Source: an uncultured bacterium (GTDB lineage Bacteria; Patescibacteriota; Patescibacteriia; Magasanikbacterales; GWA2-37-8). Taken from it: a stretch of DNA of 64,000 nt. The stretch covers positions 3,275-67,274 of the forward strand of contig CALCZC010000025.1 of the NCBI GenBank assembly GCA_937903605.1. The letters are read 5' to 3'. Made by a program: the position numbers and the translations under genes. Within the stretch, counting starts at the first letter, position 1; each line of letters starts with the position of its first letter. The notes beneath the pieces are model-generated. The model saw only the letters and a list, made by a program, of their open reading frames with translations. It ran no database searches and was not told the DNA's origin. Of this stretch, positions 1 to 64,000 are shown in pieces.

Positions 1-363
1 AAATTCCAAAGCTTGGCGTTTACGAATTTCCAAATCATGAGTACCGATACGGATAGAAAGACGAACGCATTTAATCTTGGTTTCTTTTTGATGAGCTTTT
101 TTGATACGAGCAGCCTTTTCTTGTTGATACTGAAATTGTCCAAAATCCATGATTTTACAAACCGGGGGATTGGCTTTGGGGTTTATTTCCACCAAGTCCA
201 TTTCTTGTTCGTGAGCTGTACGAATTGCTTCGCCGGTTTTCATCACGCCTAAATTGTTATTTTCGTTATCCAAAACACGCACTTCCGGTGCGATAATTTT
301 TTCATTGAAAAAATAATTTTTTTCAATTATCTCTGGTTTTTTTCTTTTGCGTGATATGCGCAT
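1..363 (-). CDS. infC: translation initiation factor IF-3 (partial; C-terminus runs off left edge)
   Basis: Reverse-strand translation from the ATG at 361-363 reads MRISRKRKKPEIIEKNYFFNEKIIAPEVRVLDNENNNLGVMKTGEAIRTAHEQEMDLVEINPKANPPVCKIMDFGQFQYQQEKAARIKKAHQ... This matches the conserved IF-3 N-domain/linker (…REV…EALELA…LDLVE..PNA.PPVCKIMDYGKFKY…). It is absent from the ORF track only because it is edge-truncated. Confidence 0.8.
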   Translation of the reverse strand, partial: MRISRKRKKPEIIEKNYFFNEKIIAPEVRVLDNENNNLGVMKTGEAIRTAHEQEMDLVEINPKANPPVCKIMDFGQFQYQQEKAARIKKAHQKETKIKCVRLSIRIGTHDLEIRKRQALEF

Positions 364-475
364 AATAAAAAGTCAAAAGTCAAAATTCAAAAGTCAAAAC
401 TTTTGTGTCCCGATAAATCGGGACGATTTATTTTAATTGGGATGCTAAGCGTCCCGATTACAACGCTAAGCGTTG

Positions 476-867
476 TGGAGATGGCGAGAATTGAACTCGC
501 GTCCAAAAAGTTTTCAACAAACCCTCTACATACATAGTCAACTTATTATTTGTCGGCGATAAAATATTAAATTGACGAAACTTTTATCGCTTAGCCGAAT
601 TACTTTGGGTTTTTGATATACGGCGATATAAAAAACCTACACGAAGTAAGTGACACCGCAATTGACTACTTCGTCTTATCAACGCGATGGCTCATGAAAC
701 CTAAAATTAGGCCATGGCAGGCGCAAAACTCATCGTATTACCGAACATAGCTTTGGCTTTTGAAAATAAGTTTGCACTTATTATTTGCTATCAAGGTTTT
801 AACGAGGCCGATAGCCACCCCGGTATGCCAGCTTGTCAAGGAACTTTTGTCGAAACCAAACATCCCC
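476..867 (-). ncRNA. ssrA: tmRNA (ssrA)
   Basis: The minus-strand 5' end GGGGATGTTTGGTTTCGACAAAAG (rc of 849-867) is the canonical tmRNA 5' end. The 3' end GGACGCGAGTTCAATTCTCGCCATCTCCA (rc of 476-505) has a T-arm/TpsiC-loop (GTTCAATTC) and a 7-bp acceptor stem pairing with the 5' end, including a G3:U70 wobble (Ala identity). It is ~392 nt long and lies adjacent to smpB. A candidate tag reading frame ends …FAPAMA-TAA (rc of ~707-775). Confidence 0.8.
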
Positions 868-986
868 TCAAATTAAAATTTTCAATTTCTAATTTTCAAT
901 TTTTAATGAATTTTTAATTATCAATTACCAGTTGTAAATTGAAACATTGTAAATTCAATGAAAATTAAAAATTGTAAAATTAAAAA

Positions 987-1433
987 TTATTTGCCGCGTA
1001 CAGCTCTCCTCATCTCTCTTTCATTATCTTTCTTTTTTATACTTTCCCTTTTATCAAAAGTATGTTTGCCTTGTGCTACGGCGATCTCTATTTTAACCAA
1101 GCGGTTTTTAGTATACACGGAAAGCGGGACAATTGTCAAGCCCTTTTCTGCAAATTTTCCCTGTAAATAGCGAAGTTCTTTCTTATGTAAAAGAATTTCT
1201 CTGCTTCGGGTTGGATCGTAATCTTCCAATTTACCAGCTTGTTTGTATTTACTTATCGTAGCATTGGTTAAATATGCCTTGTTATTGTGGAAGGTAATAA
1301 AGGAACCTTTTAGGCTAATTTGTCCAGCTTTTGCTGATTTTACTTCATGCCCGAGTAATATCAAACCAGCCTCGAAGGTTTCGAGGATTTTATAATCAAA
1401 AAAAGCTTTTTTATTGTCGGCTAATTTAGGCAT
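987..1433 (-). CDS. smpB: SsrA-binding protein SmpB
   Basis: MPKLADNKKAFFDYKILETFEAGLILLGHEVKSAKAGQISLKGSFITFHNN…GKHTFDKRE… is the typical SmpB sequence. The ORF-track ORF extends to 1466; the shorter start at the MPKL Met is preferred. Confidence 0.9.
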   Translation of the reverse strand: MPKLADNKKAFFDYKILETFEAGLILLGHEVKSAKAGQISLKGSFITFHNNKAYLTNATISKYKQAGKLEDYDPTRSREILLHKKELRYLQGKFAEKGLTIVPLSVYTKNRLVKIEIAVAQGKHTFDKRESIKKKDNEREMRRAVRGK

Positions 1434-1512
1434 ATTGGTATGGGGTAATTTTAGCACAAAAATCAATAAAAATCAATATCAAAGCGGCTGTTTTTGTTTT
1501 TTTCGGAAAAAC

Positions 1513-1541
1513 TTGATTTTTTTCTCATTTTGTGCTATAAT
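1513..1541 (+). promoter_or_regulatory. sigma70-type promoter TTGATT-17-TGTGCTATAAT
   Basis: -35 ttgatt at 1513-1518, 17-bp spacer, extended -10 tgtgctataat at 1531-1541, ~20 nt upstream of the ATG at 1564. The same extended -10 recurs at 11901, 19985 and 23035. Confidence 0.5.
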
Positions 1542-1563
1542 ATGGGGTATTAAATAAAGCCAC

Positions 1564-2355
1564 ATGAAAAACATATCTTTTCACCCAAAATTAGCGGCTT
1601 TTATCGATATTGTAGCCAATTTAGCGATGTTTTGGGGTTTTTTTCGTCTGGATCATTGGCAAACCCTGTTAGCTTGGTTTTTTGTCAGAACTGTTTTGTG
1701 GGTATTTTTCATTCGTTTGGTTTATTATCCCAAAGAACTTTCTCGTTTGAGACATTTTATTTCTCTTTTGTTTTTTAACATTGGAGTTTTGTTTTCTCTT
1801 ATTTTTATGGAATGGGGACAGGCACTGGCTTTGACTGTCCTTATTTTTATTGTTTTTTCAGCGGTCAGTTTTTGGTTATTACCAACCAAGAGTGAGCCGG
1901 GTTTGATAACACACGTTATCAAACCTTATCGTCGTTGGTTATTTTTGATGGATGTTTTTGGCCTTTCCTTACTCTGGAGCTCACTTTATGCCGGATCTTC
2001 TTTTCAATTGATAAATTTCAATTATTTTTGGCTGGGACTTATTCTAACTTCTTTTTTAACCGCACTGATTTCATATTGGTGGTGGAAAGAATATTGGTTG
2101 GAAAATAGTGATAGACTTTGGTGGAGTGCTATAGTGTGTTTTTTGATTTTCTTGGAACTTTCTTTTGTTTTATGGCTATGGCCGTTAGGCTTTTTGGCCA
2201 ACGGATTGATCATTGTTTGGTTTTGGTATGTTTTTTGGTTAATGCTCAGATTTAATTTGAGTAAAGAAGGTATTGATTGGAAAAAACAAAATATTTTTTT
2301 ATTTATTAATGGTATTTTATTTATTGCGTTTTTATTTTTAGTAAAATGGAAATAA
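1564..2355 (+). CDS. polytopic membrane protein, W/F-rich, unknown function
   Basis: 263 aa with about 8 hydrophobic helices and many Trp/Phe; no recognisable catalytic motif. Confidence 0.5.
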   Translation: MKNISFHPKLAAFIDIVANLAMFWGFFRLDHWQTLLAWFFVRTVLWVFFIRLVYYPKELSRLRHFISLLFFNIGVLFSLIFMEWGQALALTVLIFIVFSAVSFWLLPTKSEPGLITHVIKPYRRWLFLMDVFGLSLLWSSLYAGSSFQLINFNYFWLGLILTSFLTALISYWWWKEYWLENSDRLWWSAIVCFLIFLELSFVLWLWPLGFLANGLIIVWFWYVFWLMLRFNLSKEGIDWKKQNIFLFINGILFIAFLFLVKWK

Positions 2356-2417
2356 AAAAAGATAGTAAGAGGTAAAGCAATAAAGCAGTAAAGTAAAATT
2401 AAAAATTTTAAATTGAT

Positions 2418-3509
2418 ATGCATCCTCCACATTTACCAAATCCTTCCTGCAGCTTATTGTTACGTCACCTTAGTCAGCGCTTGGGTATATTTTTGTTAGC
2501 TATTATTTCCGGTCTTATCGCCGGATTGGCCGGGGGGGCGATGGCTATCGGTTGGATTTGGCCTGATTTTGGCGGTGGTAACTATCTTTTTGTTTCTCAG
2601 GGGGAACGGGGGAATCAGCGGATAGAAATGGAAGAAGTTATCAAAAAAGAAACTTCACAAAAAATAATGACGGTTTATAAAGGTACACAAAAAGCTGGGG
2701 ATGTTACTTATCTTAATTCTCAAAATAAAATCGGCGAAGCGGTGTTGGTTGGGAGCGATGGTTGGTTGGCAATGTATTTGGAAAACGAAAGAGAACTAAA
2801 CACCGTTTATCTGTGGGCTGCGGTAAATCACGAAGGTAGCGTCTACCAGGTAGAAAAAAATCTTTATGACAAATTTACTAAAATAGTTTATTTCAAAATC
2901 AAAGGATCTTTGAAAAAAGACGGTGACCAAATAAAAAATGAACAGTTTAAAGTGGTTGGTTTTTCCGATGGAGAAAAATTTGGTTCTCAAGTTTTTGTTT
3001 TTCAAAACAATCAATGGCTATATAATTTTTTGGATTTTGAATATTTTACGACAGAAAAACCGCATCTTGATTCGGTTCCTTTGCGAGTCGTTTCTTTGGG
3101 CAATAAAAATACCCAAATTGGATCGTTGGTTTTTACCACGCAAGGAAGATTATTGGGTGTTATAAATAAAGACGGTGAGATGATAAGTAGTATTTATCTG
3201 ACCAGGGTTTTGCCTGGTGTGCTCAATAAACAAAAAATAATTTATCCGACACTTTCGGTTGAAGGTTGGTTTTCTACAGAACAAAAAATTATTATAAACA
3301 ATGAAGCGGTTAAAGGGTTTTTGGTGGTAAATATACTTAAAAATGAAGCTAAACTACAAAAAGGAGATGTTATTTTAGAGATAAATGGACAAATTGTTGA
3401 AGATGAAAATATATGGTATAATTTAAAAGGAGAAAAAGCCCGTTTGAAGATAATGAGACGAGGTACGTTTTTGGATTTAGAGGCTCAAATAAAAGAAAAT
3501 ATTTTTTAA
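2418..3509 (+). CDS. membrane-anchored PDZ-domain protein, HtrA-like architecture but no recognisable Ser-protease triad
   Basis: An N-terminal TM segment (GIFLLAIISGLIAGLAGGAMAIGWIW) and a C-terminal PDZ-like motif (KGDVILEINGQIVED, RLKIMRRG). No GNSGGPL/H/D catalytic motifs were seen. Confidence 0.45.
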   Translation: MHPPHLPNPSCSLLLRHLSQRLGIFLLAIISGLIAGLAGGAMAIGWIWPDFGGGNYLFVSQGERGNQRIEMEEVIKKETSQKIMTVYKGTQKAGDVTYLNSQNKIGEAVLVGSDGWLAMYLENERELNTVYLWAAVNHEGSVYQVEKNLYDKFTKIVYFKIKGSLKKDGDQIKNEQFKVVGFSDGEKFGSQVFVFQNNQWLYNFLDFEYFTTEKPHLDSVPLRVVSLGNKNTQIGSLVFTTQGRLLGVINKDGEMISSIYLTRVLPGVLNKQKIIYPTLSVEGWFSTEQKIIINNEAVKGFLVVNILKNEAKLQKGDVILEINGQIVEDENIWYNLKGEKARLKIMRRGTFLDLEAQIKENIF

Positions 3510-3537
3510 TAAAAAATAAAATTAAAATTTTTAATTT

Positions 3538-4149
3538 ATGATTTCACTTATTTTTAAACACTGGAAGTTGGTATTTTTTTGGGGGTTATTTTTTGCCGCC
3601 ATCAGTGTCGGTTTGAGTTTACTTTTTCCTAGACAATACAGCGCTGACAGTCAAATACTTATCATTACTCGAGATCGCTATGGAGTGGATCCTTATACTC
3701 AAGCCAAAGCCGCAGAGAGAATAGGCGAAAACTTGGCACAGATTATGAAAACCGCCGATTTTTATAACAAGGTAATGGCCAGTGAATTTACTTTTAACAA
3801 AGATTCTTGGAAAAATATTTCTACCGAGCGTTTGCGTCGTAAAAATTGGCAAAAAGACGTATTGGCCAATGTTGTTTACGGAACTTCTTTGATGAAAATC
3901 ACCGTTTATCGCGACAATATTCAAGAAGCGGCGGCACTCAGTAATGCTGTGACCCAGACTATCACCGCTCACGGTTGGGAGTATGTTGGTGGTGACGTGG
4001 TGATAAAAGTTGTCGGTGAACCGCTAGTATCACGATGGTATGCTCGACCAAATTTTGCGATGAATGGATTGTCCGGATTTATCGTCGGCGCTTTTTTGGC
4101 CGCACTTTGGACAGTACGTTACAAAAGACACCATGTTTTTGGTTCTTAA
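3538..4149 (+). CDS. Wzz/chain-length-determinant-like bitopic membrane protein
   Basis: An N-terminal TM, a central soluble region with a motif resembling Wzz (ITVYRDN..EAAALSNAV), and a C-terminal G-rich TM (GLSGFIVGAFLAALW). 203 aa. Confidence 0.4.
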   Translation: MISLIFKHWKLVFFWGLFFAAISVGLSLLFPRQYSADSQILIITRDRYGVDPYTQAKAAERIGENLAQIMKTADFYNKVMASEFTFNKDSWKNISTERLRRKNWQKDVLANVVYGTSLMKITVYRDNIQEAAALSNAVTQTITAHGWEYVGGDVVIKVVGEPLVSRWYARPNFAMNGLSGFIVGAFLAALWTVRYKRHHVFGS

Positions 4150-4188
4150 AATAAATTTTAAAATTATAATTTATATTTTTTTTAAAAA

Positions 4189-4564
4189 TATGCTAAATTT
4201 TGTAAAAAAAGTTTTTAATAATAAAGAAGAAGAAGTACCGGAAAATTTAGAAAATGTCGCAAATTACGTCGGTTTCAAATTAGCTTTTTATTTAAAAGCT
4301 TGTAATTTGAGCGAAGTGGAAAAAGAAAAAATATTTAAAACGCTAGAAGGAAAAACCTACCAAGAACTTGTAGAAATTTTGGATCGTTTTGATACCCTTT
4401 ATGCCGAAGGCAAGACCGCAGAATTGAATAAACAATTTGAAGATGGAGTCGCTAAGATAGTTGAAAAAACAAACCAGGATAAAAAATCCTTGGAAGAACG
4501 CACTGTTGCTAATATGAAAGAATTATTTATGCAAGCGAAAGCGATGGCTCAAGGTGAAAAATAA
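4189..4564 (+). CDS. hypothetical small protein (125 aa)
   Basis: Internal ATG at 4189 of ORF 4064-4564, chosen to avoid overlap with the upstream gene. The product (MLNFVKKVFNNKEEEVPENLEN…) is hydrophilic. Confidence 0.35.
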
Positions 4565-4602
4565 TTTTTATAAGCGAATTTTTGTAAGATAAAATTTTTA
4601 AT

Positions 4603-4806
4603 ATGGAGGAAAACAAAAAACAAAATTTAATAAAAAGTAAAGGTAAAGATAAAAAAGATAAAGTAGAAGAGGTGGTTAAATTGTTTCAGGAAACCATAAC
4701 TGTTGTGCGTCAAAGAATAATCGAACTGGAAGCCGAAATTAAAGAAAAAGAAGATTTGGAAAAAATTACTAAAATTAAAGAAAGAATAGGAAAAATAAGT
4801 GAATAA
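4603..4806 (+). CDS. hypothetical small K/E-rich coiled-coil protein (67 aa)
   Basis: ORF MEENKKQNLIKSKGKDKKDKVEEVVKLFQETITVVRQRIIELEAEIKEKEDLEK…; sits directly upstream of the giant gene. Confidence 0.3.
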   Translation: MEENKKQNLIKSKGKDKKDKVEEVVKLFQETITVVRQRIIELEAEIKEKEDLEKITKIKERIGKISE

Positions 4807-4840
4807 TTTTTTTAAAAAATGATTTTAATAATATAAAAAT

Positions 4841-7800
4841 ATGGCTAAAAAACCAGATCAAAATTCGCAGTTTGGCGATAGCTACCCGGAGCTAAAAGGT
4901 ATAGAAAAATCATTGTCTGATATTGAAAAAAACAAAGCCGAGGGCAATAAAGAAAAAATCAAACAAGAAATAGAAAATATAACACAGGCCTGCTTGGATA
5001 TTCAAGGTAAAGCCATTGTACTTTGGGAAAAAGCAAAAGGCCAAAAAGAGAAGAACAAGGCTACTGCGTTGATTGATTCTATCGTTGATCTCAAAAAAAC
5101 TGCTGATATGTTTAAGAATACTGACGAAGTAAACACGGAAGAAATCAAAAAGAAGCTAATTAAAATACAAGAAAAAACTAGAAATGTAGGAAATTTAAAT
5201 TCAAACAATAAAAAAGTTGAAATCGGTAATAAAAATAAAGTTAAAGTTGCTGAAGTAATTCCAGAGGCTAGTGCAGAAGACATGGCTAGATATGGTGGTA
5301 AAGGGGAACAAAAACCACCAGAAAAACAAGAAGAAGTTCAAGTAGACAATAATATAGATAGTAATAAAGAAGAAAATGAAAAGAAAGAAAAAGAAGCCTT
5401 GATTGCTGCAGCCAAGAATAAAGAAGATCTTTTTGCGGCTTTGGATAAAATCGGAGAAGTCAAAGGTTCTTCAAGAACATATTCTACGGAAGAAATCAAA
5501 GATGCTATTGAAGCTCTTTTTGCCGGTGTGGTTATTGCTGGAAAAGGCGTTACTAGGGAATTGGGTATTCGTGATAAAGCTGAAGAATTATTAAAAAAAG
5601 AAAAAACACCAAAAAATAAGAAAGATATTATAGAAAAAGCAGAAAATAGAAAAACCATAAACAAAGAAGAATTTAAAAAAATAATAGATGAAATCAAAAC
5701 CGCTCAAGGATTGATTGATTTTTTGAATTCTGCACCAGGTTGGATTGACGCCGGAGATGGATTATTTAATTTTGCGGATGATAAATCTGTTGAAAATAAC
5801 GTTAAAAAAGTTAAAGAGGGTTTTCTTGTAGGTTTTGGCAAAGAATATAAAGCCGGATATTTACCAGAGATTTTAAAAAATAAAATAGAAGAAATTCGAA
5901 ATTCAAAAAAAACCAGATCAAAAAAACCAAATACAGAGACTGTAAAATCAGATAATGATCCAGCTACAGAATCTAAACCAGAATCTGTGCCAACTTCACA
6001 GCCAGAATCTAAATCAGAATCTAAACCGGAGCCTAAACCAACTTCACAGCCAGATTTGGTTCCAAAAGAAAAAATTGGAGCAAGACAAAAAATTAAGATA
6101 GAAAAAATAAATATTAATAAACCTTCAGAAGGTAAGGAAGGAATCAGAATAATTGAAGAAACTACAGTAGAAAAGCCAAAAGCAGATGAAGTTCAGAAAC
6201 CAACTGAAAAAAAGAAGCCATTTGATCGAGCGGCTGCTTTTACTTCCATCATTGATTTTATGGATGAGCGAGAGTTTAAAAAGCAGAAAAAAGAAGTTCG
6301 TGGTGAGATAGATGCAATTCGCATGATGCTCGAAGCAAATAATATAGATTTGTTAAAAAAGTATTTTAAAAATGGAAATCTAGAAGAAGATACAGAAAAT
6401 ATTTTTAGAGCAGACGCTAGATTTAAATGGGTTTTTGAATTGATGGGTGAAACTGAAGAAAAAAAAGTAGAAGATAAGGGTGTTTTAACAGGGGAAAAAG
6501 GCGGTATTGAAAAAATAGGTCCTGCAAAAGCAGAAATTGTTCAAAAAGCTGAAAATGAAAGCAAAAAAGCGCAAGAATATGCGGCAGAAATAAAAAAAGT
6601 TCAAAGCGAAGAAAGTGACGAGAGTAAATTAAAATGGCTTTTAAATGGAGCTTTGGGAATAGGAAAGATGGCGCCTAATATGGTGTATAAAGTTGTAGGT
6701 ACAGTTCTTGGTTTCAAAGCGGGTACCGATCTTGCTATGTATGCAGCTGGAGAAGCTCTAGGTAAAGTTACTGGCAAAGAACATGTTTGGGGTGATTATG
6801 CTGAACACAAAAAAGGCGAAAGAGAAATACCTGAAGAACAAAAAAGATTATATAAATTGTTTGATGAATATGTCGCTTCTTTTCGTCAAGCTAAATTGGA
6901 TAAGATGGAAGGTAAATCGGATAAAGAAGTGACTCAAAATTTAAAGAAGAGCATCGCCGAACTTTATAAATTCATTGATAATAATCGCTATATTGACCCC
7001 AAAGAAAAAAATTTATTTAAGGATCGATTAAATGCTATTGCTAATGATTTTAATCAAGAAAATCAAGAAATAACTGAACAGCAACAAGAAGAAGTAAAAA
7101 AATTGGCCGAAGCTTTTTTGGCAAATAAAATTTCTAAAGTTCAAATAACTAGAGATTGGGCTAACTTTGCTTTAGCTTGTACTCCTTTAACCATGCTTCG
7201 TATCGGAACTATCGCCGGAGGTTTTGCGGCTGAAAGATTTAGAAAAGGGGCTCTGGAATACAATAAAAAAAGTAAAACAGAAATAGAAGTTAAACAAGAA
7301 AGTAAATTTGCACATCGTCTAAAGTTTATGACCATAGATGCGGCGGCAGATTGGGGAGCGGCGATTGCTGGGGGACACACTAGATCCACTCAGAAACTTG
7401 AAAATAGAAGACATGGTGGAGAATATGACTATGATAAACAAGTAGATACATTAAACGAAGTTAAGAAGGAATTAAAAAATAAAACTTACGAGGACTATGT
7501 AGAGGAGTGTAAAGATAAGGGGATAAAAGCCTTGATGGAAGAAAAACAATTTGATGATTGGAAAAAAACCTCTTTGCAAAAATTGACCAAAAAATTAAGT
7601 GGCACAAGTATGGCTAGGGTTGGTGTTTTTAGTAAAGCGGCTGGACAAGCATTTGTTGGTGCCGGCTTAGTTGGATTGGCAATAAATGCTGATTCACTTG
7701 CCAATGTGGAATGGCATGATGCGGCAACCAATTTTTCCAATAATGTTGATAAGGGGTTAGACGCCCTACAATTGAAACCACTTCGTGATTTAGCGGATAG

Positions 7801-10009
7801 ATATTGGTCCGGAGATGGTTCTTCAACTTTGAATATAGAAATTTCCAGTGAATACGATCAGATAGAAAAAGTAAGACAATTGATTTACAAAGATTATGGT
7901 TTTGATCCAGTGGAAGCATTGAGCCAAAATGTAGATATTAATGAACTCGGAATAAATGATTTTATTCAACTCGGTAAAGATTTGCAAGAATTAAGAGAAA
8001 CAGGAGTTTCGGTGGAAGCCATCAGAGCGATAATGGCTGATGGTATTCAAGAGGGTGAATTAGAAAATTTATTTCAACTAGCAGATGCGTTTAAGGAAAA
8101 TCCGGACATGCTGGCACAGTTTAATCATCACCTTGAAGGTGGAGGAGAAATGGGTGAATTTTGGGATAACATGTTAGTCAAAAAAGGCGATGGTATTACG
8201 CAAATAATTGCTAGGCAGATTAAAGCCGATCCGAGCTCTTTTGGAATTGATGCCCAAACTCAAGCTAATCCAGACTTACTTGATAAAGCAGCTGCTATGA
8301 TCGCCACCAAAATCGCCAAAACACAAGGTGCAATAGATTTGCCTTGGGGAGAAAAAACTGTAATAAATGAATATGGGGAAACTAGATTATTGATGCCCAA
8401 AAACGGTGAAACCGGTTTGGTATTTTACAATAGAAATACAGGTAAAATAGAAATATTTAATACTCAGACTTATGAAGAGATGAAAGGTGCCGGAGTTGAA
8501 GTTGAAGTAAAAGGAGACACAACAACGACTTTTGATGAAGCAGAGAGACAAAATGCAGAAACTCTACAAATCTTAAATGCGGAAGAAAGAATAAACGTAG
8601 ACGCACAGTATCTCAGAGCGGTTAATAGAATTAAAGCGGACTTTGGAGCCGAAGAAGCACAAAGGTTGATCAATAAAATGAACGGAGTTTATGAAAAATT
8701 GAAAGAAATGGAGGGTGTAGTTGATAAAAATCCTGTAGCTGGTGCGGACAATATGGCTGGTAGATTACACGATCTAAAAGAGACTTTTTTGAAAATTCAG
8801 ACAGATGTGGTTCCTTCTAACTATGGAAATTCTTTGAGAATGTTGGATGATATAGAAAATGCCGTAAAGAGTGATATATCTATAATAGATAGACAAACAA
8901 CCGGCGGAATATCATCAAAATTTTTGGAAGCAAATGCTGGAGTAATAGAAAGTGTCAAAGAGGATAAAAACTTTTTACAGGGTTTAATAGATCGTGATGA
9001 AAAAATATTAGACGAAGGAAACCTACCAAAAGGAGAAAGAATTGCCATAGAAGACCGTCTACTACAGTCTCGTCAAAATATGGCACAAATAGACCAAAGA
9101 CTGGAAGAAGAATTTGGTATTAGACCAGAATCTGCTCCAGTTAAAACCACAGCTGGTTTCAAAGGGGCGGAGCAGGCATTGAATGAAAATACGGAAATGT
9201 TGAATAAGGAAGCGCAGATGGTTGGTGCTGAACAAAAAATCAGCACAGAGACACCCGATGCCTCCAAAGAGACAACTGAAAGTCCAGAGAAATTTTTTGC
9301 TCATCGAGAAAAAACCATCAGAGCTTTGGAAGAAAGTGGTGGTATTGGGCAAAAAAATGTTGAAACAAATGTGCCTGTAGAAAAAACAACCAGTGCGACA
9401 GAAGACATAGAAAAAATCCAACAAGATTTAGCGGCCAAAGATTTGTTAGAAGTTGAAAATAGGGGTAATGGTGTGATTGCAGAAATTAATAGAAATATGA
9501 ACTCGGTGAGATATAGATTTGGCGGGCAGGACTTCACAGATAAATTTAACGAAGCGCGTGTTGCTTATGAAAGTGCTTTACTAAAAGGAGATAGTGTATT
9601 GGCTACAAATAAAATTGGTGAACTGGAAAATTTAAGAAATTTTCAAGAAATGATAAATAGTAAAAATACGGTGGATACGGTTGTGTTACATAATAGAAAT
9701 ATGGCAATACTAGAAGATTTGAGAGAAAAATATCCAACAGGCAGGTTTGCAGATCTTTATAAAGAAGGTGAAAAACTAGGGCTTGGCTATGGAAAACAAA
9801 CTGATATGTTTAAGACAGGTGATGTAAAAGAAATAATTTCTGACATGGCAAAGCTTAACCAGAAGATCAATGAAAATCTTACTAATTACGAACTACCTCC
9901 AAATGCACAGGGTTTTCTTGATAAAGTTCAAGAGGCTTCCAAAGAGATGTTAGCTGGTCAAATTTCAAAACAAGAAATAAATATGATCTTGAGCAGTGTA
10001 AAAAAATAA
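4841..10009 (+). CDS. giant K/E-rich hypothetical protein (1722 aa) with internal Gly-rich amphipathic/TM-like segments
   Basis: A single uninterrupted 5.2-kb ORF. It has N-terminal coiled-coil and low-complexity regions (PESKSESKPEPKPTSQP) and three or four Gly/Ala-rich hydrophobic segments (LNGALGIGKMAPNMVYKVVGTVLGFKAGTDLAMYAAG; ANFALACTPLTMLRIGTIAGGFAA; VGVFSKAAGQAFVGAGLVGLAI). No enzymatic motif was recognised. Confidence 0.7.
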   Translation: MAKKPDQNSQFGDSYPELKGIEKSLSDIEKNKAEGNKEKIKQEIENITQACLDIQGKAIVLWEKAKGQKEKNKATALIDSIVDLKKTADMFKNTDEVNTEEIKKKLIKIQEKTRNVGNLNSNNKKVEIGNKNKVKVAEVIPEASAEDMARYGGKGEQKPPEKQEEVQVDNNIDSNKEENEKKEKEALIAAAKNKEDLFAALDKIGEVKGSSRTYSTEEIKDAIEALFAGVVIAGKGVTRELGIRDKAEELLKKEKTPKNKKDIIEKAENRKTINKEEFKKIIDEIKTAQGLIDFLNSAPGWIDAGDGLFNFADDKSVENNVKKVKEGFLVGFGKEYKAGYLPEILKNKIEEIRNSKKTRSKKPNTETVKSDNDPATESKPESVPTSQPESKSESKPEPKPTSQPDLVPKEKIGARQKIKIEKININKPSEGKEGIRIIEETTVEKPKADEVQKPTEKKKPFDRAAAFTSIIDFMDEREFKKQKKEVRGEIDAIRMMLEANNIDLLKKYFKNGNLEEDTENIFRADARFKWVFELMGETEEKKVEDKGVLTGEKGGIEKIGPAKAEIVQKAENESKKAQEYAAEIKKVQSEESDESKLKWLLNGALGIGKMAPNMVYKVVGTVLGFKAGTDLAMYAAGEALGKVTGKEHVWGDYAEHKKGEREIPEEQKRLYKLFDEYVASFRQAKLDKMEGKSDKEVTQNLKKSIAELYKFIDNNRYIDPKEKNLFKDRLNAIANDFNQENQEITEQQQEEVKKLAEAFLANKISKVQITRDWANFALACTPLTMLRIGTIAGGFAAERFRKGALEYNKKSKTEIEVKQESKFAHRLKFMTIDAAADWGAAIAGGHTRSTQKLENRRHGGEYDYDKQVDTLNEVKKELKNKTYEDYVEECKDKGIKALMEEKQFDDWKKTSLQKLTKKLSGTSMARVGVFSKAAGQAFVGAGLVGLAINADSLANVEWHDAATNFSNNVDKGLDALQLKPLRDLADRYWSGDGSSTLNIEISSEYDQIEKVRQLIYKDYGFDPVEALSQNVDINELGINDFIQLGKDLQELRETGVSVEAIRAIMADGIQEGELENLFQLADAFKENPDMLAQFNHHLEGGGEMGEFWDNMLVKKGDGITQIIARQIKADPSSFGIDAQTQANPDLLDKAAAMIATKIAKTQGAIDLPWGEKTVINEYGETRLLMPKNGETGLVFYNRNTGKIEIFNTQTYEEMKGAGVEVEVKGDTTTTFDEAERQNAETLQILNAEERINVDAQYLRAVNRIKADFGAEEAQRLINKMNGVYEKLKEMEGVVDKNPVAGADNMAGRLHDLKETFLKIQTDVVPSNYGNSLRMLDDIENAVKSDISIIDRQTTGGISSKFLEANAGVIESVKEDKNFLQGLIDRDEKILDEGNLPKGERIAIEDRLLQSRQNMAQIDQRLEEEFGIRPESAPVKTTAGFKGAEQALNENTEMLNKEAQMVGAEQKISTETPDASKETTESPEKFFAHREKTIRALEESGGIGQKNVETNVPVEKTTSATEDIEKIQQDLAAKDLLEVENRGNGVIAEINRNMNSVRYRFGGQDFTDKFNEARVAYESALLKGDSVLATNKIGELENLRNFQEMINSKNTVDTVVLHNRNMAILEDLREKYPTGRFADLYKEGEKLGLGYGKQTDMFKTGDVKEIISDMAKLNQKINENLTNYELPPNAQGFLDKVQEASKEMLAGQISKQEINMILSSVKK

Positions 10010-10027
10010 TATTTAAATATATTTAAA

Positions 10028-10060
10028 AAACACTTCGTTTAAAAACGAAGTGTTTTTAAT
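10028..10060 (+). terminator. Rho-independent terminator
   Basis: aaaaaacacttcgttt-aaaaa-cgaagtgtttttaat: an 8-bp stem followed by a T-run, just downstream of the giant ORF stop. Confidence 0.55.
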
Positions 10061-10185
10061 TTTTAACTGTATTATTTTCAGTTTTAGAAATCTGTGACGA
10101 CTATGATTGACAAAACTCTTAAATTAAGGTACTTTAGATAGTCGTTCGTTTACAATTTTATAGTCATTTTATAAGGGAGTTCGTC

Positions 10186-11718
10186 ATGAACACGTTTATC
10201 GCTCAGCAATCGTTGATCTGGATCCTCCTTTGTCTTTGCCTGATTCTTTTGGCGCTTCATTTCAAAAATGCGATCAAAAAGAAGAAAGAAAAACAAAGAC
10301 AGGATTTGGCTTTGGCAGAAGCCAAGAAAGAAGAAAAGCGTATGCTGGATTTACGAGAAGTATTACCCAAGCTTTTTACCGGCGCGCAACTAGATCATTT
10401 ACGGGCTAGACATTTCATTTTCAATGTCATGACGGCCGAAGAAAGAGACACAATGGCGCAGTGGTTTGAAACTCATGTGGAAATTTTCGGAAAATTTGAT
10501 TTTGAAACAGTCATTTCTGAGGAAAAAAGACCGCTGTTGAGCTTCGATGAATTTCAAGCTCTTTTTATGGTCGTTTTTAACGAAGGTTATTTTGATGCGA
10601 ACAAATTGCCTTTTGGTGGACAGTTGGAAATGTCTCAGAAGCTCAAATGGGCACAAATCCGTTTACGCTCTTCCATGCCGTCCAAAGAAGCAGAGGATGA
10701 AATGGACCGCTTAACCAAACAGGTGCGGTTTAGCCTGGAAGATCTCAACAGAGTGCGTAAATTGGCGGTCGCTGAGTTTGAAGCTCTGCAAAAAAAATCT
10801 CTGGAATTTGACCAGGTATTGGATAGATCGGAAAAAGCGGAAAAAGAGCGCTGGGAACTGTTTGTAGATACCAGGGAATTTTTGAAAGATTGGCCGGAAA
10901 TGAAAAAGGCCCTTTCCTTAGCTCGGTCTGAATACGAAGAACATCTCAAGGAATTGCTTGGTATCAAGAAAATGGGGATAGTTCAGATTCTCAAGGATAT
11001 TGCCGGTCACACCGAGGATCTGAACAAAATCAAAAAAGCCCTCGTTGACATGGAGAAGTGGCGTAAAGATAAGGAGAGTCTTCTGGAAAATAACCTGAGC
11101 AACCATCTGAACAAGATGTTTGAGCAGGCCAAAGACGATGCTGCTTTGCAACGTAAGCAGGCTCTGGATGAAATATCCAAAGTTGTGCATCAAGAGCTTG
11201 ATAAAATGGGTGAAGAAATTGCAGAACTACGTCAGAAGTTTGAAATGGTCCCTTCCGTGGTTGAAAAAAAGAAGGAAGAAGGACAATTCAACTGGTCTGC
11301 GACTATCTATGCTTTTTTTTCCATTTGCCTCATTGTTTTCATCTGGAGAGATCTTTCCAGAGAGAATGACCAATCGATGGTGGTTTTGGATAAGATCGCT
11401 CCGGTGGTGCAAGAAAATAATCTACTTTCCGATTCTGATCCGGAGGAATTTATTACAGTAGAGGAAAACGAGATACCGCCTTTTTATTCCGTTAACGAAG
11501 AAGAAGAAACTTCTTATGTTGAAGAAAAAGAATATTTGGAAAAAGAAACTAATTTTAATGAAGAGCCGAAATTGGTTCCAGTGCCGTTGATAGAAAAAAA
11601 GATAGCAAAAAAAGTTTTGGCTTTATGTCAGGACAAGAAATGCTGTCTTGATAGGTTCGGCAAGGACACTAAGACTTGGCCGCAGGCCATAGAGTGTATG
11701 CGATCAGTAAAAAAGTGA
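10186..11718 (+). CDS. hypothetical bitopic membrane protein with coiled-coil and Cys-rich C-terminus (510 aa)
   Basis: An N-terminal TM (LIWILLCLCLILLALHF), a long coiled-coil/charged region, a second TM (WSATIYAFFSICLIVFIW) and a C-terminal CQDKKCCLDRFG…ECM. GC content is intermediate (~42%). Confidence 0.55.
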   Translation: MNTFIAQQSLIWILLCLCLILLALHFKNAIKKKKEKQRQDLALAEAKKEEKRMLDLREVLPKLFTGAQLDHLRARHFIFNVMTAEERDTMAQWFETHVEIFGKFDFETVISEEKRPLLSFDEFQALFMVVFNEGYFDANKLPFGGQLEMSQKLKWAQIRLRSSMPSKEAEDEMDRLTKQVRFSLEDLNRVRKLAVAEFEALQKKSLEFDQVLDRSEKAEKERWELFVDTREFLKDWPEMKKALSLARSEYEEHLKELLGIKKMGIVQILKDIAGHTEDLNKIKKALVDMEKWRKDKESLLENNLSNHLNKMFEQAKDDAALQRKQALDEISKVVHQELDKMGEEIAELRQKFEMVPSVVEKKKEEGQFNWSATIYAFFSICLIVFIWRDLSRENDQSMVVLDKIAPVVQENNLLSDSDPEEFITVEENEIPPFYSVNEEEETSYVEEKEYLEKETNFNEEPKLVPVPLIEKKIAKKVLALCQDKKCCLDRFGKDTKTWPQAIECMRSVKK

Positions 11719-11734
11719 CTATATAAATTTTACA

Positions 11735-11765
11735 AGGTCGGCCCATAAAGCCGACCTTTTTTATT
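11735..11765 (+). terminator. Rho-independent terminator
   Basis: aaggtcggc-ccataaa-gccgacc followed by ttttttat. Confidence 0.65.
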
Positions 11766-11880
11766 TGAGTAACATTTGGATGATAAAAAGTATTATATAT
11801 GTATAATTTAAAAATATAGGATTAAATACTCAATATTTAACTAAATTTAGCCTTAAATTAGCCAAAAAGAGTAGGGGGTA

Positions 11881-11909
11881 TTGACAAAATTGTCTATTTG
11901 TGCTATAAT
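11881..11909 (+). promoter_or_regulatory. sigma70 promoter TTGACA-17-TGTGCTATAAT, with a ~235-nt leader
   Basis: Consensus -35 at 11881-11886 and extended -10 at 11901-11909. It is nearly identical over ~50 nt to the promoter at 19967-20016. A long untranslated leader runs to the ATG at 12146 and contains inverted repeats (tttgatcc…ggtgatcaaa). Confidence 0.6.
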
Positions 11910-12145
11910 ATGTCGTTACAATCAAAAAGGATTTTGATCCACTGTGGAAGAGGGTGATCAAAAGAACTATGAAAATAACTCCTTCCCGGGAGCGTTTTTT
12001 GTTCTTAAAATAAATTTTCTTTTTAACTGCACGGTTTAAAACATAAACCTTGTTAATAAGGAGAAAATTGTTCATTAAAATTAAAGATTTCGTTTATATA
12101 GGAAGTCCAGGATATTAACAACAGGAAAACACCAGGAGGTGTACG

Positions 12146-13129
12146 ATGAAGAAGATGATGCTTTTTGTCGCGATAGTTTTCGCGATGGTTACCGTGACTG
12201 CGCAGCAGAGCGTGTATCCCCTTAATCCCAGTTCCACAATCACGGTGCAGGAATGCATCGATCTGATGAACGCTGCCAAAACCGCCCAGACCAAAACCAC
12301 CGAAATGAAAAAGAAAGTGGAAGGGGTGGTCGCTGCTGTCAAAAAGGGTAACAAGACTCCGGAAGATGGGTCCAAAGAGATCTCCAAAGAGATCAAGGAG
12401 AACCCCGAAGTTCCTCTGGAAAGCAGAAAGGCGGCTAACGAAGTTGCCAGGAAAGTCCTTTATAAAAAGGATCTGACCGAAGCAATGGAAGCTTTCGAGA
12501 CCACTTTCAAGGCGGACCTCGCCAGATTGGAGGAGAAAATCTCCGGTCTTGAGGAAAGGATGGCAAAGCTTGAAGAAAGCGATGCTAAACAGAATGAACG
12601 CCTTGGCAATGTCGAGGAGGTGGTCGCAGATCATGAAAACCGGCTGGATAACCTGGAAGAGGGAATATTCTCCGGTTACTTCGGTGCAAAGTTTCTCACT
12701 TCTTCGGTGTTCGATACTGCCGGTGGTGGCGAACTGGGTATGACCGTGAAAATCGGCAAGCTCAATGGCCCGTTCAAAGCCGACTTCGGCGCAACCCTGT
12801 ATGGTTCGGAGATCAAAAATCTCATAGGAATCGAAGGCAGGGGCATAATCACCTGGATGAGCGACGATTTCAAATTCGTCAAGCTCGGCCTTGGTGGTAT
12901 GGGCGGTGGCATGTTTGATGTCAATAACGCCGGAAGAGTTTCCACTTCCTACGGCGGTGGGCAGTTCGAGATTTCGGCCGTTTACAAACGGTACGAGCTC
13001 TATGCCGATGTCAACCTCGGCGCAAGGGACATGCGCAAGATAAGCGGCCAGCACGAAACCAGTTTCTACTGGGGAGTGATAACTGGCGTCCGCATAAACT
13101 TCGGCGGTCCGTTCGAGACCGTCAAGTAA
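12146..13129 (+). CDS. secreted protein: signal peptide, coiled-coil stalk, C-terminal beta-rich (barrel-like) domain
   Basis: Signal peptide MKKMMLFVAIVFAMVTVTA-QQ. A heptad-like region (LARLEEKISGLEERMAKLEESDAKQNERLGNVEEVVADHENRLDNLEE) is followed by ~170 aa of alternating hydrophobic/Gly-rich strands (GMTVKIGKLNG…YELYADVNLGA…FYWGVITGVRINFGG). GC ~50%; RBS aggagg. Confidence 0.65.
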   Translation: MKKMMLFVAIVFAMVTVTAQQSVYPLNPSSTITVQECIDLMNAAKTAQTKTTEMKKKVEGVVAAVKKGNKTPEDGSKEISKEIKENPEVPLESRKAANEVARKVLYKKDLTEAMEAFETTFKADLARLEEKISGLEERMAKLEESDAKQNERLGNVEEVVADHENRLDNLEEGIFSGYFGAKFLTSSVFDTAGGGELGMTVKIGKLNGPFKADFGATLYGSEIKNLIGIEGRGIITWMSDDFKFVKLGLGGMGGGMFDVNNAGRVSTSYGGGQFEISAVYKRYELYADVNLGARDMRKISGQHETSFYWGVITGVRINFGGPFETVK

Positions 13130-13147
13130 AACGAATATCTTTAAAAC

Positions 13148-13171
13148 GGGAGGGTGAGTTCTTCACCCTCC
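13148..13171 (+). terminator. GC-rich hairpin (possible terminator; no T-run)
   Basis: gggagggtga-gttct-tcaccctcc: a 9-bp stem immediately after the stop at 13129, with no U-tract. Confidence 0.35.
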
Positions 13172-13322
13172 TATCCCAATCCTTGTCAATAACTTGTTTG
13201 TTGACAGAGTAATGGGAAACCATTAACTGCTCTTTGAAAATTTGCTGTAGAAAAAACCCTTTGAGAGGGTTTATATATAGAGGTTACAGGTAGTTTCATA
13301 ACAAACATCTTTGGAGGATGCC

Positions 13323-14174
13323 ATGAAGAACGTACTTTTTTTCTTTGCCGTCGTGTGTGCGATGGTTTTCACCGTTTCCTGCGCCAACTGCACTTACAAT
13401 GAGAAGCTCGGCGCGTGTATCGAAGACATGCCCGAAGAGACCGATGACGCCAAGACCGACATCGACGACGCCAAGACCGACGACGAAAAGTCGGACACCG
13501 ACACTGTCGAAGGTCCCAAACAGGGTGAAGAAGGCGGAAAATGCTTCGCCAACAAGTCCTGTATGGAAGGGCTGGAATGCATTAAGCTCAATGAAGACTA
13601 TATCTGCATCGTAGCAGAAGAAGTCGATGACGACCTCGCAAGCGACGACGAAGAGACCGACGACGAAACCAGCGATGATGACGCAGTCGATCCCGACCTT
13701 GGAAAAGAAGGTCATGGCTGTCTTCCGAACGGAACCTGCAACGAAGGTCTCGTATGTGACCAGGCTTCCGAGAACGAAACCGATGTCTGCGTAAAAGCGG
13801 TCGGCGTAGTCGGAGATAAGGACGGCTCGTGTAAGCCCGATCGGACTTGTAACACAACCTCACTGGTTTGTTACCGTGAAGACTTCGTCTGTCATAATAT
13901 GCCGACCGTCGGCACACGCACCGTTTGCTGGTCGCGTGAACTCAATACCTCACCGGTGCAGGATTCCTGCTCGAAAGAAGGGGGCATCGCTCCCGCGGTA
14001 TTTGAGTATGTCAGCGGGACAAAAACCCCGAACTGCGAAGGACTCGTGAATGTGGACCCGGAGTTCGAATGCGTGCGTATCAACGCAACGGTCGAAACCT
14101 TCCGTAATTCCACACCGGCCGAGCGAGATGACCTCGCCCTCACTTCGTCGTTCTACCTTCCGCCCATAAATTAA
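13323..14174 (+). CDS. acidic Cys-knot secreted lipoprotein, family member 1
   Basis: MKNVLFFFAVVCAMVFTVSC-ANCTYNEKLGACIEDMPEE: a signal peptide ending in Cys, then D/E/T-rich linkers and repeated knots G.C.PN.TC.EGL.C (KCFANKSCMEGLECI; GCLPNGTCNEGLVCD; SCKPDRTCNTTSLVCY). An RBS (ggagga) lies 5 nt before the ATG at 13323. Confidence 0.65.
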   Translation: MKNVLFFFAVVCAMVFTVSCANCTYNEKLGACIEDMPEETDDAKTDIDDAKTDDEKSDTDTVEGPKQGEEGGKCFANKSCMEGLECIKLNEDYICIVAEEVDDDLASDDEETDDETSDDDAVDPDLGKEGHGCLPNGTCNEGLVCDQASENETDVCVKAVGVVGDKDGSCKPDRTCNTTSLVCYREDFVCHNMPTVGTRTVCWSRELNTSPVQDSCSKEGGIAPAVFEYVSGTKTPNCEGLVNVDPEFECVRINATVETFRNSTPAERDDLALTSSFYLPPIN

Positions 14175-14181
14175 CGGCGGA

Positions 14182-14250
14182 CCCCAAGTGCTTTTGGGGT
14201 GACTACAGCAACTTTTACTTGACAGCCGATGCACCGGCTGTCTTTTTTTT
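14182..14250 (+). terminator. tandem hairpins with a strong Rho-independent terminator
   Basis: ccccaa-gtgctt-ttgggg (14182-14199), then gacagccg-atgcac-cggctgtc followed by tttttttt (14221-14250). Confidence 0.7.
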
Positions 14251-14331
14251 ATCAATTTTCCCCTCCTTTTGATAAGAGGAGGCCTGCCTGCCGGTAGGCA
14301 GGACTAGGGTGGAGTCAAGTGGAAAAAATAG

Positions 14332-14360
14332 TTGACAAATTATAAATTTTATGCTACATT
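14332..14360 (+). promoter_or_regulatory. candidate promoter TTGACA-17-TGCTACATT
   Basis: -35 ttgaca at 14332-14337 and a TG-extended -10-like tacatt at 14355-14360, upstream of the EF-hand repeat gene. The -10 is weaker than consensus. Confidence 0.4.
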
Positions 14361-14525
14361 TAGCTGTTAAAAGATTTTCCTTTTTCGGCGCTTTTAATGG
14401 GTTTTTTGTATTTATTTTGAAAGTGCAAAAAAGAGGGAAAGCTCTTTGAAAAATTAGCAACTTTAGATAGGGAGAACAGAATGAAAAACGGTTTTAACAA
14501 CAGCAACTGCACGGAGGTGCACGCA

Positions 14526-17500
14526 ATGAAGAACTACTTCGTTTTTTTCATCGCCGTAGCGATGATGCTCATGCTTGCTTGTGAAAGCAGCAAAGACGGT
14601 CGTGATGGTCGTGATGGTCGCGATGGTATCGCGGGCCAGGACGGCCAGGATGGTCAGGACGGGGAAGATGCTCCGGTTTCGCTTTCGCGCTCCGAAAAAG
14701 CGAGTGAAGAAGAAGCGCGTGAGAACTGTGGCGAGGACATCGTCAACGCCAATTGGATCTGTACCGGCGTGGACGAAAATGAAAATGGCTATCTCGACGA
14801 TTATGAATTCGCCGAATGCCATATTGAATGCGCGGGTGCGCCCGGTCACAGTGCATTGGTTGCAAAAACCGATACCACACAAACCGAGTGTCCCAACGGC
14901 GGATTTCATTTTCTTTCCGGTATTGACACCAACGACAATGGCGAGCTTGATGCCGAAGAAGTTTTGGTTGATGAGCTCGTTTGTAACGGCGTTGATGGTC
15001 AGGATGGTATCGGTGATGTAGTTCGTACCAGTACGGAACCCGCCGGCACCAACTGCCAAAACGGTGGTCAGAAAATCGAGCGTGGTCGCGATCTCAACCG
15101 CAACGGTCAGCTGGATGTGTCCGAGATTACCAGTACAAATTATGTATGCAATGGTATTGACGGTACGAACGGGCATGATGCGAGGACTCGCACCAGTATT
15201 ACCAATGATCCGACATTGTGTGCCAGCGGTTCCGGAGTTATTTTTGAATCCGGTACTGACAACAATGACAACGGAGTGCTCGATGATCCGGAGGTTTCCA
15301 CTACGGATGTTATCTGTGATGGTGCCAACGGTAAGACCACACGCATGATCGTGGCCACAGAACCCGCAGGAACAAACTGCGCAGTCGGCGGTTTTTCCGT
15401 CGTTTATGGCGTAGATGAAAATGACAATGGACTTCTCGATACTACCGAGCAGTCGCCCGCACAGTACATCTGTCATGGACAAGACGGTTACAGTGTCGTG
15501 ATGAGAGTCACGGCTGATATTGCTGTTTGTTCATGGAACGGATACAGGTTGCAGTTCGGTCAGGATCTTGATCGTAATGGTATCTTGGATACCGGCGAGG
15601 AAACATCCGACTTTTATATCTGCAACGGATCCGATGGTCTCATTTCCCGCATCAATATTTCCGACGAGCCCAATGGTGAAAACTGTGCGGCCAGCGGAAA
15701 AAGAATAGATACGGGGATGGACATCAATCGCAACGGCCTGCTTGACAGCACCGAGATTACCACGACCAACTATGTCTGCAACGGTGTGCAGGGTCCGCAG
15801 GGAGTTCGGGGATACAATTCGCTTTCGCGGATAACTCCGGATCTTGGCGGAACAGTCTGCACCTGGGGTGGATATTATTTGGAAGTCGGCACAGACATCA
15901 ATGAAGACTGGATCTTGGATCTGGATGAAGTTGGTCACAGTGCTTATGTCTGCAACGGTATAGATGGTAAGACCTGCAGTTCCATACTCAACGATGAACC
16001 CATCGGTACGAACTGTGCTTACGGCGGAAAAATCGTGTATTCCGGTTGTGACGATGATTACAACGGTGTGCTGGACCTCTACGAGGTCGTTCATACCGAC
16101 TACATCTGTAACGGCGCCACCGGTGCGATAGGTCCTGCCGGGTACAATGCCCTGACCAATATGCAAATAGCGGTCAGCGGTTGTCCCAATGGCGGATATG
16201 TTTTCACTGCCGGCACAGACGCCAATGATGATCAGATCCTTGATCTCACGGAAGTGACGGTCACGAATCTTATCTGTCATGGTGTCAATGGCCAGGATGG
16301 TTATACCTATCGTGTGCAGATGGTTGATGAACCCGTGAGTACAAATTGTGTTCAAGGTGGCAAGGCTATCAGTGGAGGTATAGACAGCAACCGTAATGGT
16401 GTGCTCGATCCTTCCGAAGCCGATGATCCGGTTTACATCTGTCATGGTGCAAACGGACTGCCCGGCGCCAATGGTCAAAACGGTCTAAGTATGGCTTTTG
16501 TCATCAGCGTGGCGAGCATTTCCGAATGCCCGGCCGGTGGTGAGAAGCTGGAGCTTGGATTGGATATTGATGCCAGTGGCGTGCTTGAGCTCGTTGAAGT
16601 TACTAGCACGGTTCTCATCTGCAATGGTCAGAACGGTCAGAACGGTAAAAATTCTTTGACCACTATGACCGTGGAGCCCATAGGTACAAACTGCGCCAAA
16701 GGCGGCCATCTCTTGTTGGTCGGTATTGACGACAATGAAAACGGTATTTTGGATTCCAGTGAAGCCGGGGTTCCGCAGTATGTCTGCCATGGTTTGGATG
16801 GCATCAATGGTGCCAACGGGACCAACGGCCACAATGCTTTGGCGATGGTTACCACATCCACTTTGGGATTCTGTCCCAATGGCGGATCCGAACTGCGGAC
16901 CGGAACTGATCTCAATGATGATGGGGTTTTGAATGCGGGCGAAGTTTCTTCGTTTGCGCTTATCTGTAACGGCCAGAACGGCGCCAATGGTGCCGACGGT
17001 TACAGCTCCAGAACTACGATGATCAGTGAGCCCGCAGGTGCCAATTGCCAGGCCGGAGGATTTTTTATTATCTCCGGTACTGATACCAACAACAACGGCG
17101 CGTTGGATGTTACGGAAATTGAATATTCCGGATACATCTGCAACGGCATAAATGGGAATCCCGGCAGTAATGCCGTAACCCGTGGCCGTCTCGCGCTCGT
17201 TTCTGAATGTCTTAATGGCGGAAGCATCGTGGAAACCGGTACGGATAGTAACAACAATGCTGTACTGGACGATGTGGAAGTCATGACGATAAGTTATCTC
17301 TGCAACGGTGATCCGGGAACAAATGGCCAGGATGGCATTTCCTATCGTGTTATCATCACCAATGAATCCGCTGGAATTAATTGTCAGGCCGGTGGAAAAA
17401 AATTGGAAGGTGGTTACGATACTAACAGGAATAATATCCTGGATCCAGGCGAAATCGTAATGACCGAGTATGTCTGCAACGGCATGGACGGTCAGGATGG

Positions 17501-18296
17501 TCAGGATGGTGTGAACGCACTGCTGCGTATGGAAGATGAACCCGCAGGGGTAAATTGCGAACGCGGTGGCAAAGCAATCCTTTCCGGTTACGATCTGGAT
17601 AGTGATAATTACCTGGATGACACCGAAGTGCTTGCACAGAGTTATCTCTGCAACGCCAAGATCGTTTACTCGGTTGGCGCAGAAAGCACCTATGGTACAT
17701 TCACGGCCTATACAGCCAGCACGGTTTCGTATTGCAAAATATATGGTACGACTCTTGAAGCCGTTGCTTACATTAGCGATGTGGGTAATGCGGCGGTAGT
17801 GGCTACGGATTGGGAAGCGGTGGAGTGTTTCAACACTTCCCATGTCCGGGTGAACATCATTTCTTGTTCCGGTAGCGGTTTTGCGCAGAGCAATGTCGGT
17901 GTGTGCACTTATGACGGATCCGTGTATGCGCGTGGCGGTTTGGGGCAGACTTGTAAGCCCAATCGTGCGTGTGATAGCGGTGTCTGCCGACTTCTGGACA
18001 CGACCTGCATTACCAAACCCTCTCCGGGAGCGGGCGAATACGCTTTTTATTGGGACGGCACTATGAACTCCGGCGGAACCACTTGCGAAAGCTATGGTGG
18101 TAACTACTACTCACCGGTGGTGGGTCAGTGGGATATTTCCGGAGTGCCCAACTGTAATGCCGATCTCGGTGATCCGGTTAGGGGACTCAAGTTCTACACC
18201 GGGTGCATCACGGATCAGAGTGATTTTGATACTCTTGATCCTGCCACTCGTCATTGCACCGGTCCGGCTTATGCCACGGTGCTGGCGCCCTGGTAA
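14526..18296 (+). CDS. giant secreted lipoprotein with ~18 tandem EF-hand-loop repeats and collagen-like GXY runs (about 1257 aa from the preferred start)
   Basis: The preferred start is the MKNYFVFFIAVAMMLMLAC Met at 14526 (RBS ggaggtg); the ORF-track start is 14481. After the Cys come 8 GXY triplets (GRDGRDGRDGIAGQDGQDGQDGED). Then come ~60-aa repeats, each with a canonical 12-residue EF-hand loop D-x-[DN]-x-[DN]-G-x-[LI]-D-x-x-E, for example DTNDNGELDAEE, DLNRNGQLDVSE, DNNDNGVLDDPE, DENDNGLLDTTE and DINRNGLLDSTE. Each repeat is flanked by Y[VI]C[NH]G and EP.GTNC Cys motifs and short GXY runs (CNGVQGPQGVRG, CHGANGLPGANGQNG). The C-terminal ~215 aa is Cys-rich and has a YWD…GGTTCES module. 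Confidence 0.75.
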   Translation: MKNYFVFFIAVAMMLMLACESSKDGRDGRDGRDGIAGQDGQDGQDGEDAPVSLSRSEKASEEEARENCGEDIVNANWICTGVDENENGYLDDYEFAECHIECAGAPGHSALVAKTDTTQTECPNGGFHFLSGIDTNDNGELDAEEVLVDELVCNGVDGQDGIGDVVRTSTEPAGTNCQNGGQKIERGRDLNRNGQLDVSEITSTNYVCNGIDGTNGHDARTRTSITNDPTLCASGSGVIFESGTDNNDNGVLDDPEVSTTDVICDGANGKTTRMIVATEPAGTNCAVGGFSVVYGVDENDNGLLDTTEQSPAQYICHGQDGYSVVMRVTADIAVCSWNGYRLQFGQDLDRNGILDTGEETSDFYICNGSDGLISRINISDEPNGENCAASGKRIDTGMDINRNGLLDSTEITTTNYVCNGVQGPQGVRGYNSLSRITPDLGGTVCTWGGYYLEVGTDINEDWILDLDEVGHSAYVCNGIDGKTCSSILNDEPIGTNCAYGGKIVYSGCDDDYNGVLDLYEVVHTDYICNGATGAIGPAGYNALTNMQIAVSGCPNGGYVFTAGTDANDDQILDLTEVTVTNLICHGVNGQDGYTYRVQMVDEPVSTNCVQGGKAISGGIDSNRNGVLDPSEADDPVYICHGANGLPGANGQNGLSMAFVISVASISECPAGGEKLELGLDIDASGVLELVEVTSTVLICNGQNGQNGKNSLTTMTVEPIGTNCAKGGHLLLVGIDDNENGILDSSEAGVPQYVCHGLDGINGANGTNGHNALAMVTTSTLGFCPNGGSELRTGTDLNDDGVLNAGEVSSFALICNGQNGANGADGYSSRTTMISEPAGANCQAGGFFIISGTDTNNNGALDVTEIEYSGYICNGINGNPGSNAVTRGRLALVSECLNGGSIVETGTDSNNNAVLDDVEVMTISYLCNGDPGTNGQDGISYRVIITNESAGINCQAGGKKLEGGYDTNRNNILDPGEIVMTEYVCNGMDGQDGQDGVNALLRMEDEPAGVNCERGGKAILSGYDLDSDNYLDDTEVLAQSYLCNAKIVYSVGAESTYGTFTAYTASTVSYCKIYGTTLEAVAYISDVGNAAVVATDWEAVECFNTSHVRVNIISCSGSGFAQSNVGVCTYDGSVYARGGLGQTCKPNRACDSGVCRLLDTTCITKPSPGAGEYAFYWDGTMNSGGTTCESYGGNYYSPVVGQWDISGVPNCNADLGDPVRGLKFYTGCITDQSDFDTLDPATRHCTGPAYATVLAPW
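14760..17650 (+). repeat. tandem ~185-195-bp coding repeats (about 18 copies, diverged) within the EF-hand lipoprotein gene
   Basis: Protein-level periodicity of ~60-65 aa seen directly in the translation. The DNA copies are diverged, so these are old repeats. Confidence 0.7.
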
Positions 18297-18315
18297 GTTG
18301 CTTTAGTTCATTTCA

Positions 18316-18343
18316 GGCGGTCCTTCTAGGACCGCCTTTTTTA
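18316..18343 (+). terminator. Rho-independent terminator
   Basis: ggcggtcc-ttct-aggaccgcc followed by tttttt. It is a structural paralog of the terminator at 19876. Confidence 0.7.
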
Positions 18344-18353
18344 TTATAGGTAT

Positions 18354-18382
18354 TTGACATACATTGATGAGTGATATATAAT
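18354..18382 (+). promoter_or_regulatory. sigma70 promoter TTGACA-17-TATAAT
   Basis: -35 ttgaca at 18354-18359 and tataat at 18377-18382. Confidence 0.55.
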
Positions 18383-18447
18383 GGTTTGTTAAAAGTTCTT
18401 TGATATTTTAGACAGATAATAAACCATAATTCATGATGGAGGTTGTC

Positions 18448-19854
18448 ATGAAAAGTGTAGTTTTGACCGCGGTTGCGATCTTTTTTGTTTCCATGTTTTT
18501 CATTTCCGGATGTGCCAACTGTAATTATTCCGAACAGTTGGGAGCGTGTCTTGAAGAGACACCGGATAATGGTGTTGACAAAGAAAATAATGACAATTTT
18601 GTTTCAGACAAAGAAATGACTGATGAAGAAGCCAACAATTTGCCAAAAATCGGTGAAGAAGGCGGAGGGTGTTATCCAAACGATACTTGTGACTCCGGTT
18701 TGAAGTGTATCAAGATCAATGAGAAGATGATGTGTATCAAATTGTCCGAAGAAAAAGATGCAGAGGTTGAAGTTCAGGATTTTGCTGTTGAAAACGAATT
18801 ACCTGATAATGATACTGCATCAAACACTGAGAATGATTCTTACTATCAAGATGACACTGAATCATCTGATTTTGAAAATGAGATACCGGATGTTGATCAT
18901 GTTATCAAATGTGATAAACCGGTTGTAGCCGTAGCCTTCAAAGGACCGCAAGGTTATTGTGGTGGCCAATTTCCTTTTGGCCGTTGGCATGACAATGCGG
19001 TTGTTAAAACCGGACAAGAAGTGACCATAGTAGTTGCCAACCCGTTGGGGACTATTCCGACAGGATACAATCTTGCCAATGAGCTCAAGATAATGGTAAA
19101 AATTTCCCAAGATACGGATTATCTCAACAGTAACTTATCTAATGGATTTTTTATTGGAAACAACGCGCTGACCATGGGTCTTACACCGGGTGGTGGTAAC
19201 AAAACGGAAATGAAATTGATTTTTGCAAAAAAATCATCTTCCATTATGGAGCCACAGAAAGTGATTGTCTCCATAGTTCAAACCACCGGTTATGACGGAT
19301 ATGTTGCCCTTGAGAAAGATAAGTTCGGCGGAGTCTATTGTAGCCCCCATGGAACCTGTCCCGTTTTTAGCGAAGTGATTTTGTGGGTAGTCGACTCTTC
19401 CGATTCCATTCAATGGGGTGAACTGAATCAGAGATGTTTGCCGGATAAAAGATGCTCGCGAAATTATTCCGACCAGTGTGTATCCGGTGACGATCAAGAA
19501 TACTTTTGTACCCAATATGGAAATACTTGTGTTTCCAAACCAAAATTGGAAGTGGATCAGGAATATCGCTATTGGGATGCTACCATAGATTGGTATACAG
19601 GTTCGAACTCCGTTTATAACGGTAAAACCACCTGTGAAAGCAAAAGTTCGAGCAATCGTTTTTGTTATCCACCCGATCCATGGACTTGGAATAACGATAG
19701 TGTTTTACCTGCCTGCCAATGCAGTGACAACTCCTTGTTTAAGCCGGCTGGTGCAATGGGATGCGTTGTTGATAAAGGAAGTCGGTGGGTAGATTGTAAA
19801 AGCGATATTTTTTGGAAATACAATTTTTACTCACCCTCCTATATCTGTCAGTAG
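18448..19854 (+). CDS. acidic Cys-knot secreted lipoprotein, family member 2
   Basis: Preferred start MKSVVLTAVAIFFVSMFFISGC-ANCNYSEQLGACLEETPD (RBS ggaggt). The N-terminal module is near-identical to the 13323 protein. It has the GGGCYPNDTCDSGLKCIKI knot and a C-terminal YRYWDATIDWYTGSNSVYNGKTTCESK module. Confidence 0.7.
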   Translation: MKSVVLTAVAIFFVSMFFISGCANCNYSEQLGACLEETPDNGVDKENNDNFVSDKEMTDEEANNLPKIGEEGGGCYPNDTCDSGLKCIKINEKMMCIKLSEEKDAEVEVQDFAVENELPDNDTASNTENDSYYQDDTESSDFENEIPDVDHVIKCDKPVVAVAFKGPQGYCGGQFPFGRWHDNAVVKTGQEVTIVVANPLGTIPTGYNLANELKIMVKISQDTDYLNSNLSNGFFIGNNALTMGLTPGGGNKTEMKLIFAKKSSSIMEPQKVIVSIVQTTGYDGYVALEKDKFGGVYCSPHGTCPVFSEVILWVVDSSDSIQWGELNQRCLPDKRCSRNYSDQCVSGDDQEYFCTQYGNTCVSKPKLEVDQEYRYWDATIDWYTGSNSVYNGKTTCESKSSSNRFCYPPDPWTWNNDSVLPACQCSDNSLFKPAGAMGCVVDKGSRWVDCKSDIFWKYNFYSPSYICQ

Positions 19855-19875
19855 TTGATAATATAGTTCTTTTTA

Positions 19876-19903
19876 GGTGGCTCTTCTAGAGCCACCTTTT
19901 TTA
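19876..19903 (+). terminator. Rho-independent terminator
   Basis: ggtggctc-ttct-agagccacc followed by tttttt. Confidence 0.7.
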
Positions 19904-19966
19904 TTTAGTAAAAAATGGCTTAAATAAGCAAAATTTATTTTGGCTAAGATTAGCTAAGTTTACCCC

Positions 19967-19995
19967 TTGACAAAATCGTCAAAATGTGCTATAAT
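19967..19995 (+). promoter_or_regulatory. sigma70 promoter TTGACA-17-TGTGCTATAAT, with a ~205-nt leader
   Basis: -35 at 19967-19972 and extended -10 at 19985-19995. The promoter and leader start (…tataatatcacgttacaatcaaaaag) are paralogous to 11881-11930. The leader contains gagagag/ctctctc inverted repeats. Confidence 0.6.
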
Positions 19996-20201
19996 ATCAC
20001 GTTACAATCAAAAAGCGTTGGAGAGAGCGCGGAAGTAATAAAAGGCCAAATTCCGTATCTCTCTTTATCAAAAGAGAGTTTTGTTTTTCTAGCCCATTAT
20101 CCCATCAACTAGATTGATTGGATAAAGGAGAGAAAAAATAAAAATCAGGTTCCTTACAATATAGAGTTAGAGTCCAAAAAACCAATAAGTGGAGGAAAAC
20201 C

Positions 20202-21362
20202 ATGAAAAAGCTCATCACCACGGTTGTGGTCGCCTTCTTTTTCGTCGCCTGTGGCGGCAGCAATGTCAACAATGTCAATGACGAATTCGTCGGCAACGAC
20301 GAAAGCATCAATGATGAAATCACCGACAACGAGACTCCCGATGAGATCGTCAGCGATGACGAGATTAACTGGGATGAAGTCGGCCATGAAGGGGAGCCAT
20401 GCTTCCCGAACAATACTTGTCACGAAGGGCTTAAATGCCGTGACGGCAAGTGTGTGGACGACGGTGGCATGTCCGATACCGGTAAACTCAATCATGAGTG
20501 TTACCCGGACGGTTCATGCAGATCAGACGACATGATCTGTGAGGAAGGAATTTGCGTCGAGCGTAAAGCCGATGCGGATGAAACTCTCACGGATAATGAA
20601 GTCGCGGATGATGTTGTGACTGATGACGAAACTTCGGATGAAATCATTTCCGATGAGGAAGTGGTGGATGAAGAAGTGATGACTGACAACGACATCGTTG
20701 ACAATCCCGTGGTCGACAATGACACGGCCGAAGATCCTCTGACCGGGATTGAAGCGGGACATCCCTGCTACCCCAACAACACCTGCGATAGTATCAAAGG
20801 TCTTGTATGTCAGAACGGTCTCTGTCAGTATCCTGGCACCACGCCGGATGTTGATACTGCGACTCCGGACGAGGACGAAGTCCTTGTCGATGATGAGACA
20901 GTCACTGATTCCGACGTTGCTTCTGATGAAGAAGTGACAGACGATGATGTGCTTCTCACAGAAGAAGAACCGGTGGTTGATAATGATACCACTGAAGTTC
21001 CGGATCAGGACAATCTGCCGTCCGACATCGGAAACAAGGGGCAGAGTTGTTACCCCAACCACACCTGTAATGGTGTGCTGGTCTGTATCGTTGGCACTGA
21101 AATATGTGCTGATGAACCGATTGCTGTCCTCGGACAGTATGAGGGCAGATGTTGGGACTACAAGGATCCTCTTACAGGAAAAACCACCTGTGAAAAAGAG
21201 GGCTGGTACTGGTCTCCTGCTATCTGGGCCGAGACTTCGGACCAATTCCCGCTTTGTATCGGTAGCAGCACCAGACGTCCGTATCTTGCGGAATGTCAGT
21301 TGCAAACCAACAGCGGAGAGCCTCGTAGTTCGGTGTGGTATAAATATCCGACCACGCCGTAA
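20202..21362 (+). CDS. acidic Cys-knot secreted lipoprotein, family member 3
   Basis: MKKLITTVVVAFFFVAC-GGS lipoprotein-like signal. Four knots (EPCFPNNTCHEGLKCRDGKCV; HECYPDGSCRSDDMICEEGICV; HPCYPNNTCDSIKGLVCQNGLCQ; QSCYPNHTCNGVLVCIVGTEICA) are separated by long D/E/T/V-rich linkers. C-terminal module CWDYKDPLTGKTTCEKEGWYW. Confidence 0.7.
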   Translation: MKKLITTVVVAFFFVACGGSNVNNVNDEFVGNDESINDEITDNETPDEIVSDDEINWDEVGHEGEPCFPNNTCHEGLKCRDGKCVDDGGMSDTGKLNHECYPDGSCRSDDMICEEGICVERKADADETLTDNEVADDVVTDDETSDEIISDEEVVDEEVMTDNDIVDNPVVDNDTAEDPLTGIEAGHPCYPNNTCDSIKGLVCQNGLCQYPGTTPDVDTATPDEDEVLVDDETVTDSDVASDEEVTDDDVLLTEEEPVVDNDTTEVPDQDNLPSDIGNKGQSCYPNHTCNGVLVCIVGTEICADEPIAVLGQYEGRCWDYKDPLTGKTTCEKEGWYWSPAIWAETSDQFPLCIGSSTRRPYLAECQLQTNSGEPRSSVWYKYPTTP

Positions 21363-21641
21363 ATTCTAACTCTAGGATTTAACATAATGGACCGGGCACC
21401 TGACTTTACGTCAAGGCCCCGGTCCAATCTTTATATGAGATTGTCACATTCTCTCCTGATGACGATCTCAGATAATATCAAAAAACCTTTCACTTTTCGT
21501 GAGGGGTTTTTTGTTTTATAAGAGGGGAAAGTGTGATATAATATATTTAAATAATAAATTCAAAATCTCAAATCCCAAATTATTTGGAACTTGTGATTTT
21601 TAATTTGTAATTTATTTTAAATATTAATATTTAAAATCTCT

Positions 21642-22964
21642 ATGTTTATTCGAAAAATTGTTTTTTTAACGGCAGTGTTTTTATTTATGCCGTTGGTTGT
21701 TTCTGCTGAAACAACTTCTACCACGTCAACGGTAGAAACTATTGTGTTCAAGGTTTTTAACGCTGATTGTGAAAATATCTCCGAAGGCCTTTTGGCCAAT
21801 AGTTGTTATGTCAAAAAAGCCGCTGATAATCTGGATTGTTCGTATTGTGAAAAAATAAATTGGTTTGGCGGGCGTGTTTCTTGCTGTGTCGGTGTGATAA
21901 ACAGTTTCACTCGAGAGGGATTGTGTGACAATTTGACCGAAACAAAATTGAAAGAAAAATGTTTATTACATTTGGCAGTCAAAACCAAAAACGGAGCTTT
22001 GTGTAAACAAATAAAAGATAAAAATGAAAATTTTGCTTGTCGAGCTGAGATAGCCAAGCAAGCTACTGATTTGAAGCAGTGCGATAAAATGAATAAAATA
22101 GAAAAAGATTATTGCCTTTTGAAATTTGCAGAAACGCAAAAGAATGAAAAAATTTGCGCCAAAATAGGTGAACGCGGAGTTAAAAGATTTTGTTACAATA
22201 AATTGGCGGTGTTAAAAAACAATGAAAAGCTTTGTCCTTTAACTGCTAATGCGGATAAATGTTATTTGGCAGTAGCGGAAAGTAAAAAAGATGGAGCGCT
22301 TTGCGCTAAAATCAAAGACGGGTCTTTGGTTGGGTATTGTTTGGACAGAGTGGCAATAGTTAAAAAAGATTATAATGCTTGCAATTTGATAAAAGGAAAT
22401 TATAAATTTGATTGTATTTTTGATGTTGGTAAAGCAAAAGGTAGCGCCATGTCTTGTGAAAAAATAACGGATAAAGAAAAAAATTATACATGTGTTACGC
22501 ATTTTGCGACAGAACGTGAAGATTTGAGTTATTGTAATTATCTGAAAGATAAAACTAAACTTACTGCATGTACCGACGAAGTAGCAAAAACCATAAATGC
22601 CAGAGTTCAAGACGCTCAACGGATATCCGATTTAAAATCTATGCAAACGGCTTTGGAACTTTATTTTATGGATAATAATGAATATCCAGAAGGAAAAGAT
22701 ATTGTTCTTGGTGGTTCAAATGGAGTTTGTTTGATAAATACCGGAATTGAAGGAGAAAATTGGACCTGTCCGGAAAATCCGACAGTTGTTTATTTTAATA
22801 GTATTCCCGCAGACCCTATTAACACTGGTATTTATACTTATACCTATACCAAAACCTCTGGAGTCTCACCTTGTTATCATATTATTGCCAGATTTGAAAC
22901 AAATTATGGCGAATATAAGGCCGGGCCGTTTTATGTAAGTTGTGAAGGTGGAATTTTTCAGTAA
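21642..22964 (+). CDS. secreted Cys-repeat protein with a C-terminal type IV pilin / T2SS pseudopilin-like domain
   Basis: Signal peptide MFIRKIVFLTAVFLFMPLVVSA. About 7 tandem ~35-aa repeats carry spaced Cys (…K.GALC.KIKD….C….A). The C-terminus (ARVQDAQRISDLKSMQTALELYFMDNNEYPEG……CPENP) resembles the pilin-like globular domain (RDA.R..DL……LE.Y..DNG.YP). Confidence 0.6.
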   Translation: MFIRKIVFLTAVFLFMPLVVSAETTSTTSTVETIVFKVFNADCENISEGLLANSCYVKKAADNLDCSYCEKINWFGGRVSCCVGVINSFTREGLCDNLTETKLKEKCLLHLAVKTKNGALCKQIKDKNENFACRAEIAKQATDLKQCDKMNKIEKDYCLLKFAETQKNEKICAKIGERGVKRFCYNKLAVLKNNEKLCPLTANADKCYLAVAESKKDGALCAKIKDGSLVGYCLDRVAIVKKDYNACNLIKGNYKFDCIFDVGKAKGSAMSCEKITDKEKNYTCVTHFATEREDLSYCNYLKDKTKLTACTDEVAKTINARVQDAQRISDLKSMQTALELYFMDNNEYPEGKDIVLGGSNGVCLINTGIEGENWTCPENPTVVYFNSIPADPINTGIYTYTYTKTSGVSPCYHIIARFETNYGEYKAGPFYVSCEGGIFQ

Positions 22965-22988
22965 AATTTAAGTTATACCTTTGAAAAC

Positions 22989-23016
22989 TCGGCTTCGTAA
23001 AAAGAGCCGAATTTTC
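22989..23016 (+). terminator. candidate terminator hairpin
   Basis: ctcggcttcgtaaaaagagccgaa followed by a T-rich run. Confidence 0.4.
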
Positions 23017-23045
23017 TTGATTTTTAGCGAAAAATGTGCTATAAT
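23017..23045 (+). promoter_or_regulatory. sigma70 promoter TTGATT-17-TGTGCTATAAT
   Basis: -35 at 23017-23022 and extended -10 at 23035-23045. The ORF-track ATG at 23034 lies inside the promoter, so the true start is 23055. Confidence 0.55.
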
Positions 23046-23054
23046 TTAGATAGT

Positions 23055-24521
23055 ATGACAAATCTTTGGGAAACATACAAAGAAGAGTTATGGTGGTCGG
23101 TTTTGGCTATATTTACGATGTCTGGCTATCTTTTATATTACTTGAATATAGGCCAAAATCTTTGGATTTATGCTTTTGCTGTTTTGGTGGTCGGATTGGC
23201 TATTTTGAAATTTCCTCAAATAGGATTATATGTTATATTTTTTTGTACTTTGATTTTTGAGCGACATTTTACTTTACAAACGTTGGTATTTAGAGAAATT
23301 GAATACAAATTATACCCACTTGATATTGTTATTCTTATCATAATTCTTTCAATTTTTCTGAAATTTTTTGCTCAACACGATAAAGAAGAAAATATAATCT
23401 TTAATAAATTTGATTATCCGATATTTCTCTTCGGTTTATCCGCTACTTTATCCTTTATTTATGCGATGTTGATAAGAGTTGATCCGGCAACAGCTTTCGG
23501 GGCTTATAAAAATTATTTTCTTTACGCTATCATTTATTTTATAGCTCTTGTTGTTTTAAAAACAAAAGAGGATTGGGAAAAAATGATGTTCTGGATAACT
23601 CTGGGAGCAGGTTTGATGTTTTATTTTCTGGGTTATGGATTGTTGACCGGACATGGATTATGGAGTGAATATACACCGCTTTCTACCGCTGGTGAAAGAT
23701 TGATAGCCGGGACGCACGCCTTTTATTTTATGATTTTTGGTTTTTGGTTGACAGCTCTTTATTTTTGGAAAAAAGAAGAAAAAAAATTATTTGGAAAAAA
23801 AGAAATATTGATAGCTATTTTTCTTATATTAGCAGCCCTGCTAGTTTCTCTGGTACGTCATTTATGGTTAGCGTTGATTTTGATTTTGCTGCTGTGGTTG
23901 ATCTTTTTACCTTCAAACAAAAAAAAGATTCTATACAATATATTTACCAGAACTATTTTGGTTGCTGTTACAGCATCAGTCGTTTTTATTTGGCTTTATG
24001 GTTTATTTTCCGGAGATTTTCCTTCTTTCATAAACAAATATATTTATGTTTTTAAGGAAAGAGCCAGTATAGTCAATGTGGTCAATTTACAAGACGAGAG
24101 CTTCCGTTGGCGTATTTCTGCTTGGGTGGCAGGATTATCTTTGTGGCAAACTTCGCCTGTCTGGGGAATTGGTTTAGGTCATCAAATAGTAGGATATGAC
24201 GAACTTTTCTTTTTTGATATTCCGCCGCGCGATCTCCATAATAATTATTTAGGTATTTTTATTCAGATGGGTATTCTGGGAATTTTAGCGGTAATTTATT
24301 GGTTTATTTATTTATTAAATAGTTTACAAAAAATCTGGTTGTCCGTAAGAGAAAAAGGGGATTTTAACACTCAATTATTTTTTATTTGGGGAAACACGGT
24401 GATATTGTTTATGATCGTATTTTTCATCTCTGTTTACTGGGACATAAATCTTTTTGTTATTTGGTGGTGGCTGTCTTTGGCGGCTATAAGATTTTTGGCA
24501 AAAGAAACCGAAAATATATGA
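23055..24521 (+). CDS. O-antigen ligase/polymerase-like (Wzy_C family) membrane protein
   Basis: A polytopic protein with the periplasmic-loop motif RWRISAWVAGLSLWQTSPVWGIGLG…HNNYLGIFIQMGILG, typical of the O-antigen ligase domain. Confidence 0.6.
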   Translation: MTNLWETYKEELWWSVLAIFTMSGYLLYYLNIGQNLWIYAFAVLVVGLAILKFPQIGLYVIFFCTLIFERHFTLQTLVFREIEYKLYPLDIVILIIILSIFLKFFAQHDKEENIIFNKFDYPIFLFGLSATLSFIYAMLIRVDPATAFGAYKNYFLYAIIYFIALVVLKTKEDWEKMMFWITLGAGLMFYFLGYGLLTGHGLWSEYTPLSTAGERLIAGTHAFYFMIFGFWLTALYFWKKEEKKLFGKKEILIAIFLILAALLVSLVRHLWLALILILLLWLIFLPSNKKKILYNIFTRTILVAVTASVVFIWLYGLFSGDFPSFINKYIYVFKERASIVNVVNLQDESFRWRISAWVAGLSLWQTSPVWGIGLGHQIVGYDELFFFDIPPRDLHNNYLGIFIQMGILGILAVIYWFIYLLNSLQKIWLSVREKGDFNTQLFFIWGNTVILFMIVFFISVYWDINLFVIWWWLSLAAIRFLAKETENI

Positions 24522-25729
24522 AAATTTTACAGATAAATAAATTTTATTATCGCAAAGGCGGAGCAGACCAGCATTTTTTGGATTTGGTTTCTTTGTTGAA
24601 GGAGCAGGGGAATGAAGTTTCGGTTTTTTCCATGCGCGATAAAAATAATGAAAAAACTGAAGATGAAAAATATTTTGTTTCACATCGCGAGTTCGGTAAG
24701 TTCAATCTAAACGCCTATCTGAGACCTCTGAAAACAATTTATTCTTATGAGGCTAAAAGAAAAATTACCAAATTAATTAAAGATAAGAAACCAGAAATAG
24801 CACATTTGCATCTCATTTATCATCATCTTACCCCTTCCATTTTGCCGGTATTGAAAAAAAATAAAATTCCGGTAGTGGCTACCATTCACGATTGGAAATA
24901 TCTTTGCCCAAATTATTTATTATTTACACAAGACAAAGTTTGTGATCGTTGTAAGGGTGGAAAATATATAAATTGTTTTAAATATAGATGTCTGCACGGG
25001 AGTTTGCCACAAAGTTTTCTCGCTACGATGGAAGCCTATTTTCATCATGCAAAAAAATATTATGAAAATTACATAGATCTATACATAGCGCCAAGTGAAT
25101 TTGTTAGAAATAAATTCATTGAATTTGGTTATCCGGCGAAAAAAATTATTGTTCTACCTCATTTTTTACCAAATGAATTTTTGAAAATAAAAAAAGGAAA
25201 TACCCCAACATCTCTACCTTTGAGTTTTGCCTATGTTGGTAGATTATCTCCGGAAAAAGGTATTGTTCGTTTGGGTCAAATTTGGTTAGAACAAAACATT
25301 CCGTATCGTTTAGAAATTTTTGGTTCCGGTCCGGAAGAAGAAAAAATAAAAAAAATAGTGGAAAAAAGTCACGGGAAAATAGTTTGGCACGGTTTTATGC
25401 CACGAAAAGATATTTTCAAGAATTACGGACGTTTTTGCGCCACTATTTCTCCAAGTGTTTGTTACGAAACATTTGGATTGTCTGTTTTGGAATCTTTGAG
25501 TTTTGATGTTCCGGCTATAGTTAACAGCCTAGGTGGTTTACAAGAATTTACCCGAAAAACTCCGGCGGTCTTGGGTTTTGATATGGAGAAACCGGAAACT
25601 TTATTACCCACTCTTCAAAAATCTTTGGAACCAAAAATCCGAGAAGAGGCGATAAAATTTTGTTTGAATTATCCTACGATGAAAGATTATTATCAAAAAA
25701 TAACGGCTACATATCAAAGTTTGTTATGA
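24518..25729 (+). CDS. glycosyltransferase family 4
   Basis: MKILQINKFYYRKGGADQH… with the GT4 C-domain (…FGLSVLESLSFDVPAIV…). The start overlaps the upstream stop (ATGA). Confidence 0.75.
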   Translation: MKILQINKFYYRKGGADQHFLDLVSLLKEQGNEVSVFSMRDKNNEKTEDEKYFVSHREFGKFNLNAYLRPLKTIYSYEAKRKITKLIKDKKPEIAHLHLIYHHLTPSILPVLKKNKIPVVATIHDWKYLCPNYLLFTQDKVCDRCKGGKYINCFKYRCLHGSLPQSFLATMEAYFHHAKKYYENYIDLYIAPSEFVRNKFIEFGYPAKKIIVLPHFLPNEFLKIKKGNTPTSLPLSFAYVGRLSPEKGIVRLGQIWLEQNIPYRLEIFGSGPEEEKIKKIVEKSHGKIVWHGFMPRKDIFKNYGRFCATISPSVCYETFGLSVLESLSFDVPAIVNSLGGLQEFTRKTPAVLGFDMEKPETLLPTLQKSLEPKIREEAIKFCLNYPTMKDYYQKITATYQSLL

Positions 25730-27729
25730 AATTTTTGAAATTAAAATTTATAATTATATTTTTGATAAGCTTGTTTTTGTTTCCGCAGGAAATTTTTGCG
25801 GCTACGGATAAAAACCCTTCTTTAGCCAATTTTTATTTATATACCCCTATAAACGAGGTTGATGCCAGGGAGTTGGCGAAATGGGACATACTCGTGTTAC
25901 AAATGATTGCTCAAGAAAATAGTGCCGAACAATTGAAATTAATAAAAAAACTTAATCCCAAGATTATTATTTTAGCCTATATCGCTTCCGAAGAATTTCC
26001 GGTAAGTATGTATAAACAATGGGACAAACCAGGTGGTCTTTTCTATCGATTACTTTCGGGGATTACTGATGAGATGTGGTTAAGAGATAGTTCCGGTAAT
26101 CATGTTGCATTTTGGAAAGATAATTGGATGCTCAACGCAACTGACTACCCGACCAAAAATAAAAGATGGAATGAATATTTGGCTGAATTTGTAAACAAAG
26201 AAATTTTATCCACCGGTTTATGGGACGGTGTTTTTTATGATAATGTTTGGGAAAGTGTTGATTGGATAAATGATAAAATTGATGCGGATAATAATAAAAT
26301 TACCGATAAAGCCGATGTCTTAAATAAAAACTGGAGCAATGGTATGAAAAAACTTTTTGCTTTGACCAGGCAGAAGGCTAACAAAAAAATTTATATTATC
26401 GGTAATGGAGACAGAGGGTATTATGGAGACATAAACGGTATTTACTTTGAAAATTTTACCATAAGTCCTTATCTATCTTGGGAAGAAAAGATGAAATTGT
26501 ATCGTCGTTCTTCTTTGACACATGCTTTACCAACAACCCCGATAGTGGGTAATACCGCCCCCAAAGCCAACGGTCAGTTTGATTATAGAAATATGCGTTT
26601 TGGCTTAGGGAGTGCTCTGCTTGAAAATGGTTATTATGCACTTGACGGCGGAGATCAAACTCACCGTGAACGTTGGTGGTATGATGAATACGATTTGAAT
26701 TTGGGCAAACCGTTATCAGAAGCAGCTTCACTTACCGGTTTAAAGGATTATGCCAAAGATTTGTGGCGTCGTGATTTCGAAAATGGAATTGTTTTGGTAA
26801 ATCCAACCGCAAAAGCCATGGAAATTGATTTGGGTGGAGATTTTGAAAAAATATTTGGACGTCAAGATTCTTATGTGAATGACGGAAAAATAGTAAATAG
26901 AGTAAAAATAGGTGCGCGAGACAGTTTGATTTTATTAAAAACTTTTCAAACCCTGACGGATGCTTTTTTTGTTAACGGTGATTTTGTTAGATTTTATTCA
27001 AAAGAGGGGAATAAGGCTAGAAATGGTTTTTTTGCTTTTGACAGTAATTATCCTGGCGGGGCAAAAATATATTCCGGCGATCTTAATGGTAACGGAAAAA
27101 ATGAAAAAGTTATTGTGGATAAGAAAAAACTGGAGATTTTAAACAGCGACGGCGGTAGATGGTTTAATGATTTTCCTTTGGGTTTTGCGATAAAGAGCGA
27201 TTTACAAGTGGCGGTTGGTAAAATATATCCAGGAAAAGAAAAACAAATGTTGGTTACTAGTCAAACATCAAATAAAATTTCTTTCTTAAATTATCACGGA
27301 AAAACACTTAAAGAAAATTTTTATCCGTTAGGAAAAAAATATACAGGAGGATTTACCGGAGCCGTAGGTGATTTGGAAAATGACGGAGCTGGAGAATTTG
27401 TTTTTGGAACAAGTAAAGGTAAAATAGGAGAAGTTGTTGTTTTTGATCAGAATTTAAGTAGAATAAAATTACGTTTTTATCCATACGGAAATAAATATCT
27501 CAGCGGGGTTTATGTAGCGGTTGGTGATATTAACAAAGATGGTAAACAAGAAATTATAACATCGCCGATAGATAGTAACCGAGTGAATATCAAAGTATTT
27601 AGCAATAAAGGAAAGTTACTTCACGAATTTAAAGATCAAACAAGCTTCAATAATAAGACGGGAATTTATACCGAAACTATAGATGTGGATTATGATGGTT
27701 CGATGGAAATTATGGCGATAAGTTTATAA
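25726..27729 (+). CDS. secreted glycoside-hydrolase-like (TIM-barrel GH114-like) protein with C-terminal FG-GAP/VCBS-like repeats
   Basis: Signal peptide MKFLKLKFIIIFLISLFLFPQEIFA. The N-domain has WDILVLQM…GLWDGVFYDNVW, resembling putative polysaccharide hydrolases. The C-terminal repeats are GDLNGNGKNEKVIV, GDLENDGAGEFVFG, GDINKDGKQEIITS and DVDYDGSMEIMAI. The start overlaps the upstream stop. Confidence 0.5.
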   Translation: MKFLKLKFIIIFLISLFLFPQEIFAATDKNPSLANFYLYTPINEVDARELAKWDILVLQMIAQENSAEQLKLIKKLNPKIIILAYIASEEFPVSMYKQWDKPGGLFYRLLSGITDEMWLRDSSGNHVAFWKDNWMLNATDYPTKNKRWNEYLAEFVNKEILSTGLWDGVFYDNVWESVDWINDKIDADNNKITDKADVLNKNWSNGMKKLFALTRQKANKKIYIIGNGDRGYYGDINGIYFENFTISPYLSWEEKMKLYRRSSLTHALPTTPIVGNTAPKANGQFDYRNMRFGLGSALLENGYYALDGGDQTHRERWWYDEYDLNLGKPLSEAASLTGLKDYAKDLWRRDFENGIVLVNPTAKAMEIDLGGDFEKIFGRQDSYVNDGKIVNRVKIGARDSLILLKTFQTLTDAFFVNGDFVRFYSKEGNKARNGFFAFDSNYPGGAKIYSGDLNGNGKNEKVIVDKKKLEILNSDGGRWFNDFPLGFAIKSDLQVAVGKIYPGKEKQMLVTSQTSNKISFLNYHGKTLKENFYPLGKKYTGGFTGAVGDLENDGAGEFVFGTSKGKIGEVVVFDQNLSRIKLRFYPYGNKYLSGVYVAVGDINKDGKQEIITSPIDSNRVNIKVFSNKGKLLHEFKDQTSFNNKTGIYTETIDVDYDGSMEIMAISL

Positions 27730-27734
27730 AAAAT

Positions 27735-27764
27735 ACCCTTGACTTGAAGTCAAGGGTATTTTTT
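27735..27764. terminator. bidirectional Rho-independent terminator
   Basis: acccttgac-ttgaa-gtcaagggt flanked by A- and T-runs, between convergent genes. Confidence 0.7.
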
Positions 27765-27777
27765 ATTTAATTTTTTA

Positions 27778-28692
27778 TTATTTTCCTGTAAAAATACAAA
27801 CAACCGCTCCGGAAAAAACAATTTCGTTTTTCAATTCTTGCATCAATCCGGCCAGAGAAAGCAAAGAGTTATAAGAAGGTTTTTCGTTAGGAAAATAAGA
27901 ATGATAAATTTTTTCTGCTTCCAAAAGTTCGCTGTTTTTGATAATTAAAACTTTTCCTTGATTGTTTTTTATTAATTCGTTTATTTGCGGTTTTCTTCGG
28001 GCGATTTTGTCAACTATGGCTTTGGCCAAAGACGGGTCAGAAGGTAATGAATTTTCAGCAAACGGGTGACAGGAGGTTGTTTGAATCGGATATATTTTTG
28101 GTTTAAGATTTTTTTTGTTAAATCCAAGATAAAGACCTTGGGCGGCAGTACCCGAACTGGTAGGTATAAAAATAGCTTCCAAATTCGGAATTTGCGAAAG
28201 CTCTTCACTGAGTTCCTCATAACCCAAAAGAGAGGTATCATCCGTGCTTTGTCTCAGGTTCTTACCTTTGCCGTTTTTTTCAAATAAAAAAGCACTTTGA
28301 CGAGGATTGAGAGTTTGCCGAATTTTAATCTCCGGACTTATCCCTTTAAATAAGTTTTTAATTTTTTGCAACAATGGTAGATGAGTTACTTGCAATAAAC
28401 GAGCAAGTTTTTCTTTATCTATTTTGTAACCGATATATATTTTTAAATACAATTTATTTTGGGGATTTTTTTCATTATATTCTTTGATAAACAAAGCAGC
28501 GCTCAATGCGGCATTTCCTGAAGAAGAAATAACAAAATTTTTCCAACCGTTTTTTGCATAAAATTCAATCATTTTAGGTATAGATCTACCCTTGTGCGAG
28601 CCATAAGGGTGCAGATCTTCACGTTTGAAATATAAAGCCGGTAAACCCAGTTGTTTGGCCAAATTTTCAGCATTTATTAATGGAGTTTTCAT
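27778..28692 (-). CDS. PLP-dependent enzyme of the Trp-synthase-beta fold (threonine synthase / cysteine synthase-like)
   Basis: …LYFKREDLHPYGSHKGRS… corresponds to the …K.E..NPTGSFKDRG… PLP-lysine motif. ~304 aa. Confidence 0.5.
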   Translation of the reverse strand: MKTPLINAENLAKQLGLPALYFKREDLHPYGSHKGRSIPKMIEFYAKNGWKNFVISSSGNAALSAALFIKEYNEKNPQNKLYLKIYIGYKIDKEKLARLLQVTHLPLLQKIKNLFKGISPEIKIRQTLNPRQSAFLFEKNGKGKNLRQSTDDTSLLGYEELSEELSQIPNLEAIFIPTSSGTAAQGLYLGFNKKNLKPKIYPIQTTSCHPFAENSLPSDPSLAKAIVDKIARRKPQINELIKNNQGKVLIIKNSELLEAEKIYHSYFPNEKPSYNSLLSLAGLMQELKNEIVFSGAVVCIFTGK

Positions 28693-28804
28693 ATATAATA
28701 TCCAATATTTAATATTTATTATTTAAACCTCGGTCTATTGCATTTTTTCTTAAAATCAGTTATAATGTGTCCAGTCTAAAAGATTTTAATTTATCAAAAT
28801 AAAT

Positions 28805-28969
28805 ATGTTATTAATTTGTCCAGAATGTAAAAATGAAGTTGATCTTTCCACTTATCCGAATTTGGATGTTGAACATATTGTAGAATGTGATGTTTGCGGT
28901 ATTACTTTGCAAGTAAAATCTATTGCTGAAGGAAAAATTGAAGCTGAAGTGGTGGATGAAGGAAAATAA
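28805..28969 (+). CDS. LysW-like zinc-ribbon small protein (54 aa)
   Basis: MLLICPECKNEVDLSTYPNLDVEHIVECDVCGITLQVKSIAEGKIEAEVVDEGK. Two CxxC pairs are spaced as in the LysW/amino-group carrier (…CPECGAE.EL……GELV.CEDCGAELEV…), and the tail is acidic. It is below the ORF-track size cutoff. Confidence 0.4.
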   Translation: MLLICPECKNEVDLSTYPNLDVEHIVECDVCGITLQVKSIAEGKIEAEVVDEGK

Positions 28970-29015
28970 AAGTCCGTAAAGTCTCTAAAGTCTGTAAAGT
29001 CCATAAAGTCAAAAT
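28967..29015 (+). repeat. tandem 9-bp microrepeat (TAAAGTCYN, five copies)
   Basis: taaaagtccg taaagtctc taaagtctg taaagtcca taaagtcaa, immediately after the stop codon; exact 9-bp phasing. Confidence 0.7.
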
Positions 29016-29041
29016 TGACGACTTTAAGGACTTGATGGGCA

Positions 29042-30415
29042 TTATGAACTTTCGACTAATCGGTCAATCATTCCTCTAAATCCGTGACTACCCAAGAAAA
29101 CTATTGCGTCTCCCGTGATAGTTTTTTGTTTTAAATAGCTTATTAATTCCTCGTCGTTTTCCAAATAAACAGTATTTTGGTGAGTTTGCGCAATAACAGA
29201 AGTAAGTTGCGACCCGTCCATAACTTTATCTTCTTCTCCTTCTTTTATTTTTATTTTTGTCAAACGCGGGATAATAACCTCGTCGGCATCTTTAAACGCA
29301 TCTTTGTATAAAGGTATTGCTTCTGTTTGCCTATTGCCGGAATTTGGCTCAAATACGGCATATATATTACCCGGATATACTTGTTTGAGGGTTAAAAGAA
29401 TAGATTTGGCTTTAGTCGGAGAATGGGCAATATCATCGTACACAGTAGCGCCACGTGGAGTTGTTCCGCGTTTTTCCAATCGTCTTTTTATTCCCGTAAA
29501 TTTTGATAAAGCGGAAATTATTTTTTCTATCGGTACACCAAGCTCACATGCCATGGCAAAAGCGGCGCAAATATTTTCTGCCATATAAATACCGAGCATC
29601 GGCGAGTTTATTGGATAAGTAGTTTTATTATGATTTATTTCAAAATGTAACCCGCTTTGATCTTGAACAATATTTCCATAAACATAATCACAGGTATTAT
29701 CTATGCCATATGATTTATAAAAAGGAATTTTAAGGGGTTTATTTTTTATTTTTTCTGAAATTAAAATAAGTCCGCTTTGAGGAATGCTACCGATTAATTT
29801 ATTAAAAGCTTCAAAATAACTTTGTTCAGTCGGATAAACGTCCAGATGATCCCAGATCGCATCAGTCAAAAGCAGATGGGTCGGAGCATAAGAAAAGAAC
29901 TTGGCTCTGTCATCCCAACGCGCGGTTTTGTATTCATCTCCTTCTACCACACTTATAATACTGCCTTCCGGTTCATCGGCGCTTACCCCAAGAGAATCGG
30001 ATAATCCGCCAAACATGTAAGTCGGTTTGAAACCCGCGTCTTTTAGGATGAAAGATAGTAATGCGGTGGTGCTAGTTTTACCGTAAGTGCCGGCACATAC
30101 AACAGAAGTTTTTTTGATAAGGTTTTTTGCAATAAGTTCCGGATAAGAAACAAAAGGAATTTTTTCATTTTGTACTTTTTGCCATTCCGGATTTTCACTT
30201 CCTGCCACGTTACCAACTACCACTAAATCAGGCGTTCCCATTTTTTCAGGATGCCAACCGGGATAAAAATTTATTTTGTGATCTTCTAAGTGTGTAGAAA
30301 CAGGCGGATAAAACCCAACATCGCTCCCGGTGACTTTCCAACCTTTTTGTTTCCAGAGTATGGCGAGTGAACTCATCCCGACTCCGCAAATACCGATAAA
30401 GTGGATGTGTTGCAT
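29042..30415 (-). CDS. Mur ligase (UDP-N-acetylmuramate--L-alanine ligase MurC / Mpl-like)
   Basis: MQHIHFIGICGVGMSSLAILWKQKGWKVTGSDVGFYPPVST… is the N-terminal Rossmann motif of MurC/Mpl. The Mur ligase middle domain contains GTYGKTSTTALL. Confidence 0.8.
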   Translation of the reverse strand: MQHIHFIGICGVGMSSLAILWKQKGWKVTGSDVGFYPPVSTHLEDHKINFYPGWHPEKMGTPDLVVVGNVAGSENPEWQKVQNEKIPFVSYPELIAKNLIKKTSVVCAGTYGKTSTTALLSFILKDAGFKPTYMFGGLSDSLGVSADEPEGSIISVVEGDEYKTARWDDRAKFFSYAPTHLLLTDAIWDHLDVYPTEQSYFEAFNKLIGSIPQSGLILISEKIKNKPLKIPFYKSYGIDNTCDYVYGNIVQDQSGLHFEINHNKTTYPINSPMLGIYMAENICAAFAMACELGVPIEKIISALSKFTGIKRRLEKRGTTPRGATVYDDIAHSPTKAKSILLTLKQVYPGNIYAVFEPNSGNRQTEAIPLYKDAFKDADEVIIPRLTKIKIKEGEEDKVMDGSQLTSVIAQTHQNTVYLENDEELISYLKQKTITGDAIVFLGSHGFRGMIDRLVESS

Positions 30416-30418
30416 ATA

Positions 30419-31162
30419 TTATATCTTGATTTTTTTATCATTTTTGGCCAAGAAAGTTTTTGGAAAAAACTTTCTTGCTGTTTTTAGAGCCAAACCAAAC
30501 TTATCTTTTGTTGCGTATTGACCCGCATCAAAATGGGTTAAAAAAAGTTTTTTAACTTTTGACGATATTGCAACTTTACTTGCTTGCTCGGGAGAAGTAT
30601 GTCCCCACCTAAAATCTTTATCATTTGGTAATAAACCACATTCATGAATAAGAATGTCTGCATTTTGTGCCAATTTTATCTCATTTAAACATGGGGCTGT
30701 ATCGCAACAATAAACAACAACCTTATTGTTATCTTTTATTTTTATACCCAGAGTTGGAACAATATGTTTTAGCGCAGTCACTTCAAAATTAAATGGCAAA
30801 ATATAATTTCCGGGTTTTACCACCTTATATTTGATTGGAAATTTATAATTTTTTAACGGGACGGTGAATGGTTTAGAAATTATTTTTGTAATATTATCTT
30901 TGCTTACCTTACTGCAAATAATAGTTAATCCCCGTTTCAATCTCAAACCAGACAAACCATGAAGGCCACAAATATGGTCTATATGTGTATGTGAAATAAA
31001 AAGATAAACAGGTTTGTTTTTTATGATATAGTTTTTAACTTTATATAATCCGAAACCGGCGTCTAAAATAATATATTCTTTGGACGTTTCAACGAGTGTG
31101 CAAATAGTGCTGCCGTTTTTATTATCAAACCAACCATTGGTTCCTAAAAATGTTATTTCCAT
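30419..31162 (-). CDS. metallo-beta-lactamase fold hydrolase
   Basis: MEITFLGTNGW… ISHTHIDHICGL (HxHxDH motif). Confidence 0.65.
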   Translation of the reverse strand: MEITFLGTNGWFDNKNGSTICTLVETSKEYIILDAGFGLYKVKNYIIKNKPVYLFISHTHIDHICGLHGLSGLRLKRGLTIICSKVSKDNITKIISKPFTVPLKNYKFPIKYKVVKPGNYILPFNFEVTALKHIVPTLGIKIKDNNKVVVYCCDTAPCLNEIKLAQNADILIHECGLLPNDKDFRWGHTSPEQASKVAISSKVKKLFLTHFDAGQYATKDKFGLALKTARKFFPKTFLAKNDKKIKI

Positions 31163-31163
31163 A

Positions 31164-31820
31164 TTATTTTTTTTGTAAAATTTCTTTTAATTTTTCAATA
31201 TTATTTTGCCAAATTTTTCCATCAAACCATTCAAATCCCGCAAATTGTGTTTTATAAATTGCTTTTTCATTTTGAGCGCTTCCTAAATAAATATATTTTA
31301 AACCTTGTTCTTTCGCCCACATAATTGCTTTGGTCATCATGCCAATACCTAGATTATTTAGATTATTTTCCAAATTATAAAAAGGATAGGCATAATGCAA
31401 AATATCCGTATTTTGATAGCAGATGCAATAACCGACTGGATCATTATTATATTTATATTCCAATAATAAATTAAAATTATTATCATCACTTGTCAGGAGC
31501 TCTTTGATTTTGTTGGCGGAAAAAGTTTTTTCACCGAATTTTTTGGTGTAAAAATCAACTCCGAGTTTGTGAATATGCCAATCATAATCGGGGTGGGGAA
31601 GTACCACAGTATTTAATTTTACATCTTCGGTTTTGCGTAAAACCCTTTTATTTTCACTACTCAATTCGAATTTATCTAGATTTACACGTACACTCCTGGT
31701 TTGTGTCATTATGCCTTTTCCCAGACGTGTAAAAACAAAACCTTGTTCATACATGGTGTTTATATTATTTTCGGAAAAATCAGAAATAGTTTTTTCTTCC
31801 CAAGACAAGTAGCCGTCCAT
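31164..31820 (-). CDS. aminoacyl-tRNA-protein transferase-like (Bpt / ATE C-terminal domain-like)
   Basis: The C-terminal GLKYIYLGSAQNEKAIYKTQFAGFEWFD resembles the ATE_C/Bpt signature (YxYLGYxxxxSxKMxYKxxFxPxE). 218 aa. Confidence 0.45.
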   Translation of the reverse strand: MDGYLSWEEKTISDFSENNINTMYEQGFVFTRLGKGIMTQTRSVRVNLDKFELSSENKRVLRKTEDVKLNTVVLPHPDYDWHIHKLGVDFYTKKFGEKTFSANKIKELLTSDDNNFNLLLEYKYNNDPVGYCICYQNTDILHYAYPFYNLENNLNNLGIGMMTKAIMWAKEQGLKYIYLGSAQNEKAIYKTQFAGFEWFDGKIWQNNIEKLKEILQKK

Positions 31821-31899
31821 ATTTTTTTAACCTCAATGGATAATTGATAAATTGAAAATTAATTTAAAATTGCAAAATTTAAAATTAAAAATTTTCGTT

Positions 31900-33033
31900 T
31901 TAGTTCATCGACAGCCAAATGGCGATAAGTACAAAAAAGAAATGGATAAGCCAAAAACGCATTACAATTCTTTCTTCACTCCAACCTTTAAATTCAAAAT
32001 GGTGGTGTAGGGGAGACATTTTGAAAAGTCGACGACCCAAAAAACGGCGAAAGAAAACTTGTAAAATTACAGAGATTGCTTCAATATAAAAAATAAATCC
32101 TAAAACTGGTAAAAGAATAGTTTTGTTGATAGCCATGACGTTTATTGCCAAAAGCGCACCAAGACCCAAGGTACCGACATCACCCATTTGGAATCTCGCC
32201 GGTTTTACATTGAAATAAGTATAAGCTATCAAAGCGCCCATAACCGTGGCGTTAAGCAAAGTGAAAGCTGCTCTACCCTCTATCCAGGAGATGGCGGTCA
32301 AACCGGCAAAAGTTATCAAAAGCGAACCTCCGGCTAAACCGTCCAAACCATCAGCTATATTTACGGCATTCGCGGTAAACATAACCAAAAATATTACCAA
32401 AGGAATTATCCACCAAGATAGAGACACAAAGCCGTCAAAAGGGATCCAGAGAGTATGCCACTGTGGTCCTAATTTAAAATAAATCCACCAAGCAGTGATA
32501 GCGCCAGCTAAAAATTGTAGCAAAAGTTTTTCGTGAACCAGTACGCCTTTTCCTGGGTGAGATCCTAAAACAGAGGTACTGCGTTGAAAGATAGTCCAAG
32601 GTAAAGTTAAAATATACCACAAACGCACGTACCATTTTTTATGGACGCGAATAAGGGTTAAAGTCATCGGTAAGGTACGGTTACGTCTTTTTTTACCAAA
32701 AATATTTAATAGGTCGTCGGCCGCGCCCAAAAAAGCGGAAATTCCCATTACCCCGATAGGAACATAAGTATAACTTCGCTCCCAATTAAAAAGTAAAGTA
32801 ATAGCGGTTACTACGATTATTACGAGTAAACCACCCATTATCGGTGTGCCGACTTTGAATAATCTTTCACCGCCTTTCAAAGTAAAATCATATTCAGCGC
32901 TACGAGTTATTTTAAATTTCAAAAGTAGACGCACCAAAATCGGCGCCAAAATAAAAGCACCCATTGCCGCTAAGATTGCATAAAGCAAAGCTTGTTGTAG
33001 GAGATTGGGAGAAAAAGGAAGAAAAGACATCAT
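31900..33033 (-). CDS. mraY: phospho-N-acetylmuramoyl-pentapeptide transferase MraY
   Basis: KVGTPIMGGLLVII, NAVNIADGLDGLAGG, MGDVGTLGLGALLA and a C-terminal HHHF motif. There is a ~40-aa K/R/W-rich insertion in a cytoplasmic loop. Confidence 0.8.
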   Translation of the reverse strand: MMSFLPFSPNLLQQALLYAILAAMGAFILAPILVRLLLKFKITRSAEYDFTLKGGERLFKVGTPIMGGLLVIIVVTAITLLFNWERSYTYVPIGVMGISAFLGAADDLLNIFGKKRRNRTLPMTLTLIRVHKKWYVRLWYILTLPWTIFQRSTSVLGSHPGKGVLVHEKLLLQFLAGAITAWWIYFKLGPQWHTLWIPFDGFVSLSWWIIPLVIFLVMFTANAVNIADGLDGLAGGSLLITFAGLTAISWIEGRAAFTLLNATVMGALIAYTYFNVKPARFQMGDVGTLGLGALLAINVMAINKTILLPVLGFIFYIEAISVILQVFFRRFLGRRLFKMSPLHHHFEFKGWSEERIVMRFWLIHFFFVLIAIWLSMN

Positions 33034-33080
33034 AATTAGTATACAGTATTTAGTATTAAGTATTTAAAATTGGATAAGAC

Positions 33081-33887
33081 CTAGAATTTAATACGACGGA
33101 CTTCAAAAACTTTGGCGTTTTTGGCCTCAAGATATGTCTCATTATTTTCATTAATTGTACCAAATTCCACCCATTCTTGATTTAGTAACGGTTTATCAGG
33201 TTTGGTGATACGAATTTCTCCGCGGGCTACACCATGATCATATTGACCCTCCATACTCCAAGCACGAGCATGTACATACTTTATGGTTTGACCATTATTA
33301 TCAGTTATCAATATTATGTGGTTACGGTTTTTTTGCGGACCGGTTTCTATCATAATCATCAGATCGCCCGGGGCAATATCTTTTATCGCTTCTATTTTTT
33401 TTGTGTTTTTATCGGAAGCGTAATGTTTGACCGACATATTTTCTATTGGTCGCAACCAACTTATAAAATAGCGAACGGAATTTTTTATCGGGACAAAGAA
33501 AAATTTGTTGACAATATCTATTTTTCTAGTTTCTTTGAAATGTTCACGTAATACATGAGAAACAAAACCCGAGCAATCTATACCCAAACCATTATCAACT
33601 AAAAATTTTTTTATACATTTGGCTGGAGGGTTGATACTATCATAATCTGGCAAGTTGGTGATCAAGCACTTTCCTTCGCAGTCAAAAATACCATGATGAT
33701 ATTGAATAGAAATTATTTTGGCTTCCTCTACTATTTCTTGTGGTAACCCCTTACCGATAAGCGCGCGCAATTGTGCTCGCTGTTTGGAGCGAGAATTTAT
33801 AAAATAAGGACAACGTACTCCCGGCACTTCTAAAAACGGCAGGTTCAAATATTCTTCAATAAGTTGTTCAGCTTTGGGAGAAAGCAT
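33081..33887 (-). CDS. NlpC/P60-superfamily cysteine peptidase-like protein (cytoplasmic)
   Basis: GIDCSGFVSHVL (catalytic Cys motif) and a downstream His (NRNHIILITD); no signal peptide. Confidence 0.45.
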   Translation of the reverse strand: MLSPKAEQLIEEYLNLPFLEVPGVRCPYFINSRSKQRAQLRALIGKGLPQEIVEEAKIISIQYHHGIFDCEGKCLITNLPDYDSINPPAKCIKKFLVDNGLGIDCSGFVSHVLREHFKETRKIDIVNKFFFVPIKNSVRYFISWLRPIENMSVKHYASDKNTKKIEAIKDIAPGDLMIMIETGPQKNRNHIILITDNNGQTIKYVHARAWSMEGQYDHGVARGEIRITKPDKPLLNQEWVEFGTINENNETYLEAKNAKVFEVRRIKF

Positions 33888-33900
33888 ATTTTGACAATTT

Positions 33901-35133
33901 TCAATTTTTATTTTTTAAAAAAGTTAATATTGTTTTTCCTAAACTATTTAGTTGCTTCGGGTTTTTCATTATACCGTTTAAGCTTTGGATACGGAGTAAA
34001 TCAGCTCCTAGTTTTGTGTTTTTATATTTTATAAAATTAAAATATTTGTTTTTTTTCGGAGTTTTTATTTCAGCTGTTTTTTTAGTAACACGTTGAATAA
34101 TTTGCGCTCCTCTATCTATCTTTATCAATTGATATTTGTTTTTTATTTCTAATAAAGACCCAAGATGTGCTTCAAAAGTAGTAAGGCCTTCATTTAAACC
34201 ATTTTTTTGTTGTAATTGTGATTCAAAAGTTGTACTGGCCGGTTGTCGGGCGTTGATTTCTATCAGATATAATTTTCCAGTTTTTATCTCAAGTACTGTA
34301 TCAATACCATACAATCCTTTCCAACCAGCTTTGGCCATGCGGATTCCAACTTCACCGGCGATTTTTATATACTGATTGAATTGTTCTTCAGTTAAACCAA
34401 CATGAGGTGCTGCCCAATCATTACCTATGGTGGCAAAGGGATTGTCGGTAAAAGGTTTTAAACCGGTAATTTGAAAATTAATGTTTCCAAGCATTATTTT
34501 ATCGTTCCAAACACAATTGTTGTTAGTAAAAAAAGGCCCTTCTATATAGTCGCTAATTCTGATTTCACGATTAGGAAATATTTTTTTGATTTTATTCAAT
34601 TGTTTGACGGAAGTGATAAGAAAAGTGCCGCTTCCGGTATGAGCACGATTGTATTGTAAAATAAACTTTTTACCAGACCATTTTAAATTTTTTCCTAAAA
34701 CTATTTTTGTATTGGGTAAATATTTTTTTAGCGGCCCTAAAAAGTTTACCTGACTAATTTTTTCTTCAATTTGTGAAGCCAGAGAAGCTTTTGGGTTCAA
34801 GAGTTTCCACTTATTGTCGGAACAAATTTTTTCTATAACTTCGGTATTTTTAAAAACCACGATAAAATCTTTTTTGGTAATGATTTTTTTTACTTTCTGG
34901 TGGTTGAGCAATTCGTGAGTGTCAAGAGCTACTTTATTTTTTATTATTTTTATATTCGAATATTTTTTACTAATTTTAGCGGCGAGAGGGGATTGATTGG
35001 TAATAATAAAAAAATTCGGGATATTGGAATCCAAACCACCTATAGCTCTTTCTAAATCACGACAAACATAAAAAATACGGCCGGATTTTATCGCTTTTTT
35101 TACGGCTTTTTTATACTCAGTTGCAGAGTCCAT
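33901..35133 (-). CDS. ATP-grasp domain protein (possible peptide/amino-acid ligase, in the ddl position next to murB)
   Basis: The C-terminal GLYGIDTVLEIKTGKLYLIEINARQPASTTFE matches the ATP-grasp E.N.RP motif. The ~110-aa N-terminal extension lacks the Ddl GG.S.EHEVS motif. Confidence 0.45.
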   Translation of the reverse strand: MDSATEYKKAVKKAIKSGRIFYVCRDLERAIGGLDSNIPNFFIITNQSPLAAKISKKYSNIKIIKNKVALDTHELLNHQKVKKIITKKDFIVVFKNTEVIEKICSDNKWKLLNPKASLASQIEEKISQVNFLGPLKKYLPNTKIVLGKNLKWSGKKFILQYNRAHTGSGTFLITSVKQLNKIKKIFPNREIRISDYIEGPFFTNNNCVWNDKIMLGNINFQITGLKPFTDNPFATIGNDWAAPHVGLTEEQFNQYIKIAGEVGIRMAKAGWKGLYGIDTVLEIKTGKLYLIEINARQPASTTFESQLQQKNGLNEGLTTFEAHLGSLLEIKNKYQLIKIDRGAQIIQRVTKKTAEIKTPKKNKYFNFIKYKNTKLGADLLRIQSLNGIMKNPKQLNSLGKTILTFLKNKN

Positions 35134-35167
35134 AGTTTTCTTTTATAATGAATATATTACGCTAAAT

Positions 35168-36127
35168 TTGAAAAAAATTCAAGTTATGAACGAATTATAT
35201 AAAAAATTGAAATATTTTGGCTCAGTTAAGGCAAATATGCCTTTATCTCGGTTTTCTACCTTCAAAATAGGCGGACCAGCCGAATTTTTGGTTGAAATTA
35301 AAGAAAATTCCAAGCTAATACAGTTATTAGACTTTTTAAATGAACAAGGTCTAGATTTTTTTGTTTTAGGCAGTGGCTCAAATGTTTTATTTCCGGACGA
35401 AGGTTTACATAAAATAGTTATAAAAATTAATACTTCAAACACCCAAGTAACGAAAAATATTATAGAAATTGATTCCGGGGTTTTGCTTTCTACCCTAGTT
35501 AATTTAGCGGTAAAAAATGGATTAAGTGGTTTAGAGTGGGCAGCAGGGATTCCTGGAACCGTAGGAGGAGCAATAAGGGGAAATGCCGGAGCAATGGGGG
35601 AAAGTATGGGACAATGTATACAAGAGGTGTCGGTTTGGCAAGATGGTCAGGTATCATTGTTTGGTAAAGAAGATTGTCGGTTTGCTTATCGAGAGAGTTT
35701 TTTCAAAAATAACCCGCAAACAGTCATTTTGAAAGCCAAAATAAAACTACCAAAAGGAGAAAAAGCAGAAATTTTAGAAAAAATTTCTCGAAATTTGTCA
35801 AATCGAAAGAAAAATTCTACTTTACCATCAGCGGGTAGTTTTTTTAAAAATATCCGTTTGGAAGATTGGCCGGGAAAAAAGGATAGTTTACCTGAATTAT
35901 TTAAATCTCGCGGGACTATTCCGGCTGGTTGGTTGATAGAAAATTGCGGTTTGAAGGGTTTTAAGATAGGTGATGCTGGAGTTTCGCAAGAACACGGAAA
36001 TTTTTTGGTAAATTTTGGATCAGCTACCGCCGATCAGGTTTTACAAGTGGTTGAAGAAATTCAAAAAAAGGTATATAATGAATATGGAGTGGGCTTGGAA
36101 CCCGAGGTCCAAATCGAGGTTTCCTGA
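35168..36127 (+). CDS. murB: UDP-N-acetylenolpyruvoylglucosamine reductase MurB
   Basis: FKIGGPAEFLVEIKENSKLIQLLDFLNEQGLDFFVLGSGSNVLFPDEG is the FAD-binding domain; the C-terminus is MurB_C-like. Confidence 0.85.
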   Translation: MKKIQVMNELYKKLKYFGSVKANMPLSRFSTFKIGGPAEFLVEIKENSKLIQLLDFLNEQGLDFFVLGSGSNVLFPDEGLHKIVIKINTSNTQVTKNIIEIDSGVLLSTLVNLAVKNGLSGLEWAAGIPGTVGGAIRGNAGAMGESMGQCIQEVSVWQDGQVSLFGKEDCRFAYRESFFKNNPQTVILKAKIKLPKGEKAEILEKISRNLSNRKKNSTLPSAGSFFKNIRLEDWPGKKDSLPELFKSRGTIPAGWLIENCGLKGFKIGDAGVSQEHGNFLVNFGSATADQVLQVVEEIQKKVYNEYGVGLEPEVQIEVS

Positions 36128-36149
36128 ATAATTAAATAATTTTAAATAT

Positions 36150-36506
36150 ATGCAAGTCATCATCTCCGGTAAAGGTATAGACTTAACTGAAGCTATAAAA
36201 GATTATACGGAAAAAAAGATTTCTTCACTTGAGAAGTTTTACGACAATATTCTACGGGCCGAAGTAGTGGTAGGACTTGAAACCAGACATCATTTGAAAG
36301 GTAAAAATTTTGTTTGTGAATGTAAATTGATTGTTCCTGGAAATGATTTGTTTGCCACCAAAGAAGAAGCCAATTTATATAAAGCCATTGATAAAGTCCG
36401 TGATTACTTGGAAGGAGAATTAAAAAAACACAAAGTTAAGGAACGTGAAAAAGAAAAAAAATTAAAAAGAAAAGTTCGTGAAAGTAAAGAATATAAAGCA
36501 GAATAA
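36150..36506 (+). CDS. hpf: ribosome hibernation promoting factor (HPF/RaiA)
   Basis: MQVIISGKGIDLTEAIKDYTEKKISSLEKFYDNILRAEVVV… is the typical HPF sequence. Confidence 0.85.
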   Translation: MQVIISGKGIDLTEAIKDYTEKKISSLEKFYDNILRAEVVVGLETRHHLKGKNFVCECKLIVPGNDLFATKEEANLYKAIDKVRDYLEGELKKHKVKEREKEKKLKRKVRESKEYKAE

Positions 36507-36512
36507 TAAATT

Positions 36513-38744
36513 ATGGTTTTAGTTTGGAAAAAGATAATTTTAAAAAAGATTGTGCCCGGTTTATATTCTATAGCCGGGCCTTTTATTATTGCTTATTGTT
36601 GGAATTGGTATCACTTAACCGGTCCGCAAAGGCAGGTGGAATTGTGGTGGTTGACCATGCTTTATACAGGATTGATTTTTTTTGTTTTCTTCTTTTTTAA
36701 AGGACTTTTTCGTTTTTTAACAGTTAAATTCAAATGGCATACTTTTTGGGTAGGCGAATTTGTTATTTATTTAGATGAATTGTTTTTTTTAGGCGCGCTT
36801 GCTTTTCCAGTTTTGTTTTCTAAAACCGAATTATTTAGCTTGTTTTATATTTTTTCAATCTTGGCTTTTATTTTTTTACGATTAGATAATATTTTAGGTA
36901 AACACAAGGAAGATTTGTCTTGGCAAAAAGTCAATAGAATGGTTTTTTTAATGGCGAGTTTTATTTTTACATTAACTGCCGTTTTTCAATTTATTGCATA
37001 TACCTACTATTTGTTTGATAGTAACGCCAAATATCACAATATTGTACTTTTTCGTTCTTTTTCTTTGACGATGTTTTGGTTGGGCGGTTTTTCTTTGGCC
37101 AGTTTATTTTATTTTTACTTGAAAAAAAAGAAACAACTATTTTTGTTTTTTTGGCTAGTTTTATTTACAGCGATTATTTTTTTGGATTTGGTTAATACCG
37201 GAATAGTAAGCAACTCCGGTCTTTATCTTAGTCCGGTAATTTTTGAACATTTTAGTTTTACGGGGTTGAAAATTTTTGCTTTTCCGATAATATCTTCCTT
37301 CGTCGTTTTTTTCTTGTTATTGTTTGTTTCGTCTTTAATTTTTAAGAAAGTGATAAAAGCGCACGAGCAAACCACCAAAAGACATTGGTTGTTTTATAAT
37401 TTTGCATTGCTTTCCATTGCTTTTGCGGCAATTTTTTCTATAAGCTCTTTTTGGAACACTCCGCAAATGATGACTTTCAAGAATTTTTTTGAATTTGATT
37501 CAAATGGAAAATCGGTGTTGTCTGAGGAAATTTTGAAAAAACTTGAAAATTTTGGTTTAAGTTATAAAACAAGCGATTTTTTTGTGATGCGCAAAGATCA
37601 ACCGAAAGAAGAAAAATTGGATTTGAAAATTAAAAAACCGAATATTGTTTTGATATATCTGGAATCTTTTTCCGCGCGTTTAACCGGGCCTTATAATGAA
37701 AAATATAAAGAGGTCACACCAAATCTAAATGATTTTGCACAGCATAAAAATACAACAATTTTTAAAAAAGTCTATAATGCTTCCACACCAACTATAACTG
37801 GATTGATTTCGTCACTCTGTTCTTTCTTGCCACCAACTGGTCATCAGGAAATAGAAAGAGAAAAAATGCTCAAAAGACAATATTTAACCTGTTTACCGGA
37901 AATTTTGAAAAACAACGGTTATCAAAATACTTCTTTTGTCACCGCGGTGAATAAAGAATTTGCCAATAAAAATACAATTTTAGAAAGTATGGGGATAGAT
38001 AAAATTTACGGTCAGGAAGAGTTACAAAAAAAGATAAAGGAAGCACCGAAATCTTGGGGCTATTCTGATCAACAGTTATTTCCTTTTATTTTTGAATTGA
38101 TGCAAGAAAAACAAGAGCCTTTTTTATTGGGATATTCTACGGTTGATACACATCCGCCTTTTAACTTGCCGCAGGATTTAGTGCCTTTTGGAGACGGAAG
38201 CGGTTGGGTTTTAAATACTTTTCACACTACTGACTTTGCTTTTGGTGATTTTTGGAAAAAATTTAAAAATAGTTCTTTTGCGGAAAATACTATTTTGATT
38301 TTGATGGCTGATCACGCTATTTTCCCAGCCGCTTTAGAAAAAAAGTATTTTCCCGATTTTGGTGGTCAAACCACTTTTTATGATGAACTGTTTTTTGGAA
38401 TTTATTTACCAGAAAATACTTTATCAAAAGAAATCGAAGTGTATGGTAGTGGCATTGATTTGGCGCCTACAGTTTTACATTTATTAGATTTATCCGCCCC
38501 CGAATCTTTTGAAGGTTATTCGTTACTTGGAAGTAGAAAAAAATACCCCAATTTGATAGGGATGCACGAGTTTGGGCTTTATTTAAATCAAGAGCTTACC
38601 GACAAAAGTCGACAAGAAAATTTTGCCATGCCAAATGATATAGATTGCGAAAAAATTTCTTCCAGCAACCTTCTAACTTTGTGTGAATTAAAAAAATATT
38701 ACGATTGGAAAAGACAAATGTTAATATCTGGTAGATTGTGGTAA
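36513..38744 (+). CDS. LtaS-like membrane sulfatase-family transferase (N-terminal polytopic domain plus alkaline-phosphatase-superfamily domain)
   Basis: About 8 N-terminal TM helices, then PNIVLIYLESFSARLTGPYN…VDTHPPF. Confidence 0.65.
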   Translation: MVLVWKKIILKKIVPGLYSIAGPFIIAYCWNWYHLTGPQRQVELWWLTMLYTGLIFFVFFFFKGLFRFLTVKFKWHTFWVGEFVIYLDELFFLGALAFPVLFSKTELFSLFYIFSILAFIFLRLDNILGKHKEDLSWQKVNRMVFLMASFIFTLTAVFQFIAYTYYLFDSNAKYHNIVLFRSFSLTMFWLGGFSLASLFYFYLKKKKQLFLFFWLVLFTAIIFLDLVNTGIVSNSGLYLSPVIFEHFSFTGLKIFAFPIISSFVVFFLLLFVSSLIFKKVIKAHEQTTKRHWLFYNFALLSIAFAAIFSISSFWNTPQMMTFKNFFEFDSNGKSVLSEEILKKLENFGLSYKTSDFFVMRKDQPKEEKLDLKIKKPNIVLIYLESFSARLTGPYNEKYKEVTPNLNDFAQHKNTTIFKKVYNASTPTITGLISSLCSFLPPTGHQEIEREKMLKRQYLTCLPEILKNNGYQNTSFVTAVNKEFANKNTILESMGIDKIYGQEELQKKIKEAPKSWGYSDQQLFPFIFELMQEKQEPFLLGYSTVDTHPPFNLPQDLVPFGDGSGWVLNTFHTTDFAFGDFWKKFKNSSFAENTILILMADHAIFPAALEKKYFPDFGGQTTFYDELFFGIYLPENTLSKEIEVYGSGIDLAPTVLHLLDLSAPESFEGYSLLGSRKKYPNLIGMHEFGLYLNQELTDKSRQENFAMPNDIDCEKISSSNLLTLCELKKYYDWKRQMLISGRLW

Positions 38745-38793
38745 AGCTTCAAAAATATTATAATATTTTGTGTAGATAATTAATTTTAAGATT

Positions 38794-41040
38794 ATGCCTT
38801 ATCAATTACTAACCAAAGAAAATTTGAAAGATTTGATAAAATCTCAGCCAGATAGATTTTTTCATCAAAGCAACGGAGGTGGTTATTTGAATTTGAAAAA
38901 TTTGGATTTAGACGAAGTAGATAATATTGATTTTGGAAAATTGCAAAAATATGCGCAAATTATTCGCGCAATGATTTTTACTACTGTTTCTGCTTCACAA
39001 AACGGACATCCTGGAGGTAGTAGTTCCAAAGTTGAACAATGGTTGGCCTTAACTCTGACTGGCTTAGTGTCTTTTGATCCGCTAAATCCTAAAAACCCTT
39101 CCCGCGATAGAATAGTTTGGAGTGCCGGACATTGCACGCCTTTGTTGTATGCCGGACAAGCGCTTTACTACGAAGCTTTACGTCGAGAGGGGCGACAATT
39201 TTCTCAAGCAGTGATAAAAAATATTTTTCCCGAAGATTTGATACGTTTTCGTCGAATTGACGGACCAAGCGGGCACGCGGAAGGTGTTGTACCTTACAGT
39301 GATTTTTCTGCCGGACCTTCGGGTCATGGATTTTGCGCAGCCGGAGGTATGGCAATAGCGCATAAAAGTTGCGGTTTACCGACCAACGTATATGTATTTA
39401 TGGGGGATGCGGAAAGCGAAGAAGGGATGACATATGAAGCACGTAATGTTTTGTCATCTATTGGAGCGGACAATCTGGTGGTTAGTTTGGATTTTAATAA
39501 ATACGGGTTAGATGGCAAGATAAACGAAGTTATTTCTTCCGATTATCTTACTCACTGGCAAGGCCTAAATTGGAACGTTATTGAAGTTGATGGACATAAT
39601 CTCAAAGAGCTTTATTATGCCTATCGTTTGGCCAAAGAAAAAGTTTTTGCTAATAATTTACCAACTGTTGTTGTTACCCATACTGTAAAAGGAAAAGATT
39701 ATGGATCTCTGCAAGATAGTGAAAAATCTCATGGACAGGTTTTGAACGCAGAAGAATATGTGGCGGCTCTAAATAAATTGGGTTTTAAGATTTCAGGAGA
39801 AAAAGAAAATTCTTTTAAAGATCTGGAAGAAATTTTAGCTGTTTTGAAAGATGAAGATGAAAAATATATTGTGAAAAATTTGGATTTTGGCGCGCAAAAT
39901 ATTTTGTCGGAAAATAAAATATTACAAAAAATGAAAAAAGATTTGTCCGGTCGGTCGTTAATTTCTGCGATTCATCTGAAAAGACCGAAAAAATTACCGC
40001 CAGAGTTGGATTTTAAAGTCGGAGACAACATATCCACCCGTCAAGCTTTCGGTTTATGGCTCAAGTGGGTGATGGAAAATAGCGCCTTTGTTTATGCCGG
40101 AGCCGGGGATTTGGGACGTTCAATAATGACTACAGAAGCGGAAAAAGTTTATGGTTTGATAGACAAAGAAAATCCATTTGGTCGGGGAATAAAATTTGGA
40201 ATTGCAGAAAACAACATGGCGATGATGATGGCTGGTTTGAGTGCTGATATTTTACCCGGCGGTTTTCGACCGATTTCTGTTTTTGGGACATTTGGTTTGT
40301 TTTTAAATATGGCTAGTAACAGTATTCGCTTAGCAACTATAAATAACGCCACACACCCGGAATCTGCTGGATTTTTTATTGCTGTATCATCGCATGATGG
40401 TCCGGATACTGCGCAGGATGGACCGACTCATCAGGGATTGGATAACCTCAGTATTTTTAAAGCTATGCCCGGTATCAAAGTATATAAACCCAATAGTGCA
40501 CCGGAACTCGTGGAAATGTTATTTTCCGCTTTGGAAATTGGCGAGCCGATAGTGTTATCTTTAGCCAGACCTGTTTTCCCGATTACGGAAAATTCATTGC
40601 AGTGTTTGGGTCAAACAAACAACGGAGCTTATGTCTATTATCAAAGCAAAACAAGTAAAAAGAAAAAAGTTGTTTTGGTAGTTTCAGGAATGCAAATTTT
40701 ATTGAATTGCGAAAAAATAAAAGAGCAATTGGAAAAAGACAGTTATGGTGTAAAAATAGTAGCTGTCACTTCACCCGAACTTTTCAAAGAATTGTTGCAA
40801 AACAATCCGGAAAAATCTGCAGGAATTTTATCTGCGCAAGAAAGAGAAATCGCTATTACCATCAACAACGGTTATCCGGAATTTTTGAGCGATTTTATTG
40901 ATGGTTTTGATTTGAATAAACGTATGTTGGGTACAGGTGGCTATTTGAAATCCGGCACAGCGGAAGAAGTTTATGATTATGCCGGATTATCACCGGAAAA
41001 ACTTTATCAAAAGATAAAAAATATTTTGGCTAATGTTTAA
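38794..41040 (+). CDS. tkt: transketolase (long form, 748 aa)
   Basis: GHPGGSSSKVEQWLALTLTG, DRIVWSAGHCTPLLYAGQALY and GPSGHGFCAAGGMAIA (ThDP-binding motifs). Confidence 0.7.
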   Translation: MPYQLLTKENLKDLIKSQPDRFFHQSNGGGYLNLKNLDLDEVDNIDFGKLQKYAQIIRAMIFTTVSASQNGHPGGSSSKVEQWLALTLTGLVSFDPLNPKNPSRDRIVWSAGHCTPLLYAGQALYYEALRREGRQFSQAVIKNIFPEDLIRFRRIDGPSGHAEGVVPYSDFSAGPSGHGFCAAGGMAIAHKSCGLPTNVYVFMGDAESEEGMTYEARNVLSSIGADNLVVSLDFNKYGLDGKINEVISSDYLTHWQGLNWNVIEVDGHNLKELYYAYRLAKEKVFANNLPTVVVTHTVKGKDYGSLQDSEKSHGQVLNAEEYVAALNKLGFKISGEKENSFKDLEEILAVLKDEDEKYIVKNLDFGAQNILSENKILQKMKKDLSGRSLISAIHLKRPKKLPPELDFKVGDNISTRQAFGLWLKWVMENSAFVYAGAGDLGRSIMTTEAEKVYGLIDKENPFGRGIKFGIAENNMAMMMAGLSADILPGGFRPISVFGTFGLFLNMASNSIRLATINNATHPESAGFFIAVSSHDGPDTAQDGPTHQGLDNLSIFKAMPGIKVYKPNSAPELVEMLFSALEIGEPIVLSLARPVFPITENSLQCLGQTNNGAYVYYQSKTSKKKKVVLVVSGMQILLNCEKIKEQLEKDSYGVKIVAVTSPELFKELLQNNPEKSAGILSAQEREIAITINNGYPEFLSDFIDGFDLNKRMLGTGGYLKSGTAEEVYDYAGLSPEKLYQKIKNILANV

Positions 41041-41043
41041 TTT

Positions 41044-42084
41044 ATGTTCTTGGAAGAGATTTTAAAAAACGAACCAAAATATAAAATAGATCAAATTTGG
41101 CAGGGTAAATTTAACCCTGCTTTGAATTCGTTTGCGGAAATTACCACTTTGTCCAAAGATTTGCGAGAAAAAATCAAAGATTTTCCATGGCTTTCTGTAA
41201 AGCAGATTTTATTACAAAAAAGTAAATCTGATAATACACAAAAAGCTTTACTTGAATTATCCGACGGTCAAACTATAGAAACCGTATTGATGAGTAGAAT
41301 CAACAAACGAGAAACTCGCGAAGACGATTTTCGTAATACGATTTGTTTATCCACTCAAGTCGGTTGTGCGATGAATTGCGCTTTTTGCGCTACCGGCAAA
41401 ATGGGATTCAAACGCAATTTGACCGTGGATGAACTGGTAGATCAATATCGTTTTTGGCAAAAATATTTATTACAAAACGGCGGGGGAGAAGTGGATAATA
41501 TTGTCCTCATGGGACAAGGTGAACCACTACTAAATTATGAAAATGTCAAAGAAGCATTAAATTTATTTATCAAGTATGGGGAGATAGGGCAAAGCAAAAT
41601 CACCATGTCTACCTGCGGGATAATCCCGGGGATGAAAAAGATGATTGAAGACAAAGATTTTCCTCCGGTTCGTTTTGCGCTTTCATTGCACAGTGCTATT
41701 GATGATGTTAGAAAAAAATTGATGCCAAGCCACACGGATAATTTCTTTGAATTTTTGATAGATTGGTCCAAACAATATCATGCTAAATTCACTTCGCGCA
41801 CTCAGTTTATCGGTTTGGAATATGCTTTTCTTGCCGGCATAAACGATGATGATAAAAATCTCAAAGCTCTTATTAAGTTGGCAAGTAAACTTGGCCGAGT
41901 CAGAATTAATTTGATTCCGTACAACGACACCACGGGAATATTTGTTGGCTCTGATATGGAAATTTTAAAAAAATGGCAGAAGAAATTGATGGAAAGCGGG
42001 TTCACGGTAACTATCCGTTTGTCGCAAGGACAAGATATTGCGGCGGCTTGCGGACAATTGAGCAATAAAGCTAGAAAGCAGTAA
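41044..42084 (+). CDS. rlmN: 23S rRNA (adenine2503-C2)-methyltransferase RlmN (radical SAM)
   Basis: CLSTQVGCAMNCAFCATGKMGFKRNLTVDELVDQ; C-terminal GQLSNK. Confidence 0.85.
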   Translation: MFLEEILKNEPKYKIDQIWQGKFNPALNSFAEITTLSKDLREKIKDFPWLSVKQILLQKSKSDNTQKALLELSDGQTIETVLMSRINKRETREDDFRNTICLSTQVGCAMNCAFCATGKMGFKRNLTVDELVDQYRFWQKYLLQNGGGEVDNIVLMGQGEPLLNYENVKEALNLFIKYGEIGQSKITMSTCGIIPGMKKMIEDKDFPPVRFALSLHSAIDDVRKKLMPSHTDNFFEFLIDWSKQYHAKFTSRTQFIGLEYAFLAGINDDDKNLKALIKLASKLGRVRINLIPYNDTTGIFVGSDMEILKKWQKKLMESGFTVTIRLSQGQDIAAACGQLSNKARKQ

Positions 42085-42105
42085 AACTGTAAAGTAAATT
42101 AAAAA

Positions 42106-42134
42106 AGCTCTCGCATTGGATAGCGAGAGCGTTA
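42106..42134. terminator. hairpin terminator (T-run on the minus-strand side)
   Basis: gctctcgc-attggata-gcgagagc, with aaaaaa upstream on the plus strand, which is a U-tract for the minus-strand gene 42139-42354. Confidence 0.45.
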
Positions 42135-42138
42135 TTGT

Positions 42139-42354
42139 CTAAACAGTGGAATTAACAGCTTTGACATCAAACGCGTGTATGGGCTTTTCAAAGCCTTCGA
42201 GTTTCAACATCAAAACATCGGTGTTGTGAGGACCTCCTCCACTAGGGGAAGTGAAGAAGTAATCTTTCACAACAACTTCTTTTCCTTCATAAAGAACTTT
42301 TTTGCCTTTTTCAATGAAGCTCGGTACGTGTCCGCTCATGGGATCCTCCGTCAA
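42139..42354 (-). CDS. small hypothetical protein (71 aa)
   Basis: ORF MTEDPMSGHVPSFIEKGKKVLYEGKEVVVKDYFFTSPSGGGPHNTDVL…; no motif recognised. Confidence 0.3.
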   Translation of the reverse strand: MTEDPMSGHVPSFIEKGKKVLYEGKEVVVKDYFFTSPSGGGPHNTDVLMLKLEGFEKPIHAFDVKAVNSTV

Positions 42355-42395
42355 AAATGAATATAATGCTTTTATTTAAGCACCAAAAATCGTTT

Positions 42396-42440
42396 TTGTC
42401 AATCTTTTAATCTTTTTAATCTTTAAATCTTTGTAATCTT
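42396..42440. repeat. tandem 7-9-bp microrepeat (AATCTTT, five copies)
   Basis: aatctttt aatcttttt aatcttt aaatcttt gtaatcttt. It lies downstream (on the minus strand) of the stop of gene 42475-43854. Confidence 0.6.
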
Positions 42441-42451
42441 TAAATAATAAA

Positions 42452-42478
42452 AAAGTTCGCTTTTGCGAACTTTTTTAT
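42452..42478. terminator. bidirectional terminator hairpin
   Basis: aaaaaa-gttcgc-tttt-gcgaac-tttttt. Confidence 0.55.
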
Positions 42479-43854
42479 CTCCCCATCATCTTGAGCACTA
42501 CGGCCACGGTTTTGAGCATAATCATCAGATCCAGAGTCGGGGAGCGGTGTTTGATGTAGTATAAATCGTATTCTAGTTTTTTGAGATTTTCTTCAATATT
42601 GCCATAATAAGAATTTTGTAATTGTGCCCAGCCGGTAAGTCCGGGTTTGGTCAGATGGCGTAAACGATAATAAGGCATGGCATTTACAAGTTCAGCGACA
42701 AACTCTGGTCGTTCCGGTCGCGGACCGATGAATGACATTTCGTTTTTGAGAATATTGATAAACTGCGGGATTTCATCCAATCGAGTGGCGCGCATTATTT
42801 TCCCCAAAATAGTGATGCGGTCGTCTTTTTGTTGTGCAAATTGCGGACCATGAGTTTCAGCACTACCATCAGCGCTGAGCGCGCGCATAGTGCGATATTT
42901 ATACATTTTGAAAGGTTTGCCGAGCAATCCGGTTCTGGTTTGAGTGAAAAATATAGGCCCTTGTGATGTAATTTTGATGAGCAGAGCCAAAACAGGGAAG
43001 GTGATGATAAAAAATAGACCCATAAATAATCCGGCGATATAATCAAAAATTATTTTTACTCGATCGTAAACTTTTTTCTCTTGCTCGGGCAGATTGTTTA
43101 AAAACCAATTTTCCGAAAAAACAAAAGGCGGTAGTCTACCAAACATTTTTTCATAAATATCATTTAAACTAACAACGCTTTTGCCGGAAAAAAACTCGGC
43201 ATAAACTTCTCTGGCCAGATTTTCGTCGCCGGTAATTTGAGGCGATAAAATTATCAAATCGCAATTTACATTACTTTGTTTTAAGTTTTCAAAAGTTTTA
43301 AAAAGAGGATAAGAACGAAGATTTTCCGGTAAAATAATATTTTCATTTTTTTCCAAAAAACCGCAAAGCACAAAACCTCTTTCCGGTTCTCTAACAAAAA
43401 GATTTGCTAATTCCAGAGATTCGCAAGTGACACCAATAATTAAAACTCTGGTCTTCAAAATATTTTTAGCCAAATATCGCAAATGAAAATATCGCCACAA
43501 AACGGAAAAAAGAGCGTAAAAAATGGCGGTTAAAAATAAAATAGTTTTTGGACTACCTATTGGGCTTTGTTGAAAATAAAAATAAGCAAATCCCAGAAAC
43601 ATCCAGAGCATAGTGGAAATAATAGAGTTTTGGATCAATTCGCCAAAACTTTTCTTTTTGCTCACATCATACAGACTGGCGATATAAAAAATAACCACTG
43701 ACATTAAAAATAAGGGTAAAAAACTGTCCAAAAGTAAGTTAAATCGATGTAAAGGAAATTCTAGATAACGTATGGCTAAAGCAAAAAATAAGCTTAAATA
43801 AAGCCAAAAAAAGTCACCAAGTAAAATAATTAGTTGTTTAAAACGATAAAGCAT
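42475..43854 (-). CDS. polyprenyl-phosphate sugar phosphotransferase (bacterial sugar transferase, WbaP/EPS-initiating PGT)
   Basis: N-terminal TM helices; C-terminal …PQFINILKNEMSFIGPRPERPEF…KPGLTGWAQL (Bac_transf domain). Confidence 0.8.
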   Translation of the reverse strand: MLYRFKQLIILLGDFFWLYLSLFFALAIRYLEFPLHRFNLLLDSFLPLFLMSVVIFYIASLYDVSKKKSFGELIQNSIISTMLWMFLGFAYFYFQQSPIGSPKTILFLTAIFYALFSVLWRYFHLRYLAKNILKTRVLIIGVTCESLELANLFVREPERGFVLCGFLEKNENIILPENLRSYPLFKTFENLKQSNVNCDLIILSPQITGDENLAREVYAEFFSGKSVVSLNDIYEKMFGRLPPFVFSENWFLNNLPEQEKKVYDRVKIIFDYIAGLFMGLFFIITFPVLALLIKITSQGPIFFTQTRTGLLGKPFKMYKYRTMRALSADGSAETHGPQFAQQKDDRITILGKIMRATRLDEIPQFINILKNEMSFIGPRPERPEFVAELVNAMPYYRLRHLTKPGLTGWAQLQNSYYGNIEENLKKLEYDLYYIKHRSPTLDLMIMLKTVAVVLKMMGR

Positions 43855-43906
43855 AAAACCAGTTGTTTTCTCTTTATTTTTTTGTTATAATAAGGGGGTC
43901 AAAACT

Positions 43907-45880
43907 ATGTTTCAATTTTATCCCAATTTATCAAAAAAATCAATTGTGGCCATTTTTTTGGCTAGTTTTGTATTATTGCAACCAATAGCAGTTTTGGCTT
44001 TGGAACCAAATGATCTTTTTTATTCTCAGCAAGCAAAAATTTGGCAACAGATAAAAGCGCCACAAGCGTGGGACCTAACTACCGGAAATAAAAAAATAGT
44101 AGTTGCGGTTATAGATATTGGAGTTGACACTTGGCACCCGGATTTATATCAGAATATTTGGGCAAACCCTAACGAAATAGAAGGTAATGGCTTTGATGAC
44201 GATGGAAATGGCTATATTGATGATATCAACGGATGGAATTTTGTAGAAGAAAATAACGATCCCCGGGTGAGCGTAATGGAAAAAAATTTAGATAAAGATG
44301 CTATTTCGCATGGCACTATTGTTTCTGGAATAATTGGAGCGGTAGGTAATAATAGACAGGGTGCTGCCGGATTAAACTGGGATGTCAGTATTATGGCGTT
44401 ACGAGCTATCAATAATAACGGTGTGGGTTCATATAGTAACATAGCTCGGGCGATAAACTATGCCATAGATAATGGAGCAAACATCATTAATTTGAGTTTT
44501 GTAGGCAATGATCCGGACGAAGAATTCAAAAAAGTTTTGAAAAATGCCTATAGCAGAGGAATTTTTATTGTAAGTGCGGCTGGCAATTCTGGTCACATTA
44601 TTTATCAAGACGGAAAAGAAAAATTTAGTTATCCGGCTTGTTATGATGTGGGAGAAGAAAATTGGATCATGGGAGTTTCTTCGGTCGATAGTAAAGATGC
44701 TATGAGTTATTTTTCAGCCTATGGAAAATGTGTTGATATTTTGGCACCAGGAGAGGGTATATATAGTTTACAGAGATTTTCACCACAGTATGATTTTTTT
44801 GAAGAAGTCGGCGGACCTTGGCAAGGCACTTCTTTTTCCACCGCTTTTATTTCCGGTGCTGCTGCCTTGATTAAAAGTTTACATCCCGAATGGACTCCGG
44901 CCCAAATCAGAGACAATCTCATTCAAACCGCGGACGATTTATTTTTTGATATCAATGGTTCAGGTTCGCGTTTATACAAAAGATTAAATGTCGGCAGAGC
45001 CGTAGAAATAGCCAACCAATCAAAGGTGGGCTTGGATAATTTGGACGGATTTTATTTTTATCGTAATGGAAAAAACAATAACGCTGAAATTTTGAGATAT
45101 GATTTAGGCAAGAGAGAAACAACCTCCACGATTCGATTAGCAGGTAAAATAGTAGCGCTATCCTCTAAAGATATTGATAACGACGGGAGTAAAGAATCGA
45201 TTATTGTCCTACAACAAGGTAGTACTTTTTCGCTGAAAGCTTATACTCAAAAAGGAGTGTTGGTTAGAGATTTTGTATTAGCCAAAAATGTTAAAGACCA
45301 TGAAATTTACGGAGTTAAATTTGATTTGGATGGAAATAAACAAATAGATTTTGTGGTTGCTAAATATTATCCGGCTCAAAAAGTGACTAAGTTTGTCAAA
45401 TACAATTGGCACGGTAAATATTTAAATGAATTTGGATTGGTGGGTAAGGTGGTTGGTTGGGAAACGAACAATATGTTTTTATATGCAGCTACTCTGGTAA
45501 ACAGAAATTTATTTATTCGAGAAATAGACTGGGGTGGAAATATTATTTCAGAAATAAAATTTTCCAATATTTTTGGAGTCGATTCTTTTAAGGTTGGTCA
45601 TGTAGATAGCCTGAAAAGTGATCAAATTGTGTTTATAGCCCGTAAAAAAGAAGATACAGAATTGTATACGGTTGATTGGAATAGTTTGAGTTTTTATCGT
45701 AAAAAAATAGAAAATAAAATTCAAAAACAATATTTACTTTTGGGTAAATACCAAGATGATTTATTGCAAAATATATTTATATTTAATTTGAAAAAAGGGG
45801 AATACAACATTCAAAATTCTCAAGGAAAAATTTTAAAAACTTATACTTTGCCCGATATTATCGGCTCAGTTGAACAATAA
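43907..45880 (+). CDS. secreted subtilisin-like serine protease (S8) with C-terminal FG-GAP-like repeats
   Basis: Signal peptide, then VAVIDIGVDTWHPDL (Asp), HGTIVSGIIGA (His) and GTSFSTAFISGAAALI (Ser). C-terminal repeats are DIDNDGSKESIIV and DLDGNKQIDFVV. Confidence 0.85.
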   Translation: MFQFYPNLSKKSIVAIFLASFVLLQPIAVLALEPNDLFYSQQAKIWQQIKAPQAWDLTTGNKKIVVAVIDIGVDTWHPDLYQNIWANPNEIEGNGFDDDGNGYIDDINGWNFVEENNDPRVSVMEKNLDKDAISHGTIVSGIIGAVGNNRQGAAGLNWDVSIMALRAINNNGVGSYSNIARAINYAIDNGANIINLSFVGNDPDEEFKKVLKNAYSRGIFIVSAAGNSGHIIYQDGKEKFSYPACYDVGEENWIMGVSSVDSKDAMSYFSAYGKCVDILAPGEGIYSLQRFSPQYDFFEEVGGPWQGTSFSTAFISGAAALIKSLHPEWTPAQIRDNLIQTADDLFFDINGSGSRLYKRLNVGRAVEIANQSKVGLDNLDGFYFYRNGKNNNAEILRYDLGKRETTSTIRLAGKIVALSSKDIDNDGSKESIIVLQQGSTFSLKAYTQKGVLVRDFVLAKNVKDHEIYGVKFDLDGNKQIDFVVAKYYPAQKVTKFVKYNWHGKYLNEFGLVGKVVGWETNNMFLYAATLVNRNLFIREIDWGGNIISEIKFSNIFGVDSFKVGHVDSLKSDQIVFIARKKEDTELYTVDWNSLSFYRKKIENKIQKQYLLLGKYQDDLLQNIFIFNLKKGEYNIQNSQGKILKTYTLPDIIGSVEQ

Positions 45881-45885
45881 AAAAT

Positions 45886-46908
45886 ATGGAAAATGTCATT
45901 TTTGAAAAGAAAAATATTTTAGTGACCGGCGGCGCCGGTTTCATCGGTTCGCATTTGTGTGAACGATTACTCAAAGAAGGTAATGTAATTTGTTTGGATG
46001 ATTTTAGTAATTCTGATCCGCAAAATATTAACCACCTTTTGCAATACCCGGATTTTGAATTTATCAACTGGGATATCAATAATCCGATAAATTTGGAAGA
46101 TTTTGATGAGCTCAATAAATTCAAAATAAAATTTCAAGGTATTCAAGAAATTTATCATTTGGCTTGTCCGACCAGTCCCAAAGATTTTGAAAAACTCAAA
46201 ATTCATTCTCTGCATGCCAATTCTACTGCCGTGATAAACACCTTGGAATTAGCGGTAAAATATAAAGCCAAATATGTCCTTGGCGGCAGTTCAGTGGTTT
46301 ATGGTGATGCCACTGATGAAAGAATCATGTTTAAAGAAAGTGATTTGGGTATAGTCAATCAATTATCTGCACGTGCTTGTTATGATGAAGGTAAACGCTT
46401 TGCAGAAACTTGTGTACAAACCTACCGTGATTTTTATGGTATAGATGCCAAAATTGCTAGAATTTTTACAGCATATGGACCCAAGATGCATTTATTTCAG
46501 GGTCTTTTAATTCCGGATTTTATAATTAATGCTTTGGATAATAAAGATGTAATTATTTTTGGCGATGAAAAACTATCAACTTCGCTTTGTTATGTTTCGG
46601 ACATAGTTACCGGAATATGCAATTTGATGTCTTCTGATCCGGAAGTAAAAGTTGTTAATTTGGGTTCGGAAGACATGTATACATTTACTCAGGTGGCGGA
46701 AATGATCATCAAAATGACCGGCTCAAAATCAAAGATAGTCTACGACAAACCTCTTTTATTTTTGACACGAAAAGGAGCTCCGGATTTAAAATATACCAAA
46801 AAAACCCTAGGTTGGATGCCATTGGTTAGACTAGAAGATGGTTTAGAAAAAACTATAGAATATGTGACAGCCAACAAGGAGGCTTTACTTTATAGTAATA
46901 ATAAATAA
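45886..46908 (+). CDS. NAD-dependent sugar-nucleotide epimerase/dehydratase, UDP-glucuronate decarboxylase (UXS)-like
   Basis: ILVTGGAGFIGSHL…; CYDEGKRFAETCVQTYRDFYGIDAKIARIFTAYGPKM matches the UXS catalytic region. Confidence 0.75.
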   Translation: MENVIFEKKNILVTGGAGFIGSHLCERLLKEGNVICLDDFSNSDPQNINHLLQYPDFEFINWDINNPINLEDFDELNKFKIKFQGIQEIYHLACPTSPKDFEKLKIHSLHANSTAVINTLELAVKYKAKYVLGGSSVVYGDATDERIMFKESDLGIVNQLSARACYDEGKRFAETCVQTYRDFYGIDAKIARIFTAYGPKMHLFQGLLIPDFIINALDNKDVIIFGDEKLSTSLCYVSDIVTGICNLMSSDPEVKVVNLGSEDMYTFTQVAEMIIKMTGSKSKIVYDKPLLFLTRKGAPDLKYTKKTLGWMPLVRLEDGLEKTIEYVTANKEALLYSNNK

Positions 46909-46933
46909 GCCCATAAGCGGGTTATTAATAATT

Positions 46934-47596
46934 ATGACTTGGATAGTTGTTCCGGCCTTTAACGAAGAAAAAAATATTAAAAAAACAATTTTGGGTCTTT
47001 TGGAAAACGGCTATAGAAATATAGTTGTGATTGATGATGGTTCAATGGATAACACGGCTGGTTTAGCAAAAGAAACCGGGATAAAGGTGATCTCACATCT
47101 TATCAATCGCGGTCAAGGCGCGTCTTTGCAAACCGGTCATGAATATGTTTTGAAAGCCGGAGCCGAAATCATAGTTGATTTTGATGCAGACGGACAGTTT
47201 GATCCTATGGATATTTCTTCCGCAATTGAAAAACTGAAACAGGAAAACCTGGATGTGGTATTGGGCTCGCGTTTTTTGGATGATCGTTCACAAATGCCTT
47301 TTTCTAAAAAATATTTTATTTTACCGTTCGCTAGGTTTATTAATAGATTTTGTACCGGTATAAAATTAACGGATGTTCATAACGGTTTTCGCGTTTTTAC
47401 TCGTAAAGCCTTGGAAAAGATAGAGATTACTCAGGATAAGATGGCACATAATACGCAAATCGTATCACAAATCAAAAAAAATAAATTTTGTTTTGCCGAA
47501 GTGCCGGTAAAAGTTTCTTATACGAACTACGGTCAGAGATGGTATGGTGGTTTGGAAATAATCAAAGATTTAATTGTTAATTTTTTTATAAAATAA
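46934..47596 (+). CDS. GT2 glycosyltransferase (dolichol/polyprenyl-phosphate hexosyltransferase-like)
   Basis: WIVVPAFNEEKNI…VVIDDGSMDNT…FDADGQ (DxD). Confidence 0.8.
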   Translation: MTWIVVPAFNEEKNIKKTILGLLENGYRNIVVIDDGSMDNTAGLAKETGIKVISHLINRGQGASLQTGHEYVLKAGAEIIVDFDADGQFDPMDISSAIEKLKQENLDVVLGSRFLDDRSQMPFSKKYFILPFARFINRFCTGIKLTDVHNGFRVFTRKALEKIEITQDKMAHNTQIVSQIKKNKFCFAEVPVKVSYTNYGQRWYGGLEIIKDLIVNFFIK

Positions 47597-47600
47597 ATTT

Positions 47601-47936
47601 ATGATATTTGCGCAAATAATTTTATTTCTGATTTTTATTTTTTTGTTTTTCAAAACCGGTTTGAAGTGGAAGAAAAAGGAATTGTCTTTTGGTGAAACTT
47701 TTGGTTGGTCTTTAATCTGGTTTTTCGGACTTGTTTTGACTATCAAACCGGACACAGCTTCTTATTTTGCTAAAATATTAGGAATCGGCAGGGGAGTGGA
47801 TCTGGCTATTTATACGGCGCTTATCATTTTGTTTTATCTACATTTTACCCTAATAGTTCGTTTAGAAAAAACAAATCGTGAGATTACTCGTTTGACTAGG
47901 GAAAAAGCTTTGGAGGATAAAGAAAAAAAGGTATGA
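47601..47936 (+). CDS. small membrane protein (DUF2304/GtrA-like partner of the GT2)
   Basis: 111 aa with 3 TM helices, immediately downstream of the DPM1-like GT2; a typical gene pairing. Confidence 0.5.
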   Translation: MIFAQIILFLIFIFLFFKTGLKWKKKELSFGETFGWSLIWFFGLVLTIKPDTASYFAKILGIGRGVDLAIYTALIILFYLHFTLIVRLEKTNREITRLTREKALEDKEKKV

Positions 47937-49048
47937 AGATAGCGCACATAGTTTCTACATTTTATCCGCATCTGGGTGGAATGGGCGAGGTTTGTCTTTT
48001 GGAAAGTGAAAATTTAAAAAAGCAAAAAATTGATGTTGAAGTTTTCACTTTATTTTACAATAATACCAGTTATCAGGACGAAGTTTTTTCGTTTAAGATC
48101 CATCGTTTGAAGCCTGTTTTTAAATTTGGCGATGCCGGATTTTTGTACGGATTGAAAGAAAAACTAAAAGATTTTGATATTGTTCATTTGCATTTTCCCT
48201 TTTATGGTGCGGAAAGGGATATAATAAAAGCCAAAAAAGAGTTTGGTTTTAAACTGGTTCTGACTTATCATATGGATGCTCAGGTTAAGGGTATCAAAAA
48301 AATAATGAAAAATATTTTTGATTTTTTTTATGGTAAAAAATTATTTGATTTGGCAGATAAAGTTATGTATGTGGATGAAGAACGCTGGCACAGCTTCAAG
48401 TTTTATAATGAAATTATAAAATTGAAATCAGTTTATTTACCAAATGCCGTAGATACCGATATCTTCAAAATAAAAAAAGTTGATTTTTCCGAAGTTGGTT
48501 TGGAAAAATATAATCAAAATAAAATCATTTTGTTTGTTGGAAATTTATTACCGGTAAAAAATTTGGAAATATTGATAAAAGCCATGTTAGGAGTAGATAA
48601 AAAGACCGTTTTGTTGATAGTCGGCGGAGGATATAAAGAGCTGAAATACAAAAAAATGGTAAAAGAATTAGGTTTACAAGATAGAGTTGTTTTTTATGGT
48701 CCGGTGAGAAATAAAGAAAAATTGGCAAAAATTTATAATTTATCAACAGTGGTGTGTGTACCGAGTTTTTATGAATCTTTTTCTTTATCAGCAGTAGAAG
48801 CATTGGCTTGTGGCATACCTGTTATTGGTAATAATATACCCGGTATTAGAGGAAGAATTGCTAATGGGGTTGACGGAATTTTAATAACGGAAAATAATCA
48901 GTATGTTTGGCAAGACGCCATCAATAGTGTAGTTGATTATTCACAGGAGCAAAGAGAACTGATTGCAGATAAATCTGTTAAAAAAATAAATTTAAATTAT
49001 AATGTTCAGAAACATCTAGAAAAATTATTGGAAATTTATAATGGTTAA
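47933..49048 (+). CDS. glycosyltransferase family 4
   Basis: MKIAHIVSTFYPHLGGMGEV… with the GT4 C-domain (SFYESFSLSAVEALACGIPVI). The start overlaps the upstream stop. Confidence 0.75.
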   Translation: MKIAHIVSTFYPHLGGMGEVCLLESENLKKQKIDVEVFTLFYNNTSYQDEVFSFKIHRLKPVFKFGDAGFLYGLKEKLKDFDIVHLHFPFYGAERDIIKAKKEFGFKLVLTYHMDAQVKGIKKIMKNIFDFFYGKKLFDLADKVMYVDEERWHSFKFYNEIIKLKSVYLPNAVDTDIFKIKKVDFSEVGLEKYNQNKIILFVGNLLPVKNLEILIKAMLGVDKKTVLLIVGGGYKELKYKKMVKELGLQDRVVFYGPVRNKEKLAKIYNLSTVVCVPSFYESFSLSAVEALACGIPVIGNNIPGIRGRIANGVDGILITENNQYVWQDAINSVVDYSQEQRELIADKSVKKINLNYNVQKHLEKLLEIYNG

Positions 49049-49874
49049 AATTATGCAATTTGATTACGAAAAAAATTTATGGGGCAAAGAAGAAGCGACT
49101 CTATCGCTTTTTTCCCCGACTTATTTTCGTCTCAAAAAAGCACTTCAAATCTTGAAAAAAACTCAGCCTGGAGAAAATATTTTAGATTTTGGTTGCGGAG
49201 TCGGGCGTTTTATACGTGCATTACGTAATCGTCGCCCGGACTTACATGCATATGGCTGCGATATCAGTGTCTCGGCAATTTCTTTGGCTTCACGTGTCAA
49301 TGATAATGTAAATTATGTAGTCAATAAAGCGGAGGAAAAACTTCCTTATAAGAATGAATTTTTTGCTAACATTTTTATTTTTGACGTTTTGGAACATGTG
49401 GCGGATGTCGGAGATATATTGAAAGAATTAAGCCGGGTACTCAAAAAAGACGGAACATTATTTTTACAAGTTCCTTGCGAAAAAGATTGGTTATCACTTT
49501 GGTTTTGGCTTGATAAAATGGGTTTAAAAAAAGAAATTACCAAAAGATTTGCCGGACACGTTAATTTTTTTTCACGTAAAGAGCTAAAAGATATTTTACA
49601 AGAAGCCGGTTTTGAAATAGATAAAAAATATTATTGTGATCATTGCTTGGGACAAAAAGCGGGGATACTGGCTTTTTATTTGACAGCTGTGCAAGCCAAG
49701 AAAAAGAATTTACCTGTTTATAACAATGAAACTTGCATGAGCGAACTCAAAGAAAGTCGGGGAATGGGATGGTCTTTTTTGGGCAAAGTAGCTAATTTTT
49801 TAATAAATTGCGAAGCTTTGTTGTTGCAAAAAACCCCCTCAGCCAATGTTTTTTACATATTGAAAAAGAAATAA
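49041..49874 (+). CDS. class I SAM-dependent methyltransferase
   Basis: ILDFGCGVGRF (motif I) and LKKDGTLFL (post-I). Confidence 0.7.
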   Translation: MVKIMQFDYEKNLWGKEEATLSLFSPTYFRLKKALQILKKTQPGENILDFGCGVGRFIRALRNRRPDLHAYGCDISVSAISLASRVNDNVNYVVNKAEEKLPYKNEFFANIFIFDVLEHVADVGDILKELSRVLKKDGTLFLQVPCEKDWLSLWFWLDKMGLKKEITKRFAGHVNFFSRKELKDILQEAGFEIDKKYYCDHCLGQKAGILAFYLTAVQAKKKNLPVYNNETCMSELKESRGMGWSFLGKVANFLINCEALLLQKTPSANVFYILKKK

Positions 49875-49877
49875 GCT

Positions 49878-50522
49878 ATGATCAAAGTTTTACACATTGT
49901 TCCATCAGCTTTCGATTATTTTGAAAAAATAAGAAAAGAAGCTTTTTTATTGGTTGATAGTTTGAACGAACTGGGGTTTGATAATTATGTTTTTACTTTG
50001 CAGTATCAAGCGGTAAACAAAAGATTGGAAAAAAAAGTTCAAGGAGAAACCAGGGGAAAAATGGGTTTTGAAAAAATTTATAACATTGTGGAAATAAAAG
50101 AAAAAATGGATGAAGCCGACATTATCCATTTACACGTACCTTTTTTGGGGATGGGTAAAAAAATATTGGAATATAAAAAAAACAACCCTCAAAAAAAATT
50201 TATTGTCACTTTGCATCCGGGCTTGCCATATGTTGATTTTTTTACTATAATTATTTGGCTGTATAATAGTTGGTATTTAAGCAGGGTTTTTGCAATAGCT
50301 GATTTTGTGGTGGTAGAAAATGAGGATATTTTCAAAAAGGCCGGGGGATTCAATAAACTAAGGGATGGAAAAAAGTTGGTTTTAATAAACGATTTTATTA
50401 ATTTTATCAAGGAGAATAATCCGACAATTACGGAAAAGCTTGGTGAATTGAAAAAAGATGATTCATCAACCTATAGTGCTTTGGCCTATGGTGAACTTTA
50501 CCGTCTTTTGCGCGGAGAATAA
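49878..50522 (+). CDS. GT4 N-terminal-domain-only paralog (no catalytic C-domain)
   Basis: It aligns by eye to the N-half of the 47933 GT4: VLHIVPSAFD/IAHIVSTFYP; DNYVFTL/DVEVFTL; DIIHLHVPFLG/DIVHLHFPFYG; KFIVTLH/KLVLTYH. It ends after ~214 aa without an EX7E domain. Confidence 0.4.
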   Translation: MIKVLHIVPSAFDYFEKIRKEAFLLVDSLNELGFDNYVFTLQYQAVNKRLEKKVQGETRGKMGFEKIYNIVEIKEKMDEADIIHLHVPFLGMGKKILEYKKNNPQKKFIVTLHPGLPYVDFFTIIIWLYNSWYLSRVFAIADFVVVENEDIFKKAGGFNKLRDGKKLVLINDFINFIKENNPTITEKLGELKKDDSSTYSALAYGELYRLLRGE

Positions 50523-50548
50523 TCTAATAATTTAATTTATATATTTCT

Positions 50549-51370
50549 ATGGAAAACAAGAAAAATTTTTTTGAAGCACTAACCCCAAAGACCGCGGCGA
50601 TTGTCGGTGTTTTGGCCGGAATCGGTTTGTTAAGCTTTTTGGCTTGTTTAATTTTCATTTTTATTTTTGTTCAAGGTAAAATGGATTTAAACACAAAACC
50701 TTCAAAAAATACTGTTACTACTCAAACTCCAGATATTCAAACTCCGGAAGTGGCAAAAGCTGAAAAGCCGGTGGTTGATTTATTTATTATGTCTTATTGT
50801 CCGTACGGATTACAGATGCAAAAAGCCGTCTTGCCTGTAATGGAATTGTTTAAAGATAAAATTGATTTTAATATTCGTTTTGTCTCATATATCATGCATG
50901 ATAAAATAGAGATAGATGAAAATAATTTGCAATATTGTTTACAAAACGAACAAGATGATAAATTGGTGGAATATTTAAAATGTTTTACTGTTAGCGGAGA
51001 TTCCAAAAGTTGTTTGAAAACAGCCAAAGTTAATGAAAGTAAGCTAAATAGTTGTATTAGTGCTACGGATAAAAAATTCGGTACTACCGCCGCCTATAAT
51101 GATAAAGCATCTTGGCTTTCTGGTCGCTACCCGCTTTATTCGGTTGATCAAGAATTAAATGATTTATACGGAGTGCAAGGTTCGCCAACCATGGTTATTA
51201 ATGGAGCCCAAGCCCAAGTTTCTAGAAGTCCTGAAGCTGTCAAACTCGCTATTTGCGCCGCTTTTAACAATCAACCAAAAGAATGTGAAGAAACCTTGAG
51301 TACTCTTTCTGCTTCACCGAGTTTTGGCGCTGGAACCGGAACTGACACAGCGGTTGAGTGTGGAACATAA
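50549..51370 (+). CDS. membrane-anchored thioredoxin-fold DsbA-like oxidoreductase
   Basis: An N-terminal TM, then MSYCPYGLQ (CxxC) and several additional Cys; the tail is Gly/Thr-rich. Confidence 0.5.
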   Translation: MENKKNFFEALTPKTAAIVGVLAGIGLLSFLACLIFIFIFVQGKMDLNTKPSKNTVTTQTPDIQTPEVAKAEKPVVDLFIMSYCPYGLQMQKAVLPVMELFKDKIDFNIRFVSYIMHDKIEIDENNLQYCLQNEQDDKLVEYLKCFTVSGDSKSCLKTAKVNESKLNSCISATDKKFGTTAAYNDKASWLSGRYPLYSVDQELNDLYGVQGSPTMVINGAQAQVSRSPEAVKLAICAAFNNQPKECEETLSTLSASPSFGAGTGTDTAVECGT

Positions 51371-51445
51371 AAGCCAGAAAGCAGAAAAGCTGTAAAGCAC
51401 AATTTAATTTTAAATATTAAATTTTAAATATTAAATAAAAATTGT

Positions 51446-51757
51446 ATGGGAAATTTTAAAAAAGGTTTGTTCTTGGGTGGATTGCTCGGTGCGGGATTGA
51501 TGTGGCTCAATGTCACACCCAAAGGCAGAGAAATGCGCGCTAAGCTCATGGCTTATGCCGAACCGATGTATAACGAGCTCAAGGAAAACATCAAGACACT
51601 AGAAGGTCCAACTAAAGAAATGTACGAAGCTCTTGTGGAACGGGCTACCGAAGAATTGGCGGCTAAAAAAGAAATGGCTATGGAGATGAAAATGATGTTG
51701 GTAAAAGAGCTTAAGAAAAGATGGAGTAAGTTGGAGAAAGAATTGAAAAAGAAATAA
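51446..51757 (+). CDS. YtxH-like (DUF948) small membrane-associated protein
   Basis: GLFLGGLLGAGLMWL, then a charged coiled-coil; 103 aa. Confidence 0.45.
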   Translation: MGNFKKGLFLGGLLGAGLMWLNVTPKGREMRAKLMAYAEPMYNELKENIKTLEGPTKEMYEALVERATEELAAKKEMAMEMKMMLVKELKKRWSKLEKELKKK

Positions 51758-51760
51758 AAT

Positions 51761-51790
51761 AAAAAAAGCGGCTAGTCGCCGCTTTTTTTA
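51761..51790. terminator. bidirectional Rho-independent terminator
   Basis: aaaaaaa-gcggc-tagtc-gccgc-ttttttt between convergent genes. Confidence 0.6.
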
Positions 51791-53553
51791 ATATCTTCTA
51801 TAGTCAATTGTAATTCCCGGTTTCCATTCCACTGGTTCACGCCGATGCGGAAGACCATATCTATTTTATCTCCGGGTTTTAAGACTTCTTTCCAATTGAG
51901 TGGATGTTTATTGCAATCACCTAGTCCAAAGCCGATAGTTTTTTTGATGAGATGTGAATTGTGTTTGACCATCAAGCGAAGATGTTTGCCATCATTGCCA
52001 ACCGGCACGACAGATGAAACAGTTAAATTGCGTGCTAGATATTTTGGCTCTTCGTTGCCCACACCAAACGGTTCAAATTTTTGTAATAAATCATAGAGGT
52101 TCCAATTTACTTCATCCAAATCAACTTCCGCATCAATAGTGATTTGTGGAACGAGTTCTACATTTTTTAATTTAGCTTCCGCATATTTAAAAAATCTTTC
52201 TTTAAATTCAGTCAAAGCTTTTTTATCTTTCAAAGTAAAACCGCAAGCTTGAGGATGTCCGCCGAATTTTTCAAACAAGTCAGCGTTGTCTTGTAGAGAT
52301 TTGATAAGGTTAAATTCGGGAATGCTACGGCCAGAACCGGTGATTTCTTCGTCTGTAATTCCCATGACCAAAGCCGGTTTATAAAATTGTTCACGAACTT
52401 TACCGGACACTAAACCCAAAATTCCGGTCGGCCAGTTTTCTTTAGCAATGATTAGTATGTGTTTATCTTCTTGTTTTTCTTCTTTTACTTGCTTGAGAGC
52501 CTCGTTGACTATTTTTTCTGTGAGCTTTTGACGATCAATATTATTTTTGTTGAGCTGAAGAGCCAGGGTGTCAGCTTCAATTTCATCGGTTGTCGAAAGC
52601 AGGGCAAATGCGCTATTGGCATGATCCATGCGTCCGGCAGCATTGAGGCGGGGGACTATCTGGTAGGAAATATTTTCTGAACTTAATCCTGAAATATTTT
52701 TTAATTTATCATTGTCATCCAAAAGTCCGGCGTATTTGAAAAGTTTTTTCAAGCCAAAATTTTTTGTTTTGTTTAAGACAGTCAAACCATAGCGAGTGAG
52801 AGTACGACTTTCGCCCAAAAGCGGAACCATATCGCCAATACTCGCAATAGCCACCAAGTCAAGCATCCATTTTTCATATGCTTCATGAGTCTGACCGTCA
52901 GGTAAAAGTTCATTGGTTTTTTTATGTTCTTTGAGCAATCCTTGTGCCAATTTAAAAGCCACAGCCGCGCCACAAAGGCCTTTATCAGGATATGGCTCGT
53001 TTGGCATCAAATGATGGATAATAGCGTCAGCCGGAGGAATATTTTCCGGGACTACATGGTGGTCGGTAATAACCACCTGCATGTTATAATTTTTTACCAA
53101 CTCTATTTCTTTGAAATTACTTACTCCGCAATCACAGGTGATAATCAAATCAATTTTTTGTTCTTTAAAATATTCTACGGTATTTTCGTTTAGCCCGTAA
53201 CCATCAATTTCACGGTGAGGGATAAAGACATTGATGTTTTTTCCGCCGAGTTTTTTTAAAGTATTTATGAGAATCGTGGCAGCGCAAACTCCATCTGCAT
53301 CATAATCTCCATGAACAACGATGTTTTTATTTTGCGCGATAGCGTTTAGGATAATTTTGACCGCTTTGGCCATTTGTGAAAATAAAAAAGGATCATGGAT
53401 ATCCATCCCATAATCAGGGTTCAAAAATTCATCAATTAGTTTTTGGTCGCGTAAATTTCTATTCCAAAGCAAAGTACTGACAATGCCGGGAAGCTCCGGA
53501 TGAGAAGATAGAAATTCTGCTGGCGCCGAAGGTAAAACTACCCACTTTTTCAT
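51772..53553 (-). CDS. recJ: single-stranded-DNA-specific exonuclease RecJ
   Basis: DHH motifs (VVHGDYDADGVCA, VITDHHV), DHHA1 (GGHPQACGF) and a C-terminal OB-like region. The preferred start is MKKWVV (53553); the ORF-track start is 53580. Confidence 0.85.
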   Translation of the reverse strand: MKKWVVLPSAPAEFLSSHPELPGIVSTLLWNRNLRDQKLIDEFLNPDYGMDIHDPFLFSQMAKAVKIILNAIAQNKNIVVHGDYDADGVCAATILINTLKKLGGKNINVFIPHREIDGYGLNENTVEYFKEQKIDLIITCDCGVSNFKEIELVKNYNMQVVITDHHVVPENIPPADAIIHHLMPNEPYPDKGLCGAAVAFKLAQGLLKEHKKTNELLPDGQTHEAYEKWMLDLVAIASIGDMVPLLGESRTLTRYGLTVLNKTKNFGLKKLFKYAGLLDDNDKLKNISGLSSENISYQIVPRLNAAGRMDHANSAFALLSTTDEIEADTLALQLNKNNIDRQKLTEKIVNEALKQVKEEKQEDKHILIIAKENWPTGILGLVSGKVREQFYKPALVMGITDEEITGSGRSIPEFNLIKSLQDNADLFEKFGGHPQACGFTLKDKKALTEFKERFFKYAEAKLKNVELVPQITIDAEVDLDEVNWNLYDLLQKFEPFGVGNEEPKYLARNLTVSSVVPVGNDGKHLRLMVKHNSHLIKKTIGFGLGDCNKHPLNWKEVLKPGDKIDMVFRIGVNQWNGNRELQLTIEDIKKSGD

Positions 53554-53560
53554 AATAATT

Positions 53561-53656
53561 TTAATAGAATATTGGCGCAATAGTAAAAAGCAACATGGCC
53601 AAAATTCCCAAGAGGGAAATGATTATCCAAATTGATTTTGCTGTTTTGTGTTTCAT
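53561..53656 (-). CDS. tiny hydrophobic ORF (31 aa)
   Basis: MKHKTAKSIWIIISLLGILAMLLFTIAPIFY, between lepA and recJ. It is speculative; it may not be expressed. Confidence 0.15.
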   Translation of the reverse strand: MKHKTAKSIWIIISLLGILAMLLFTIAPIFY

Positions 53657-53724
53657 ATAAATAAAATTACAAGATTTAAAGATTACAAGATTGCAAGATT
53701 TAATTTAAAATTGATAATTTAAAA

Positions 53725-53765
53725 TTAATTAAAAATTGCAAAATTAAAAATTAAAAATTTTTGAA
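53725..53765. repeat. 41-nt AT-rich intergenic repeat, copy A
   Basis: aattaattaaaaattgCaaaattaaaaattaaaaatttttg. It matches 58052-58092 at 40 of 41 positions; a partial third copy lies at 961-990. Confidence 0.6.
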
Positions 53766-53769
53766 AAGC

Positions 53770-55578
53770 TTATCTTTTTAAAACTTCCAGGTATGTCTCT
53801 GTTGGTATATCCACCTTCCCGTGCGCAACCATACGCTTCTTACCTTTTTTTTGTTTTTGTAAAAGTTTTAATTTTCTGGTGTAATCACCGCCACTCATAG
53901 TTTCAATAACATCTTTACGTAGAGCTGACAGTCTTTCCGAAGCGATCACTTTTCCGCCAACTGCGGCCTGTATTTTTACTTCAAAATGTTGACGGGGTAA
54001 AGATTCTTTGAGAGATTCGGTGATTTTTTTACCTACTTTATAAGCATCTTCTTTCCAAACCAGAGTTGATAAAGATTCTACTGGATCTTCAGCAATAAGA
54101 ATATCCAATTTTATTACTTCTGTCTCTTCATAATCCAAATATTCATAATTCATAGAGGCATATCCGGAAGTAACCGTCTTCAGTTTATCATAAAAATCGG
54201 TGATAAGAGATGCCAGTGGAACTTCATAATGAAGCATGGCTCGTTGGTCAACTCCGGTACTCAAATATTCGGTAGTAATATATCTACCTTTACGTTCTGA
54301 AATTAGACCCATTACATTACCAACGTAATCTTTTGGGGTGATTATATCTAGTTTCATCCAAGGCTCAGAAATAGATTTTAGATGACTGGGGTCAGGCATT
54401 TCTTGAGGAGAATGAATGGTAAGTTCTTGACCGTTATTTTTGATAATTTTATAAGCAACACTTGGAACGGTAATAATAATTTCAATTTCATATTCACGTT
54501 TCAAACGTTCTTGAAAAATATCCAAATGAAGCATTCCTAAGAATCCGCAACGAAAACCAAAACCGAGAGCTTGAGAATGCTCCGGTTCGAAAAACAAAGC
54601 GGAATCGCTAAGCTTTAATTTTTCTATGGCATCACGCAGAGATTGATATTCATCACCTTCTTTAGGAAAAATCCCGGCAAAGACCATAGGCTTAACCTCT
54701 TTGTAACCGGGCAGAGGCGATAGATTTTTGTTTTTTTCAATTATTTCTTTGGTAGTAATAGTATCACCGACTCTACAATCACGAACTTCCTTCAACCCCG
54801 TGACGACATAACCGATTTCACCATTTCCGATTTTTTCATTACTTATAAATTTGGGTGTGTAGTAACCCACGTCCAGAGTATCGGCCGGAGTTTGGGTACC
54901 CATCAAATAAATTTTGTCACCTTTTTTTATTTCTCCATCTACCATCCGAACCGAAGCCACTACTCCTTTGTATTCATTATAAGTAGAATCAAAAATCATG
55001 GCTCGAGGAGGCAGTTCAGAAGTGTCATTTGGTGGCGGTACTTTTTCTATAATTCTTTTTAAAATTTCTTCTACACCGACACCGGTTTTTCCGGAAGCTA
55101 GGATAATATCATTTTCAGCACAGCCTATCAAATGTATTATTTCCGCTTTAGTTTTTTCGATATTAGCCATGGGCATATCTATTTTATTTATCACCGGAAT
55201 AATGGTTAGATTTTGTTCCAATGATAAATAGAGATTGCCAATGGTTTGCGCTTGAACTCCTTGAGTTGCGTCCACCAATAAAATAGCGCCTTCTACTGCG
55301 GCCAATGAACGGGAAACTTCATAAGTGAAATCTACATGTCCCGGAGTATCGATAAGATTGAGAATATAATCTTGATTTTCAAAACGATATTTCATCCTCA
55401 CAGGAGTAAGTTTGATAGTTATTCCGCGTTCGCGTTCAAGTTCCATGGAATCCAGGAGTTGAGCCTTCATCTCTCTTTTTTGTACCGTATGAGTAAATTC
55501 CAAAAAACGATCTGCCAGCGTGCTTTTGCCGTGATCAATATGAGCGATAATACAAAAATTACGAATGTTTTTTTTCAT
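53770..55578 (-). CDS. lepA: elongation factor 4 (LepA)
   Basis: NFCIIAHIDHGKSTLADR…DTPGHVDF…NKID… and the LepA-specific C-terminal domain. Confidence 0.95.
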   Translation of the reverse strand: MKKNIRNFCIIAHIDHGKSTLADRFLEFTHTVQKREMKAQLLDSMELERERGITIKLTPVRMKYRFENQDYILNLIDTPGHVDFTYEVSRSLAAVEGAILLVDATQGVQAQTIGNLYLSLEQNLTIIPVINKIDMPMANIEKTKAEIIHLIGCAENDIILASGKTGVGVEEILKRIIEKVPPPNDTSELPPRAMIFDSTYNEYKGVVASVRMVDGEIKKGDKIYLMGTQTPADTLDVGYYTPKFISNEKIGNGEIGYVVTGLKEVRDCRVGDTITTKEIIEKNKNLSPLPGYKEVKPMVFAGIFPKEGDEYQSLRDAIEKLKLSDSALFFEPEHSQALGFGFRCGFLGMLHLDIFQERLKREYEIEIIITVPSVAYKIIKNNGQELTIHSPQEMPDPSHLKSISEPWMKLDIITPKDYVGNVMGLISERKGRYITTEYLSTGVDQRAMLHYEVPLASLITDFYDKLKTVTSGYASMNYEYLDYEETEVIKLDILIAEDPVESLSTLVWKEDAYKVGKKITESLKESLPRQHFEVKIQAAVGGKVIASERLSALRKDVIETMSGGDYTRKLKLLQKQKKGKKRMVAHGKVDIPTETYLEVLKR

Positions 55579-55580
55579 AA

Positions 55581-57212
55581 CTATTCATTGGGTTTGATGA
55601 TTTCTTCATTGGGTAAATTACGGATTTTGAGCCACTGTCTCTTGAGAGTGGAGAAAAGATAGAAAAGTTCCGGTAGTCTTAGAAGATAGCACATAAATAG
55701 GTAAGAAATCAAGCCGATGGTAGAACAAAGAATTGTTTGCAAAAAGACACCGTAAAATTTAGTTTGGTCAAAAATATTTTCGAAAATACCGATGAAATAA
55801 TAAATAATAGTGTAAGTTAAAAAACTGGAGCCGACAATTTTTAATAAAAAGATAAATAACCCGGATAAACCGAATTTTTTTAGTCGTAAACGTAAAAAAA
55901 TAAATAATAATAACATGTTTAGAGTTGCGCCTGTTGAGGCGGCTATTGCCAAACCATAAACACCTAATCTTCTCATGAGGAAAATAGCAACGCCGATAGT
56001 AATGATTTCGGCAAAAATTCCAATCAGAAAAGGTGTTTTGGTATTAGCTAGCGAATAAAAAGTGCGAGCTAAAAGAGGAATGAGACTTTGAGCTAACATA
56101 CCAAGAGAAAAATAGGCCAAAGTTTGTGCGGTCAAGATGGTGGCGTGCCAATCAAAAGAACCGCTACCCAAGATCAAACGAACAATTTGTAGATTTAAAG
56201 TTAAAAATATTATTAAAAGGGGAGTGATCAAAAAAATGATTTGTTTGGCAGTAGCCAGATATTGTTTGGTAAAAGATTCAAGATTATTTTCAGCGGCCAG
56301 TTTTGATAAAACCGGAAAAACTGCCAAGGCAAAGGGTATACCAATAAGTCCTATGGGCACAGCCTGTAAATTGTTGGCCAAAGTATAAACAGCGAGACTA
56401 CCGGAAGGTAAAAAAGAAGCCAAAAAAGTTATGATTAATAAATCGATTTGGGATATTGCCAGCCCGGCAGTACGCGGTAACATCAATTTGCCTATCAATA
56501 AAGTATCCTTGTCTTTAAAATTTAATATTTTTTTAAAGCGAAAACCGGCTTGATAAGCTCCATAAAATTGAATGAGCATGTGAACAAAGGCACCAAATAC
56601 TACACCGAGAGCCAGGCCGGAAATACCGAAAATTTTGGTTAAATAAGCTGCGCCAAAAATAATTCCTAAATTATAAAATAAAGGTGCGACAGAAAAAAGA
56701 AAAAATCTTCTCAAGGATTGTAATATACCGCCAAAAACCATAGATAAACCAAACAACAAAGGCGATAAAAACATTATCCGCATCAATGTGATGGTCAACT
56801 CTTTGTTTTCAGGAGAAAATCCAGGTGCAATAAAGGGAACTAAAAAAGAAGTAAAAATTACTCCGACAAAACCAAGTGCTAGCATCAATAAAGTTATAAT
56901 ACTGATTACATTATTGGCTAATTCCCAGGCTTGATTTTTATCTGTTTCGTTTTGATAAAATAATTTGGTAAAAACAGGTATAAACCCGGCAGAAAGAGCT
57001 CCAACCACCAGCAAATTGTAAATCAGATCAGGGATTTTAAAAGCCGCGTAATAAGCATCTAAAACAGGGCCGGCTCCAAAATAATATGCCAGGACACGAT
57101 CTCGAAATAACCCGATGATACGAGAAAGTAAGGTGGCGCCAGATATTACCAAAGCCGAACCGGCAATGGTCTTAAATTCAGTATTTAAATTAAGAATGGT
57201 TTTTTTAATCAT
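55581..57212 (-). CDS. murJ: lipid II flippase MurJ (MviN)
   Basis: LLSRIIGLFRDRVLAYYFGAGPVLDAYYAAFKIPDLIYNLLVVGALSAGFIPVF; about 14 TM helices. Confidence 0.85.
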   Translation of the reverse strand: MIKKTILNLNTEFKTIAGSALVISGATLLSRIIGLFRDRVLAYYFGAGPVLDAYYAAFKIPDLIYNLLVVGALSAGFIPVFTKLFYQNETDKNQAWELANNVISIITLLMLALGFVGVIFTSFLVPFIAPGFSPENKELTITLMRIMFLSPLLFGLSMVFGGILQSLRRFFLFSVAPLFYNLGIIFGAAYLTKIFGISGLALGVVFGAFVHMLIQFYGAYQAGFRFKKILNFKDKDTLLIGKLMLPRTAGLAISQIDLLIITFLASFLPSGSLAVYTLANNLQAVPIGLIGIPFALAVFPVLSKLAAENNLESFTKQYLATAKQIIFLITPLLIIFLTLNLQIVRLILGSGSFDWHATILTAQTLAYFSLGMLAQSLIPLLARTFYSLANTKTPFLIGIFAEIITIGVAIFLMRRLGVYGLAIAASTGATLNMLLLFIFLRLRLKKFGLSGLFIFLLKIVGSSFLTYTIIYYFIGIFENIFDQTKFYGVFLQTILCSTIGLISYLFMCYLLRLPELFYLFSTLKRQWLKIRNLPNEEIIKPNE

Positions 57213-57217
57213 GTTTT

Positions 57218-57889
57218 TTATTTCTCCAAGGACGGCATATTTAGCATCAAAAAGGCGTAAGAAGTTTTATTTTTTTCATCAGTTGTGTTTTCCGTATAGA
57301 TAGTGCCTGTATAACCATCAGAACGGGAAAAATCAATTTTTCTATAATTTGTTCCTTCACCGGTGGCGTCTATGATAAAACCGCTACGCTGTAGTTCGTT
57401 TCGATAATAATTGATAAAAGTATTATAGCCGTTATCTACGTCTTTCCATTCGATTTTAAAATTATCTTTTTTATCCGTAATCGGAGTTATAAGAGTTTGA
57501 AAAAAGGTTTTAAAATTCACTTTTTCTTTTGTTTGGACAGAGGTTTCGTCGTTTCCAGATAAAAATGGAATCATCACTATTTTGGGAAGTAGAGCGGCCA
57601 ATTCTACACGACGACTTTTGTATTTACCGGAAATAAAAGTCATTTTATCTATTTTTTCTTTGTGATAAAGAGGTATTTCATCAAGAGGAAAATTTTGTGG
57701 AATGACAGTAACTGTTTTTGGCCCGATGCCGATATAAAATTTTATACCTATCAATAAGCCTAAAAGTATTAAAAAAATAAAACCACAGCTGAAAAAACAG
57801 GACTTCTTTAGGCCAGAAGATCCTTTGTTAAGCTCGATAATAGGTGGTTCTACGATTTTTACATCTTGAATTAGGTCTTTTCGTCGCAT
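57218..57889 (-). CDS. hypothetical membrane-anchored extracytoplasmic protein, co-oriented with murJ
   Basis: A single TM (FFSCGFIFLILLGLLIGIKFYIGI) and a 170-aa soluble domain; 5 nt upstream of the murJ start. Confidence 0.45.
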   Translation of the reverse strand: MRRKDLIQDVKIVEPPIIELNKGSSGLKKSCFFSCGFIFLILLGLLIGIKFYIGIGPKTVTVIPQNFPLDEIPLYHKEKIDKMTFISGKYKSRRVELAALLPKIVMIPFLSGNDETSVQTKEKVNFKTFFQTLITPITDKKDNFKIEWKDVDNGYNTFINYYRNELQRSGFIIDATGEGTNYRKIDFSRSDGYTGTIYTENTTDEKNKTSYAFLMLNMPSLEK

Positions 57890-57968
57890 ATTTAGCTTTA
57901 AATTGTTATCAACAGTTTACCAAATAATTCAGGTTTTGTATAGTTTTTAAATATGATACAATAAGTTC

Positions 57969-58035
57969 GTAAAGTTTATAAAGTTTGTAAAGTTAAATAG
58001 GATACGAAATACGAAAATATACGAAATTACGAAAT
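57969..58035. repeat. tandem microrepeats (TAAAGTTYN three copies, then ACGAAAT four copies)
   Basis: cgtaaagttta taaagtttg taaagttaaa … atacgaaat acgaaaat atacgaaat tacgaaat, in a divergent intergenic region. Confidence 0.55.
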
Positions 58036-58051
58036 GAAGAATTGAAAATTA

Positions 58052-58092
58052 TAAATTAATTAAAAATTGTAAAATTAAAAATTAAAAATTTT
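58052..58092. repeat. 41-nt AT-rich intergenic repeat, copy B
   Basis: aattaattaaaaattgTaaaattaaaaattaaaaatttttg. It abuts the start codon of the downstream gene. Confidence 0.6.
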
Positions 58093-59474
58093 TGGTTATG
58101 AAAGTTTCTTTTCACGGCGCAGCGGGGGAGGTTACCGGTTCTTGCACCATGCTTGAAACCCAGGGACAAAAAATTTTGATAGACTGCGGTCTTTTCCAGG
58201 GTAGTGATTTTGCAGATGGTAAAAATTTTGAAGATTTTTCTTTTGATCCCAAAGAGATCAGCGCGGTGATTTTAACTCACACCCACCTTGATCATATCGG
58301 CCGATTACCCAAACTGATTAAAAACGGTTTTACCGGCCTTATTTATGCTACTCCGCCAACTGCGGATTTAGTTGGTTTAGTTTTAGAAGATGCTTATGAA
58401 ATCATGGAATATAACCACAAAAAGTTTGGTGCACCGCTTTTGTACGCTTTGGAGGATGTAAATGCCGTGACTGCTAGGATGAAAACATATCACTACGAAA
58501 ACAGTTTTAACCTGGGACGAGGTGGATTGTTTAATAAAAATAAGATCATCGTCACTTTCCATGAAGCTGGACATATTTTTGGTTCAGCGTTTGTAGAAAT
58601 AAAATCAGAAGGCAAAAAGCTGATTTTTTCCGGCGATATTGGTAATGTAAGTGTGCCGATTTTGAAAGATACGGCAGATTTGCCCGAGGATGTTGACTTT
58701 TTACTTTGTGAATCTACTTACGGCAATAGGTTACACCCAGCCGGTTTGGATAGAAAAATCGTTATTGAAAATAAGATTAAAGAAGCGATGAGTCGGGGCG
58801 GCACGCTTATGATCCCGGCTTTTTCCATTGAACGTACCCAAGAATTGCTTTATATTTTGAACAAACTGATTGACGTACAAAATAAATTTAAAAATATTCC
58901 TATATTTTTGGATAGTCCTTTGGCTATTCGCGCTACCAGAGTTTTTGAACATTATACGCAATATTATGACGAAGAGGCGGCTAAATATCTGAAAGCTGAT
59001 GAAAATATTTTTCATTTTTCCAACCTAACTATTTGTGAAAGTCGGGAAGATTCCAAAAAAATCAATGCCGTGCCCGGGAGTAAAATTATTATCGCCGGCG
59101 CCGGGATGATGAATGGTGGTCGTATTTTGCATCACGCGTTGCGTTATTTGACCGATGAACGCAGTACATTGATGTTTGTAGGTTTTCAGGCGCCGGGAAC
59201 TTTGGGTAGAAAAATTTTGATGGGCGAATCACCGGTTAAAATATTGGGCGAGAGATTACCGGTAAAGTGTAGATTGGACCATATTGATGTGTTGTCGGCT
59301 CACGCTGATCAAAAAAGACTTATTCATTGGATAGGGAGCGCTCGCACTTGGCCGAAAAAAATATTTTTAAATCACGGTGAGACCGAAGTAACCACCGCTT
59401 TTGCGCAGAAAATAAATGATGAATTTGGTATAGAGCCGGTTTTGGCCGCTCCATATACGGAGTATGAAATATAG
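58092..59474 (+). CDS. MBL-fold beta-CASP ribonuclease-like protein
   Basis: ILIDCGLFQG…ILTHTHLDHIGRLP…YATPPT…. Its length (~460 aa) and motif order fit RNA-metabolising beta-CASP MBLs. Confidence 0.65.
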   Translation: MVMKVSFHGAAGEVTGSCTMLETQGQKILIDCGLFQGSDFADGKNFEDFSFDPKEISAVILTHTHLDHIGRLPKLIKNGFTGLIYATPPTADLVGLVLEDAYEIMEYNHKKFGAPLLYALEDVNAVTARMKTYHYENSFNLGRGGLFNKNKIIVTFHEAGHIFGSAFVEIKSEGKKLIFSGDIGNVSVPILKDTADLPEDVDFLLCESTYGNRLHPAGLDRKIVIENKIKEAMSRGGTLMIPAFSIERTQELLYILNKLIDVQNKFKNIPIFLDSPLAIRATRVFEHYTQYYDEEAAKYLKADENIFHFSNLTICESREDSKKINAVPGSKIIIAGAGMMNGGRILHHALRYLTDERSTLMFVGFQAPGTLGRKILMGESPVKILGERLPVKCRLDHIDVLSAHADQKRLIHWIGSARTWPKKIFLNHGETEVTTAFAQKINDEFGIEPVLAAPYTEYEI

Positions 59475-59513
59475 TAAGTAAATTAGTAATAAATACTTAG
59501 CTTTAGTAGGGAA

Positions 59514-59549
59514 TCACGCTGAGCGTGACTAATCCGACGCTGAGCGTCG
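59514..59549. promoter_or_regulatory. two tandem 15-bp palindromes (candidate operator pair)
   Basis: tcacgc-tga-gcgtga (59514-59528) and cgacgc-tga-gcgtcg (59535-59549). They share the core ACGC-N3-GCGT, have centre-to-centre spacing of 21 bp, and end 2 bp before a -35 TTGACA. Confidence 0.35.
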
Positions 59550-59551
59550 GG

Positions 59552-59580
59552 TTGACAAAATAGGGAACTTTTGCTTAAAT
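59552..59580 (+). promoter_or_regulatory. sigma70 promoter TTGACA-17-TGCTTAAAT
   Basis: -35 at 59552-59557 and TG-extended -10 ttaaat at 59575-59580; RBS aaggagg before the ATG at 59627. Confidence 0.5.
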
Positions 59581-59626
59581 CAAGGTAGAAGTTCTTTTTA
59601 TTTTACTTCTTTAGAAGGAGGTTATT

Positions 59627-60256
59627 ATGGCTTTAACAAAGCATGTAGTCGATTTTGTTCTGAAACATCTGGAACAAAGAAATTATTTGGTAAAATTTCT
59701 GTCTCCGCTTATCAAGGACTCAGTCATTTTGCCGGAAGAAGAAAACGATGACGGGACTAGCTTCTTTGCAGCTTTTGTATCAATCGGAAATCTCGTTTTT
59801 TTGACAGAAGCCTATTCCAAGCTCAATCCTGTTAAGCGCAAAGACGTGCTTAACAAAGTGGACAGAACCGGAGCGTCAGTGCTCGACAGGGCCTATCTCT
59901 TGTCGGTTGATGAAGCCGATCGGGAGAAAATCATCCAGTTTCTGCAAAGCCAGGGTGCGGAAATTATCGGGTACAAAGCTCTGAACCATTTTATCGAAAG
60001 AGGAAATCTCGCAATAGTGGAAACACTCTGTCGACATTGTACGGACTTTTCTGCTTGTAATAAGTCGGGCAAAACCCTTTTGATGTTGGCGGCAAAAACC
60101 GGACAGATGGAAATCGTTCGTTATTTGGTGGAAGAGTTAGCTGTTAATCCGAGAGAAAAGAACAAAGAAGGAGAGACAGCTGTTGATTTTGCTCAAACTA
60201 TGGAACACAAGGAAGTATACGAATATCTGAAGAAGAAAATTTCAGATACCCTCTGA
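59627..60256 (+). CDS. ankyrin-repeat protein
   Basis: Three or four ANK repeats (…GKTLLMLAAKTGQMEIVRYLVEELAVNPREKNKEGETAVDFA…). Local GC (~44%) is higher than in neighbouring genes. Confidence 0.7.
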   Translation: MALTKHVVDFVLKHLEQRNYLVKFLSPLIKDSVILPEEENDDGTSFFAAFVSIGNLVFLTEAYSKLNPVKRKDVLNKVDRTGASVLDRAYLLSVDEADREKIIQFLQSQGAEIIGYKALNHFIERGNLAIVETLCRHCTDFSACNKSGKTLLMLAAKTGQMEIVRYLVEELAVNPREKNKEGETAVDFAQTMEHKEVYEYLKKKISDTL

Positions 60257-60261
60257 AAGGG

Positions 60262-60295
60262 TCAAGGATCGCCATCAAGCGGTCCTTTTTTATTT
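60262..60295 (+). terminator. Rho-independent terminator
   Basis: aaggatcgcc-atcaa-gcggtcc followed by ttttttatttttt (one mismatch in the stem). Confidence 0.55.
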
Positions 60296-60454
60296 TTTAA
60301 TATTTAATAATTTTAAATATTAAATCTTATAGGTATATTTAAGTCGGTAAATAAGTTTAAGTGGGGGGAATAAGTTATCCACAAGCAGTTGTTTATCTTA
60401 ATTTTTTTATCTAAAATTAGCCAAAATATAGGCTGATTTTTTGTTTCCAATCAT

Positions 60455-60510
60455 TTGACGTTATTTTTAAAGTGGTGTAAAATGGAAACAAGTGGGGAAA
60501 AGTGGAAAAT
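60455..60510 (+). promoter_or_regulatory. mraZ promoter with phased GTGG[GTA] direct repeats (candidate MraZ operator)
   Basis: -35 ttgacg at 60455-60460 and TG-extended taaaat at 60476-60483. Repeats GTGGT (60472), TGGAA (60483), GTGGG (60492) and GTGGA (60502) fall at ~10-bp spacing, like the MraZ-box arrays in other bacteria. Confidence 0.35.
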
Positions 60511-60548
60511 TGAAAAAACATGCTTGTCTTTTTCAATAACATTTTTTT

Positions 60549-60980
60549 ATGTTTATCGGTGAATATTCTCATAATTTAGATGATAAGTTTCGCTTGGCCA
60601 TTCCGGTCAAATTTCGACGCGAACTTGAGGAGGGGGCGGTTATTACCAAAGGTTTGGATAACTGTTTGTTTTTGTATACCAAAAACGAATGGAACAAACT
60701 GGCGGAAAAATTGGCAACATTACCATTTTCTCAAGCCAATAGCCGCGCGTTCGCTCGACATATGTTATCCGGAGCTGTTGAAGCGGAAATAGATAAACAA
60801 GGTCGTGTTGTTATCCCTGAATACTTGAGAAGTTTCGCCGGCTTGAAAAAAAGTTTGATTATTGCCGGCTTATATAGTCGAGTGGAAATCTGGGATGCAG
60901 AGTCTTGGAATGTTTATAAAACCAAAACTGAAAAAGATAGTAATGAGATTGCTGAAAACATCAGCGATCTAGGAGTTTAA
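60549..60980 (+). CDS. mraZ: transcriptional regulator MraZ
   Basis: MFIGEYSHNLDDKFRLAIPVKFRREL… has two DXXXR/SpoVT-AbrB-like halves; it is the first gene of the dcw cluster. Confidence 0.9.
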   Translation: MFIGEYSHNLDDKFRLAIPVKFRRELEEGAVITKGLDNCLFLYTKNEWNKLAEKLATLPFSQANSRAFARHMLSGAVEAEIDKQGRVVIPEYLRSFAGLKKSLIIAGLYSRVEIWDAESWNVYKTKTEKDSNEIAENISDLGV

Positions 60981-60981
60981 T

Positions 60982-61905
60982 ATGAGACATATTCCTGTTC
61001 TTTTAAATGAAGTGCTTGAAGGTTTGAACTTAAAAAAAGGTGCCAAAGTTATTGACTGTACATTGGGTGATGGTGGGCACAGCGAAGCTATCATGGAGGT
61101 TATCGGTCCGCGTGGAAAATTGCTCGGACTTGATGCTGATCCGGAATCATTACTTCGTGCCAAAAGATTTTTGTATCGCTTTGAAGATCAAATAGTTTTT
61201 ATCAGAGAAAATTTCGCCAACTTGAAAAAAACGGCGACAGAAAATGATTTTTTGCAAGTTGATGGAATTTTGTTTGATCTGGGTTGGAGTAGTCCGCAGT
61301 TTGCGGAGCGCAGTCGCGGTTTTAGTTTTGAAAAAGATGAACCGCTCAATATGCGCTATGACAATAAATGCAAGGTCTTTGGTCAAGATAATTGTATAGA
61401 TGCTGCTCATATTATCAATAACTATAGTCTAGAAGATTTGATTTGGATTTTTAAAAATTACGGAGAAGAAGATCTCAGTATAGAAATAGCCAAAGCCATA
61501 GTAGAAGAAAGAAAAAAAAGACAGATCAAAACCACCGGAGATTTGACAGAAGTGATTTTGCAAGTTTATCGACAAAAATTACGTACGGAAAAAGAAATAC
61601 CTTGGGTAGGCGGCCTTCATCCGGCCACCAAAATATTTCAAGCTTTACGTATTGCTGCAAACAATGAATTGGAGATTTTGAAAAATGTATTACCGGAAGC
61701 TTTTGAAATATTAAATAAAGGCGGTAGGTTGGCGGTTATCAGCTTTCATTCGCTAGAAGATAGAATAGTCAAACAGTTTTATCAAAGTCTGCCTTATGCT
61801 ACAGCAAAAATTATTACCAAAAAACCCGTTGTTGCCAGCGAGGAAGAGATAAAAAATAATCCTCGAGCGCGCAGTGCTAAATTGCGGGTTATTGAAAAAA
61901 TATGA
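60982..61905 (+). CDS. rsmH: 16S rRNA (cytosine1402-N4)-methyltransferase RsmH (MraW)
   Basis: MRHIPVLLNEVLEGLNLKKGAKVIDCTLGDGGHSEAI…FDLGWSSPQF…. Confidence 0.9.
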   Translation: MRHIPVLLNEVLEGLNLKKGAKVIDCTLGDGGHSEAIMEVIGPRGKLLGLDADPESLLRAKRFLYRFEDQIVFIRENFANLKKTATENDFLQVDGILFDLGWSSPQFAERSRGFSFEKDEPLNMRYDNKCKVFGQDNCIDAAHIINNYSLEDLIWIFKNYGEEDLSIEIAKAIVEERKKRQIKTTGDLTEVILQVYRQKLRTEKEIPWVGGLHPATKIFQALRIAANNELEILKNVLPEAFEILNKGGRLAVISFHSLEDRIVKQFYQSLPYATAKIITKKPVVASEEEIKNNPRARSAKLRVIEKI

Positions 61906-62285
61906 TTAGATATATTATAAATTTAAAAAATAGAATTAATTATTTTTTTAGCGAAGTTCATGAATCAACCATGTTTTTTTTGCGAATGCCAGGCTGGTTA
62001 TTTGGAACACGTTGCCGTTGGTGTTTGGTCGGGGTGAATATTTTTTTGATAATCGCTTTTGTTTTACAGATAGCCGCCGCTTCCGGTACCGGTTATGAAT
62101 TAAAAAGGTTAGAAATAGCAATTAACGACATTAATAAAGAACAACAAAAACTAGATGCCGAAATTGCTGTTGTTAGTTCACTGGCCACTTTGAAAGGTAA
62201 GGTCGATAGTCTAGTCATGGTAAATGCTCCACGTCTAAAACATGTAGATATTCCGGCAACTATCGTGGCTATAAATCCGCGCTAA
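61902..62285 (+). CDS. ftsL: cell division protein FtsL-like (TM plus coiled-coil)
   Basis: Position after rsmH; a single TM (LVGVNIFLIIAFVLQIAAA) followed by a coiled-coil (LKRLEIAINDINKEQQKLDAEIAV). The start may be at an internal Met. Confidence 0.5.
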   Translation: MIRYIINLKNRINYFFSEVHESTMFFLRMPGWLFGTRCRWCLVGVNIFLIIAFVLQIAAASGTGYELKRLEIAINDINKEQQKLDAEIAVVSSLATLKGKVDSLVMVNAPRLKHVDIPATIVAINPR

Positions 62286-62302
62286 TTCTTCTTTTTTAAC
62301 CG

Positions 62303-62330
62303 ATCGCCAAATATGTTTGGCGATTTTTTG
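62303..62330 (+). terminator. Rho-independent terminator
   Basis: atcgccaaa-tatg-tttggcgat followed by tttttt. Confidence 0.6.
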
Positions 62331-62387
62331 TTTTTTGTGGTAAAATATAAGTTGATAGAATATTTACATTTAGCTATTTTTTAAGAT

Positions 62388-62741
62388 ATGTTTCTTTTGG
62401 TTTTACCCAGATTATTGACCGAAGCTTTTTTGGATTTATTATATTTTCCACTCTGGTGGTACACGGGCGGGGCTTATAGAGCCGGAGCCTGGTGTTTTGA
62501 TTTAGCGCTTTCCGGTAACGATCATTTTGCTCCCGGTTTATGGTTGAAAAATATTTTTGTGCCAATGTATGGACAATATGATTTTGAAGGCAGGCTCATC
62601 AGTTTTTTTATGCGCTTGTTTCAGTTTATTGTCAGATCCTTGGCTCTGTTTATATGGTCGATCATTTGTCTGTGTTTATTTTTATGTTGGTTGGCTTTAC
62701 CGATTATAACGATATACGGTTTTTGGGGGATTAAAAATTAA
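62388..62741 (+). CDS. hypothetical small membrane protein (117 aa)
   Basis: Hydrophobic segments at both ends (LALFIWSIICLCLFLCWLALPIITIYGFW). Confidence 0.35.
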   Translation: MFLLVLPRLLTEAFLDLLYFPLWWYTGGAYRAGAWCFDLALSGNDHFAPGLWLKNIFVPMYGQYDFEGRLISFFMRLFQFIVRSLALFIWSIICLCLFLCWLALPIITIYGFWGIKN

Positions 62742-62744
62742 TTT

Positions 62745-64000
62745 ATGGATTTTAAAAAAATAAAATCTTTACCGCTTTTATATTGCGAAGATTGCAAACA
62801 AACCGGCGTCAAAAATAAACGTCGTTGTTCTCACTGTAGAGGAACCAGTGTTGTTTTTAAACCACGTCACAAATTGCTTTATTGGAAATTTCCGCTTACT
62901 TATTATCATCTGGCTTTGTTGCAAGCTCGTTTATGGTGGAATCGCGGTCGACGTATTTTTTTGATTTTGTTATTTTTGAATTTTTGGATTTGGGCCGGAC
63001 TTTCTATATATAAACAAGGATTTTTTACGAGTTTGTTACGTGGTCCGGATTATTTTAATCTTTTTTTATCGCAACTATCTTCTCTGCAAAAAACACTTTT
63101 CTGGGCCGGGTTTTTAACATTACTTTATCTGTGGTCGCGGATTATCCGAGAAAGAAAACACTACAAGGAAGTGGAAAAACATGATTATCGCGACGAAGAA
63201 AACATCATACCAGAAGACGCTTTTTTTACTTGGGAAGAACTTTTGAAAACATCCCGCCGACAACGTTTGAATATTGAAAAATCTTTTACTGATGAAGCCG
63301 TGTGGTCAATAGTCAAAACATTCAAAGAAGCTCGCGAACTCGGTCATAGTGAAGTTACGCCGTTACATCTTTTTTATACACTTCTTTCATCCAATCGCAT
63401 CGCCAACGTTTTTATCCGTCTAGGCTATCCAACGGATTTTTTGCGTAAAAAAGTTGAAAGTGAATTGTTGTTCAAAAACAATAATACAGGAATTTTTCCA
63501 TTACCCGATAGAGATTTCTTTCAAATTTTATTTTTGGCCTATGAAGAGGCTTACAACAATCATCAAGAATATGTCAGTGTAGTAGAACTTCTTTTTGGTG
63601 CCATATTTTTTACCCCGAGAATTCAGGAATTTTTATTTGATCTTGGTCTAGAAGCACCAAAAGTAAAAAATGTTATTATGTGGGCGCGTATTCGAGAAAG
63701 ACTTTATCGTCAATATGTGAGTTACGCTCGAGTCGGCGCCACTAAATCAAAACACGGTTTAGACAGAGCAATGACCGCGATAGCGACACCATACTTAAAT
63801 AATTTTAGCGAGGATATGACGATGATGGCTCGTTATAACCATTACGACCCTTGCTTAGCGCGAGATAAAGAAATAGAAAATATGTTTCGAGTTGTTGAGG
63901 GTGGTGTAGGAAATATGATTTTAGTCGGTGAAAATGGAACTGGTAAAATGAGTATTTTGGAAGGAGTAGCCCAAAAGATGTCGGGAGACGATGTGCCAAA
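62745..64000 (+). CDS. Clp/Hsp100-family AAA+ ATPase (ClpC/ClpB-like) with an N-terminal Zn-ribbon and TM segments; partial, runs off the right edge
   Basis: N-terminal CEDC…CSHC, then hydrophobic helices (IFLILLFLNFWIWAGL; TLFWAGFLTLLYLW). Clp_N repeats follow (EAVWSIVKTFKEARELGHSEVTPLHLFYTLLSS; FFQILFLAYEEAYNNHQEYVSVVELLFG). Walker A is MILVGENGTGKMSILEGVAQKM. There is no stop before 64000, and it is absent from the ORF track because it is edge-truncated. Confidence 0.7.
   Translation, partial: MDFKKIKSLPLLYCEDCKQTGVKNKRRCSHCRGTSVVFKPRHKLLYWKFPLTYYHLALLQARLWWNRGRRIFLILLFLNFWIWAGLSIYKQGFFTSLLRGPDYFNLFLSQLSSLQKTLFWAGFLTLLYLWSRIIRERKHYKEVEKHDYRDEENIIPEDAFFTWEELLKTSRRQRLNIEKSFTDEAVWSIVKTFKEARELGHSEVTPLHLFYTLLSSNRIANVFIRLGYPTDFLRKKVESELLFKNNNTGIFPLPDRDFFQILFLAYEEAYNNHQEYVSVVELLFGAIFFTPRIQEFLFDLGLEAPKVKNVIMWARIRERLYRQYVSYARVGATKSKHGLDRAMTAIATPYLNNFSEDMTMMARYNHYDPCLARDKEIENMFRVVEGGVGNMILVGENGTGKMSILEGVAQKMSGDDVP

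Follow-up and report, generated by a model that had tools for sequence, protein, structure and literature searches.

What use does a bacterium with a very small genome have for a 1722-residue protein that matches no known family? Patescibacteria account for a large share of bacterial diversity, and one of their classes, Magasanikbacteria, has to our knowledge no cultured member. All cultivated Patescibacteria are attached to other microbes, and the molecules that hold them there are largely unknown outside Saccharibacteria (PMC11665869). The protein considered here, referred to below as the giant, is encoded in a 64,000-nucleotide stretch of DNA (the window) from a Candidatus Magasanikbacteria (CPR) bacterium, in agreement with the small-genome host that an earlier note on this DNA had proposed. 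Its gene occupies positions 4841–10009 of the + strand and, as that note had it, is a single uninterrupted open reading frame of 5.2 kb, opening with ATG. The product is indeed rich in Lys (12.1%) and Glu (11.5%), carries a net charge of −35, has neither a signal peptide nor a segment of transmembrane (TM) grade, and shows no internal repeats by self-BLAST. The 1722-residue sequence is identical on nine contigs that were assembled independently, the frame is also whole in those relatives that are not cut by a contig end, and the segments that have diverged from the related locus L007 give dN/dS values of 0.02–0.21. The gene is real and under constraint.

The earlier note had recognised no enzymatic motif or known family in the giant, and library searches bear this out: Pfam, NCBIfam, PHROGs (at E ≤ 0.01), PADLOC, PDB sequences and Foldseek were all blank for it. 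Pfam found no domain of any kind in 31 full-length relatives, no NTPase, enzyme or secretion domain was found in these relatives or in the surrounding gene cluster, and searches of PDB sequences with the giant and two profiles gave nothing meaningful. Foldseek returned no fold match for two AlphaFold models; against the PDB, the central module described below reached E 0.24 at best, with a TM-score ≤ 0.18, the second model drew XaxA at E 0.9 and a TM-score of 0.10, and the best match in a BFVD fold search had E 0.86. Searches of the literature on giant or large proteins, or on Wzz, in Patescibacteria turned up nothing about this family. With the tools used, the giant lies outside every known family and fold, a newness of family placement and not of mechanism, and it is mostly helical and non-enzymatic.

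Relatives do exist. A word-indexed homology search with the whole giant returned only the protein itself, a partial copy at 88% and one ortholog, and the same kind of search with an alignment of the central module, either plain or with K/E-rich stretches masked as X, returned no matches; we suspect that K/E-rich words swamp the pre-filter of this search. A full HMMER scan found 39 relatives, all of them large proteins and all from Patescibacteria, and the family is found only in these ultra-small CPR bacteria. The only part common to the 39 is an all-helical central module of about 370 residues (module M; residues 594–974 of the giant, 6620–7762, + strand), which defines the family and contains four Gly/Ala/Ser/Thr-rich helices, H1–H4, with an insertion of about 75 residues between H3 and H4 in the window copy. 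Numbered within the segment, its invariant residues are G31, K33, D37, D59, D179 and N371, one Arg is nearly invariant, and its AlphaFold2 model is helical throughout at pLDDT 72.9 and pTM 0.60.

To either side of module M, the arms of the family are interchangeable, mutually unrelated mosaics, and sequence comparisons sort them into 21 N-terminal classes and at least 10 unrelated C-terminal ones. In the giant (all features on the + strand), the N-terminal arm (residues 1–140; 4841–5260) is strain-variable and begins with the basic MAKK typical of a family whose N-termini are hydrophilic and basic throughout; it has no homolog except P0002, and it is 53–62% identical to its counterpart in L007 at a dS of 1.55, which is the background level. 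It is followed by a shuffled module, X (residues 258–375; 5612–5965; SAPGWIDAGDGLFNFADD), that is 77% identical to P0003 between unalignable flanks, by a linker whose composition marks it as low-complexity Pro/Ser/Glu/Lys sequence (residues about 360–460; 5918–6220) and which shows indels and a dN/dS above 1 in comparison with L007, and by a second shuffled module, Y (residues 437–556; 6149–6508), common to P0004, P0007 and P0040. Beyond module M come module H (residues 1020–1166; 7898–8338), with the invariant motif (V/I)(H/K)KGDG...RQ...P...G and a pLDDT of 70–84 in its part of the AlphaFold model, the helical module Z (residues 1212–1370; 8474–8950), common to P0003, P0004 and P0005, and a C-terminal arm (residues 1381–1722; 8981–10006) with no relative detected beyond the identical P0001. 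Module H, at residues about 1105–1190, resembles the start of a LysM domain in its pattern V-x-K-G-D-(G/T)-hydrophobic-x-x-I. A LysM unit is a beta-alpha-alpha-beta fold of about 44 residues, but Pfam LysM matched none of eight module-H segments at E ≤ 10, hhalign gave 41% probability over 15 columns only, and the AlphaFold model does not have that fold, so that a LysM identity is doubtful at best.

The Gly/Ala-rich stretches described by the earlier note are present (residues about 597–650, 776–800, 826–845 and 925–956) and fall in the module common to the relatives, but they are weakly hydrophobic and not of TM grade, with best 19-residue Kyte–Doolittle (KD) means of 1.2–1.4. Likewise, 28 of 34 family members lack a TM-grade window (best 19-residue KD 1.1–1.5, maximum below 1.6), and hydropathy across the family rules out a reading of these stretches as TM segments. 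A hydropathy heuristic found no signal peptide in the giant or in any family member. The N-terminal coiled coil claimed for the giant survives as a weak heptad signal in short patches: a crude, home-made score covers 320–657 residues against 149–419 in shuffled sequences, about 2 sd, and a long coiled-coil rod was rejected.

In its length, its helicity and its Gly/Ala-rich, weakly hydrophobic segments, the giant recalls phage tail tape-measure proteins. We find it hardly credible that it is one, or a prophage remnant, or an SMC/Rad50-like protein, although the general likeness is joined by a tmRNA gene 4 kb upstream, such genes being common sites of integration, and by a neighbouring gene (12146–13129, not the giant itself) with weak PHROG tape-measure and weak SMC matches. 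The giant has no match in PHROGs, Pfam or NCBIfam, tblastn turned up nothing among 50,697 phage records, two patterns searched against 2.9 million IMG/VR contigs found no relative, and tape measures scored E 1.8 or worse in the BFVD search; there are no phage genes alongside, and the site is chromosomal, syntenic and vertically conserved. With no sequence model, phage relative, tail gene module or fold match, the tape-measure identity was rejected. The SMC/Rad50 identity fell with the lack of an SMC_N, hinge or AAA model in Pfam and NCBIfam, no ATPase head or hinge domain being reported and the heptads lying in short patches, and the idea of a prophage or tmRNA island fell because the cluster flanks the tmRNA gene at its 5′ end (by our reading of the strands), is syntenic across deep divergence and has no phage relatives. 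Neither of the assignments that the earlier note had named as speaking against its account, an SMC-like or a tape-measure family, was thus found.

A sigma-70-like promoter candidate (1513–1541, + strand; TTGATT, 17 nt, TATAAT, with TG; a consensus match only) stands before a unit of six genes on the + strand, of which the giant is the last. The first, p263 (1564–2355), encodes a polytopic membrane protein of no known family, with 8.4% Trp and, by our reading, about eight hydrophobic segments, and is kept at the same position in L001, L007, L008, L012, L013, L015, L016 and L019. The second, p363 (2418–3509), conserved in 13 of 15 loci, encodes a protein anchored by an N-terminal TM segment, with a beta-rich domain and, at the C-terminus, a PDZ-like region. 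Its PDZ score of 17 bits is below the cut-off (23–27), TIGR02037 matches residues 265–360 at E 1.7e-4, the weak similarity to HtrA/DegP concerns the PDZ part alone, PDB sequences gave no match, and in our reading of the sequence the protein appears to lack a catalytic Ser and the HtrA triad. The third gene (3538–4149) encodes the Wzz-like polysaccharide co-polymerase (PCP) that the earlier note had pointed out, a protein of 203 residues that scores 27.2 bits with PF02706 against a cut-off of 25.5 (E 4.9e-6) and matches TIGR01006 at E 9.7e-6, far below that model's own cut-off. Its hydrophobic segments at residues 1–33 (KD 2.28) and 171–195 (KD 1.64) are followed by a short basic C-terminal tail; a domain match above the curated threshold and two TM helices around an extracytoplasmic domain are two of the marks of a Wzz protein.

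Between this gene and the giant, the two small K/E-rich frames noticed earlier are both real. Protein A (4190–4564, + strand) has 124 residues, and not the 166 of the mechanical open reading frame that starts at 4064; it is helical, carries the conserved motif GK+LGFLIAxLxxSxEE+E and belongs to no Pfam family, and nothing consistent was found in Pfam for either A or B. A family HMM places A immediately 5′ of the giant in 15 of 15 loci, which answers for A the earlier question of whether the small frames are conserved partners. Protein B (4603–4806, + strand; 67 residues), K/E-rich and helical, is an optional partner: a frame of 60–101 residues is present at its position in the window and in L001, L005, L006, L007, L008, L009 and L019, A and B are in swapped order in L001, and in L012, L013, L017 and L018 the giant follows A with no B in between.

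A check of synteny, as the earlier note had suggested, found the same order, namely p263 (8-TM), p363 (TM and PDZ), Wzz-like gene, A, optional B and giant, in 13 of 15 loci, with the Wzz-like gene linked in 13 of 15, and loci that share only 37–50% identity in p263, p363 and Wzz still keep this order. The gaps from Wzz to the giant measure 1–40 nt in the window, L001, L008 and L009. Terminator-like sites on the + strand between the promoter candidate at 1513 and position 10026 occur at 2172 and 3073, neither with more than six stem pairs. Overlooked in the earlier note, an intrinsic-terminator-like hairpin with a T run (10026–10067, + strand; perfect arms of 15 nt within 10026–10057, 2 nt between them) lies 17 nt past the stop codon of the giant, much stronger than the repeat to which that note had drawn attention; the alignment shows a hairpin at the corresponding position in L001 and L008, and the one in the window is predicted to end the transcription unit of the giant. 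The wider window is an envelope-biogenesis neighbourhood, with genes for Wzy_C (23034–24521), GT4, GT2, Bac_transf, MurB, MurC, MurJ, a PF00953 family-4 glycosyl transferase and a sulfatase-family protein, and in L009 and L012, too, a Wzy_C gene lies a few kb past the 3′ end of the giant gene. For a third mark of a Wzz protein, the setting of polymer chain length together with a Wzy polymerase, these genes offer co-location only. Neither LCP nor phosphatase genes were found.

Our best guess, to which we would give roughly one chance in three, is that the giant works in the cytoplasm, close to the membrane, as the scaffold of a machine for envelope polymers or for attachment. In complex with protein A (and B), it would stay inside the cell and attach from the cytoplasmic side to the membrane proteins encoded in its own operon. 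As a scaffold or spacer in that position, it would organise or regulate an envelope-polymer machine of the Wzz/Wzy type, or an attachment structure for which such a machine is the base. We take the giant as cytoplasmic because it has no signal peptide, because its relatives have no convincing TM helix, and because Pfam and NCBIfam reveal no recognisable NTPase in the cluster; we take it as a partner of the PCP because its gene lies close behind the PCP gene. In monoderm capsule loci, the PCP gene is followed by that of its cytoplasmic partner, the BY-kinase CpsD after CpsC, and the analogy is one of position only. As in CpsC/CpsD and YwqC/YwqD (a PCP-2b and its partner, here from background knowledge), a short two-TM Wzz protein, of 203 residues in this case, is followed in the same operon by proteins without signal peptide, with glycosyltransferases and a Wzy_C gene in the vicinity. 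Unlike CpsD, the giant is not a BY-kinase, has no P-loop or other domain reported, is 8–10 times larger and hypervariable, and has one or two small helical proteins encoded alongside. The constrained gene, the module M common to a family confined to Patescibacteria, the conserved order, the promoter-like site and terminator, the lack of export signals and the envelope neighbourhood are together what favours the scaffold.

The same synteny can be read as the frozen gene order of a small genome, since it reaches the unrelated genes for L20, L35, IF3, SmpB and tmRNA. The giant would then be a cytoplasmic protein unrelated to the envelope genes, with a part, for example, in nucleoid, ribosome or division scaffolding, and only A (and B) would be its true partners. 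Consistent with this, L005 and L006 keep A–B–giant in a different neighbourhood, without Wzz, p263 or p363 and beside a CHASE2 cyclase and a beta-propeller protein, from which it follows that the trio can exist apart, at least as a second copy; nor does the giant co-vary with Wzz, p263 and p363, as described below. The short gaps, and the fact that the first strong terminator-like site comes at 10026, speak instead for co-transcription, however, and the order holds at levels of identity where unselected order usually decays. We consider a function unrelated to the envelope decidedly unlikely.

The rate of change divides the cluster in two. Between the window and L001, A is 23% identical, B 49% and the giant 28%, a range of 23–49% where the flanks keep 65–88% (Wzz 87%, p263 and p363 87–88%), and from the distance between these figures and those of the membrane proteins it follows that the giant does not co-vary with its supposed docking partners. 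The cassette-like replacement is limited to positions 4154–10137 of the window, between conserved flanks, and comparison with L007 finds recombination tracts inside the giant with dS near 0 beside a background dS of 1.2–1.5, and a switch in identity at about position 5307 of the window. A, B and the giant thus look like a hypervariable cassette in which replacement and recombination run far ahead of those in the flanking genes, a signature that marks a locus where strains differ. Replacement confined in this way, together with the mosaic domain architecture, would also suit an intracellular conflict module (anti-phage or addiction), in which a quickly evolving sensor or effector would occupy a hot spot of recombination, and PADLOC does match A, weakly, with PDC-M02A (E 6e-4, 36 residues). 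But PADLOC gave no match for the giant, p263, p363, Wzz, B or the 510-residue protein encoded downstream, the same family and not a varied cargo occupies the site in 15 of 15 loci, and no nuclease, ATPase, protease or NAD-ase domain was found in the giant or in 31 relatives. Such a module is very improbable.

The main rival to the scaffold is that the giant is exported by a non-classical route as a host-contact or effector protein. Here A and B would be chaperones or targeting partners, as in T7SS LXG–Lap or T3SS translocator–chaperone pairs, p263, p363 and Wzz would provide a conduit or surface tether, the variable arms would touch the host or its envelope, and module M could push its weakly hydrophobic helices into a target membrane in the manner of soluble alpha-helical pore formers. 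T7SSb LXG toxins with Lap (again from background knowledge) are alike in being large polymorphic proteins with swappable ends and no Sec signal, preceded by one or two helical proteins of about 60–125 residues. The hypervariability between conserved flanks, with its tracts of dS near 0, and the many unrelated classes of both arms speak for export, as do the small helical partners directly upstream in all loci, conserved hydrophobic helices of sub-TM strength, the basic N-termini of the family, and the need of cultivated Patescibacteria, as episymbionts, for adhesins (PMC11665869).

Against export stand the missing signal peptide, the lack of an NTPase in the cluster and the absence of any secretion-system gene from the cluster and from the scanned open reading frames of the 64-kb window, where no T7SS, T3SS or T4SS component and no EssC/FtsK-type ATPase or WXG100 was found. 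The LXG domain (PF04740) is absent from the Pfam matches of the giant and 31 relatives, the conserved part of the giant is central and not N-terminal, and there is no toxin domain and no obvious immunity gene. Compared with alpha-helical pore formers and T3SS translocators (ClyA/XaxA/IpaB), the giant has no bilayer-spanning hairpin, the helical arms of module M being broken by conserved K, D and R residues and, in our reading of the model, too short for one, and Foldseek found no pore-former or translocator fold, with XaxA at the scores given above. We regard export as unlikely. The surface or cell–cell contact apparatus proposed in the earlier note is not borne out either, in view of the absent signal peptide across the family, the 28 of 34 members without a TM-grade segment, and the lack of an NTPase in the cluster and of a secretion-system gene among the window frames scanned. 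Rather unlikely, too, is a more elaborate version, in which the conserved cluster would be a hitherto unrecognised envelope apparatus, specific to Patescibacteria, that presents or delivers the hypervariable giant to host cells, with A as an adaptor through which exchangeable 'alleles' of the giant are coupled to a membrane machine that does not vary. If this version were true, it would reveal a new way of displaying or exporting a protein and a determinant, at the level of strains, of host specificity in episymbionts.

To return to the cytoplasmic scaffold, a further parallel is offered by the cytadherence accessory proteins HMW1, HMW2 and HMW3 of Mycoplasma (from background knowledge), which the giant resembles in being K/E-rich and helical without a signal peptide, in belonging to a small genome dependent on other cells, and in its acidic Pro-rich linker (residues about 360–460); it has no sequence or domain relationship to them, however, and no long coiled-coil rod, and we know of no attachment organelle in Magasanikbacteria. 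The scaffold is weakened in that the cytoplasmic location rests on absent signals and not on positive evidence, and in that there is no co-variation with the flanks, no Wzz, p263 or p363 beside the trio in L005 and L006, and no long rod. It is weakened as well by the cassette replacement and recombination tracts, which are more typical of proteins that face an external partner. Were the giant only an internal scaffold, a partner of this kind would still be new for an envelope protein of the Wzz type. What is defined here is a protein family that the libraries do not recognise, its partner A in 15 of 15 loci, its six-gene context and its hypervariable, recombining cassette.

Downstream of the terminator-like hairpin lies the gene (10186–11718, + strand) for a bitopic protein, described as such before and found to have 510 residues, a K/E-rich middle part and two hydrophobic segments (residues 1–32 and 366–392). 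Its promoter consists of TTGACA (10107–10112), 17 nt and TACTTT (10130–10135), the TTGACA being invariant in the window, L001 and L008; placed behind the terminator and with a conserved promoter of its own, the gene very probably forms a separate transcription unit. The inverted repeat that the earlier note had reported here, ACGACTAT / ATAGTCGT (10097–10145, arms 33 nt apart), does bracket the promoter, but it is perfect over 8 nt only (10097–10104 and 10138–10145), a length that by our rough estimate is near chance for an A+T-rich spacer, and its left arm is not kept in the syntenic L001; it was rejected as an operator on account of these short arms and their lack of conservation. The 510-residue protein is itself conserved only in close relatives, at 65% identity in L001, and unrelated bitopic proteins take its position in L008 and L009.

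The giant gene is one uninterrupted open reading frame with an ATG start (4841–10009, + strand) whose 1722-aa product is K/E-rich (K 12.1%, E 11.5%), as the earlier note had described it. By composition the protein has a net charge of −35 and nearly no Cys, and its N-terminus is hydrophilic (MAKKPDQNSQ...). An interrupted frame, a concern raised in that note, was not found: the exact protein recurs on 9 independently assembled contigs (Logan SRR3330210, ENA ERZ724084, and NCBI), so the ORF is intact and no assembly accident. Measured against an 88%-identical partial allele in the related locus L007, dN/dS is 0.02–0.21 in the diverged segments, and the giant is under ordinary purifying selection as a protein.

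HMMER, run without filters on 1.84 billion representatives and with aa 250–1400 of the giant as query, returned 39 proteins at E ≤ 1e-3, mostly of 800–1950 aa. The family is confined to Patescibacteria; members in genome collections are assigned to Magasanikbacteria, Parcubacteria, or "Patescibacteria group", and the nearest database entry is named Candidatus Magasanikbacteria. The giant itself has no match in Pfam, NCBIfam, PHROGs, or PADLOC, none among PDB chain sequences (protein and two profiles as queries), none by tblastn in 50,697 phage genomes, and no relative among IMG/VR viral contigs, and Pfam finds no domain at all in 31 full-length relatives. AlphaFold2 models of aa 594–974 (pLDDT 72.9, pTM 0.60, all helical) and aa 1000–1400 (pLDDT 65.7, pTM 0.42) gave nothing significant with Foldseek, either against PDB (best E 0.24 and 0.03, TM-scores ≤0.19) or against BFVD (best E 0.86). 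The SMC-like or tape-measure assignment that the earlier note had wanted checked came from none of these family, sequence, and fold searches. None of the membership tests that could be run came out positive, whether for tape-measure proteins, SMC, LysM, pore formers, and defence systems or for PCP-partner, Mycoplasma cytadherence, and LXG-toxin likenesses; that the giant is a tape measure or SMC we consider extremely improbable. Sequence does not place the family in any known group, nor does fold, within the limits of Foldseek on medium-confidence models. It is new in this sense only, and a new mechanism is not claimed; orphan families are common in such genomes.

One region, giant aa ~600–970, is common to all members, and this central helical module M is the sole constant part of the family. 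In the family alignment it comprises helix H1 (AYKTxTSxxGVKxxTD), a GWGDI turn, a K/E-rich helical hairpin of ~130 aa, helices H2 (KVSGxxIAKDALNTALTATGLSMLRGxxYAG), H3 (KDLxVNSAxETxR), and H4 (DFxKAxGTVARGFGIYGLAL), and a closing EQG...NFxxNxER; in the window copy, ~75 aa are inserted between H3 and H4. The invariant residues of the segment, G31, K33, D37, D59, D179, and N371, are mostly polar or charged, and N182 and R194 are nearly invariant. The amphipathic Gly-rich segments of the earlier note do exist (aa ~597–650, 776–800, 826–845, and 925–956) and are helices of module M, but their hydropathy is below that of membrane spans: the best 19-residue Kyte-Doolittle means are 1.2–1.4 against the usual threshold of 1.6. 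In 28 of 34 members with a length of 800 aa or more, no 19-aa window exceeds this value. Membrane spans were rejected on this hydropathy across the family; our reading of the module is a closely packed helical domain with many small residues. No family member has a signal peptide.

Beyond module M, family members are mosaics. N-terminal parts range from 0 to 980 aa and fall into 21 unrelated classes among 29 proteins, and C-terminal parts fall into at least 10 classes. Sub-modules of the giant (aa 258–375, 437–556, 1020–1166, with an invariant KGDG...RQ...P...G motif, and 1212–1370) reappear in varied combinations across relatives. For its first ~250 aa the near-identical allele P0002 is the only relative, and for its last ~340 aa none is detectable apart from the identical P0001. 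A long coiled-coil rod was rejected, as a crude heptad score rises only in short patches (~2 sd over shuffles); the giant resembles small helical modules and linkers arranged in series.

The gene order p263 (polytopic membrane protein), p363 (TM and PDZ protein), Wzz-like, A, (B), giant holds in 13 of 15 loci examined, namely the window, L001–L004 (counted once), L007, L008, L009, and the eight metagenome loci L012–L019, with p263 cut off by contig ends in some. Across these loci the p263, p363, and Wzz proteins fall to 25–50% identity with those of the window. The Wzz-like gene (3538–4149) that the earlier note placed 5′ of the giant scores above the cut-off for PF02706 (27.2 against 25.5 bits) and encodes two TM segments, and the two small ORFs it reported are present as A (4190–4564, 124 aa) and B (4603–4806, 67 aa); for A, independent gene calls give 124 aa in place of a 166-aa mechanical ORF from 4064 that overlaps the Wzz-like gene. 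Gaps from Wzz to giant are 1–40 nt (window, L001, L008, and L009), a promoter-like site lies 5′ of the six-gene unit in the window (1513–1541), and ahead of 10026 the + strand has only two terminator-like sites, at 2172 and 3073, whose stems are 5–6 pairs long. The giant and A are thus in operon-like linkage to the Wzz-like, PDZ, and polytopic membrane proteins. p363 (2418–3509, +) resembles HtrA-type proteases only at its PDZ end and, by eye, has QIGSLV where the catalytic Ser motif GNSGGP is expected; it may be a pseudo-protease.

A hairpin (10026–10057) whose 15-nt arms pair perfectly and are followed by a T run lies 17 nt past the giant stop codon and fits an intrinsic terminator. The inverted repeat of the earlier note is real but short, at 8 perfect nt (10097–10104 and 10138–10145); the hairpin is far stronger, and the left repeat arm is not conserved among three loci compared at the downstream promoter. 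That promoter has an invariant TTGACA (10107–10112) with correct spacing in the three loci, and because it follows the terminator, the 510-aa gene is a separate unit. A second strong terminator-like hairpin (11734–11758, +; a 9-pair stem with 6 G-C pairs, followed by a T run) comes right after this gene and would delimit it as monocistronic. Its product is the bitopic protein noted earlier, with hydrophobic segments by hydropathy at aa 1–32 and 366–392; distant loci have unrelated bitopic proteins in its place.

A is the partner of the giant in every locus examined (15 of 15), directly 5′ of it and with a well conserved N-terminal motif. B occurs in eight loci or locus groups, whereas in L012, L013, L017, and L018 no B lies between A and the giant. 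It follows A in the window, L005, L006, L007, and L019 and precedes it in L001 (window 4190–4806 compared with L001 9465–9978). In two other Magasanikbacteria genomes (L005 2350–12479; L006 2213–12439), A-B-giant has different neighbours: it is preceded by a FecR-domain protein and a CHASE2-adenylate/guanylate cyclase and followed by a PF09826 beta-propeller protein, and may represent a second cassette copy with a link to signalling. We think it rather unlikely that the linkage of A-B-giant to envelope genes is incidental synteny.

Amino-acid identity between the window and L001 is 88% for p263, 73% for p363, and 87% for Wzz-like, then 23% for A, 49% for B, and 28% for the giant, and again 65% for the 510-aa protein and 96% for the DUF7151 protein. 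The DNA alignment ends at 4153, just past the Wzz stop codon, and restarts at 10138, in the next gene's promoter, with two short aligned islands between, indicating that A-B-giant was replaced as a cassette. Its hypervariability is cassette-like, and an intracellular conflict module would be one further explanation, which we hold to be improbable. Against L007, dS is 1.2–1.3 in the flanking genes and 1.55 in the giant's first 120 codons; at ~5307 identity rises abruptly from ~70% to 99–100%, stays at 93–100% to ~7094 (a Pro/Ser-rich linker excepted), and is 86–95% beyond (dS 0.3–0.55). Near-identical tracts (99–100%) occur within window 5307–8144 and L007 10467–13302, in two genomes whose flanking genes have reached synonymous saturation (dS 1.2–1.5). 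The jump would reflect either recent DNA exchange inside the gene or a partly chimeric L007, a single contig ending inside the giant gene; even then some recombination is needed, since the 86–95% segments are far less diverged than the 70–80% background.

We suggest, with a probability of roughly one in three, that the giant stays in the cytoplasm near the membrane as a scaffold, and that A (and B) would be its docking link to the operon's membrane proteins. A cytoplasmic scaffold is the most economical reading because neither a signal peptide nor a credible TM helix occurs in the family, and the cluster lacks a recognisable NTPase and known secretion components. The giant gene lies just 3′ of the PCP gene, and monoderm capsule loci encode the PCP's cytoplasmic partner just downstream of the PCP gene, a near functional analogy to Wzz-like and giant; others are the giant cytadherence accessory proteins of Mycoplasma, which lack a signal, and, for A/B-giant, LXG toxins with small helical partners upstream. 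Against the scaffold, the giant and its presumed docking partners do not vary together, the membrane genes are absent in L005 and L006, and recombination of the kind seen here is more usual in proteins facing an outside partner. The main rival, a host-contact or membrane-inserting protein exported non-classically with A and B as chaperones, accounts for the hypervariability but requires an unseen export motor, and we judge it unlikely; the remaining probability goes to something else. The gene cluster is well defined, conserved, and testable, and its evolutionary signature is striking; the host is uncultured, and the function is one that we infer.

Overall, the window is a region of envelope biogenesis, most of it devoted to the cell envelope (Wzy_C, GT4, GHL15, MurC, a family-4 glycosyl transferase [PF00953], MurB, sulfatase-family, Bac_transf, subtilase, GT2, and MurJ). 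Two surface-polysaccharide groups (23034–27729: Wzy_C, GT4, and a GHL15 + FG-GAP protein; 42475–51370: Bac_transf, S8 subtilase, epimerase, GT2, GT4, and methyltransferase) surround the peptidoglycan genes MurC, family-4 glycosyl transferase, MurB, and MurJ, and L009 and L012 likewise have a Wzy_C gene a few kb 3′ of the giant. On the − strand are a tmRNA gene (473–867; Rfam 150 bits) with a long tag of 22 residues, ANLFSKAKAMFGNTMSFAPAMA, and an adjoining ORF (987–1466) identified as SmpB from its synteny with L001, L007, and L008; L20, L35, and IF3 lie just beyond in related loci. A GC-rich block (~11420–18344; GC 0.49 against ~0.35 elsewhere, and still raised as far as position ~22000) encodes a secreted coiled-coil/Gly-rich protein (12146–13129), an acidic Cys-rich putative lipoprotein (13311–14174), and a 1271-aa protein with 17 DUF7151 repeats (14481–18296), and contains a perfect TTGACA-17-TATAAT promoter with TG (11881–11909). 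Its DNA is 90% identical to L001 against a 78% background, which, with the near-identity of the DUF7151 protein, suggests a recent transfer or sweep.

Follow-up and report, generated by a model that had tools for sequence, protein, structure and literature searches.

The locus presented here encodes a protein built of DUF7151 repeats, and its relatives occur in Myxococcota, Proteobacteria and Bacteroidota. As slow growers with small sets of rRNA and tRNA genes, CPR bacteria are expected to be under weak translational selection. The locus lies in a 64-kb window (W), i.e., the whole stretch of DNA analysed, whose backbone genes include MurB/C/J, RsmH, MraZ, SmpB, tmRNA, LepA and RecJ and whose LepA clusters at 90% identity or more with MDO9509799.1, which is labelled Candidatus Magasanikbacteria. 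Here, a block of five genes (g1-g5, Table 1) follows a flanking gene, g0. With a probability of roughly 55%, the block represents a resident, vertically inherited surface-protein locus of high expression, in which GC3-rich coding is kept by selection and which is restricted to one clade, a small Candidatus Magasanikbacteria (Patescibacteria/CPR) group from activated-sludge-type samples.

In 1-kb windows, GC rises from 0.30-0.38 to 0.47-0.52 at ~12.1-18.3 kb and again at 20.2-21.4 kb. An earlier note had described a GC-rich island of ~9.5 kb and five genes, and this contrast is real but not uniform: it holds for g1, g2, g3 and g5 (GC3 0.52-0.62, z = 5.1-7.4 against 35 backbone genes at 0.302 ± 0.043, range 0.24-0.44; Mann-Whitney p = 2e-4), but neither for g4, the exception in the block (z = 1.9), nor for the AT-rich spacers (GC 0.30-0.40 within the block, 0.24-0.30 in the backbone). 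The anomaly is limited to coding sequence, chiefly to synonymous sites, and ends at the CDS borders. The intermediate composition ascribed to g0 is borne out (z = 3.2) and holds for the relatives L014 and L013 too (GC3 0.44-0.47).

Particular codons account for the shift, which takes an identical form in three diverged lineages, W, L014 and L013. In these, the block exceeds the backbone in its shares of TTC (0.62-0.86 vs 0.13-0.15), ATC (0.57-0.74 vs 0.16-0.18), CTC (0.32-0.37 vs ~0.06), CCC (0.37-0.52 vs ~0.10), CAG (0.70-0.85 vs 0.20-0.25; W alone, 0.85 vs 0.21) and AAG (0.45-0.62 vs ~0.12; W alone, 0.45), and TTA falls to ~0 from 0.18-0.30 (W alone, to 0 from 0.31). The switch to C-ending codons reported before is thus one part of a shift that also raises CAG and AAG and removes TTA; GGG and CCG are not enriched, whereas GGC and CCC are up 2-5 fold, and the strongest depletion is that of A-ending codons. 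This preference for particular C-ending codons looks translational.

The expression signals of the block are equally distinct. Perfect TTGACA-N17-TATAAT promoters occur three times in the 64 kb (0.03 expected), before g1, g4 and g5, and the block type combines a consensus -35, a -16 TRTG and a -10. The consensus promoter claimed for every gene is less perfect at g3 (10/12 positions plus TG), and a scan found none at g2. The strong ribosome-binding sites stood up fully, as GGAGG lies 5-8 nt upstream of the ATG in all five block genes compared with 3/37 backbone genes (Fisher p = 6.6e-5). Hairpin terminators, likewise claimed for each gene, are present as strong terminators after g2-g5, but the hairpin behind g1 lacks a T-tract, and from the sequence this may be a point of read-through from g1 into g2 or of transcript processing. 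The g3 terminator is an 81% copy of that of g4, with compensatory changes in the stem. The g1 leader, the middle part of which is deleted in L013, shares its first ~30 nt with the g5 leader. The latter is almost invariant in W, L014 and the relative L019 and retains 88% identity over 198 nt in L013; its fold has z = -3.3, it matched no Rfam family, and its hairpin, which overlaps a terminator-like hairpin and U-run at 20059-20078, may act as an attenuator or mRNA stabiliser. W and L013 share 69-84% identity in the block spacers, compared with just 36-52% at fourfold sites, and the g2-g3 spacer reaches 84% despite saturated fourfold sites. The same package recurs at a 152-aa gene 8.5 kb past the window (GC3 0.86, same promoter motif) and on L023, a contig of a distant relative.

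Table 1 Genes and expression signals of the block and its borders.
Feature	Position	Strand	GC	GC3	Description
g0	10186..11718	+	0.41	0.44	510-aa membrane and coiled-coil protein, left flank; partial SD GGGAG
Intrinsic terminator after g0	11734..11758	+			Left border; 9-bp stem, 6 GC pairs, T-run
g1 promoter	11881..11909	+			Perfect sigma-70/sigma-A TTGACA-17-TATAAT, -16 TGTG; kept in L014 and L013
g1 5' leader	11916..12145	+			~230 nt; terminator-like hairpin 11979-11992; repeat family D10
g1	12146..13129	+	0.51	0.62	327-aa secreted protein: signal peptide, helical domain, long coiled coil, C-terminal beta-barrel (predicted)
Hairpin after g1	13149..13171	+			GC-rich, no T-tract; read from sequence
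g2	13323..14174	+	0.54	0.62	283-aa acidic lipoprotein-like protein, 7.1% Cys; signal peptide end ...VSC/ANC (/, cleavage); GGAGG 5 nt upstream
Intrinsic terminator after g2	14221..14242	+			Terminator scan
g3 promoter	14332..14360	+			Near-consensus TTGACA-17-TGcTACATT; 10/12 match, extended -10
g3	14526..18296	+	0.51	0.52	1256-aa lipoprotein-like protein; gene callers' start 14481
Intrinsic terminator after g3	18315..18337	+			Family D12
g4 promoter	18354..18382	+			Perfect; promoter scan
g4	18448..19854	+	0.41	0.39	468-aa Cys-rich lipoprotein-like paralogue, lineage-specific
Intrinsic terminator after g4	19875..19897	+			Terminator scan, repeat family
g5 promoter	19967..19995	+			Perfect, TTGACAAAATCGTCAAAATGTGCTATAAT; hexamers invariant in L014, L019 and L013
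g5 5' leader	20002..20201	+			Conserved, ~200 nt; hairpin GGAGAGAGC...UCUCUCU
g5	20202..21362	+	0.51	0.54	386-aa lipoprotein-like protein, ...FVAC/GGS
Terminator after g5	21479..21513	+			Right border; backbone composition from here

The products had all been described as Cys-rich, acidic proteins with a signal peptide or lipobox, which applies to g2-g5 (4.2-7.1% Cys) but not to g1, which has a signal peptide, a single Cys and no acidic bias (D+E 14.1%, K+R 13.1%). The flanking g0 matched nothing in Pfam. The g3 protein consists of eight collagen-like G-X-Y triplets, ~17 DUF7151 repeats of 50-60 aa (PF23657, E = 1e-209, 17 stretches) and a C-terminal Cys domain that is common to g3, g4 and g5 and clade-specific. 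Each repeat holds two Cys and an EF-hand-like loop, D-x-N-x-N-G-x-L-D-x-x-E (16 loops on repeat dissection), and the repeats probably bind calcium. Judged by their sequences, g2, g4 and g5 are paralogous lipoproteins with acidic linkers and small disulfide-knotted modules. The orthologues of g2 are 79% (L014) and 53% (L013) identical, the N-terminus of g4 is 41% identical to g2, and g5 carries four 4-Cys modules (G-x-x-C-[YF]-P-N-x-T-C-x-x-G-L-x-C...C) with D/E-rich linkers ahead of the shared domain; its AF2 model is poor (pLDDT 43), and only five homologue clusters (60-94% identity) were retrieved.

We suggest that the block is a row of separately transcribed envelope or surface-protein genes, whose consensus promoters, GGAGG SD, long conserved 5' leaders and strong terminators would serve maximal output. 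Selection at synonymous sites in this host would then maintain GC3, for translation efficiency and/or for the stability of abundant mRNAs, and the proteins may form an abundant outer surface or adhesion layer of a presumed episymbiont. The GC-rich coding would accordingly be no fading signature of a donor genome. Of the origins offered in the earlier note, a native, highly expressed or codon-distinct locus is the one that the sequence evidence favours. Against this reading speak the weak translational selection expected in CPR bacteria and a GC3 offset of 0.25-0.45, which far exceeds the codon adaptation usual in AT-rich genomes. A GC-rich codon shift is also missing from the ClpB-like, LepA and transketolase genes, and g4, with a perfect promoter and SD yet a backbone-like GC3, indicates that strong signals alone do not enforce GC-rich codons.

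A constraint on RNA or DNA rather than on translation, in which GC is kept against AU-rich RNase sites and internal promoters or terminators, or for mRNA structures of localisation or secretion coupling, is an unlikely explanation, albeit the best of the alternatives. It agrees with the near elimination of A-ending codons and TTA, with a contrast too big for ordinary codon adaptation, with an RNase J-type beta-CASP gene in the window, and with the stable hairpins of the long conserved leaders, which suggest control of mRNA stability. However, it overlaps the reading of a high-expression locus, as selection for high yield underlies both; moreover, the bias is missing from g4, and the specific C-ending codons preferred have a translational look.

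Rather improbable, too, is a horizontal island still ameliorating, the GC of which would be the decaying relic of a GC-rich donor, e.g., one of the Myxococcota, with no maintaining force. The strong compositional contrast, SD sites atypical of the backbone, the lower GC3 of lineage-specific g4 and the predicted, for CPR unexpected, fold of g1 would all fit it, as would the homologues of g3 in other phyla (33-40% identity; Myxococcota, Polyangiaceae, Alcanivorax, Ekhidna, Pelomonas, Nitrospirae), the nearest of which outside the clade lies on a contig of 61% GC. The presence of this family in Myxococcota, which had been raised as a possibility, is thereby confirmed. Yet integrase, transposase, tRNA and flanking direct repeats were searched for at the block and its borders and, as noted before, none was found, nor was phage or plasmid similarity; g1, g2, g4, g5 and the shared C-terminal domain had no homologues outside the clade in sets of 5.8 billion and 1.84 billion proteins, and the AT-rich spacers are conserved. 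Furthermore, L014 and L013 have the same site and order, g0-g1-g2-g3-(g4)-g5-f1-Wzy-GT4-GHL15-PALP-MurC, with both flanking genes, and the shorter L019 contig, which extends from within g2 through g3, the g3-g5 spacer and g5 to codon 26 of the following gene, agrees over that length. An empty site turned up in none of the relatives, and L013, L014 and L019 lack g4 and any remnant of it. The block proteins are about as diverged as their flanks (48-76% and 68-85% amino-acid identity between W and L013), and dS runs from 1.45 to saturation in both.

The state of the synonymous sites also speaks against decay. Between W and L013, 7-33% of fourfold sites keep ancestral identity (70-90% turned over), and the excess is still 0.25-0.45, where neutral decay would leave less than ~0.06-0.1. 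GC4 is 0.54-0.70 (W) and 0.69-0.88 (L013) in the block and 0.32-0.41 and 0.43-0.57 in the flanks; in L013, GC3 is 0.63-0.81 in the block vs 0.32-0.42, a bigger contrast than in W, and the offset moves with backbone GC. Polarised third-position changes in the shallow trio W/L014/L019 amount to 153 GC>AT and 137 AT>GC, balanced on all three branches, and imply a GC3* of 0.49 (currently 0.52); the 69-74% GC>AT predicted for neutral decay to 0.28-0.33 is rejected (p < 2e-8). The block is at substitutional equilibrium, not ameliorating. With L013 as outgroup, block changes number 130:52 (GC>AT vs AT>GC), as decay would predict, but this is an artefact: a saturated outgroup imposes the base composition it has itself, and the mirror image (112:148) is seen in the flanks. 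A recent acquisition as a cassette, one of the earlier proposals, is not supported, in view of the missing mobility marks, the three lineages sharing the locus and this equilibrium.

About as doubtful is a recombination hotspot, where exchange of surface antigens among strains would raise GC through GC-biased gene conversion, independent of expression. Recombination among close lineages is shown by a W-L014 dS of 0.21-0.80 in the block, below most flanks (0.39-1.73), and by the mosaic of L019, whose g2 is 100% identical to W, its g3 94% and its g5 more different; it would also permit such conversion. The star-like g3 distances among W, L014 and L019, the GC3 excess at equilibrium tracking backbone GC, and the slightly GC-richer block spacers accord with it. 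On the other hand, the shift is codon-specific, with flat GGG/CCG, and halts at CDS borders though spacers are exchanged along with genes; g4 sits mid-block without being GC-rich, the isolated 152-aa gene is GC3-rich, and the internal repeats of g3 share just 60-75% DNA identity and show no concerted evolution. Finally, a chimeric assembly or binning joining two organisms, for which only the abrupt composition change speaks, is refuted: both junctions are spanned at 100% identity by at least seven contigs from nine samples (independent Logan and ENA/SPAdes assemblies of SRR3330210/11/12 and ERZ724081-86), block and backbone share single contigs of 41-348 kb, the two contigs over which ERZ724084 splits the block have similar coverage (6.7x and 7.8x), host-like AT-rich spacers separate the GC-rich genes, and synteny is conserved in three diverged relatives.

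Possibly g3, and perhaps g1, entered the ancestor of the clade long ago from a GC-rich diderm, which is plausible for g3 because of its DUF7151 relatives in Myxococcota and Proteobacteria. These relatives and the outer-membrane-type fold of g1, unexpected for a CPR bacterium, point to diderm, often GC-rich phyla, an observation that runs against the reading of a resident locus. As for that fold, the C-terminal domain of g1 (residues 175-319) is predicted with just moderate confidence (barrel pLDDT 55-74) to form an eight-stranded beta-barrel, which resembles OmpA/NspA.

The block of five genes, g1-g5 (~12.1-21.4 kb of the window), is a resident, conserved and clade-restricted surface-protein locus whose coding, rich in GC at third codon positions (GC3), is at equilibrium. 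In 1-kb windows, GC reaches 0.47-0.52 at 12-18 kb and again at 20-21 kb, against 0.30-0.38 on either side. The GC3 of g1, g2, g3 and g5 is 0.52-0.62, compared with 0.302 ± 0.043 (maximum 0.44, 35 genes) in the backbone, i.e., the window's other genes, corresponding to z = 5-7. The compositional switch that an earlier note had read from the sequence is thus real, as is the intermediate position of g0, the gene at the left flank. However, g4 does not belong among the GC-rich genes, where the note had placed all five, and the stretch is not GC-rich as a whole: the spacers between block genes stay AT-rich (GC 0.30-0.40), and the anomaly is therefore confined to coding sequence. Among the backbone genes, the top GC3 is that of an ankyrin-repeat gene with a perfect GGAGG Shine-Dalgarno (SD) site, which may be of the same graded class or foreign.

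Coordinates and GC3 of features in the window and on related contigs
Feature	Position	GC3	Remark
tmRNA	473-867		
SmpB gene	987-1466		
1722-aa protein gene	4841-10009		just upstream of g0
g0	10186-11718	0.44	left flank, intermediate
g1	12146-13129	0.62	
g2	13323-14174	0.62	
g3	14526-18296	0.52	
Terminator after g3	18304-18345		
g4	18448-19854	0.39	not GC-rich
Terminator after g4	19864-19905		
g5 leader	20002-20201		
Terminator-like hairpin and U-run	20059-20078		in g5 leader
g5	20202-21362	0.54	
f1	21642-22964		right flank, 440 aa
TGnTATAAT box	23026-23045		for start 23055
Ankyrin-repeat gene	59627-60256	0.44	top backbone GC3
g2 of related lineage	L019:3-527		
152-aa gene	L021:18441-19020	0.86	extension of the window's contig
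Promoter and lipoprotein locus	L023:1-918		distant relative's contig

The window LepA clusters at 90% identity with MDO9509799.1, a protein labelled Candidatus Magasanikbacteria bacterium (Patescibacteria/Parcubacteria group). The backbone includes MurB, MurC, MurJ, MraZ/RsmH, SmpB, tmRNA, LepA, RecJ and a polysaccharide cluster, and the 10-kb extension to the right of the window carries ClpB-like, FtsW and sugar-nucleotide genes; no ribosomal-protein or EF-Tu genes were found in the window or this extension. The tmRNA encodes a 22-residue tag, ANLFSKAKAMFGNTMSFAPAMA, and SmpB adjoins it. One related contig is labelled as an activated-sludge metagenome. No GTDB representative with g5 relatives was found, the scan giving only a spurious match of 28 residues, in a betaproteobacterial MAG. 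The block is carried by three diverged lineages, represented by the contigs L014 (g5 86% identical), L019 (g3 94%) and L013 (g5 60%). In L014 and L013, the gene order is g0-g1-g2-g3-g5-f1-Wzy-GT4-GHL15-PALP-MurC, where f1 is the right-flank gene; the 7.4-kb contig L019 holds g3 and g5 with the spacer between them, a partial g2 and 26 codons at the start of the following gene, a layout consistent with the block as far as the contig reaches. The island GC3 is 0.51-0.66 in L014 and 0.63-0.81 in L013, against 0.28-0.37 and 0.32-0.42 in the respective flanks, and the spacers of both have a GC of 0.32-0.44. Between the window's own lineage (W) and L013, divergence is about equal, with amino acid identities of 48-76% in the island and 68-85% in the flanks and dS from 1.45 to saturated in island and flanks alike. 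No empty site was found among the three related lineages, a thin sampling to which a metagenome scan with f1 added only three L014-type loci.

Codon for codon, W, L014 and L013 show the same shift. Across the three lineages, the block uses TTC at 0.62-0.86 (vs 0.13-0.15), ATC at 0.57-0.74 (vs 0.16-0.18), CTC at 0.32-0.37 (vs ~0.06), CCC at 0.37-0.52 (vs ~0.10), CAG at 0.70-0.85 (vs 0.20-0.25) and AAG at 0.45-0.62 (vs ~0.12), with TTA at ~0. In the window itself, CAG is at 0.85 vs 0.21 in the backbone, AAG at 0.45 vs 0.12 and TTA at 0 vs 0.31. The earlier description of a shift to C-ending codons therefore holds for TTC, ATC, CTC and CCC, but CAG and AAG rise too. GGG (0.07-0.12 in the block vs 0.10-0.16) and CCG (0.41-0.45 vs 0.32-0.59) are not raised. 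Selection on particular codons fits better than plain GC pressure or GC-biased gene conversion, which would be expected to enrich every G/C-ending codon and to continue past the borders of coding sequences. Recombination among close lineages does take place: L019 matches W at 100% in the g2 protein but at just 94% in the neighbouring g3, and island dS between W and L014 is below that of most flanks. The mosaic of g2 and g3 identities indicates homologous recombination among close lineages, and some gene conversion may thus take place; yet, with GGG and CCG unraised and the GC enrichment ending at coding borders, it is improbable that conversion drives the composition. Concerted evolution of the g3 repeats was rejected as a GC source, the repeats being only 60-75% identical at the DNA level.

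A composition at equilibrium, rather than a relic of a donor genome, also agrees with the turnover of silent sites. Between W and L013, the fourfold sites keeping above-chance identity amount to 7-33% in the island and 11-19% in the flanks; the island sites are 70-90% turned over, and the contrast persists. GC at fourfold sites is 0.54-0.70 in the island vs 0.32-0.41 in the flanks of W, and 0.69-0.88 vs 0.43-0.57 in L013, i.e., an offset of about +0.25 that moves with the backbone; after so much turnover, simple decay would be expected to retain less than ~0.1 of any donor signal. A direct test used majority-rule third-position changes in the shallow trio W, L014 and L019, in which pairwise dS of g3 is 0.21-0.24. 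Here, 153 GC>AT and 137 AT>GC changes were counted, balanced on every branch, and the implied equilibrium GC3 of 0.49 lies near the current 0.52, while neutral decay toward 0.28-0.33, which predicts 69-74% GC>AT, was rejected (p < 2e-8). With L013 as outgroup, an apparent amelioration signal of 130 GC>AT vs 52 AT>GC was obtained in the island; it was discarded because the outgroup is saturated, the flanks mirror the bias (112:148) and both ratios match the outgroup's own composition. These data would also allow an ancient transfer of g3, perhaps also of g1, out of a GC-rich diderm, yet such a transfer alone cannot account for today's composition. As for a recently acquired foreign cassette, the atypical composition is there, but mobility marks, amelioration and, in the three related lineages, patchy presence or an empty site are not: as the earlier note had already observed, no integrase, transposase, tRNA or flanking direct repeat was found at the block, nor was any similarity to phage families (PHROGs) or plasmids. 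Finally, the proposed chimeric assembly joint can be dismissed, since exact-protein look-ups led to many contigs that carry these genes and blastn matched the window at 100% identity across the left junction with contigs of SRR3330210, SRR3330212, ERZ724082 and ERZ724084 (99.99% in ERZ724083, 99.89% in ERZ724081) and across the right junction with those of SRR3330210, SRR3330211, ERZ724082 and ERZ724084 (99.98% in ERZ724086), with island and backbone on single contigs of up to 348 kb and, in the one sample where the block is split, similar coverage of its two contigs (6.7x and 7.8x).

The expression signals of the block are equally distinct. TTGACA-N17-TATAAT has three matches in 64 kb (0.03 expected), all of them in the block, upstream of g1, g4 and g5, while g3 has the near-perfect TTGACA-17-TGcTACATT. 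A consensus promoter of its own, previously ascribed to each gene, is lacking for g2; since the hairpin ahead of g2 has no T-run, g1 and g2 may share a transcript. For the same reason, the claim of one terminator per gene stands for g2, g3, g4 and g5 but not for g1; a strong intrinsic terminator also follows g0. After g3 and g4, the terminators are copies of one another (81% identity) whose stems carry compensatory changes. The strong ribosome-binding site noted for every block gene was borne out, with GGAGG 5-8 nt upstream of the ATG in 5/5, which places the real starts of g2, g3 and g4 at 13323, 14526 and 18448. Such a 5-mer SD occurs in only 3/37 backbone genes (Fisher p = 6.6e-5); at many backbone starts, no signal can be recognised, or a -10 box sits right before the start codon. 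At backbone starts (e.g., 23055, 4841, 21642 and 38794), some genes have a TGnTATAAT box only ~9 nt ahead of the ATG, as for start 23055. Judged from these upstream regions, leaderless or SD-independent initiation may be the genome's default.

The block spacers are 69-84% identical between W and L013, compared with only 36-52% at fourfold sites. The g5 promoter and its ~200-nt leader are nearly invariant in W, L014 and L019, with 88% identity over 198 nt in L013, and a leader hairpin (GGAGAGAGC...UCUCUCU) competes with a terminator-like hairpin and U-run (fold z = -3.3); the two hairpins are mutually exclusive. The leader could be an unclassified attenuator or mRNA stabiliser, and neither it nor the g1 leader matched an Rfam family at gathering score, with chance-level matches only at E <= 1. 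The promoters of g1 and g5 and their first ~30 transcribed nt are copies of each other. In addition, g4 is missing without remnant from L013, L014 and L019, and looks like a promoter-gene-terminator cassette inserted in the window's lineage only. As g4 combines strong signals with codons that are not GC-rich, such signals alone do not enforce GC3-rich coding. Taken together, the block displays what marks highly expressed genes, namely strong transcription and translation signals and a codon-specific bias conserved between W, L014 and L013. The most economical cause would be selection for a very high output of the block genes, which fits the maximal promoters and SD sites as well as the conserved leaders and the terminators, yet the effect size is unusual for a CPR genome.

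Genes of this kind are also found elsewhere. About 8.5 kb past the right end of the window, on the same contig, a 152-aa gene (GC 0.57) stands isolated in AT-rich surroundings with its own terminators, a GAGG SD and the promoter TTGACAAAATAGCCAAAATGTGCTAATCT, whose -35, spacer and -16 TGTG motif are as in g1 and g5; its product lacks a signal peptide and matched nothing in Pfam, PHROGs or PDB. In another metagenome, a 918-bp contig (L023, JGI 3300033521) opens with TTGACAAAAAGGTAAAAATGTGCTATAAT; next come an AT-rich leader, an SD and GC-rich ORFs, and the contig codes for a 137-aa lipoprotein that is a distant relative of the g5 C-terminal domain. Its perfect promoter reads TTGACA-17-TGTGCTATAAT, a 37-aa hydrophobic mini-ORF lies between the leader and the lipoprotein gene, and a 35-nt repeat (cagcgtctccggcgaacacgct...) occurs on either side of that gene. 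Together, the two loci show that the class of GC3-rich, consensus-promoter genes is wider than the block. It could be speculated that the genome has a "second dialect" of dispersed high-output cassettes, each monocistronic with a maximal sigma-A promoter, a structured conserved leader, an SD and GC3-rich recoding, set in a background of SD-less or leaderless AT-rich genes; the cassettes would form a co-regulated surface regulon including an outer-membrane-type barrel, located in an unrecognised CPR outer layer or inserted into the host cell membrane during episymbiosis, and the GC3 split would be adaptive. This joint reading is rather unlikely as a whole; if true, the extreme, stable GC3 split would be an adaptive CPR feature, not a trace of transfer.

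In the g1 protein, a signal peptide and a confidently modelled helical domain are accompanied by a long coiled coil and by eight beta-strands at residues 175-319 (AlphaFold2 mean pLDDT 65), and its C-terminal region is modelled as an eight-stranded antiparallel barrel with an OmpA/NspA-like fold. With regard to an aromatic beta-signal at the C-terminus, the sequences differ: three of the six g1 sequences end ...RYHF or ...RYRF, while that of the window has ...RINF and eight more residues; no outer-membrane protein (OMP) family was matched in Pfam (E <= 10) or NCBIfam (E <= 0.1). With one Cys and no acidic character, g1 contradicts the suggestion that every product is Cys-rich and acidic. In g3, a lipoprotein-type N-terminus and eight collagen-like triplets accompany PF23657 (DUF7151; 678.8 bits vs a cut-off of 27.2, E = 1e-209) in ~17 repeats of two Cys each, 16 of which match an EF-hand-like loop pattern. 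The lipoboxes of g2-g5, recognised by eye (...VSC|ANC, ...LAC|ESS, ...SGC|ANC, ...VAC|GGS), keep their Cys in the orthologues. g2, g4 and g5 are paralogues built of D/E-rich linkers and 4-Cys modules, and g3, g4 and g5 have a C-terminal Cys domain in common; the g5 model is poor (pLDDT 43). Homologue searches returned relatives of g3 outside the clade at 33-40% identity (those named being Myxococcota, Polyangiaceae, Alcanivorax, Ekhidna, Pelomonas, Ferrimonas and Nitrospirae), the closest on a 61% GC contig. For g1, g5 and the shared C-terminal domain, no donor or wider family was found beyond the clade itself and weak 4-Cys module matches: g1 and g5 have only five homologue clusters each in 5.8 billion proteins, and among 1.84 billion representative proteins the domain occurs only in the clade's own families, g2-like proteins and the L023 protein. 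At the right flank, f1 contains 28 regularly spaced Cys and a weak type-II-secretion/pilin G-like C-terminus, and its dS to L014 is low (0.39) despite a backbone-like GC3. Upstream of g0, the 1722-aa protein is Lys/Glu-rich, is predicted to contain membrane segments and matches no family; its 1678-aa counterpart extends into the L014 locus.

Searches of the literature on the sample accessions, DUF7151, OMPs in Patescibacteria and CPR codon usage returned nothing relevant. Atypical GC and codon usage is routinely taken as horizontal transfer, and the block is a clean counter-example, looking like a textbook island while being a stable resident; it calls for caution in island prediction, MAG binning and decontamination. 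It also indicates what are probably the main surface proteins in one clade of Magasanikbacteria, candidate host-attachment factors that include an unexpected OMP-like barrel, and its signature of promoter, leader, SD and codons can be searched genome-wide. Finally, it raises the question of how a reduced, presumably slow-growing genome sustains a GC3 offset of 0.25-0.45 in a few genes.

CPR bacteria are usually regarded as having neither an outer membrane nor BAM. The barrel of g1 may be compared with the 8-stranded barrels of OmpA, NspA and OmpW and with the OmpM/Slp tethers of diderm Firmicutes, Thermus and Cyanobacteria, which combine an N-terminal domain, a coiled coil and a barrel, yet g1 has no Pfam or NCBIfam OMP match, no SLH domain and moderate model confidence. 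With DUF7151 homologues such as P0049 and P0052, g3 shares the N-terminus of lipoprotein type, the collagen-like stretches of G-X-Y and the EF-hand-like loops; unlike the DUF7151 proteins of Myxococcota, Proteobacteria and Bacteroidota, from which it is separated by the low identity, it ends in a clade-only Cys domain and resides in an AT-rich CPR genome. Classical genomic islands consist of alien genes of atypical GC and codon usage, as formalised in the Lawrence-Ochman amelioration framework. The block resembles them in its sharp, gene-delimited jump in GC and GC3, its surface products and its DUF7151 relatives in other phyla, but differs in lacking tRNA, integrase and repeats, in occupying the same site in L014 and L013, in that most of its proteins have no outside homologues, and in its host-like spacers and a composition at equilibrium after saturation. 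Codon-adapted highly expressed genes include S-layer and other major surface proteins with strong promoters and long stabilising 5' UTRs, e.g., Lactobacillus slpA. Unlike these, the block has the large GC3 offset, also favours CAG and AAG, and belongs to a reduced CPR genome in which selection is expected to be weak; like them, it has monocistronic units with a consensus promoter, a strong SD, a long conserved leader and a strong terminator, favours NNC codons (TTC, ATC, TAC, AAC) and shows reduced dS in g3.

Follow-up and report, generated by a model that had tools for sequence, protein, structure and literature searches.

We analyzed a 64-kb stretch of DNA (hereafter, the window) from a Candidatus Magasanikbacteria (CPR/Patescibacteria) bacterium, a tiny, symbiotic-type bacterium; the host was assigned through its LepA cluster. 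Its plus strand carries four lipoprotein genes, A (13323-14174), B (14526-18296), C (18448-19854) and D (20202-21362), all present where the original prediction had placed them. That prediction had also linked A, C and D to the giant repeat protein B, and this link was borne out; all of the genes belong to one compositionally distinct island. GC3 was 0.52–0.62 in A, B, D and the upstream gene U and 0.38 in C. The 11 flanking genes, by comparison, had values of 0.24–0.31, save for one at 0.37. The high-GC3 island has sharp edges at ∼12.0 kb and ∼21.4 kb, and the counterpart island of a second lineage, L002, likewise stands out (GC3 0.63–0.81 vs 0.27–0.47 outside). With its GC3 of 0.62, U (12146..13129, plus strand) is a member of the island, across which it is conserved; its product is secreted and combines a type-I signal peptide with a coiled coil and, toward the C-terminus, a Gly-rich beta region. 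Synteny of the island extends to three lineages (the window, L002 and L003). C is missing from L002 and L003 and represents a strain-specific insertion.

The neighbors of the island are genes for cell-envelope biogenesis, encoding Wzz, Wzy_C, glycosyltransferases, GHL15, MurB/C/J, an MraY-like protein and an LtaS-like sulfatase. A synonymous-site composition distinct from that of the host, with sharp boundaries, is one mark of a horizontally acquired island, and it was found here. The other marks would be mobility genes, a tRNA target or flanking repeats, and a donor that can be named, and these were not found: the island has no integrase or transposase and no adjoining tRNA (a tmRNA lies 11 kb off), a search around it for att-like flanking repeats returned none, and the island gave no phage-family or viral-contig matches.

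All transcription signals described here lie on the plus strand. Upstream of U lies a perfect sigma-70-type promoter (TTGACA-17-TATAAT with TG). A 49-nt repeat, whose copy 1 is found here (11881..11929), comprises this promoter and ∼20 nt from the start of the transcript. U and A are probably co-transcribed, as no terminator separates them, and an intrinsic terminator follows A (14221..14242). B is preceded by a promoter-like site matching at 10/12 positions, with TG (14332..14360). The intrinsic terminator behind B (18304..18345) is the first copy of a 42-nt repeat, and the C insertion has its left edge here. C has its own perfect sigma-70-type promoter (18354..18382), and its intrinsic terminator (19864..19905) is copy 2 of the 42-nt repeat; the two copies share 81% identity, and the changes in their stems are compensatory. 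Copy 2 of the 49-nt repeat (19967..20015) provides a perfect promoter and leader start 5′ of D, giving the U-A and D transcription units a start in common. Downstream of the D promoter, a conserved leader with a terminator-like hairpin reaches to ∼20095. The terminator 3′ of D (21479..21513) lies at the right edge of the high-GC3 island.

All four proteins passed the PROSITE lipobox rule PS51257 (a signal peptide that combines K/R and a hydrophobic core with [LIVMFWSTAG](2)-[LIVMFYSTAGCQ]-[AGS]-C, the Cys falling within residues 15–35), the Cys being residue 20 in A, 19 in B, 22 in C and 17 in D. A lipobox was also present in every one of the outside relatives P0166–P0170. Cys parity, proposed earlier as a check on disulfide pairing, was even throughout, with 18 (A), 52 (B), 22 (C) and 20 (D) Cys after the lipobox Cys. 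Genes for Lgt, LspA or disulfide formation were not found within the 64-kb window; Lgt is encoded by other CPR genomes (PMC4736985).

Three modules recur among the four proteins, and their homology is backed by both pairwise and profile tests. As had been proposed, A–D form a true family of extracytoplasmic lipoproteins, paralogous and modular in build. None of the three corresponds to a Pfam or NCBIfam family. The N module, a short, predicted N-terminal disulfide loop with the motif C-ANC-x-Y-x-E-x-LGAC-[IL]-E-[DE], is present in A (13380-13430) and C (18511-18561), as well as in the A orthologues of L002 and P0166. The mature N-terminus that A and C had been said to have in common was recovered by BLASTP at 63.5 bits over 93 aa, even with SEG masking and composition-based statistics.

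The second module, for which we keep the label 'knot' from the original prediction without any claim about its fold, has four Cys spaced C-x5-C-x5-C-x4-9-C, with G/P/N positions. Knots had been predicted in A, C and D, and were indeed present there, with three copies in A (13527-13613, 13704-13796 and 13818-13898), one or two in C (18655-18741 and a degenerate copy at 19417-19530) and four in D (20385-20459, 20484-20561, 20751-20831 and 21033-21113); B also has one (17937-18014). The designation as 'Cys-knot' type, by contrast, is a misnomer. A true cystine knot requires six or more Cys in three disulfides, of which one passes through the ring that the other two make, and each module has only four conserved Cys. 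The knots of D are spaced by acidic D/E/T/V linkers, and C additionally has an orphan, beta-rich middle domain (18898-19407).

Through their Cys spacing and G/P/N positions, the knots weakly matched the EB module (PF01683), DUF7107 (PF23416) and EGF-like/Dickkopf-N domains. Unlike EB and DUF7107, the knots of the window are bacterial lipoprotein modules lying within acidic linkers, and the matches span only half of the profiles. Membership in the EB family was rejected, as the best score (21.1 bits for the whole of D) was below the cut-off of 24.3; isolated knots scored 17–19 bits and covered only positions 16–40 of the 52-position profile. Likewise, the knots of the window reached at most 18.7 bits against the DUF7107 cut-off of 24.6. 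However, P0170, an outside protein in which about eight knots follow one another in tandem, passed this cut-off with 30.2 bits, and a distant sequence relationship between knots and DUF7107 is therefore possible.

The third module (CT), of ∼90 aa and four Cys, forms the C-terminus of all four proteins, where it is always preceded by a knot (A, 13899-14171; B, 18015-18293; C, 19531-19851; D, 21114-21359). B, C and D had been predicted to end in a common module, and the motif [YW]WD...G-x-TTCE was found in all three; A ends in a diverged version (CWSRE...SCSKEGG) that extends the module to the fourth protein. We scored the post-knot part alone with leave-one-out profiles and compared the results with shuffled sequences. 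B (28.4 bits), D (28.8 bits) and P0168 (41.5 bits) scored well above the shuffles (≤8–14 bits), which makes the sequence homology of CT solid for B and D. For A (14.0 bits, equaled by 1 of 2000 shuffles) and C (14.1 bits, equaled by none), homology is marginal once the adjacent knot is left out. When 1.84 billion proteins were scanned in full with HMMER, CT was restricted to the lineage of the window and one 137-aa lipoprotein, P0168 (E = 3.6e-5). As P0168 consists of CT alone, CT is an autonomous domain. In aromatic residues, CT exceeds the window average of 11% only a little, with 14–17% in B, C and D and 7.5–10.5% in A. An AlphaFold model of the D knot with CT was poor (pLDDT 43), and a relative of CT among solved structures was not detected.

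In B, the lipobox is followed by a G-X-Y run (14592-14666), DUF7151 repeats (14718-17663), an unassigned region X (17664-17936) and the knot and CT. The match to Pfam DUF7151 (PF23657) was unequivocal (E = 8.4e-210; 679 bits vs a cut-off of 27.2; 17 stretches). It comprises 17–18 units of ∼46 aa, each with two conserved Cys at a constant spacing of 31 residues. B had been described as an EF-hand protein, and at the level of the motif this was right, because the 12-residue calcium loop PS00018 matched exactly 11 times (shuffled mean 0.03, maximum 1). The fold is another matter, since no EF-hand Pfam family matched B at E ≤ 0.1 and an AlphaFold model of three repeats (pLDDT 84) showed units of beta strand, loop and short helix rather than paired helix-loop-helix. 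According to this model, B has DxDxDG-type loops on a non-EF-hand scaffold, for which a Foldseek search found no relative in the PDB. The G-X-Y pattern of collagen occurs as about eight consecutive triplets (aa 23–47) and as runs of four to five triplets between repeats; as a collagen triple-helix repeat (PF01391), the N-terminus of B scored 16.2 bits, below the cut-off of 27.2.

Proteins with DUF7151 (n = 121) generally resemble B in having a lipobox, an N-terminal repeat array and other domains toward the C-terminus. The median distance from the N-terminus to the array is 41 aa, and behind the array other domains (among them RCC1, BNR/sortilin, Ig-like, Lcl_C and PD40) take up a median of 376 aa; a lipobox-like N-terminus was present in 73 of 117 homologues. 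Among the 120 homologues that matched best, in contrast, no protein other than B and its two orthologues ended in knot and CT, and B comes from a CPR genome, whereas the named homologues are from Myxococcota, Bacteroidota and Pseudomonadota. The knots also have a counterpart elsewhere, as an unrelated lineage encodes a paralogous family composed of lipobox, acidic linker, knot, acidic linker and head, the head being the Lcl C-terminal domain in seven of the nine proteins scanned. In that family, the knots adjoin the anchor and not the exposed end.

Lcl is a lollipop-shaped stalk-and-head adhesin, as seen by electron microscopy, whose C-terminal domain binds glycosaminoglycans (PMC11162425). 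Its extended, collagen-like repetitive stalk presents a small C-terminal binding domain, and A–D appear to follow the same logic of stalk and C-terminal head, B even beginning with a short G-X-Y run. Moreover, Lcl_C (DUF1566, PF07603) takes the position of CT both on knot and acidic-linker stalks and on DUF7151 arrays (P0006, P0109). CT itself is not an Lcl_C domain: it gave no Pfam hit at E ≤ 0.1, and hhalign returned a probability of 0.07% (E = 0.7). [quoted passage not shown]

Within the CPR, Peribacteria have clusters of strain-variable, Cys-rich extracellular proteins for which a role in attachment has been proposed (Anantharaman et al. 2016, PMC4736985). By description, these resemble A–D in their CPR host, clustered signal-peptide proteins, Cys content of 4–7% and strain variation. 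They are, however, far larger (mean ∼1,655 aa) and are not described as acidic-linker lipoproteins, as having a common C-terminal module or as lying on an island of foreign GC (PMC4736985).

Our best explanation, a tentative though plausible one drawn by analogy, is that A–D are stalk-and-head surface lipoproteins in which CT serves as a common ligand-binding head with a role in attachment. We favor it because knot and acidic-linker stalks and DUF7151 arrays elsewhere carry adhesin-type heads such as Lcl_C. The lipidated N-terminal Cys would tether A–D to the cell membrane. As a spacer, A, C and D would have a strongly acidic low-complexity linker with small, two-disulfide 4-Cys modules, and B a short collagen-like run followed by its 17–18 DUF7151 repeats, each closed by a disulfide and bearing an EF-hand-type Ca2+ loop. 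In all four, one 4-Cys module and then CT would form the common terminal unit, which the spacers would place at differing distances from the membrane, reaching across the wall layers and past them; in a CPR cell of monoderm type, however, a lipid anchor might just as well keep the protein inside the wall zone. CT would be the working head for a common extracellular ligand, most likely a component on the surface of a host or partner cell or of the matrix, resulting in attachment. Several observations weigh against this reading: CT matched neither Lcl_C nor a solved structure, its model in D was poor, its homology in A and C is marginal outside the knot, its aromatic content is only slightly raised, and genes for lipoprotein processing or disulfide formation were not found in the window. 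We infer this head role from architectural analogy; lipidation, disulfides, surface exposure and Ca2+ binding of A–D are predicted as well, and the ligand-binding or attachment role of CT is the least direct of these predictions. The genes may go back to a compositionally foreign island among envelope-biogenesis genes, acquired as such or built upon, and may have diversified later as modules were gained and lost and an entire gene, C, was inserted.

To our knowledge, how CPR/Patescibacteria recognize and hold partner cells is largely unknown beyond cultured Saccharibacteria, and the island offers concrete candidates for attachment proteins in a Magasanikbacteria lineage. The family of CT-bearing proteins has a very narrow distribution and, by analogy, a candidate function; CT, being small, conserved and able to stand alone, is a candidate head that could be used as a probe for a ligand or host. 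The tether of knots and acidic linkers is an undescribed plan that recurs among bacterial lipoproteins, with at least two unrelated lineages using it. For DUF7151, a Pfam family on which we found no literature, arrays acting as stalks with interchangeable heads would be a working functional reading. A bolder version, which we find rather doubtful, would make CT a new, lineage-restricted host-recognition domain that a Magasanikbacteria lineage grafted onto two imported stalks, a Ca2+-rigidified DUF7151 rod and an acidic-linker/4-Cys tether. A–D would then be adhesins of graded reach for an episymbiont capturing and holding its partner, the island a portable, horizontally acquired attachment cassette, and the shared promoter and leader a common attenuator switch, possibly responsive to a ligand or ion.

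A rather unlikely alternative is that the proteins build a cation-binding envelope matrix, in which the acidic linkers, along with the Ca2+ loops of B, would bind divalent cations and the proteins would form a hydrated, cation-cross-linked layer by the membrane for ion buffering or stiffening of the envelope, with the Cys modules merely giving stability. The stalk regions are indeed strongly acidic (D+E up to 29%; net charge −36 in A, −75 in D and −115 in B), and both the 11 exact loops of B and the envelope-biogenesis genes nearby would suit such a function. However, the linkers are the least conserved parts, with 19–47% identity and indels between the window and L002, compared with 62–88% for CT and knots. 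Against L003, dN/dS was 0.23 in the linkers of D, about twice that of folded modules (0.11 for the D knots and CT, 0.10 for the X/knot/CT region of B and 0.13 for the B repeats). This pattern fits spacers in which composition weighs more than sequence. A matrix would also leave unexplained why one conserved CT caps all four proteins and why equivalent stalks elsewhere carry adhesin-type heads. The comparative architecture favors stalks or spacers topped by a C-terminal head that A–D have in common over a role in binding cations, and cation binding by the acidic linkers, as suggested originally, is conjecture.

The same applies to the physical cooperation among A–D that had been suggested. CT, or knot and CT, could be a docking module that binds other CTs, U, or a wall or S-layer component, uniting A–D in one hetero-oligomeric structure or fixing them at both ends, which we regard as improbable. 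The common C-terminal unit on four co-located, partly co-regulated genes and the conservation and probable co-transcription of U would agree with assembly, as would the short G-X-Y runs of B, which hint at trimerization, a process proposed for DUF1566/Lcl_C (PMC11162425). Yet P0168, in which a lipid anchor carries nothing but CT, is easier to reconcile with a domain that functions by itself than with a docking tag, and the absence of C from L002 and L003 makes it dispensable and a fixed stoichiometric complex unlikely.

Very improbable are secreted or displayed toxin-like or inhibitor effectors (for example protease or ion-channel inhibitors) directed against a host or competitor. Five of 23 scanned knots weakly matched Pfam Toxin_12, and single knots Defensin_2 and Colipase_C, but none reached the Pfam threshold, the modules have only four Cys, lipoboxes favor tethering over release, and knots are scattered in long spacers or, in the outside family, lie next to the anchor. 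Finally, a functionless island of decaying or hitch-hiking horizontal cargo, or an assembly chimera, is scarcely credible and largely refuted: GC3 about twice that of the flanks and the near absence of public homologues of A, C and D might suggest it, but the genes had been predicted not to be random cargo, and indeed at least 11 independently assembled contigs, from several samples, show the arrangement, synteny persists in three lineages although B differs by 23% between them, U-A and D both open with the 49-nt repeat of promoter and leader, purifying selection acts on the genes (dN/dS ∼0.1), all reading frames are intact, and the island has three perfect 12/12 promoters and clean terminators.

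The island comprises five genes on the plus strand, namely U (12146–13129), which encodes a secreted protein with an ordinary signal peptide, and A (13323–14174), B (14526–18296), C (18448–19854) and D (20202–21362), which encode lipoproteins with a PS51257-type lipobox whose Cys lies at residue 20, 19, 22 and 17, respectively. Cysteine accounts for 4–7% of the residues in A–D, and the number of Cys after the lipobox is even in all four proteins (18, 52, 22 and 20), the pattern expected if all of them are disulfide-bonded. The modules originally described as Cys knots contain four Cys each and therefore cannot be cystine knots; we keep 'knot' only as a label for the mini-module. The predicted sharing of modules was otherwise confirmed, with the additions that B also carries a knot and that A also carries the ∼90-aa, four-Cys C-terminal module (CT). 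The N-terminal module (C-ANC-x-Y-x-E-x-LGAC-[IL]-E-[DE]) is common to A and C, immediately after the lipobox Cys, and their near-identity there held up at 63.5 bits in the A–C alignment despite SEG masking and composition-based statistics. CT was found as [YW]WD...G-x-TTCE in B, C and D, as proposed, and as a diverged version (CWSRE...SCSKEGG) in A; in 4/4 proteins it directly follows a knot and keeps four aligned Cys. In leave-one-out profiles of the post-knot part alone, CT scored 28.4 bits in B and 28.8 bits in D (shuffles ≤8–10 bits). For A (14.0 bits) and C (14.1 bits), one and none of 2000 shuffles, respectively, matched the score, so that taken without the adjacent knot the support for a putative CT in these two is weak.

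The related contigs L002 and L003, which carry a syntenic island, allowed us to compare how these parts evolve. Between the window and L002, knots and CT are 62–88% identical, and the linkers 19–47% identical with many indels. Between the window and L003, dN/dS was 0.11 for the knots and CT of D and 0.23 for its linkers, 0.13 for the repeats of B and 0.10 for region X, knot and CT of B. Knot number also varies, with three in A of the window and four in its orthologues in L002 and in P0166, a lipoprotein from outside the locus. Together, these identities, ratios and counts indicate that the folded modules are constrained and that the linkers act as composition-defined spacers.

Neither module corresponds to a known family. 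A, C and D gave nothing above threshold in Pfam, NCBIfam and PHROGs and no match among PDB sequences, and sequence profiles of CT and the knot likewise found no match in the PDB; individual knots produced only sub-threshold matches to EB, DUF7107, Toxin_12 and Dickkopf_N. Knot and CT each represent a domain family not previously described. A likeness between 'W..(n)..C-E..GG.Y.SP' in CT and 'W..(n)..YC....GY.DWRLP' in Lcl_C/DUF1566 (PF07603) suggested that CT could be a degenerate Lcl_C domain, which was rejected (hhalign probability 0.07%). AlphaFold2 modelling of the knot and CT of D from a four-sequence alignment reached a pLDDT of 43, with values of 63–74 confined to the knot. The aromatic content of CT barely exceeds the window mean, and we did not take it as a sign of carbohydrate binding.

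Relatives outside the island are few. In a word-indexed search of 5.8 billion clusters, C matched only itself, and a 23-knot profile yielded 10 candidates with one 66-aa match. When 1.84 billion representative proteins were scanned in full with a knot and CT profile (HMMER), eight were returned: C, the B orthologue in L002, a D-like and an A-like protein, three outside lipoproteins with knots only (P0167, P0169 and P0170) and P0168, a 137-aa lipoprotein consisting of CT alone (E = 3.6e-5). CT is thus confined to this lineage and one stand-alone homologue. P0168 has different motifs in common with A, B and D, showing that CT is one autonomous domain family. No relative of D was found among GTDB species genomes, either with the full D alignment, a scan that worked from low-complexity N-terminal patterns, or with the knot and CT of D, and we therefore consider D absent from the species-representative genomes; none of the viral contigs contained D. 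A metagenome scan with P0169 recovered 11 loci in unclassified '[bacterium]' MAGs (L009–L019), which encode a large paralogous family with a lipobox, an acidic D/S/T/E linker, a knot, a second acidic linker and often EGF-like motifs. In seven of the nine proteins scanned, an Lcl C-terminal domain (PF07603) forms the chain end. The knot of this family is nearly invariant (KQGELYGECYPNETCNKGLxCD.ENNICIKD), and such near-identity, in paralogues whose C-terminal parts differ widely, suggests either gene conversion or a shared partner. The longest paralogue has 2,661 aa, and in places two copies lie side by side (e.g. L017 7854–15836, L018 5355–7931).

B is unambiguously a DUF7151 (PF23657) protein, with 17 stretches matching the Pfam family (E = 8e-210), and contains 11 exact PS00018 Ca2+ loops where 0.03 are expected. 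In a confident AlphaFold model of three repeats (pLDDT 84), each repeat is made of three strands, a loop and a short helix rather than an EF-hand pair. Foldseek found no match for the model in the PDB (best E-value 3.2), and our search for literature on DUF7151 found none. Across 121 DUF7151 proteins, the median distance from the N-terminus to the start of the array is 41 aa, which places the array directly behind the signal peptide. Other domains, among them RCC1 propellers, BNR/sortilin, Ig-like, PD40, Calx-beta and Lcl_C, fill the stretch after the array (median 376 aa); a knot followed by CT occurs in this position only in B and its two orthologues. With the array N-terminal and the domains after it varied, DUF7151 arrays resemble stalks whose heads can be exchanged.

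Most economically, A–D would be membrane-tethered stalk-and-head surface proteins, a reading on which the DUF7151 proteins and the outside knot family, compared independently, agree. CT, at the end of both stalk types (the DUF7151 array and the knot with its acidic linker), would be the shared binding head. As CT is unrelated to Lcl_C and modelling gave no confident fold for it, we infer this role from position and not from homology. The overall kind is already known, both as modular stalk-and-head surface lipoproteins and as the Cys-rich surface proteins of CPR bacteria. Lcl of Legionella is a lollipop-shaped stalk-and-head adhesin whose C-terminal domain binds glycosaminoglycans (PMC11162425); like Lcl, A–D would join a stalk to a binding head, but here both stalk types end in the unrelated CT. 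Our reading also agrees with an earlier suggestion (PMC4736985) that CPR bacteria use strain-variable, Cys-rich extracellular proteins for attachment. A search for literature on Magasanikbacteria lipoproteins found none.

It is possible that CT is instead an assembly or docking module, a role disfavoured by the existence of P0168 as CT by itself and by the dispensability of C. The original prediction, a single system of cation-binding surface or secreted proteins, is supported in part: the stalks are extremely acidic (net charge −36 to −115) and Ca2+ loops are present, yet a cation-binding envelope matrix would leave both the conserved common head and the poor conservation of the linkers unexplained, and we regard it as unlikely. 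That the modules are toxins or inhibitors, for which the sub-threshold family matches are the sole support, appears highly improbable. Non-functional cargo or an assembly chimera is essentially excluded, since at least 11 contigs that were assembled independently show the identical arrangement and dN/dS values are 0.10–0.23 (window versus L003).

The U-A-B-(C)-D island (window 12000–21500, L002 7600–15450) is compositionally foreign, as its GC3 (0.52–0.62 in U, A, B and D, 0.38 in C) lies above that of the flanks (0.24–0.31 in 10 of the 11 genes measured, 0.37 in the eleventh). At the same locus in L002, the contrast is stronger (0.63–0.81 versus 0.27–0.47). Island GC3 remains far from the host value despite this much divergence. 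The flanks encode envelope biogenesis and housekeeping functions (SmpB, tmRNA, Wzz, Wzy_C, glycosyltransferases, GHL15, MurB/C/J, an MraY-like transferase, an LtaS-like sulfatase and LepA). LepA of the window shares a 90% identity cluster with a MAG protein of Candidatus Magasanikbacteria (Patescibacteria/Parcubacteria group), from which the host was assigned. We identified no mobility genes or integrase, att-like repeats or donor for the island. In L002 (B 77% identical), the order is T-U-A-B-D-V-Wzy_C as in the window, T and V being the flanking genes, and no more than a short spacer separates the B terminator from the D promoter; in L003 (B 95% identical), 875 nt of unrelated non-coding DNA takes the place of C. 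C is therefore a strain-specific insertion. Its N-terminus is of the A type and its CT of the B/D type, with an orphan domain between them. C is bracketed (slot 18345–19966) by 42-nt terminator repeats after B (18304–18345) and after C (19864–19905), which are 81% identical with compensatory stem changes. The bracketing and the contents of the slot in L003 and L002 mark the interval from B terminator to D promoter as a hot spot of insertion or replacement.

Transcription signals in the island are unusually clean. Sigma-70-type promoters matching at 12/12 positions precede U-A (11881, +), C (18354, +) and D (19967, +), a promoter-like site (10/12 with TG) precedes B (14332, +), and each of A, B, C and D is followed by an intrinsic terminator. 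Upstream of both U-A and D, ∼200–230 nt ahead of the start codons, lies a 49-nt repeat (88% identity between the copies) that spans a TTGACA-17-TATAAT promoter and the initial ∼20 nt of the transcript. The promoter-leader regions (window 11881–12010 and 19967–20095; L002 7440–7500 and 14020–14140; L003 5562–5690) had no match in Rfam. Both the U-A and D leaders contain a terminator-like hairpin and, after it, a T run. Window and L002 share ∼90% identity in the D leader, against ∼69% in coding DNA, with changes in loops only. The leaders may act as an attenuator or small RNA, although the fold z-score is only −2.3. A GGAGAGAG/CTCTCT stem in the leader could compete with the terminator.

Several neighbouring genes are also of note. 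U consists of a signal peptide, a coiled coil of ∼130 aa and a Gly-rich C-terminal half that looks beta-structured, with no family or PDB match apart from coiled-coil noise. Its L002 counterpart (7618–8601) ends in ...ARYHF, like the C-terminal aromatic signature of outer-membrane beta-barrels; CPR bacteria are considered to lack an outer membrane, and a barrel-like ending is odd there. T (10186–11718), just upstream of the island, is a 510-aa membrane and coiled-coil protein with intermediate GC3 (0.44) that evolves very fast, sharing only 27% identity with the L002 counterpart. A 1,722-aa ORF (4841–10009) had no match in Pfam or NCBIfam. V (21642–22964) is secreted, of native GC and 70% conserved in L002, shares no module with A–D and has 28 Cys spaced regularly at ∼12–14 residues, as well as a weak type IV pilin/GspG-like segment (T2SSG, E = 0.012, below cut-off) close to the C-terminus. 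Elsewhere in the window are the tmRNA gene adjoining smpB (475–867 and 987–1466, both −), a metallo-beta-lactamase-fold gene (30419–31162, −), for whose L004 copy the product has a precomputed match to the Anti-Pycsar Apyc1 family, and a gene for an ankyrin-repeat protein (59627–60256, +), a fold frequently tied to host interaction.
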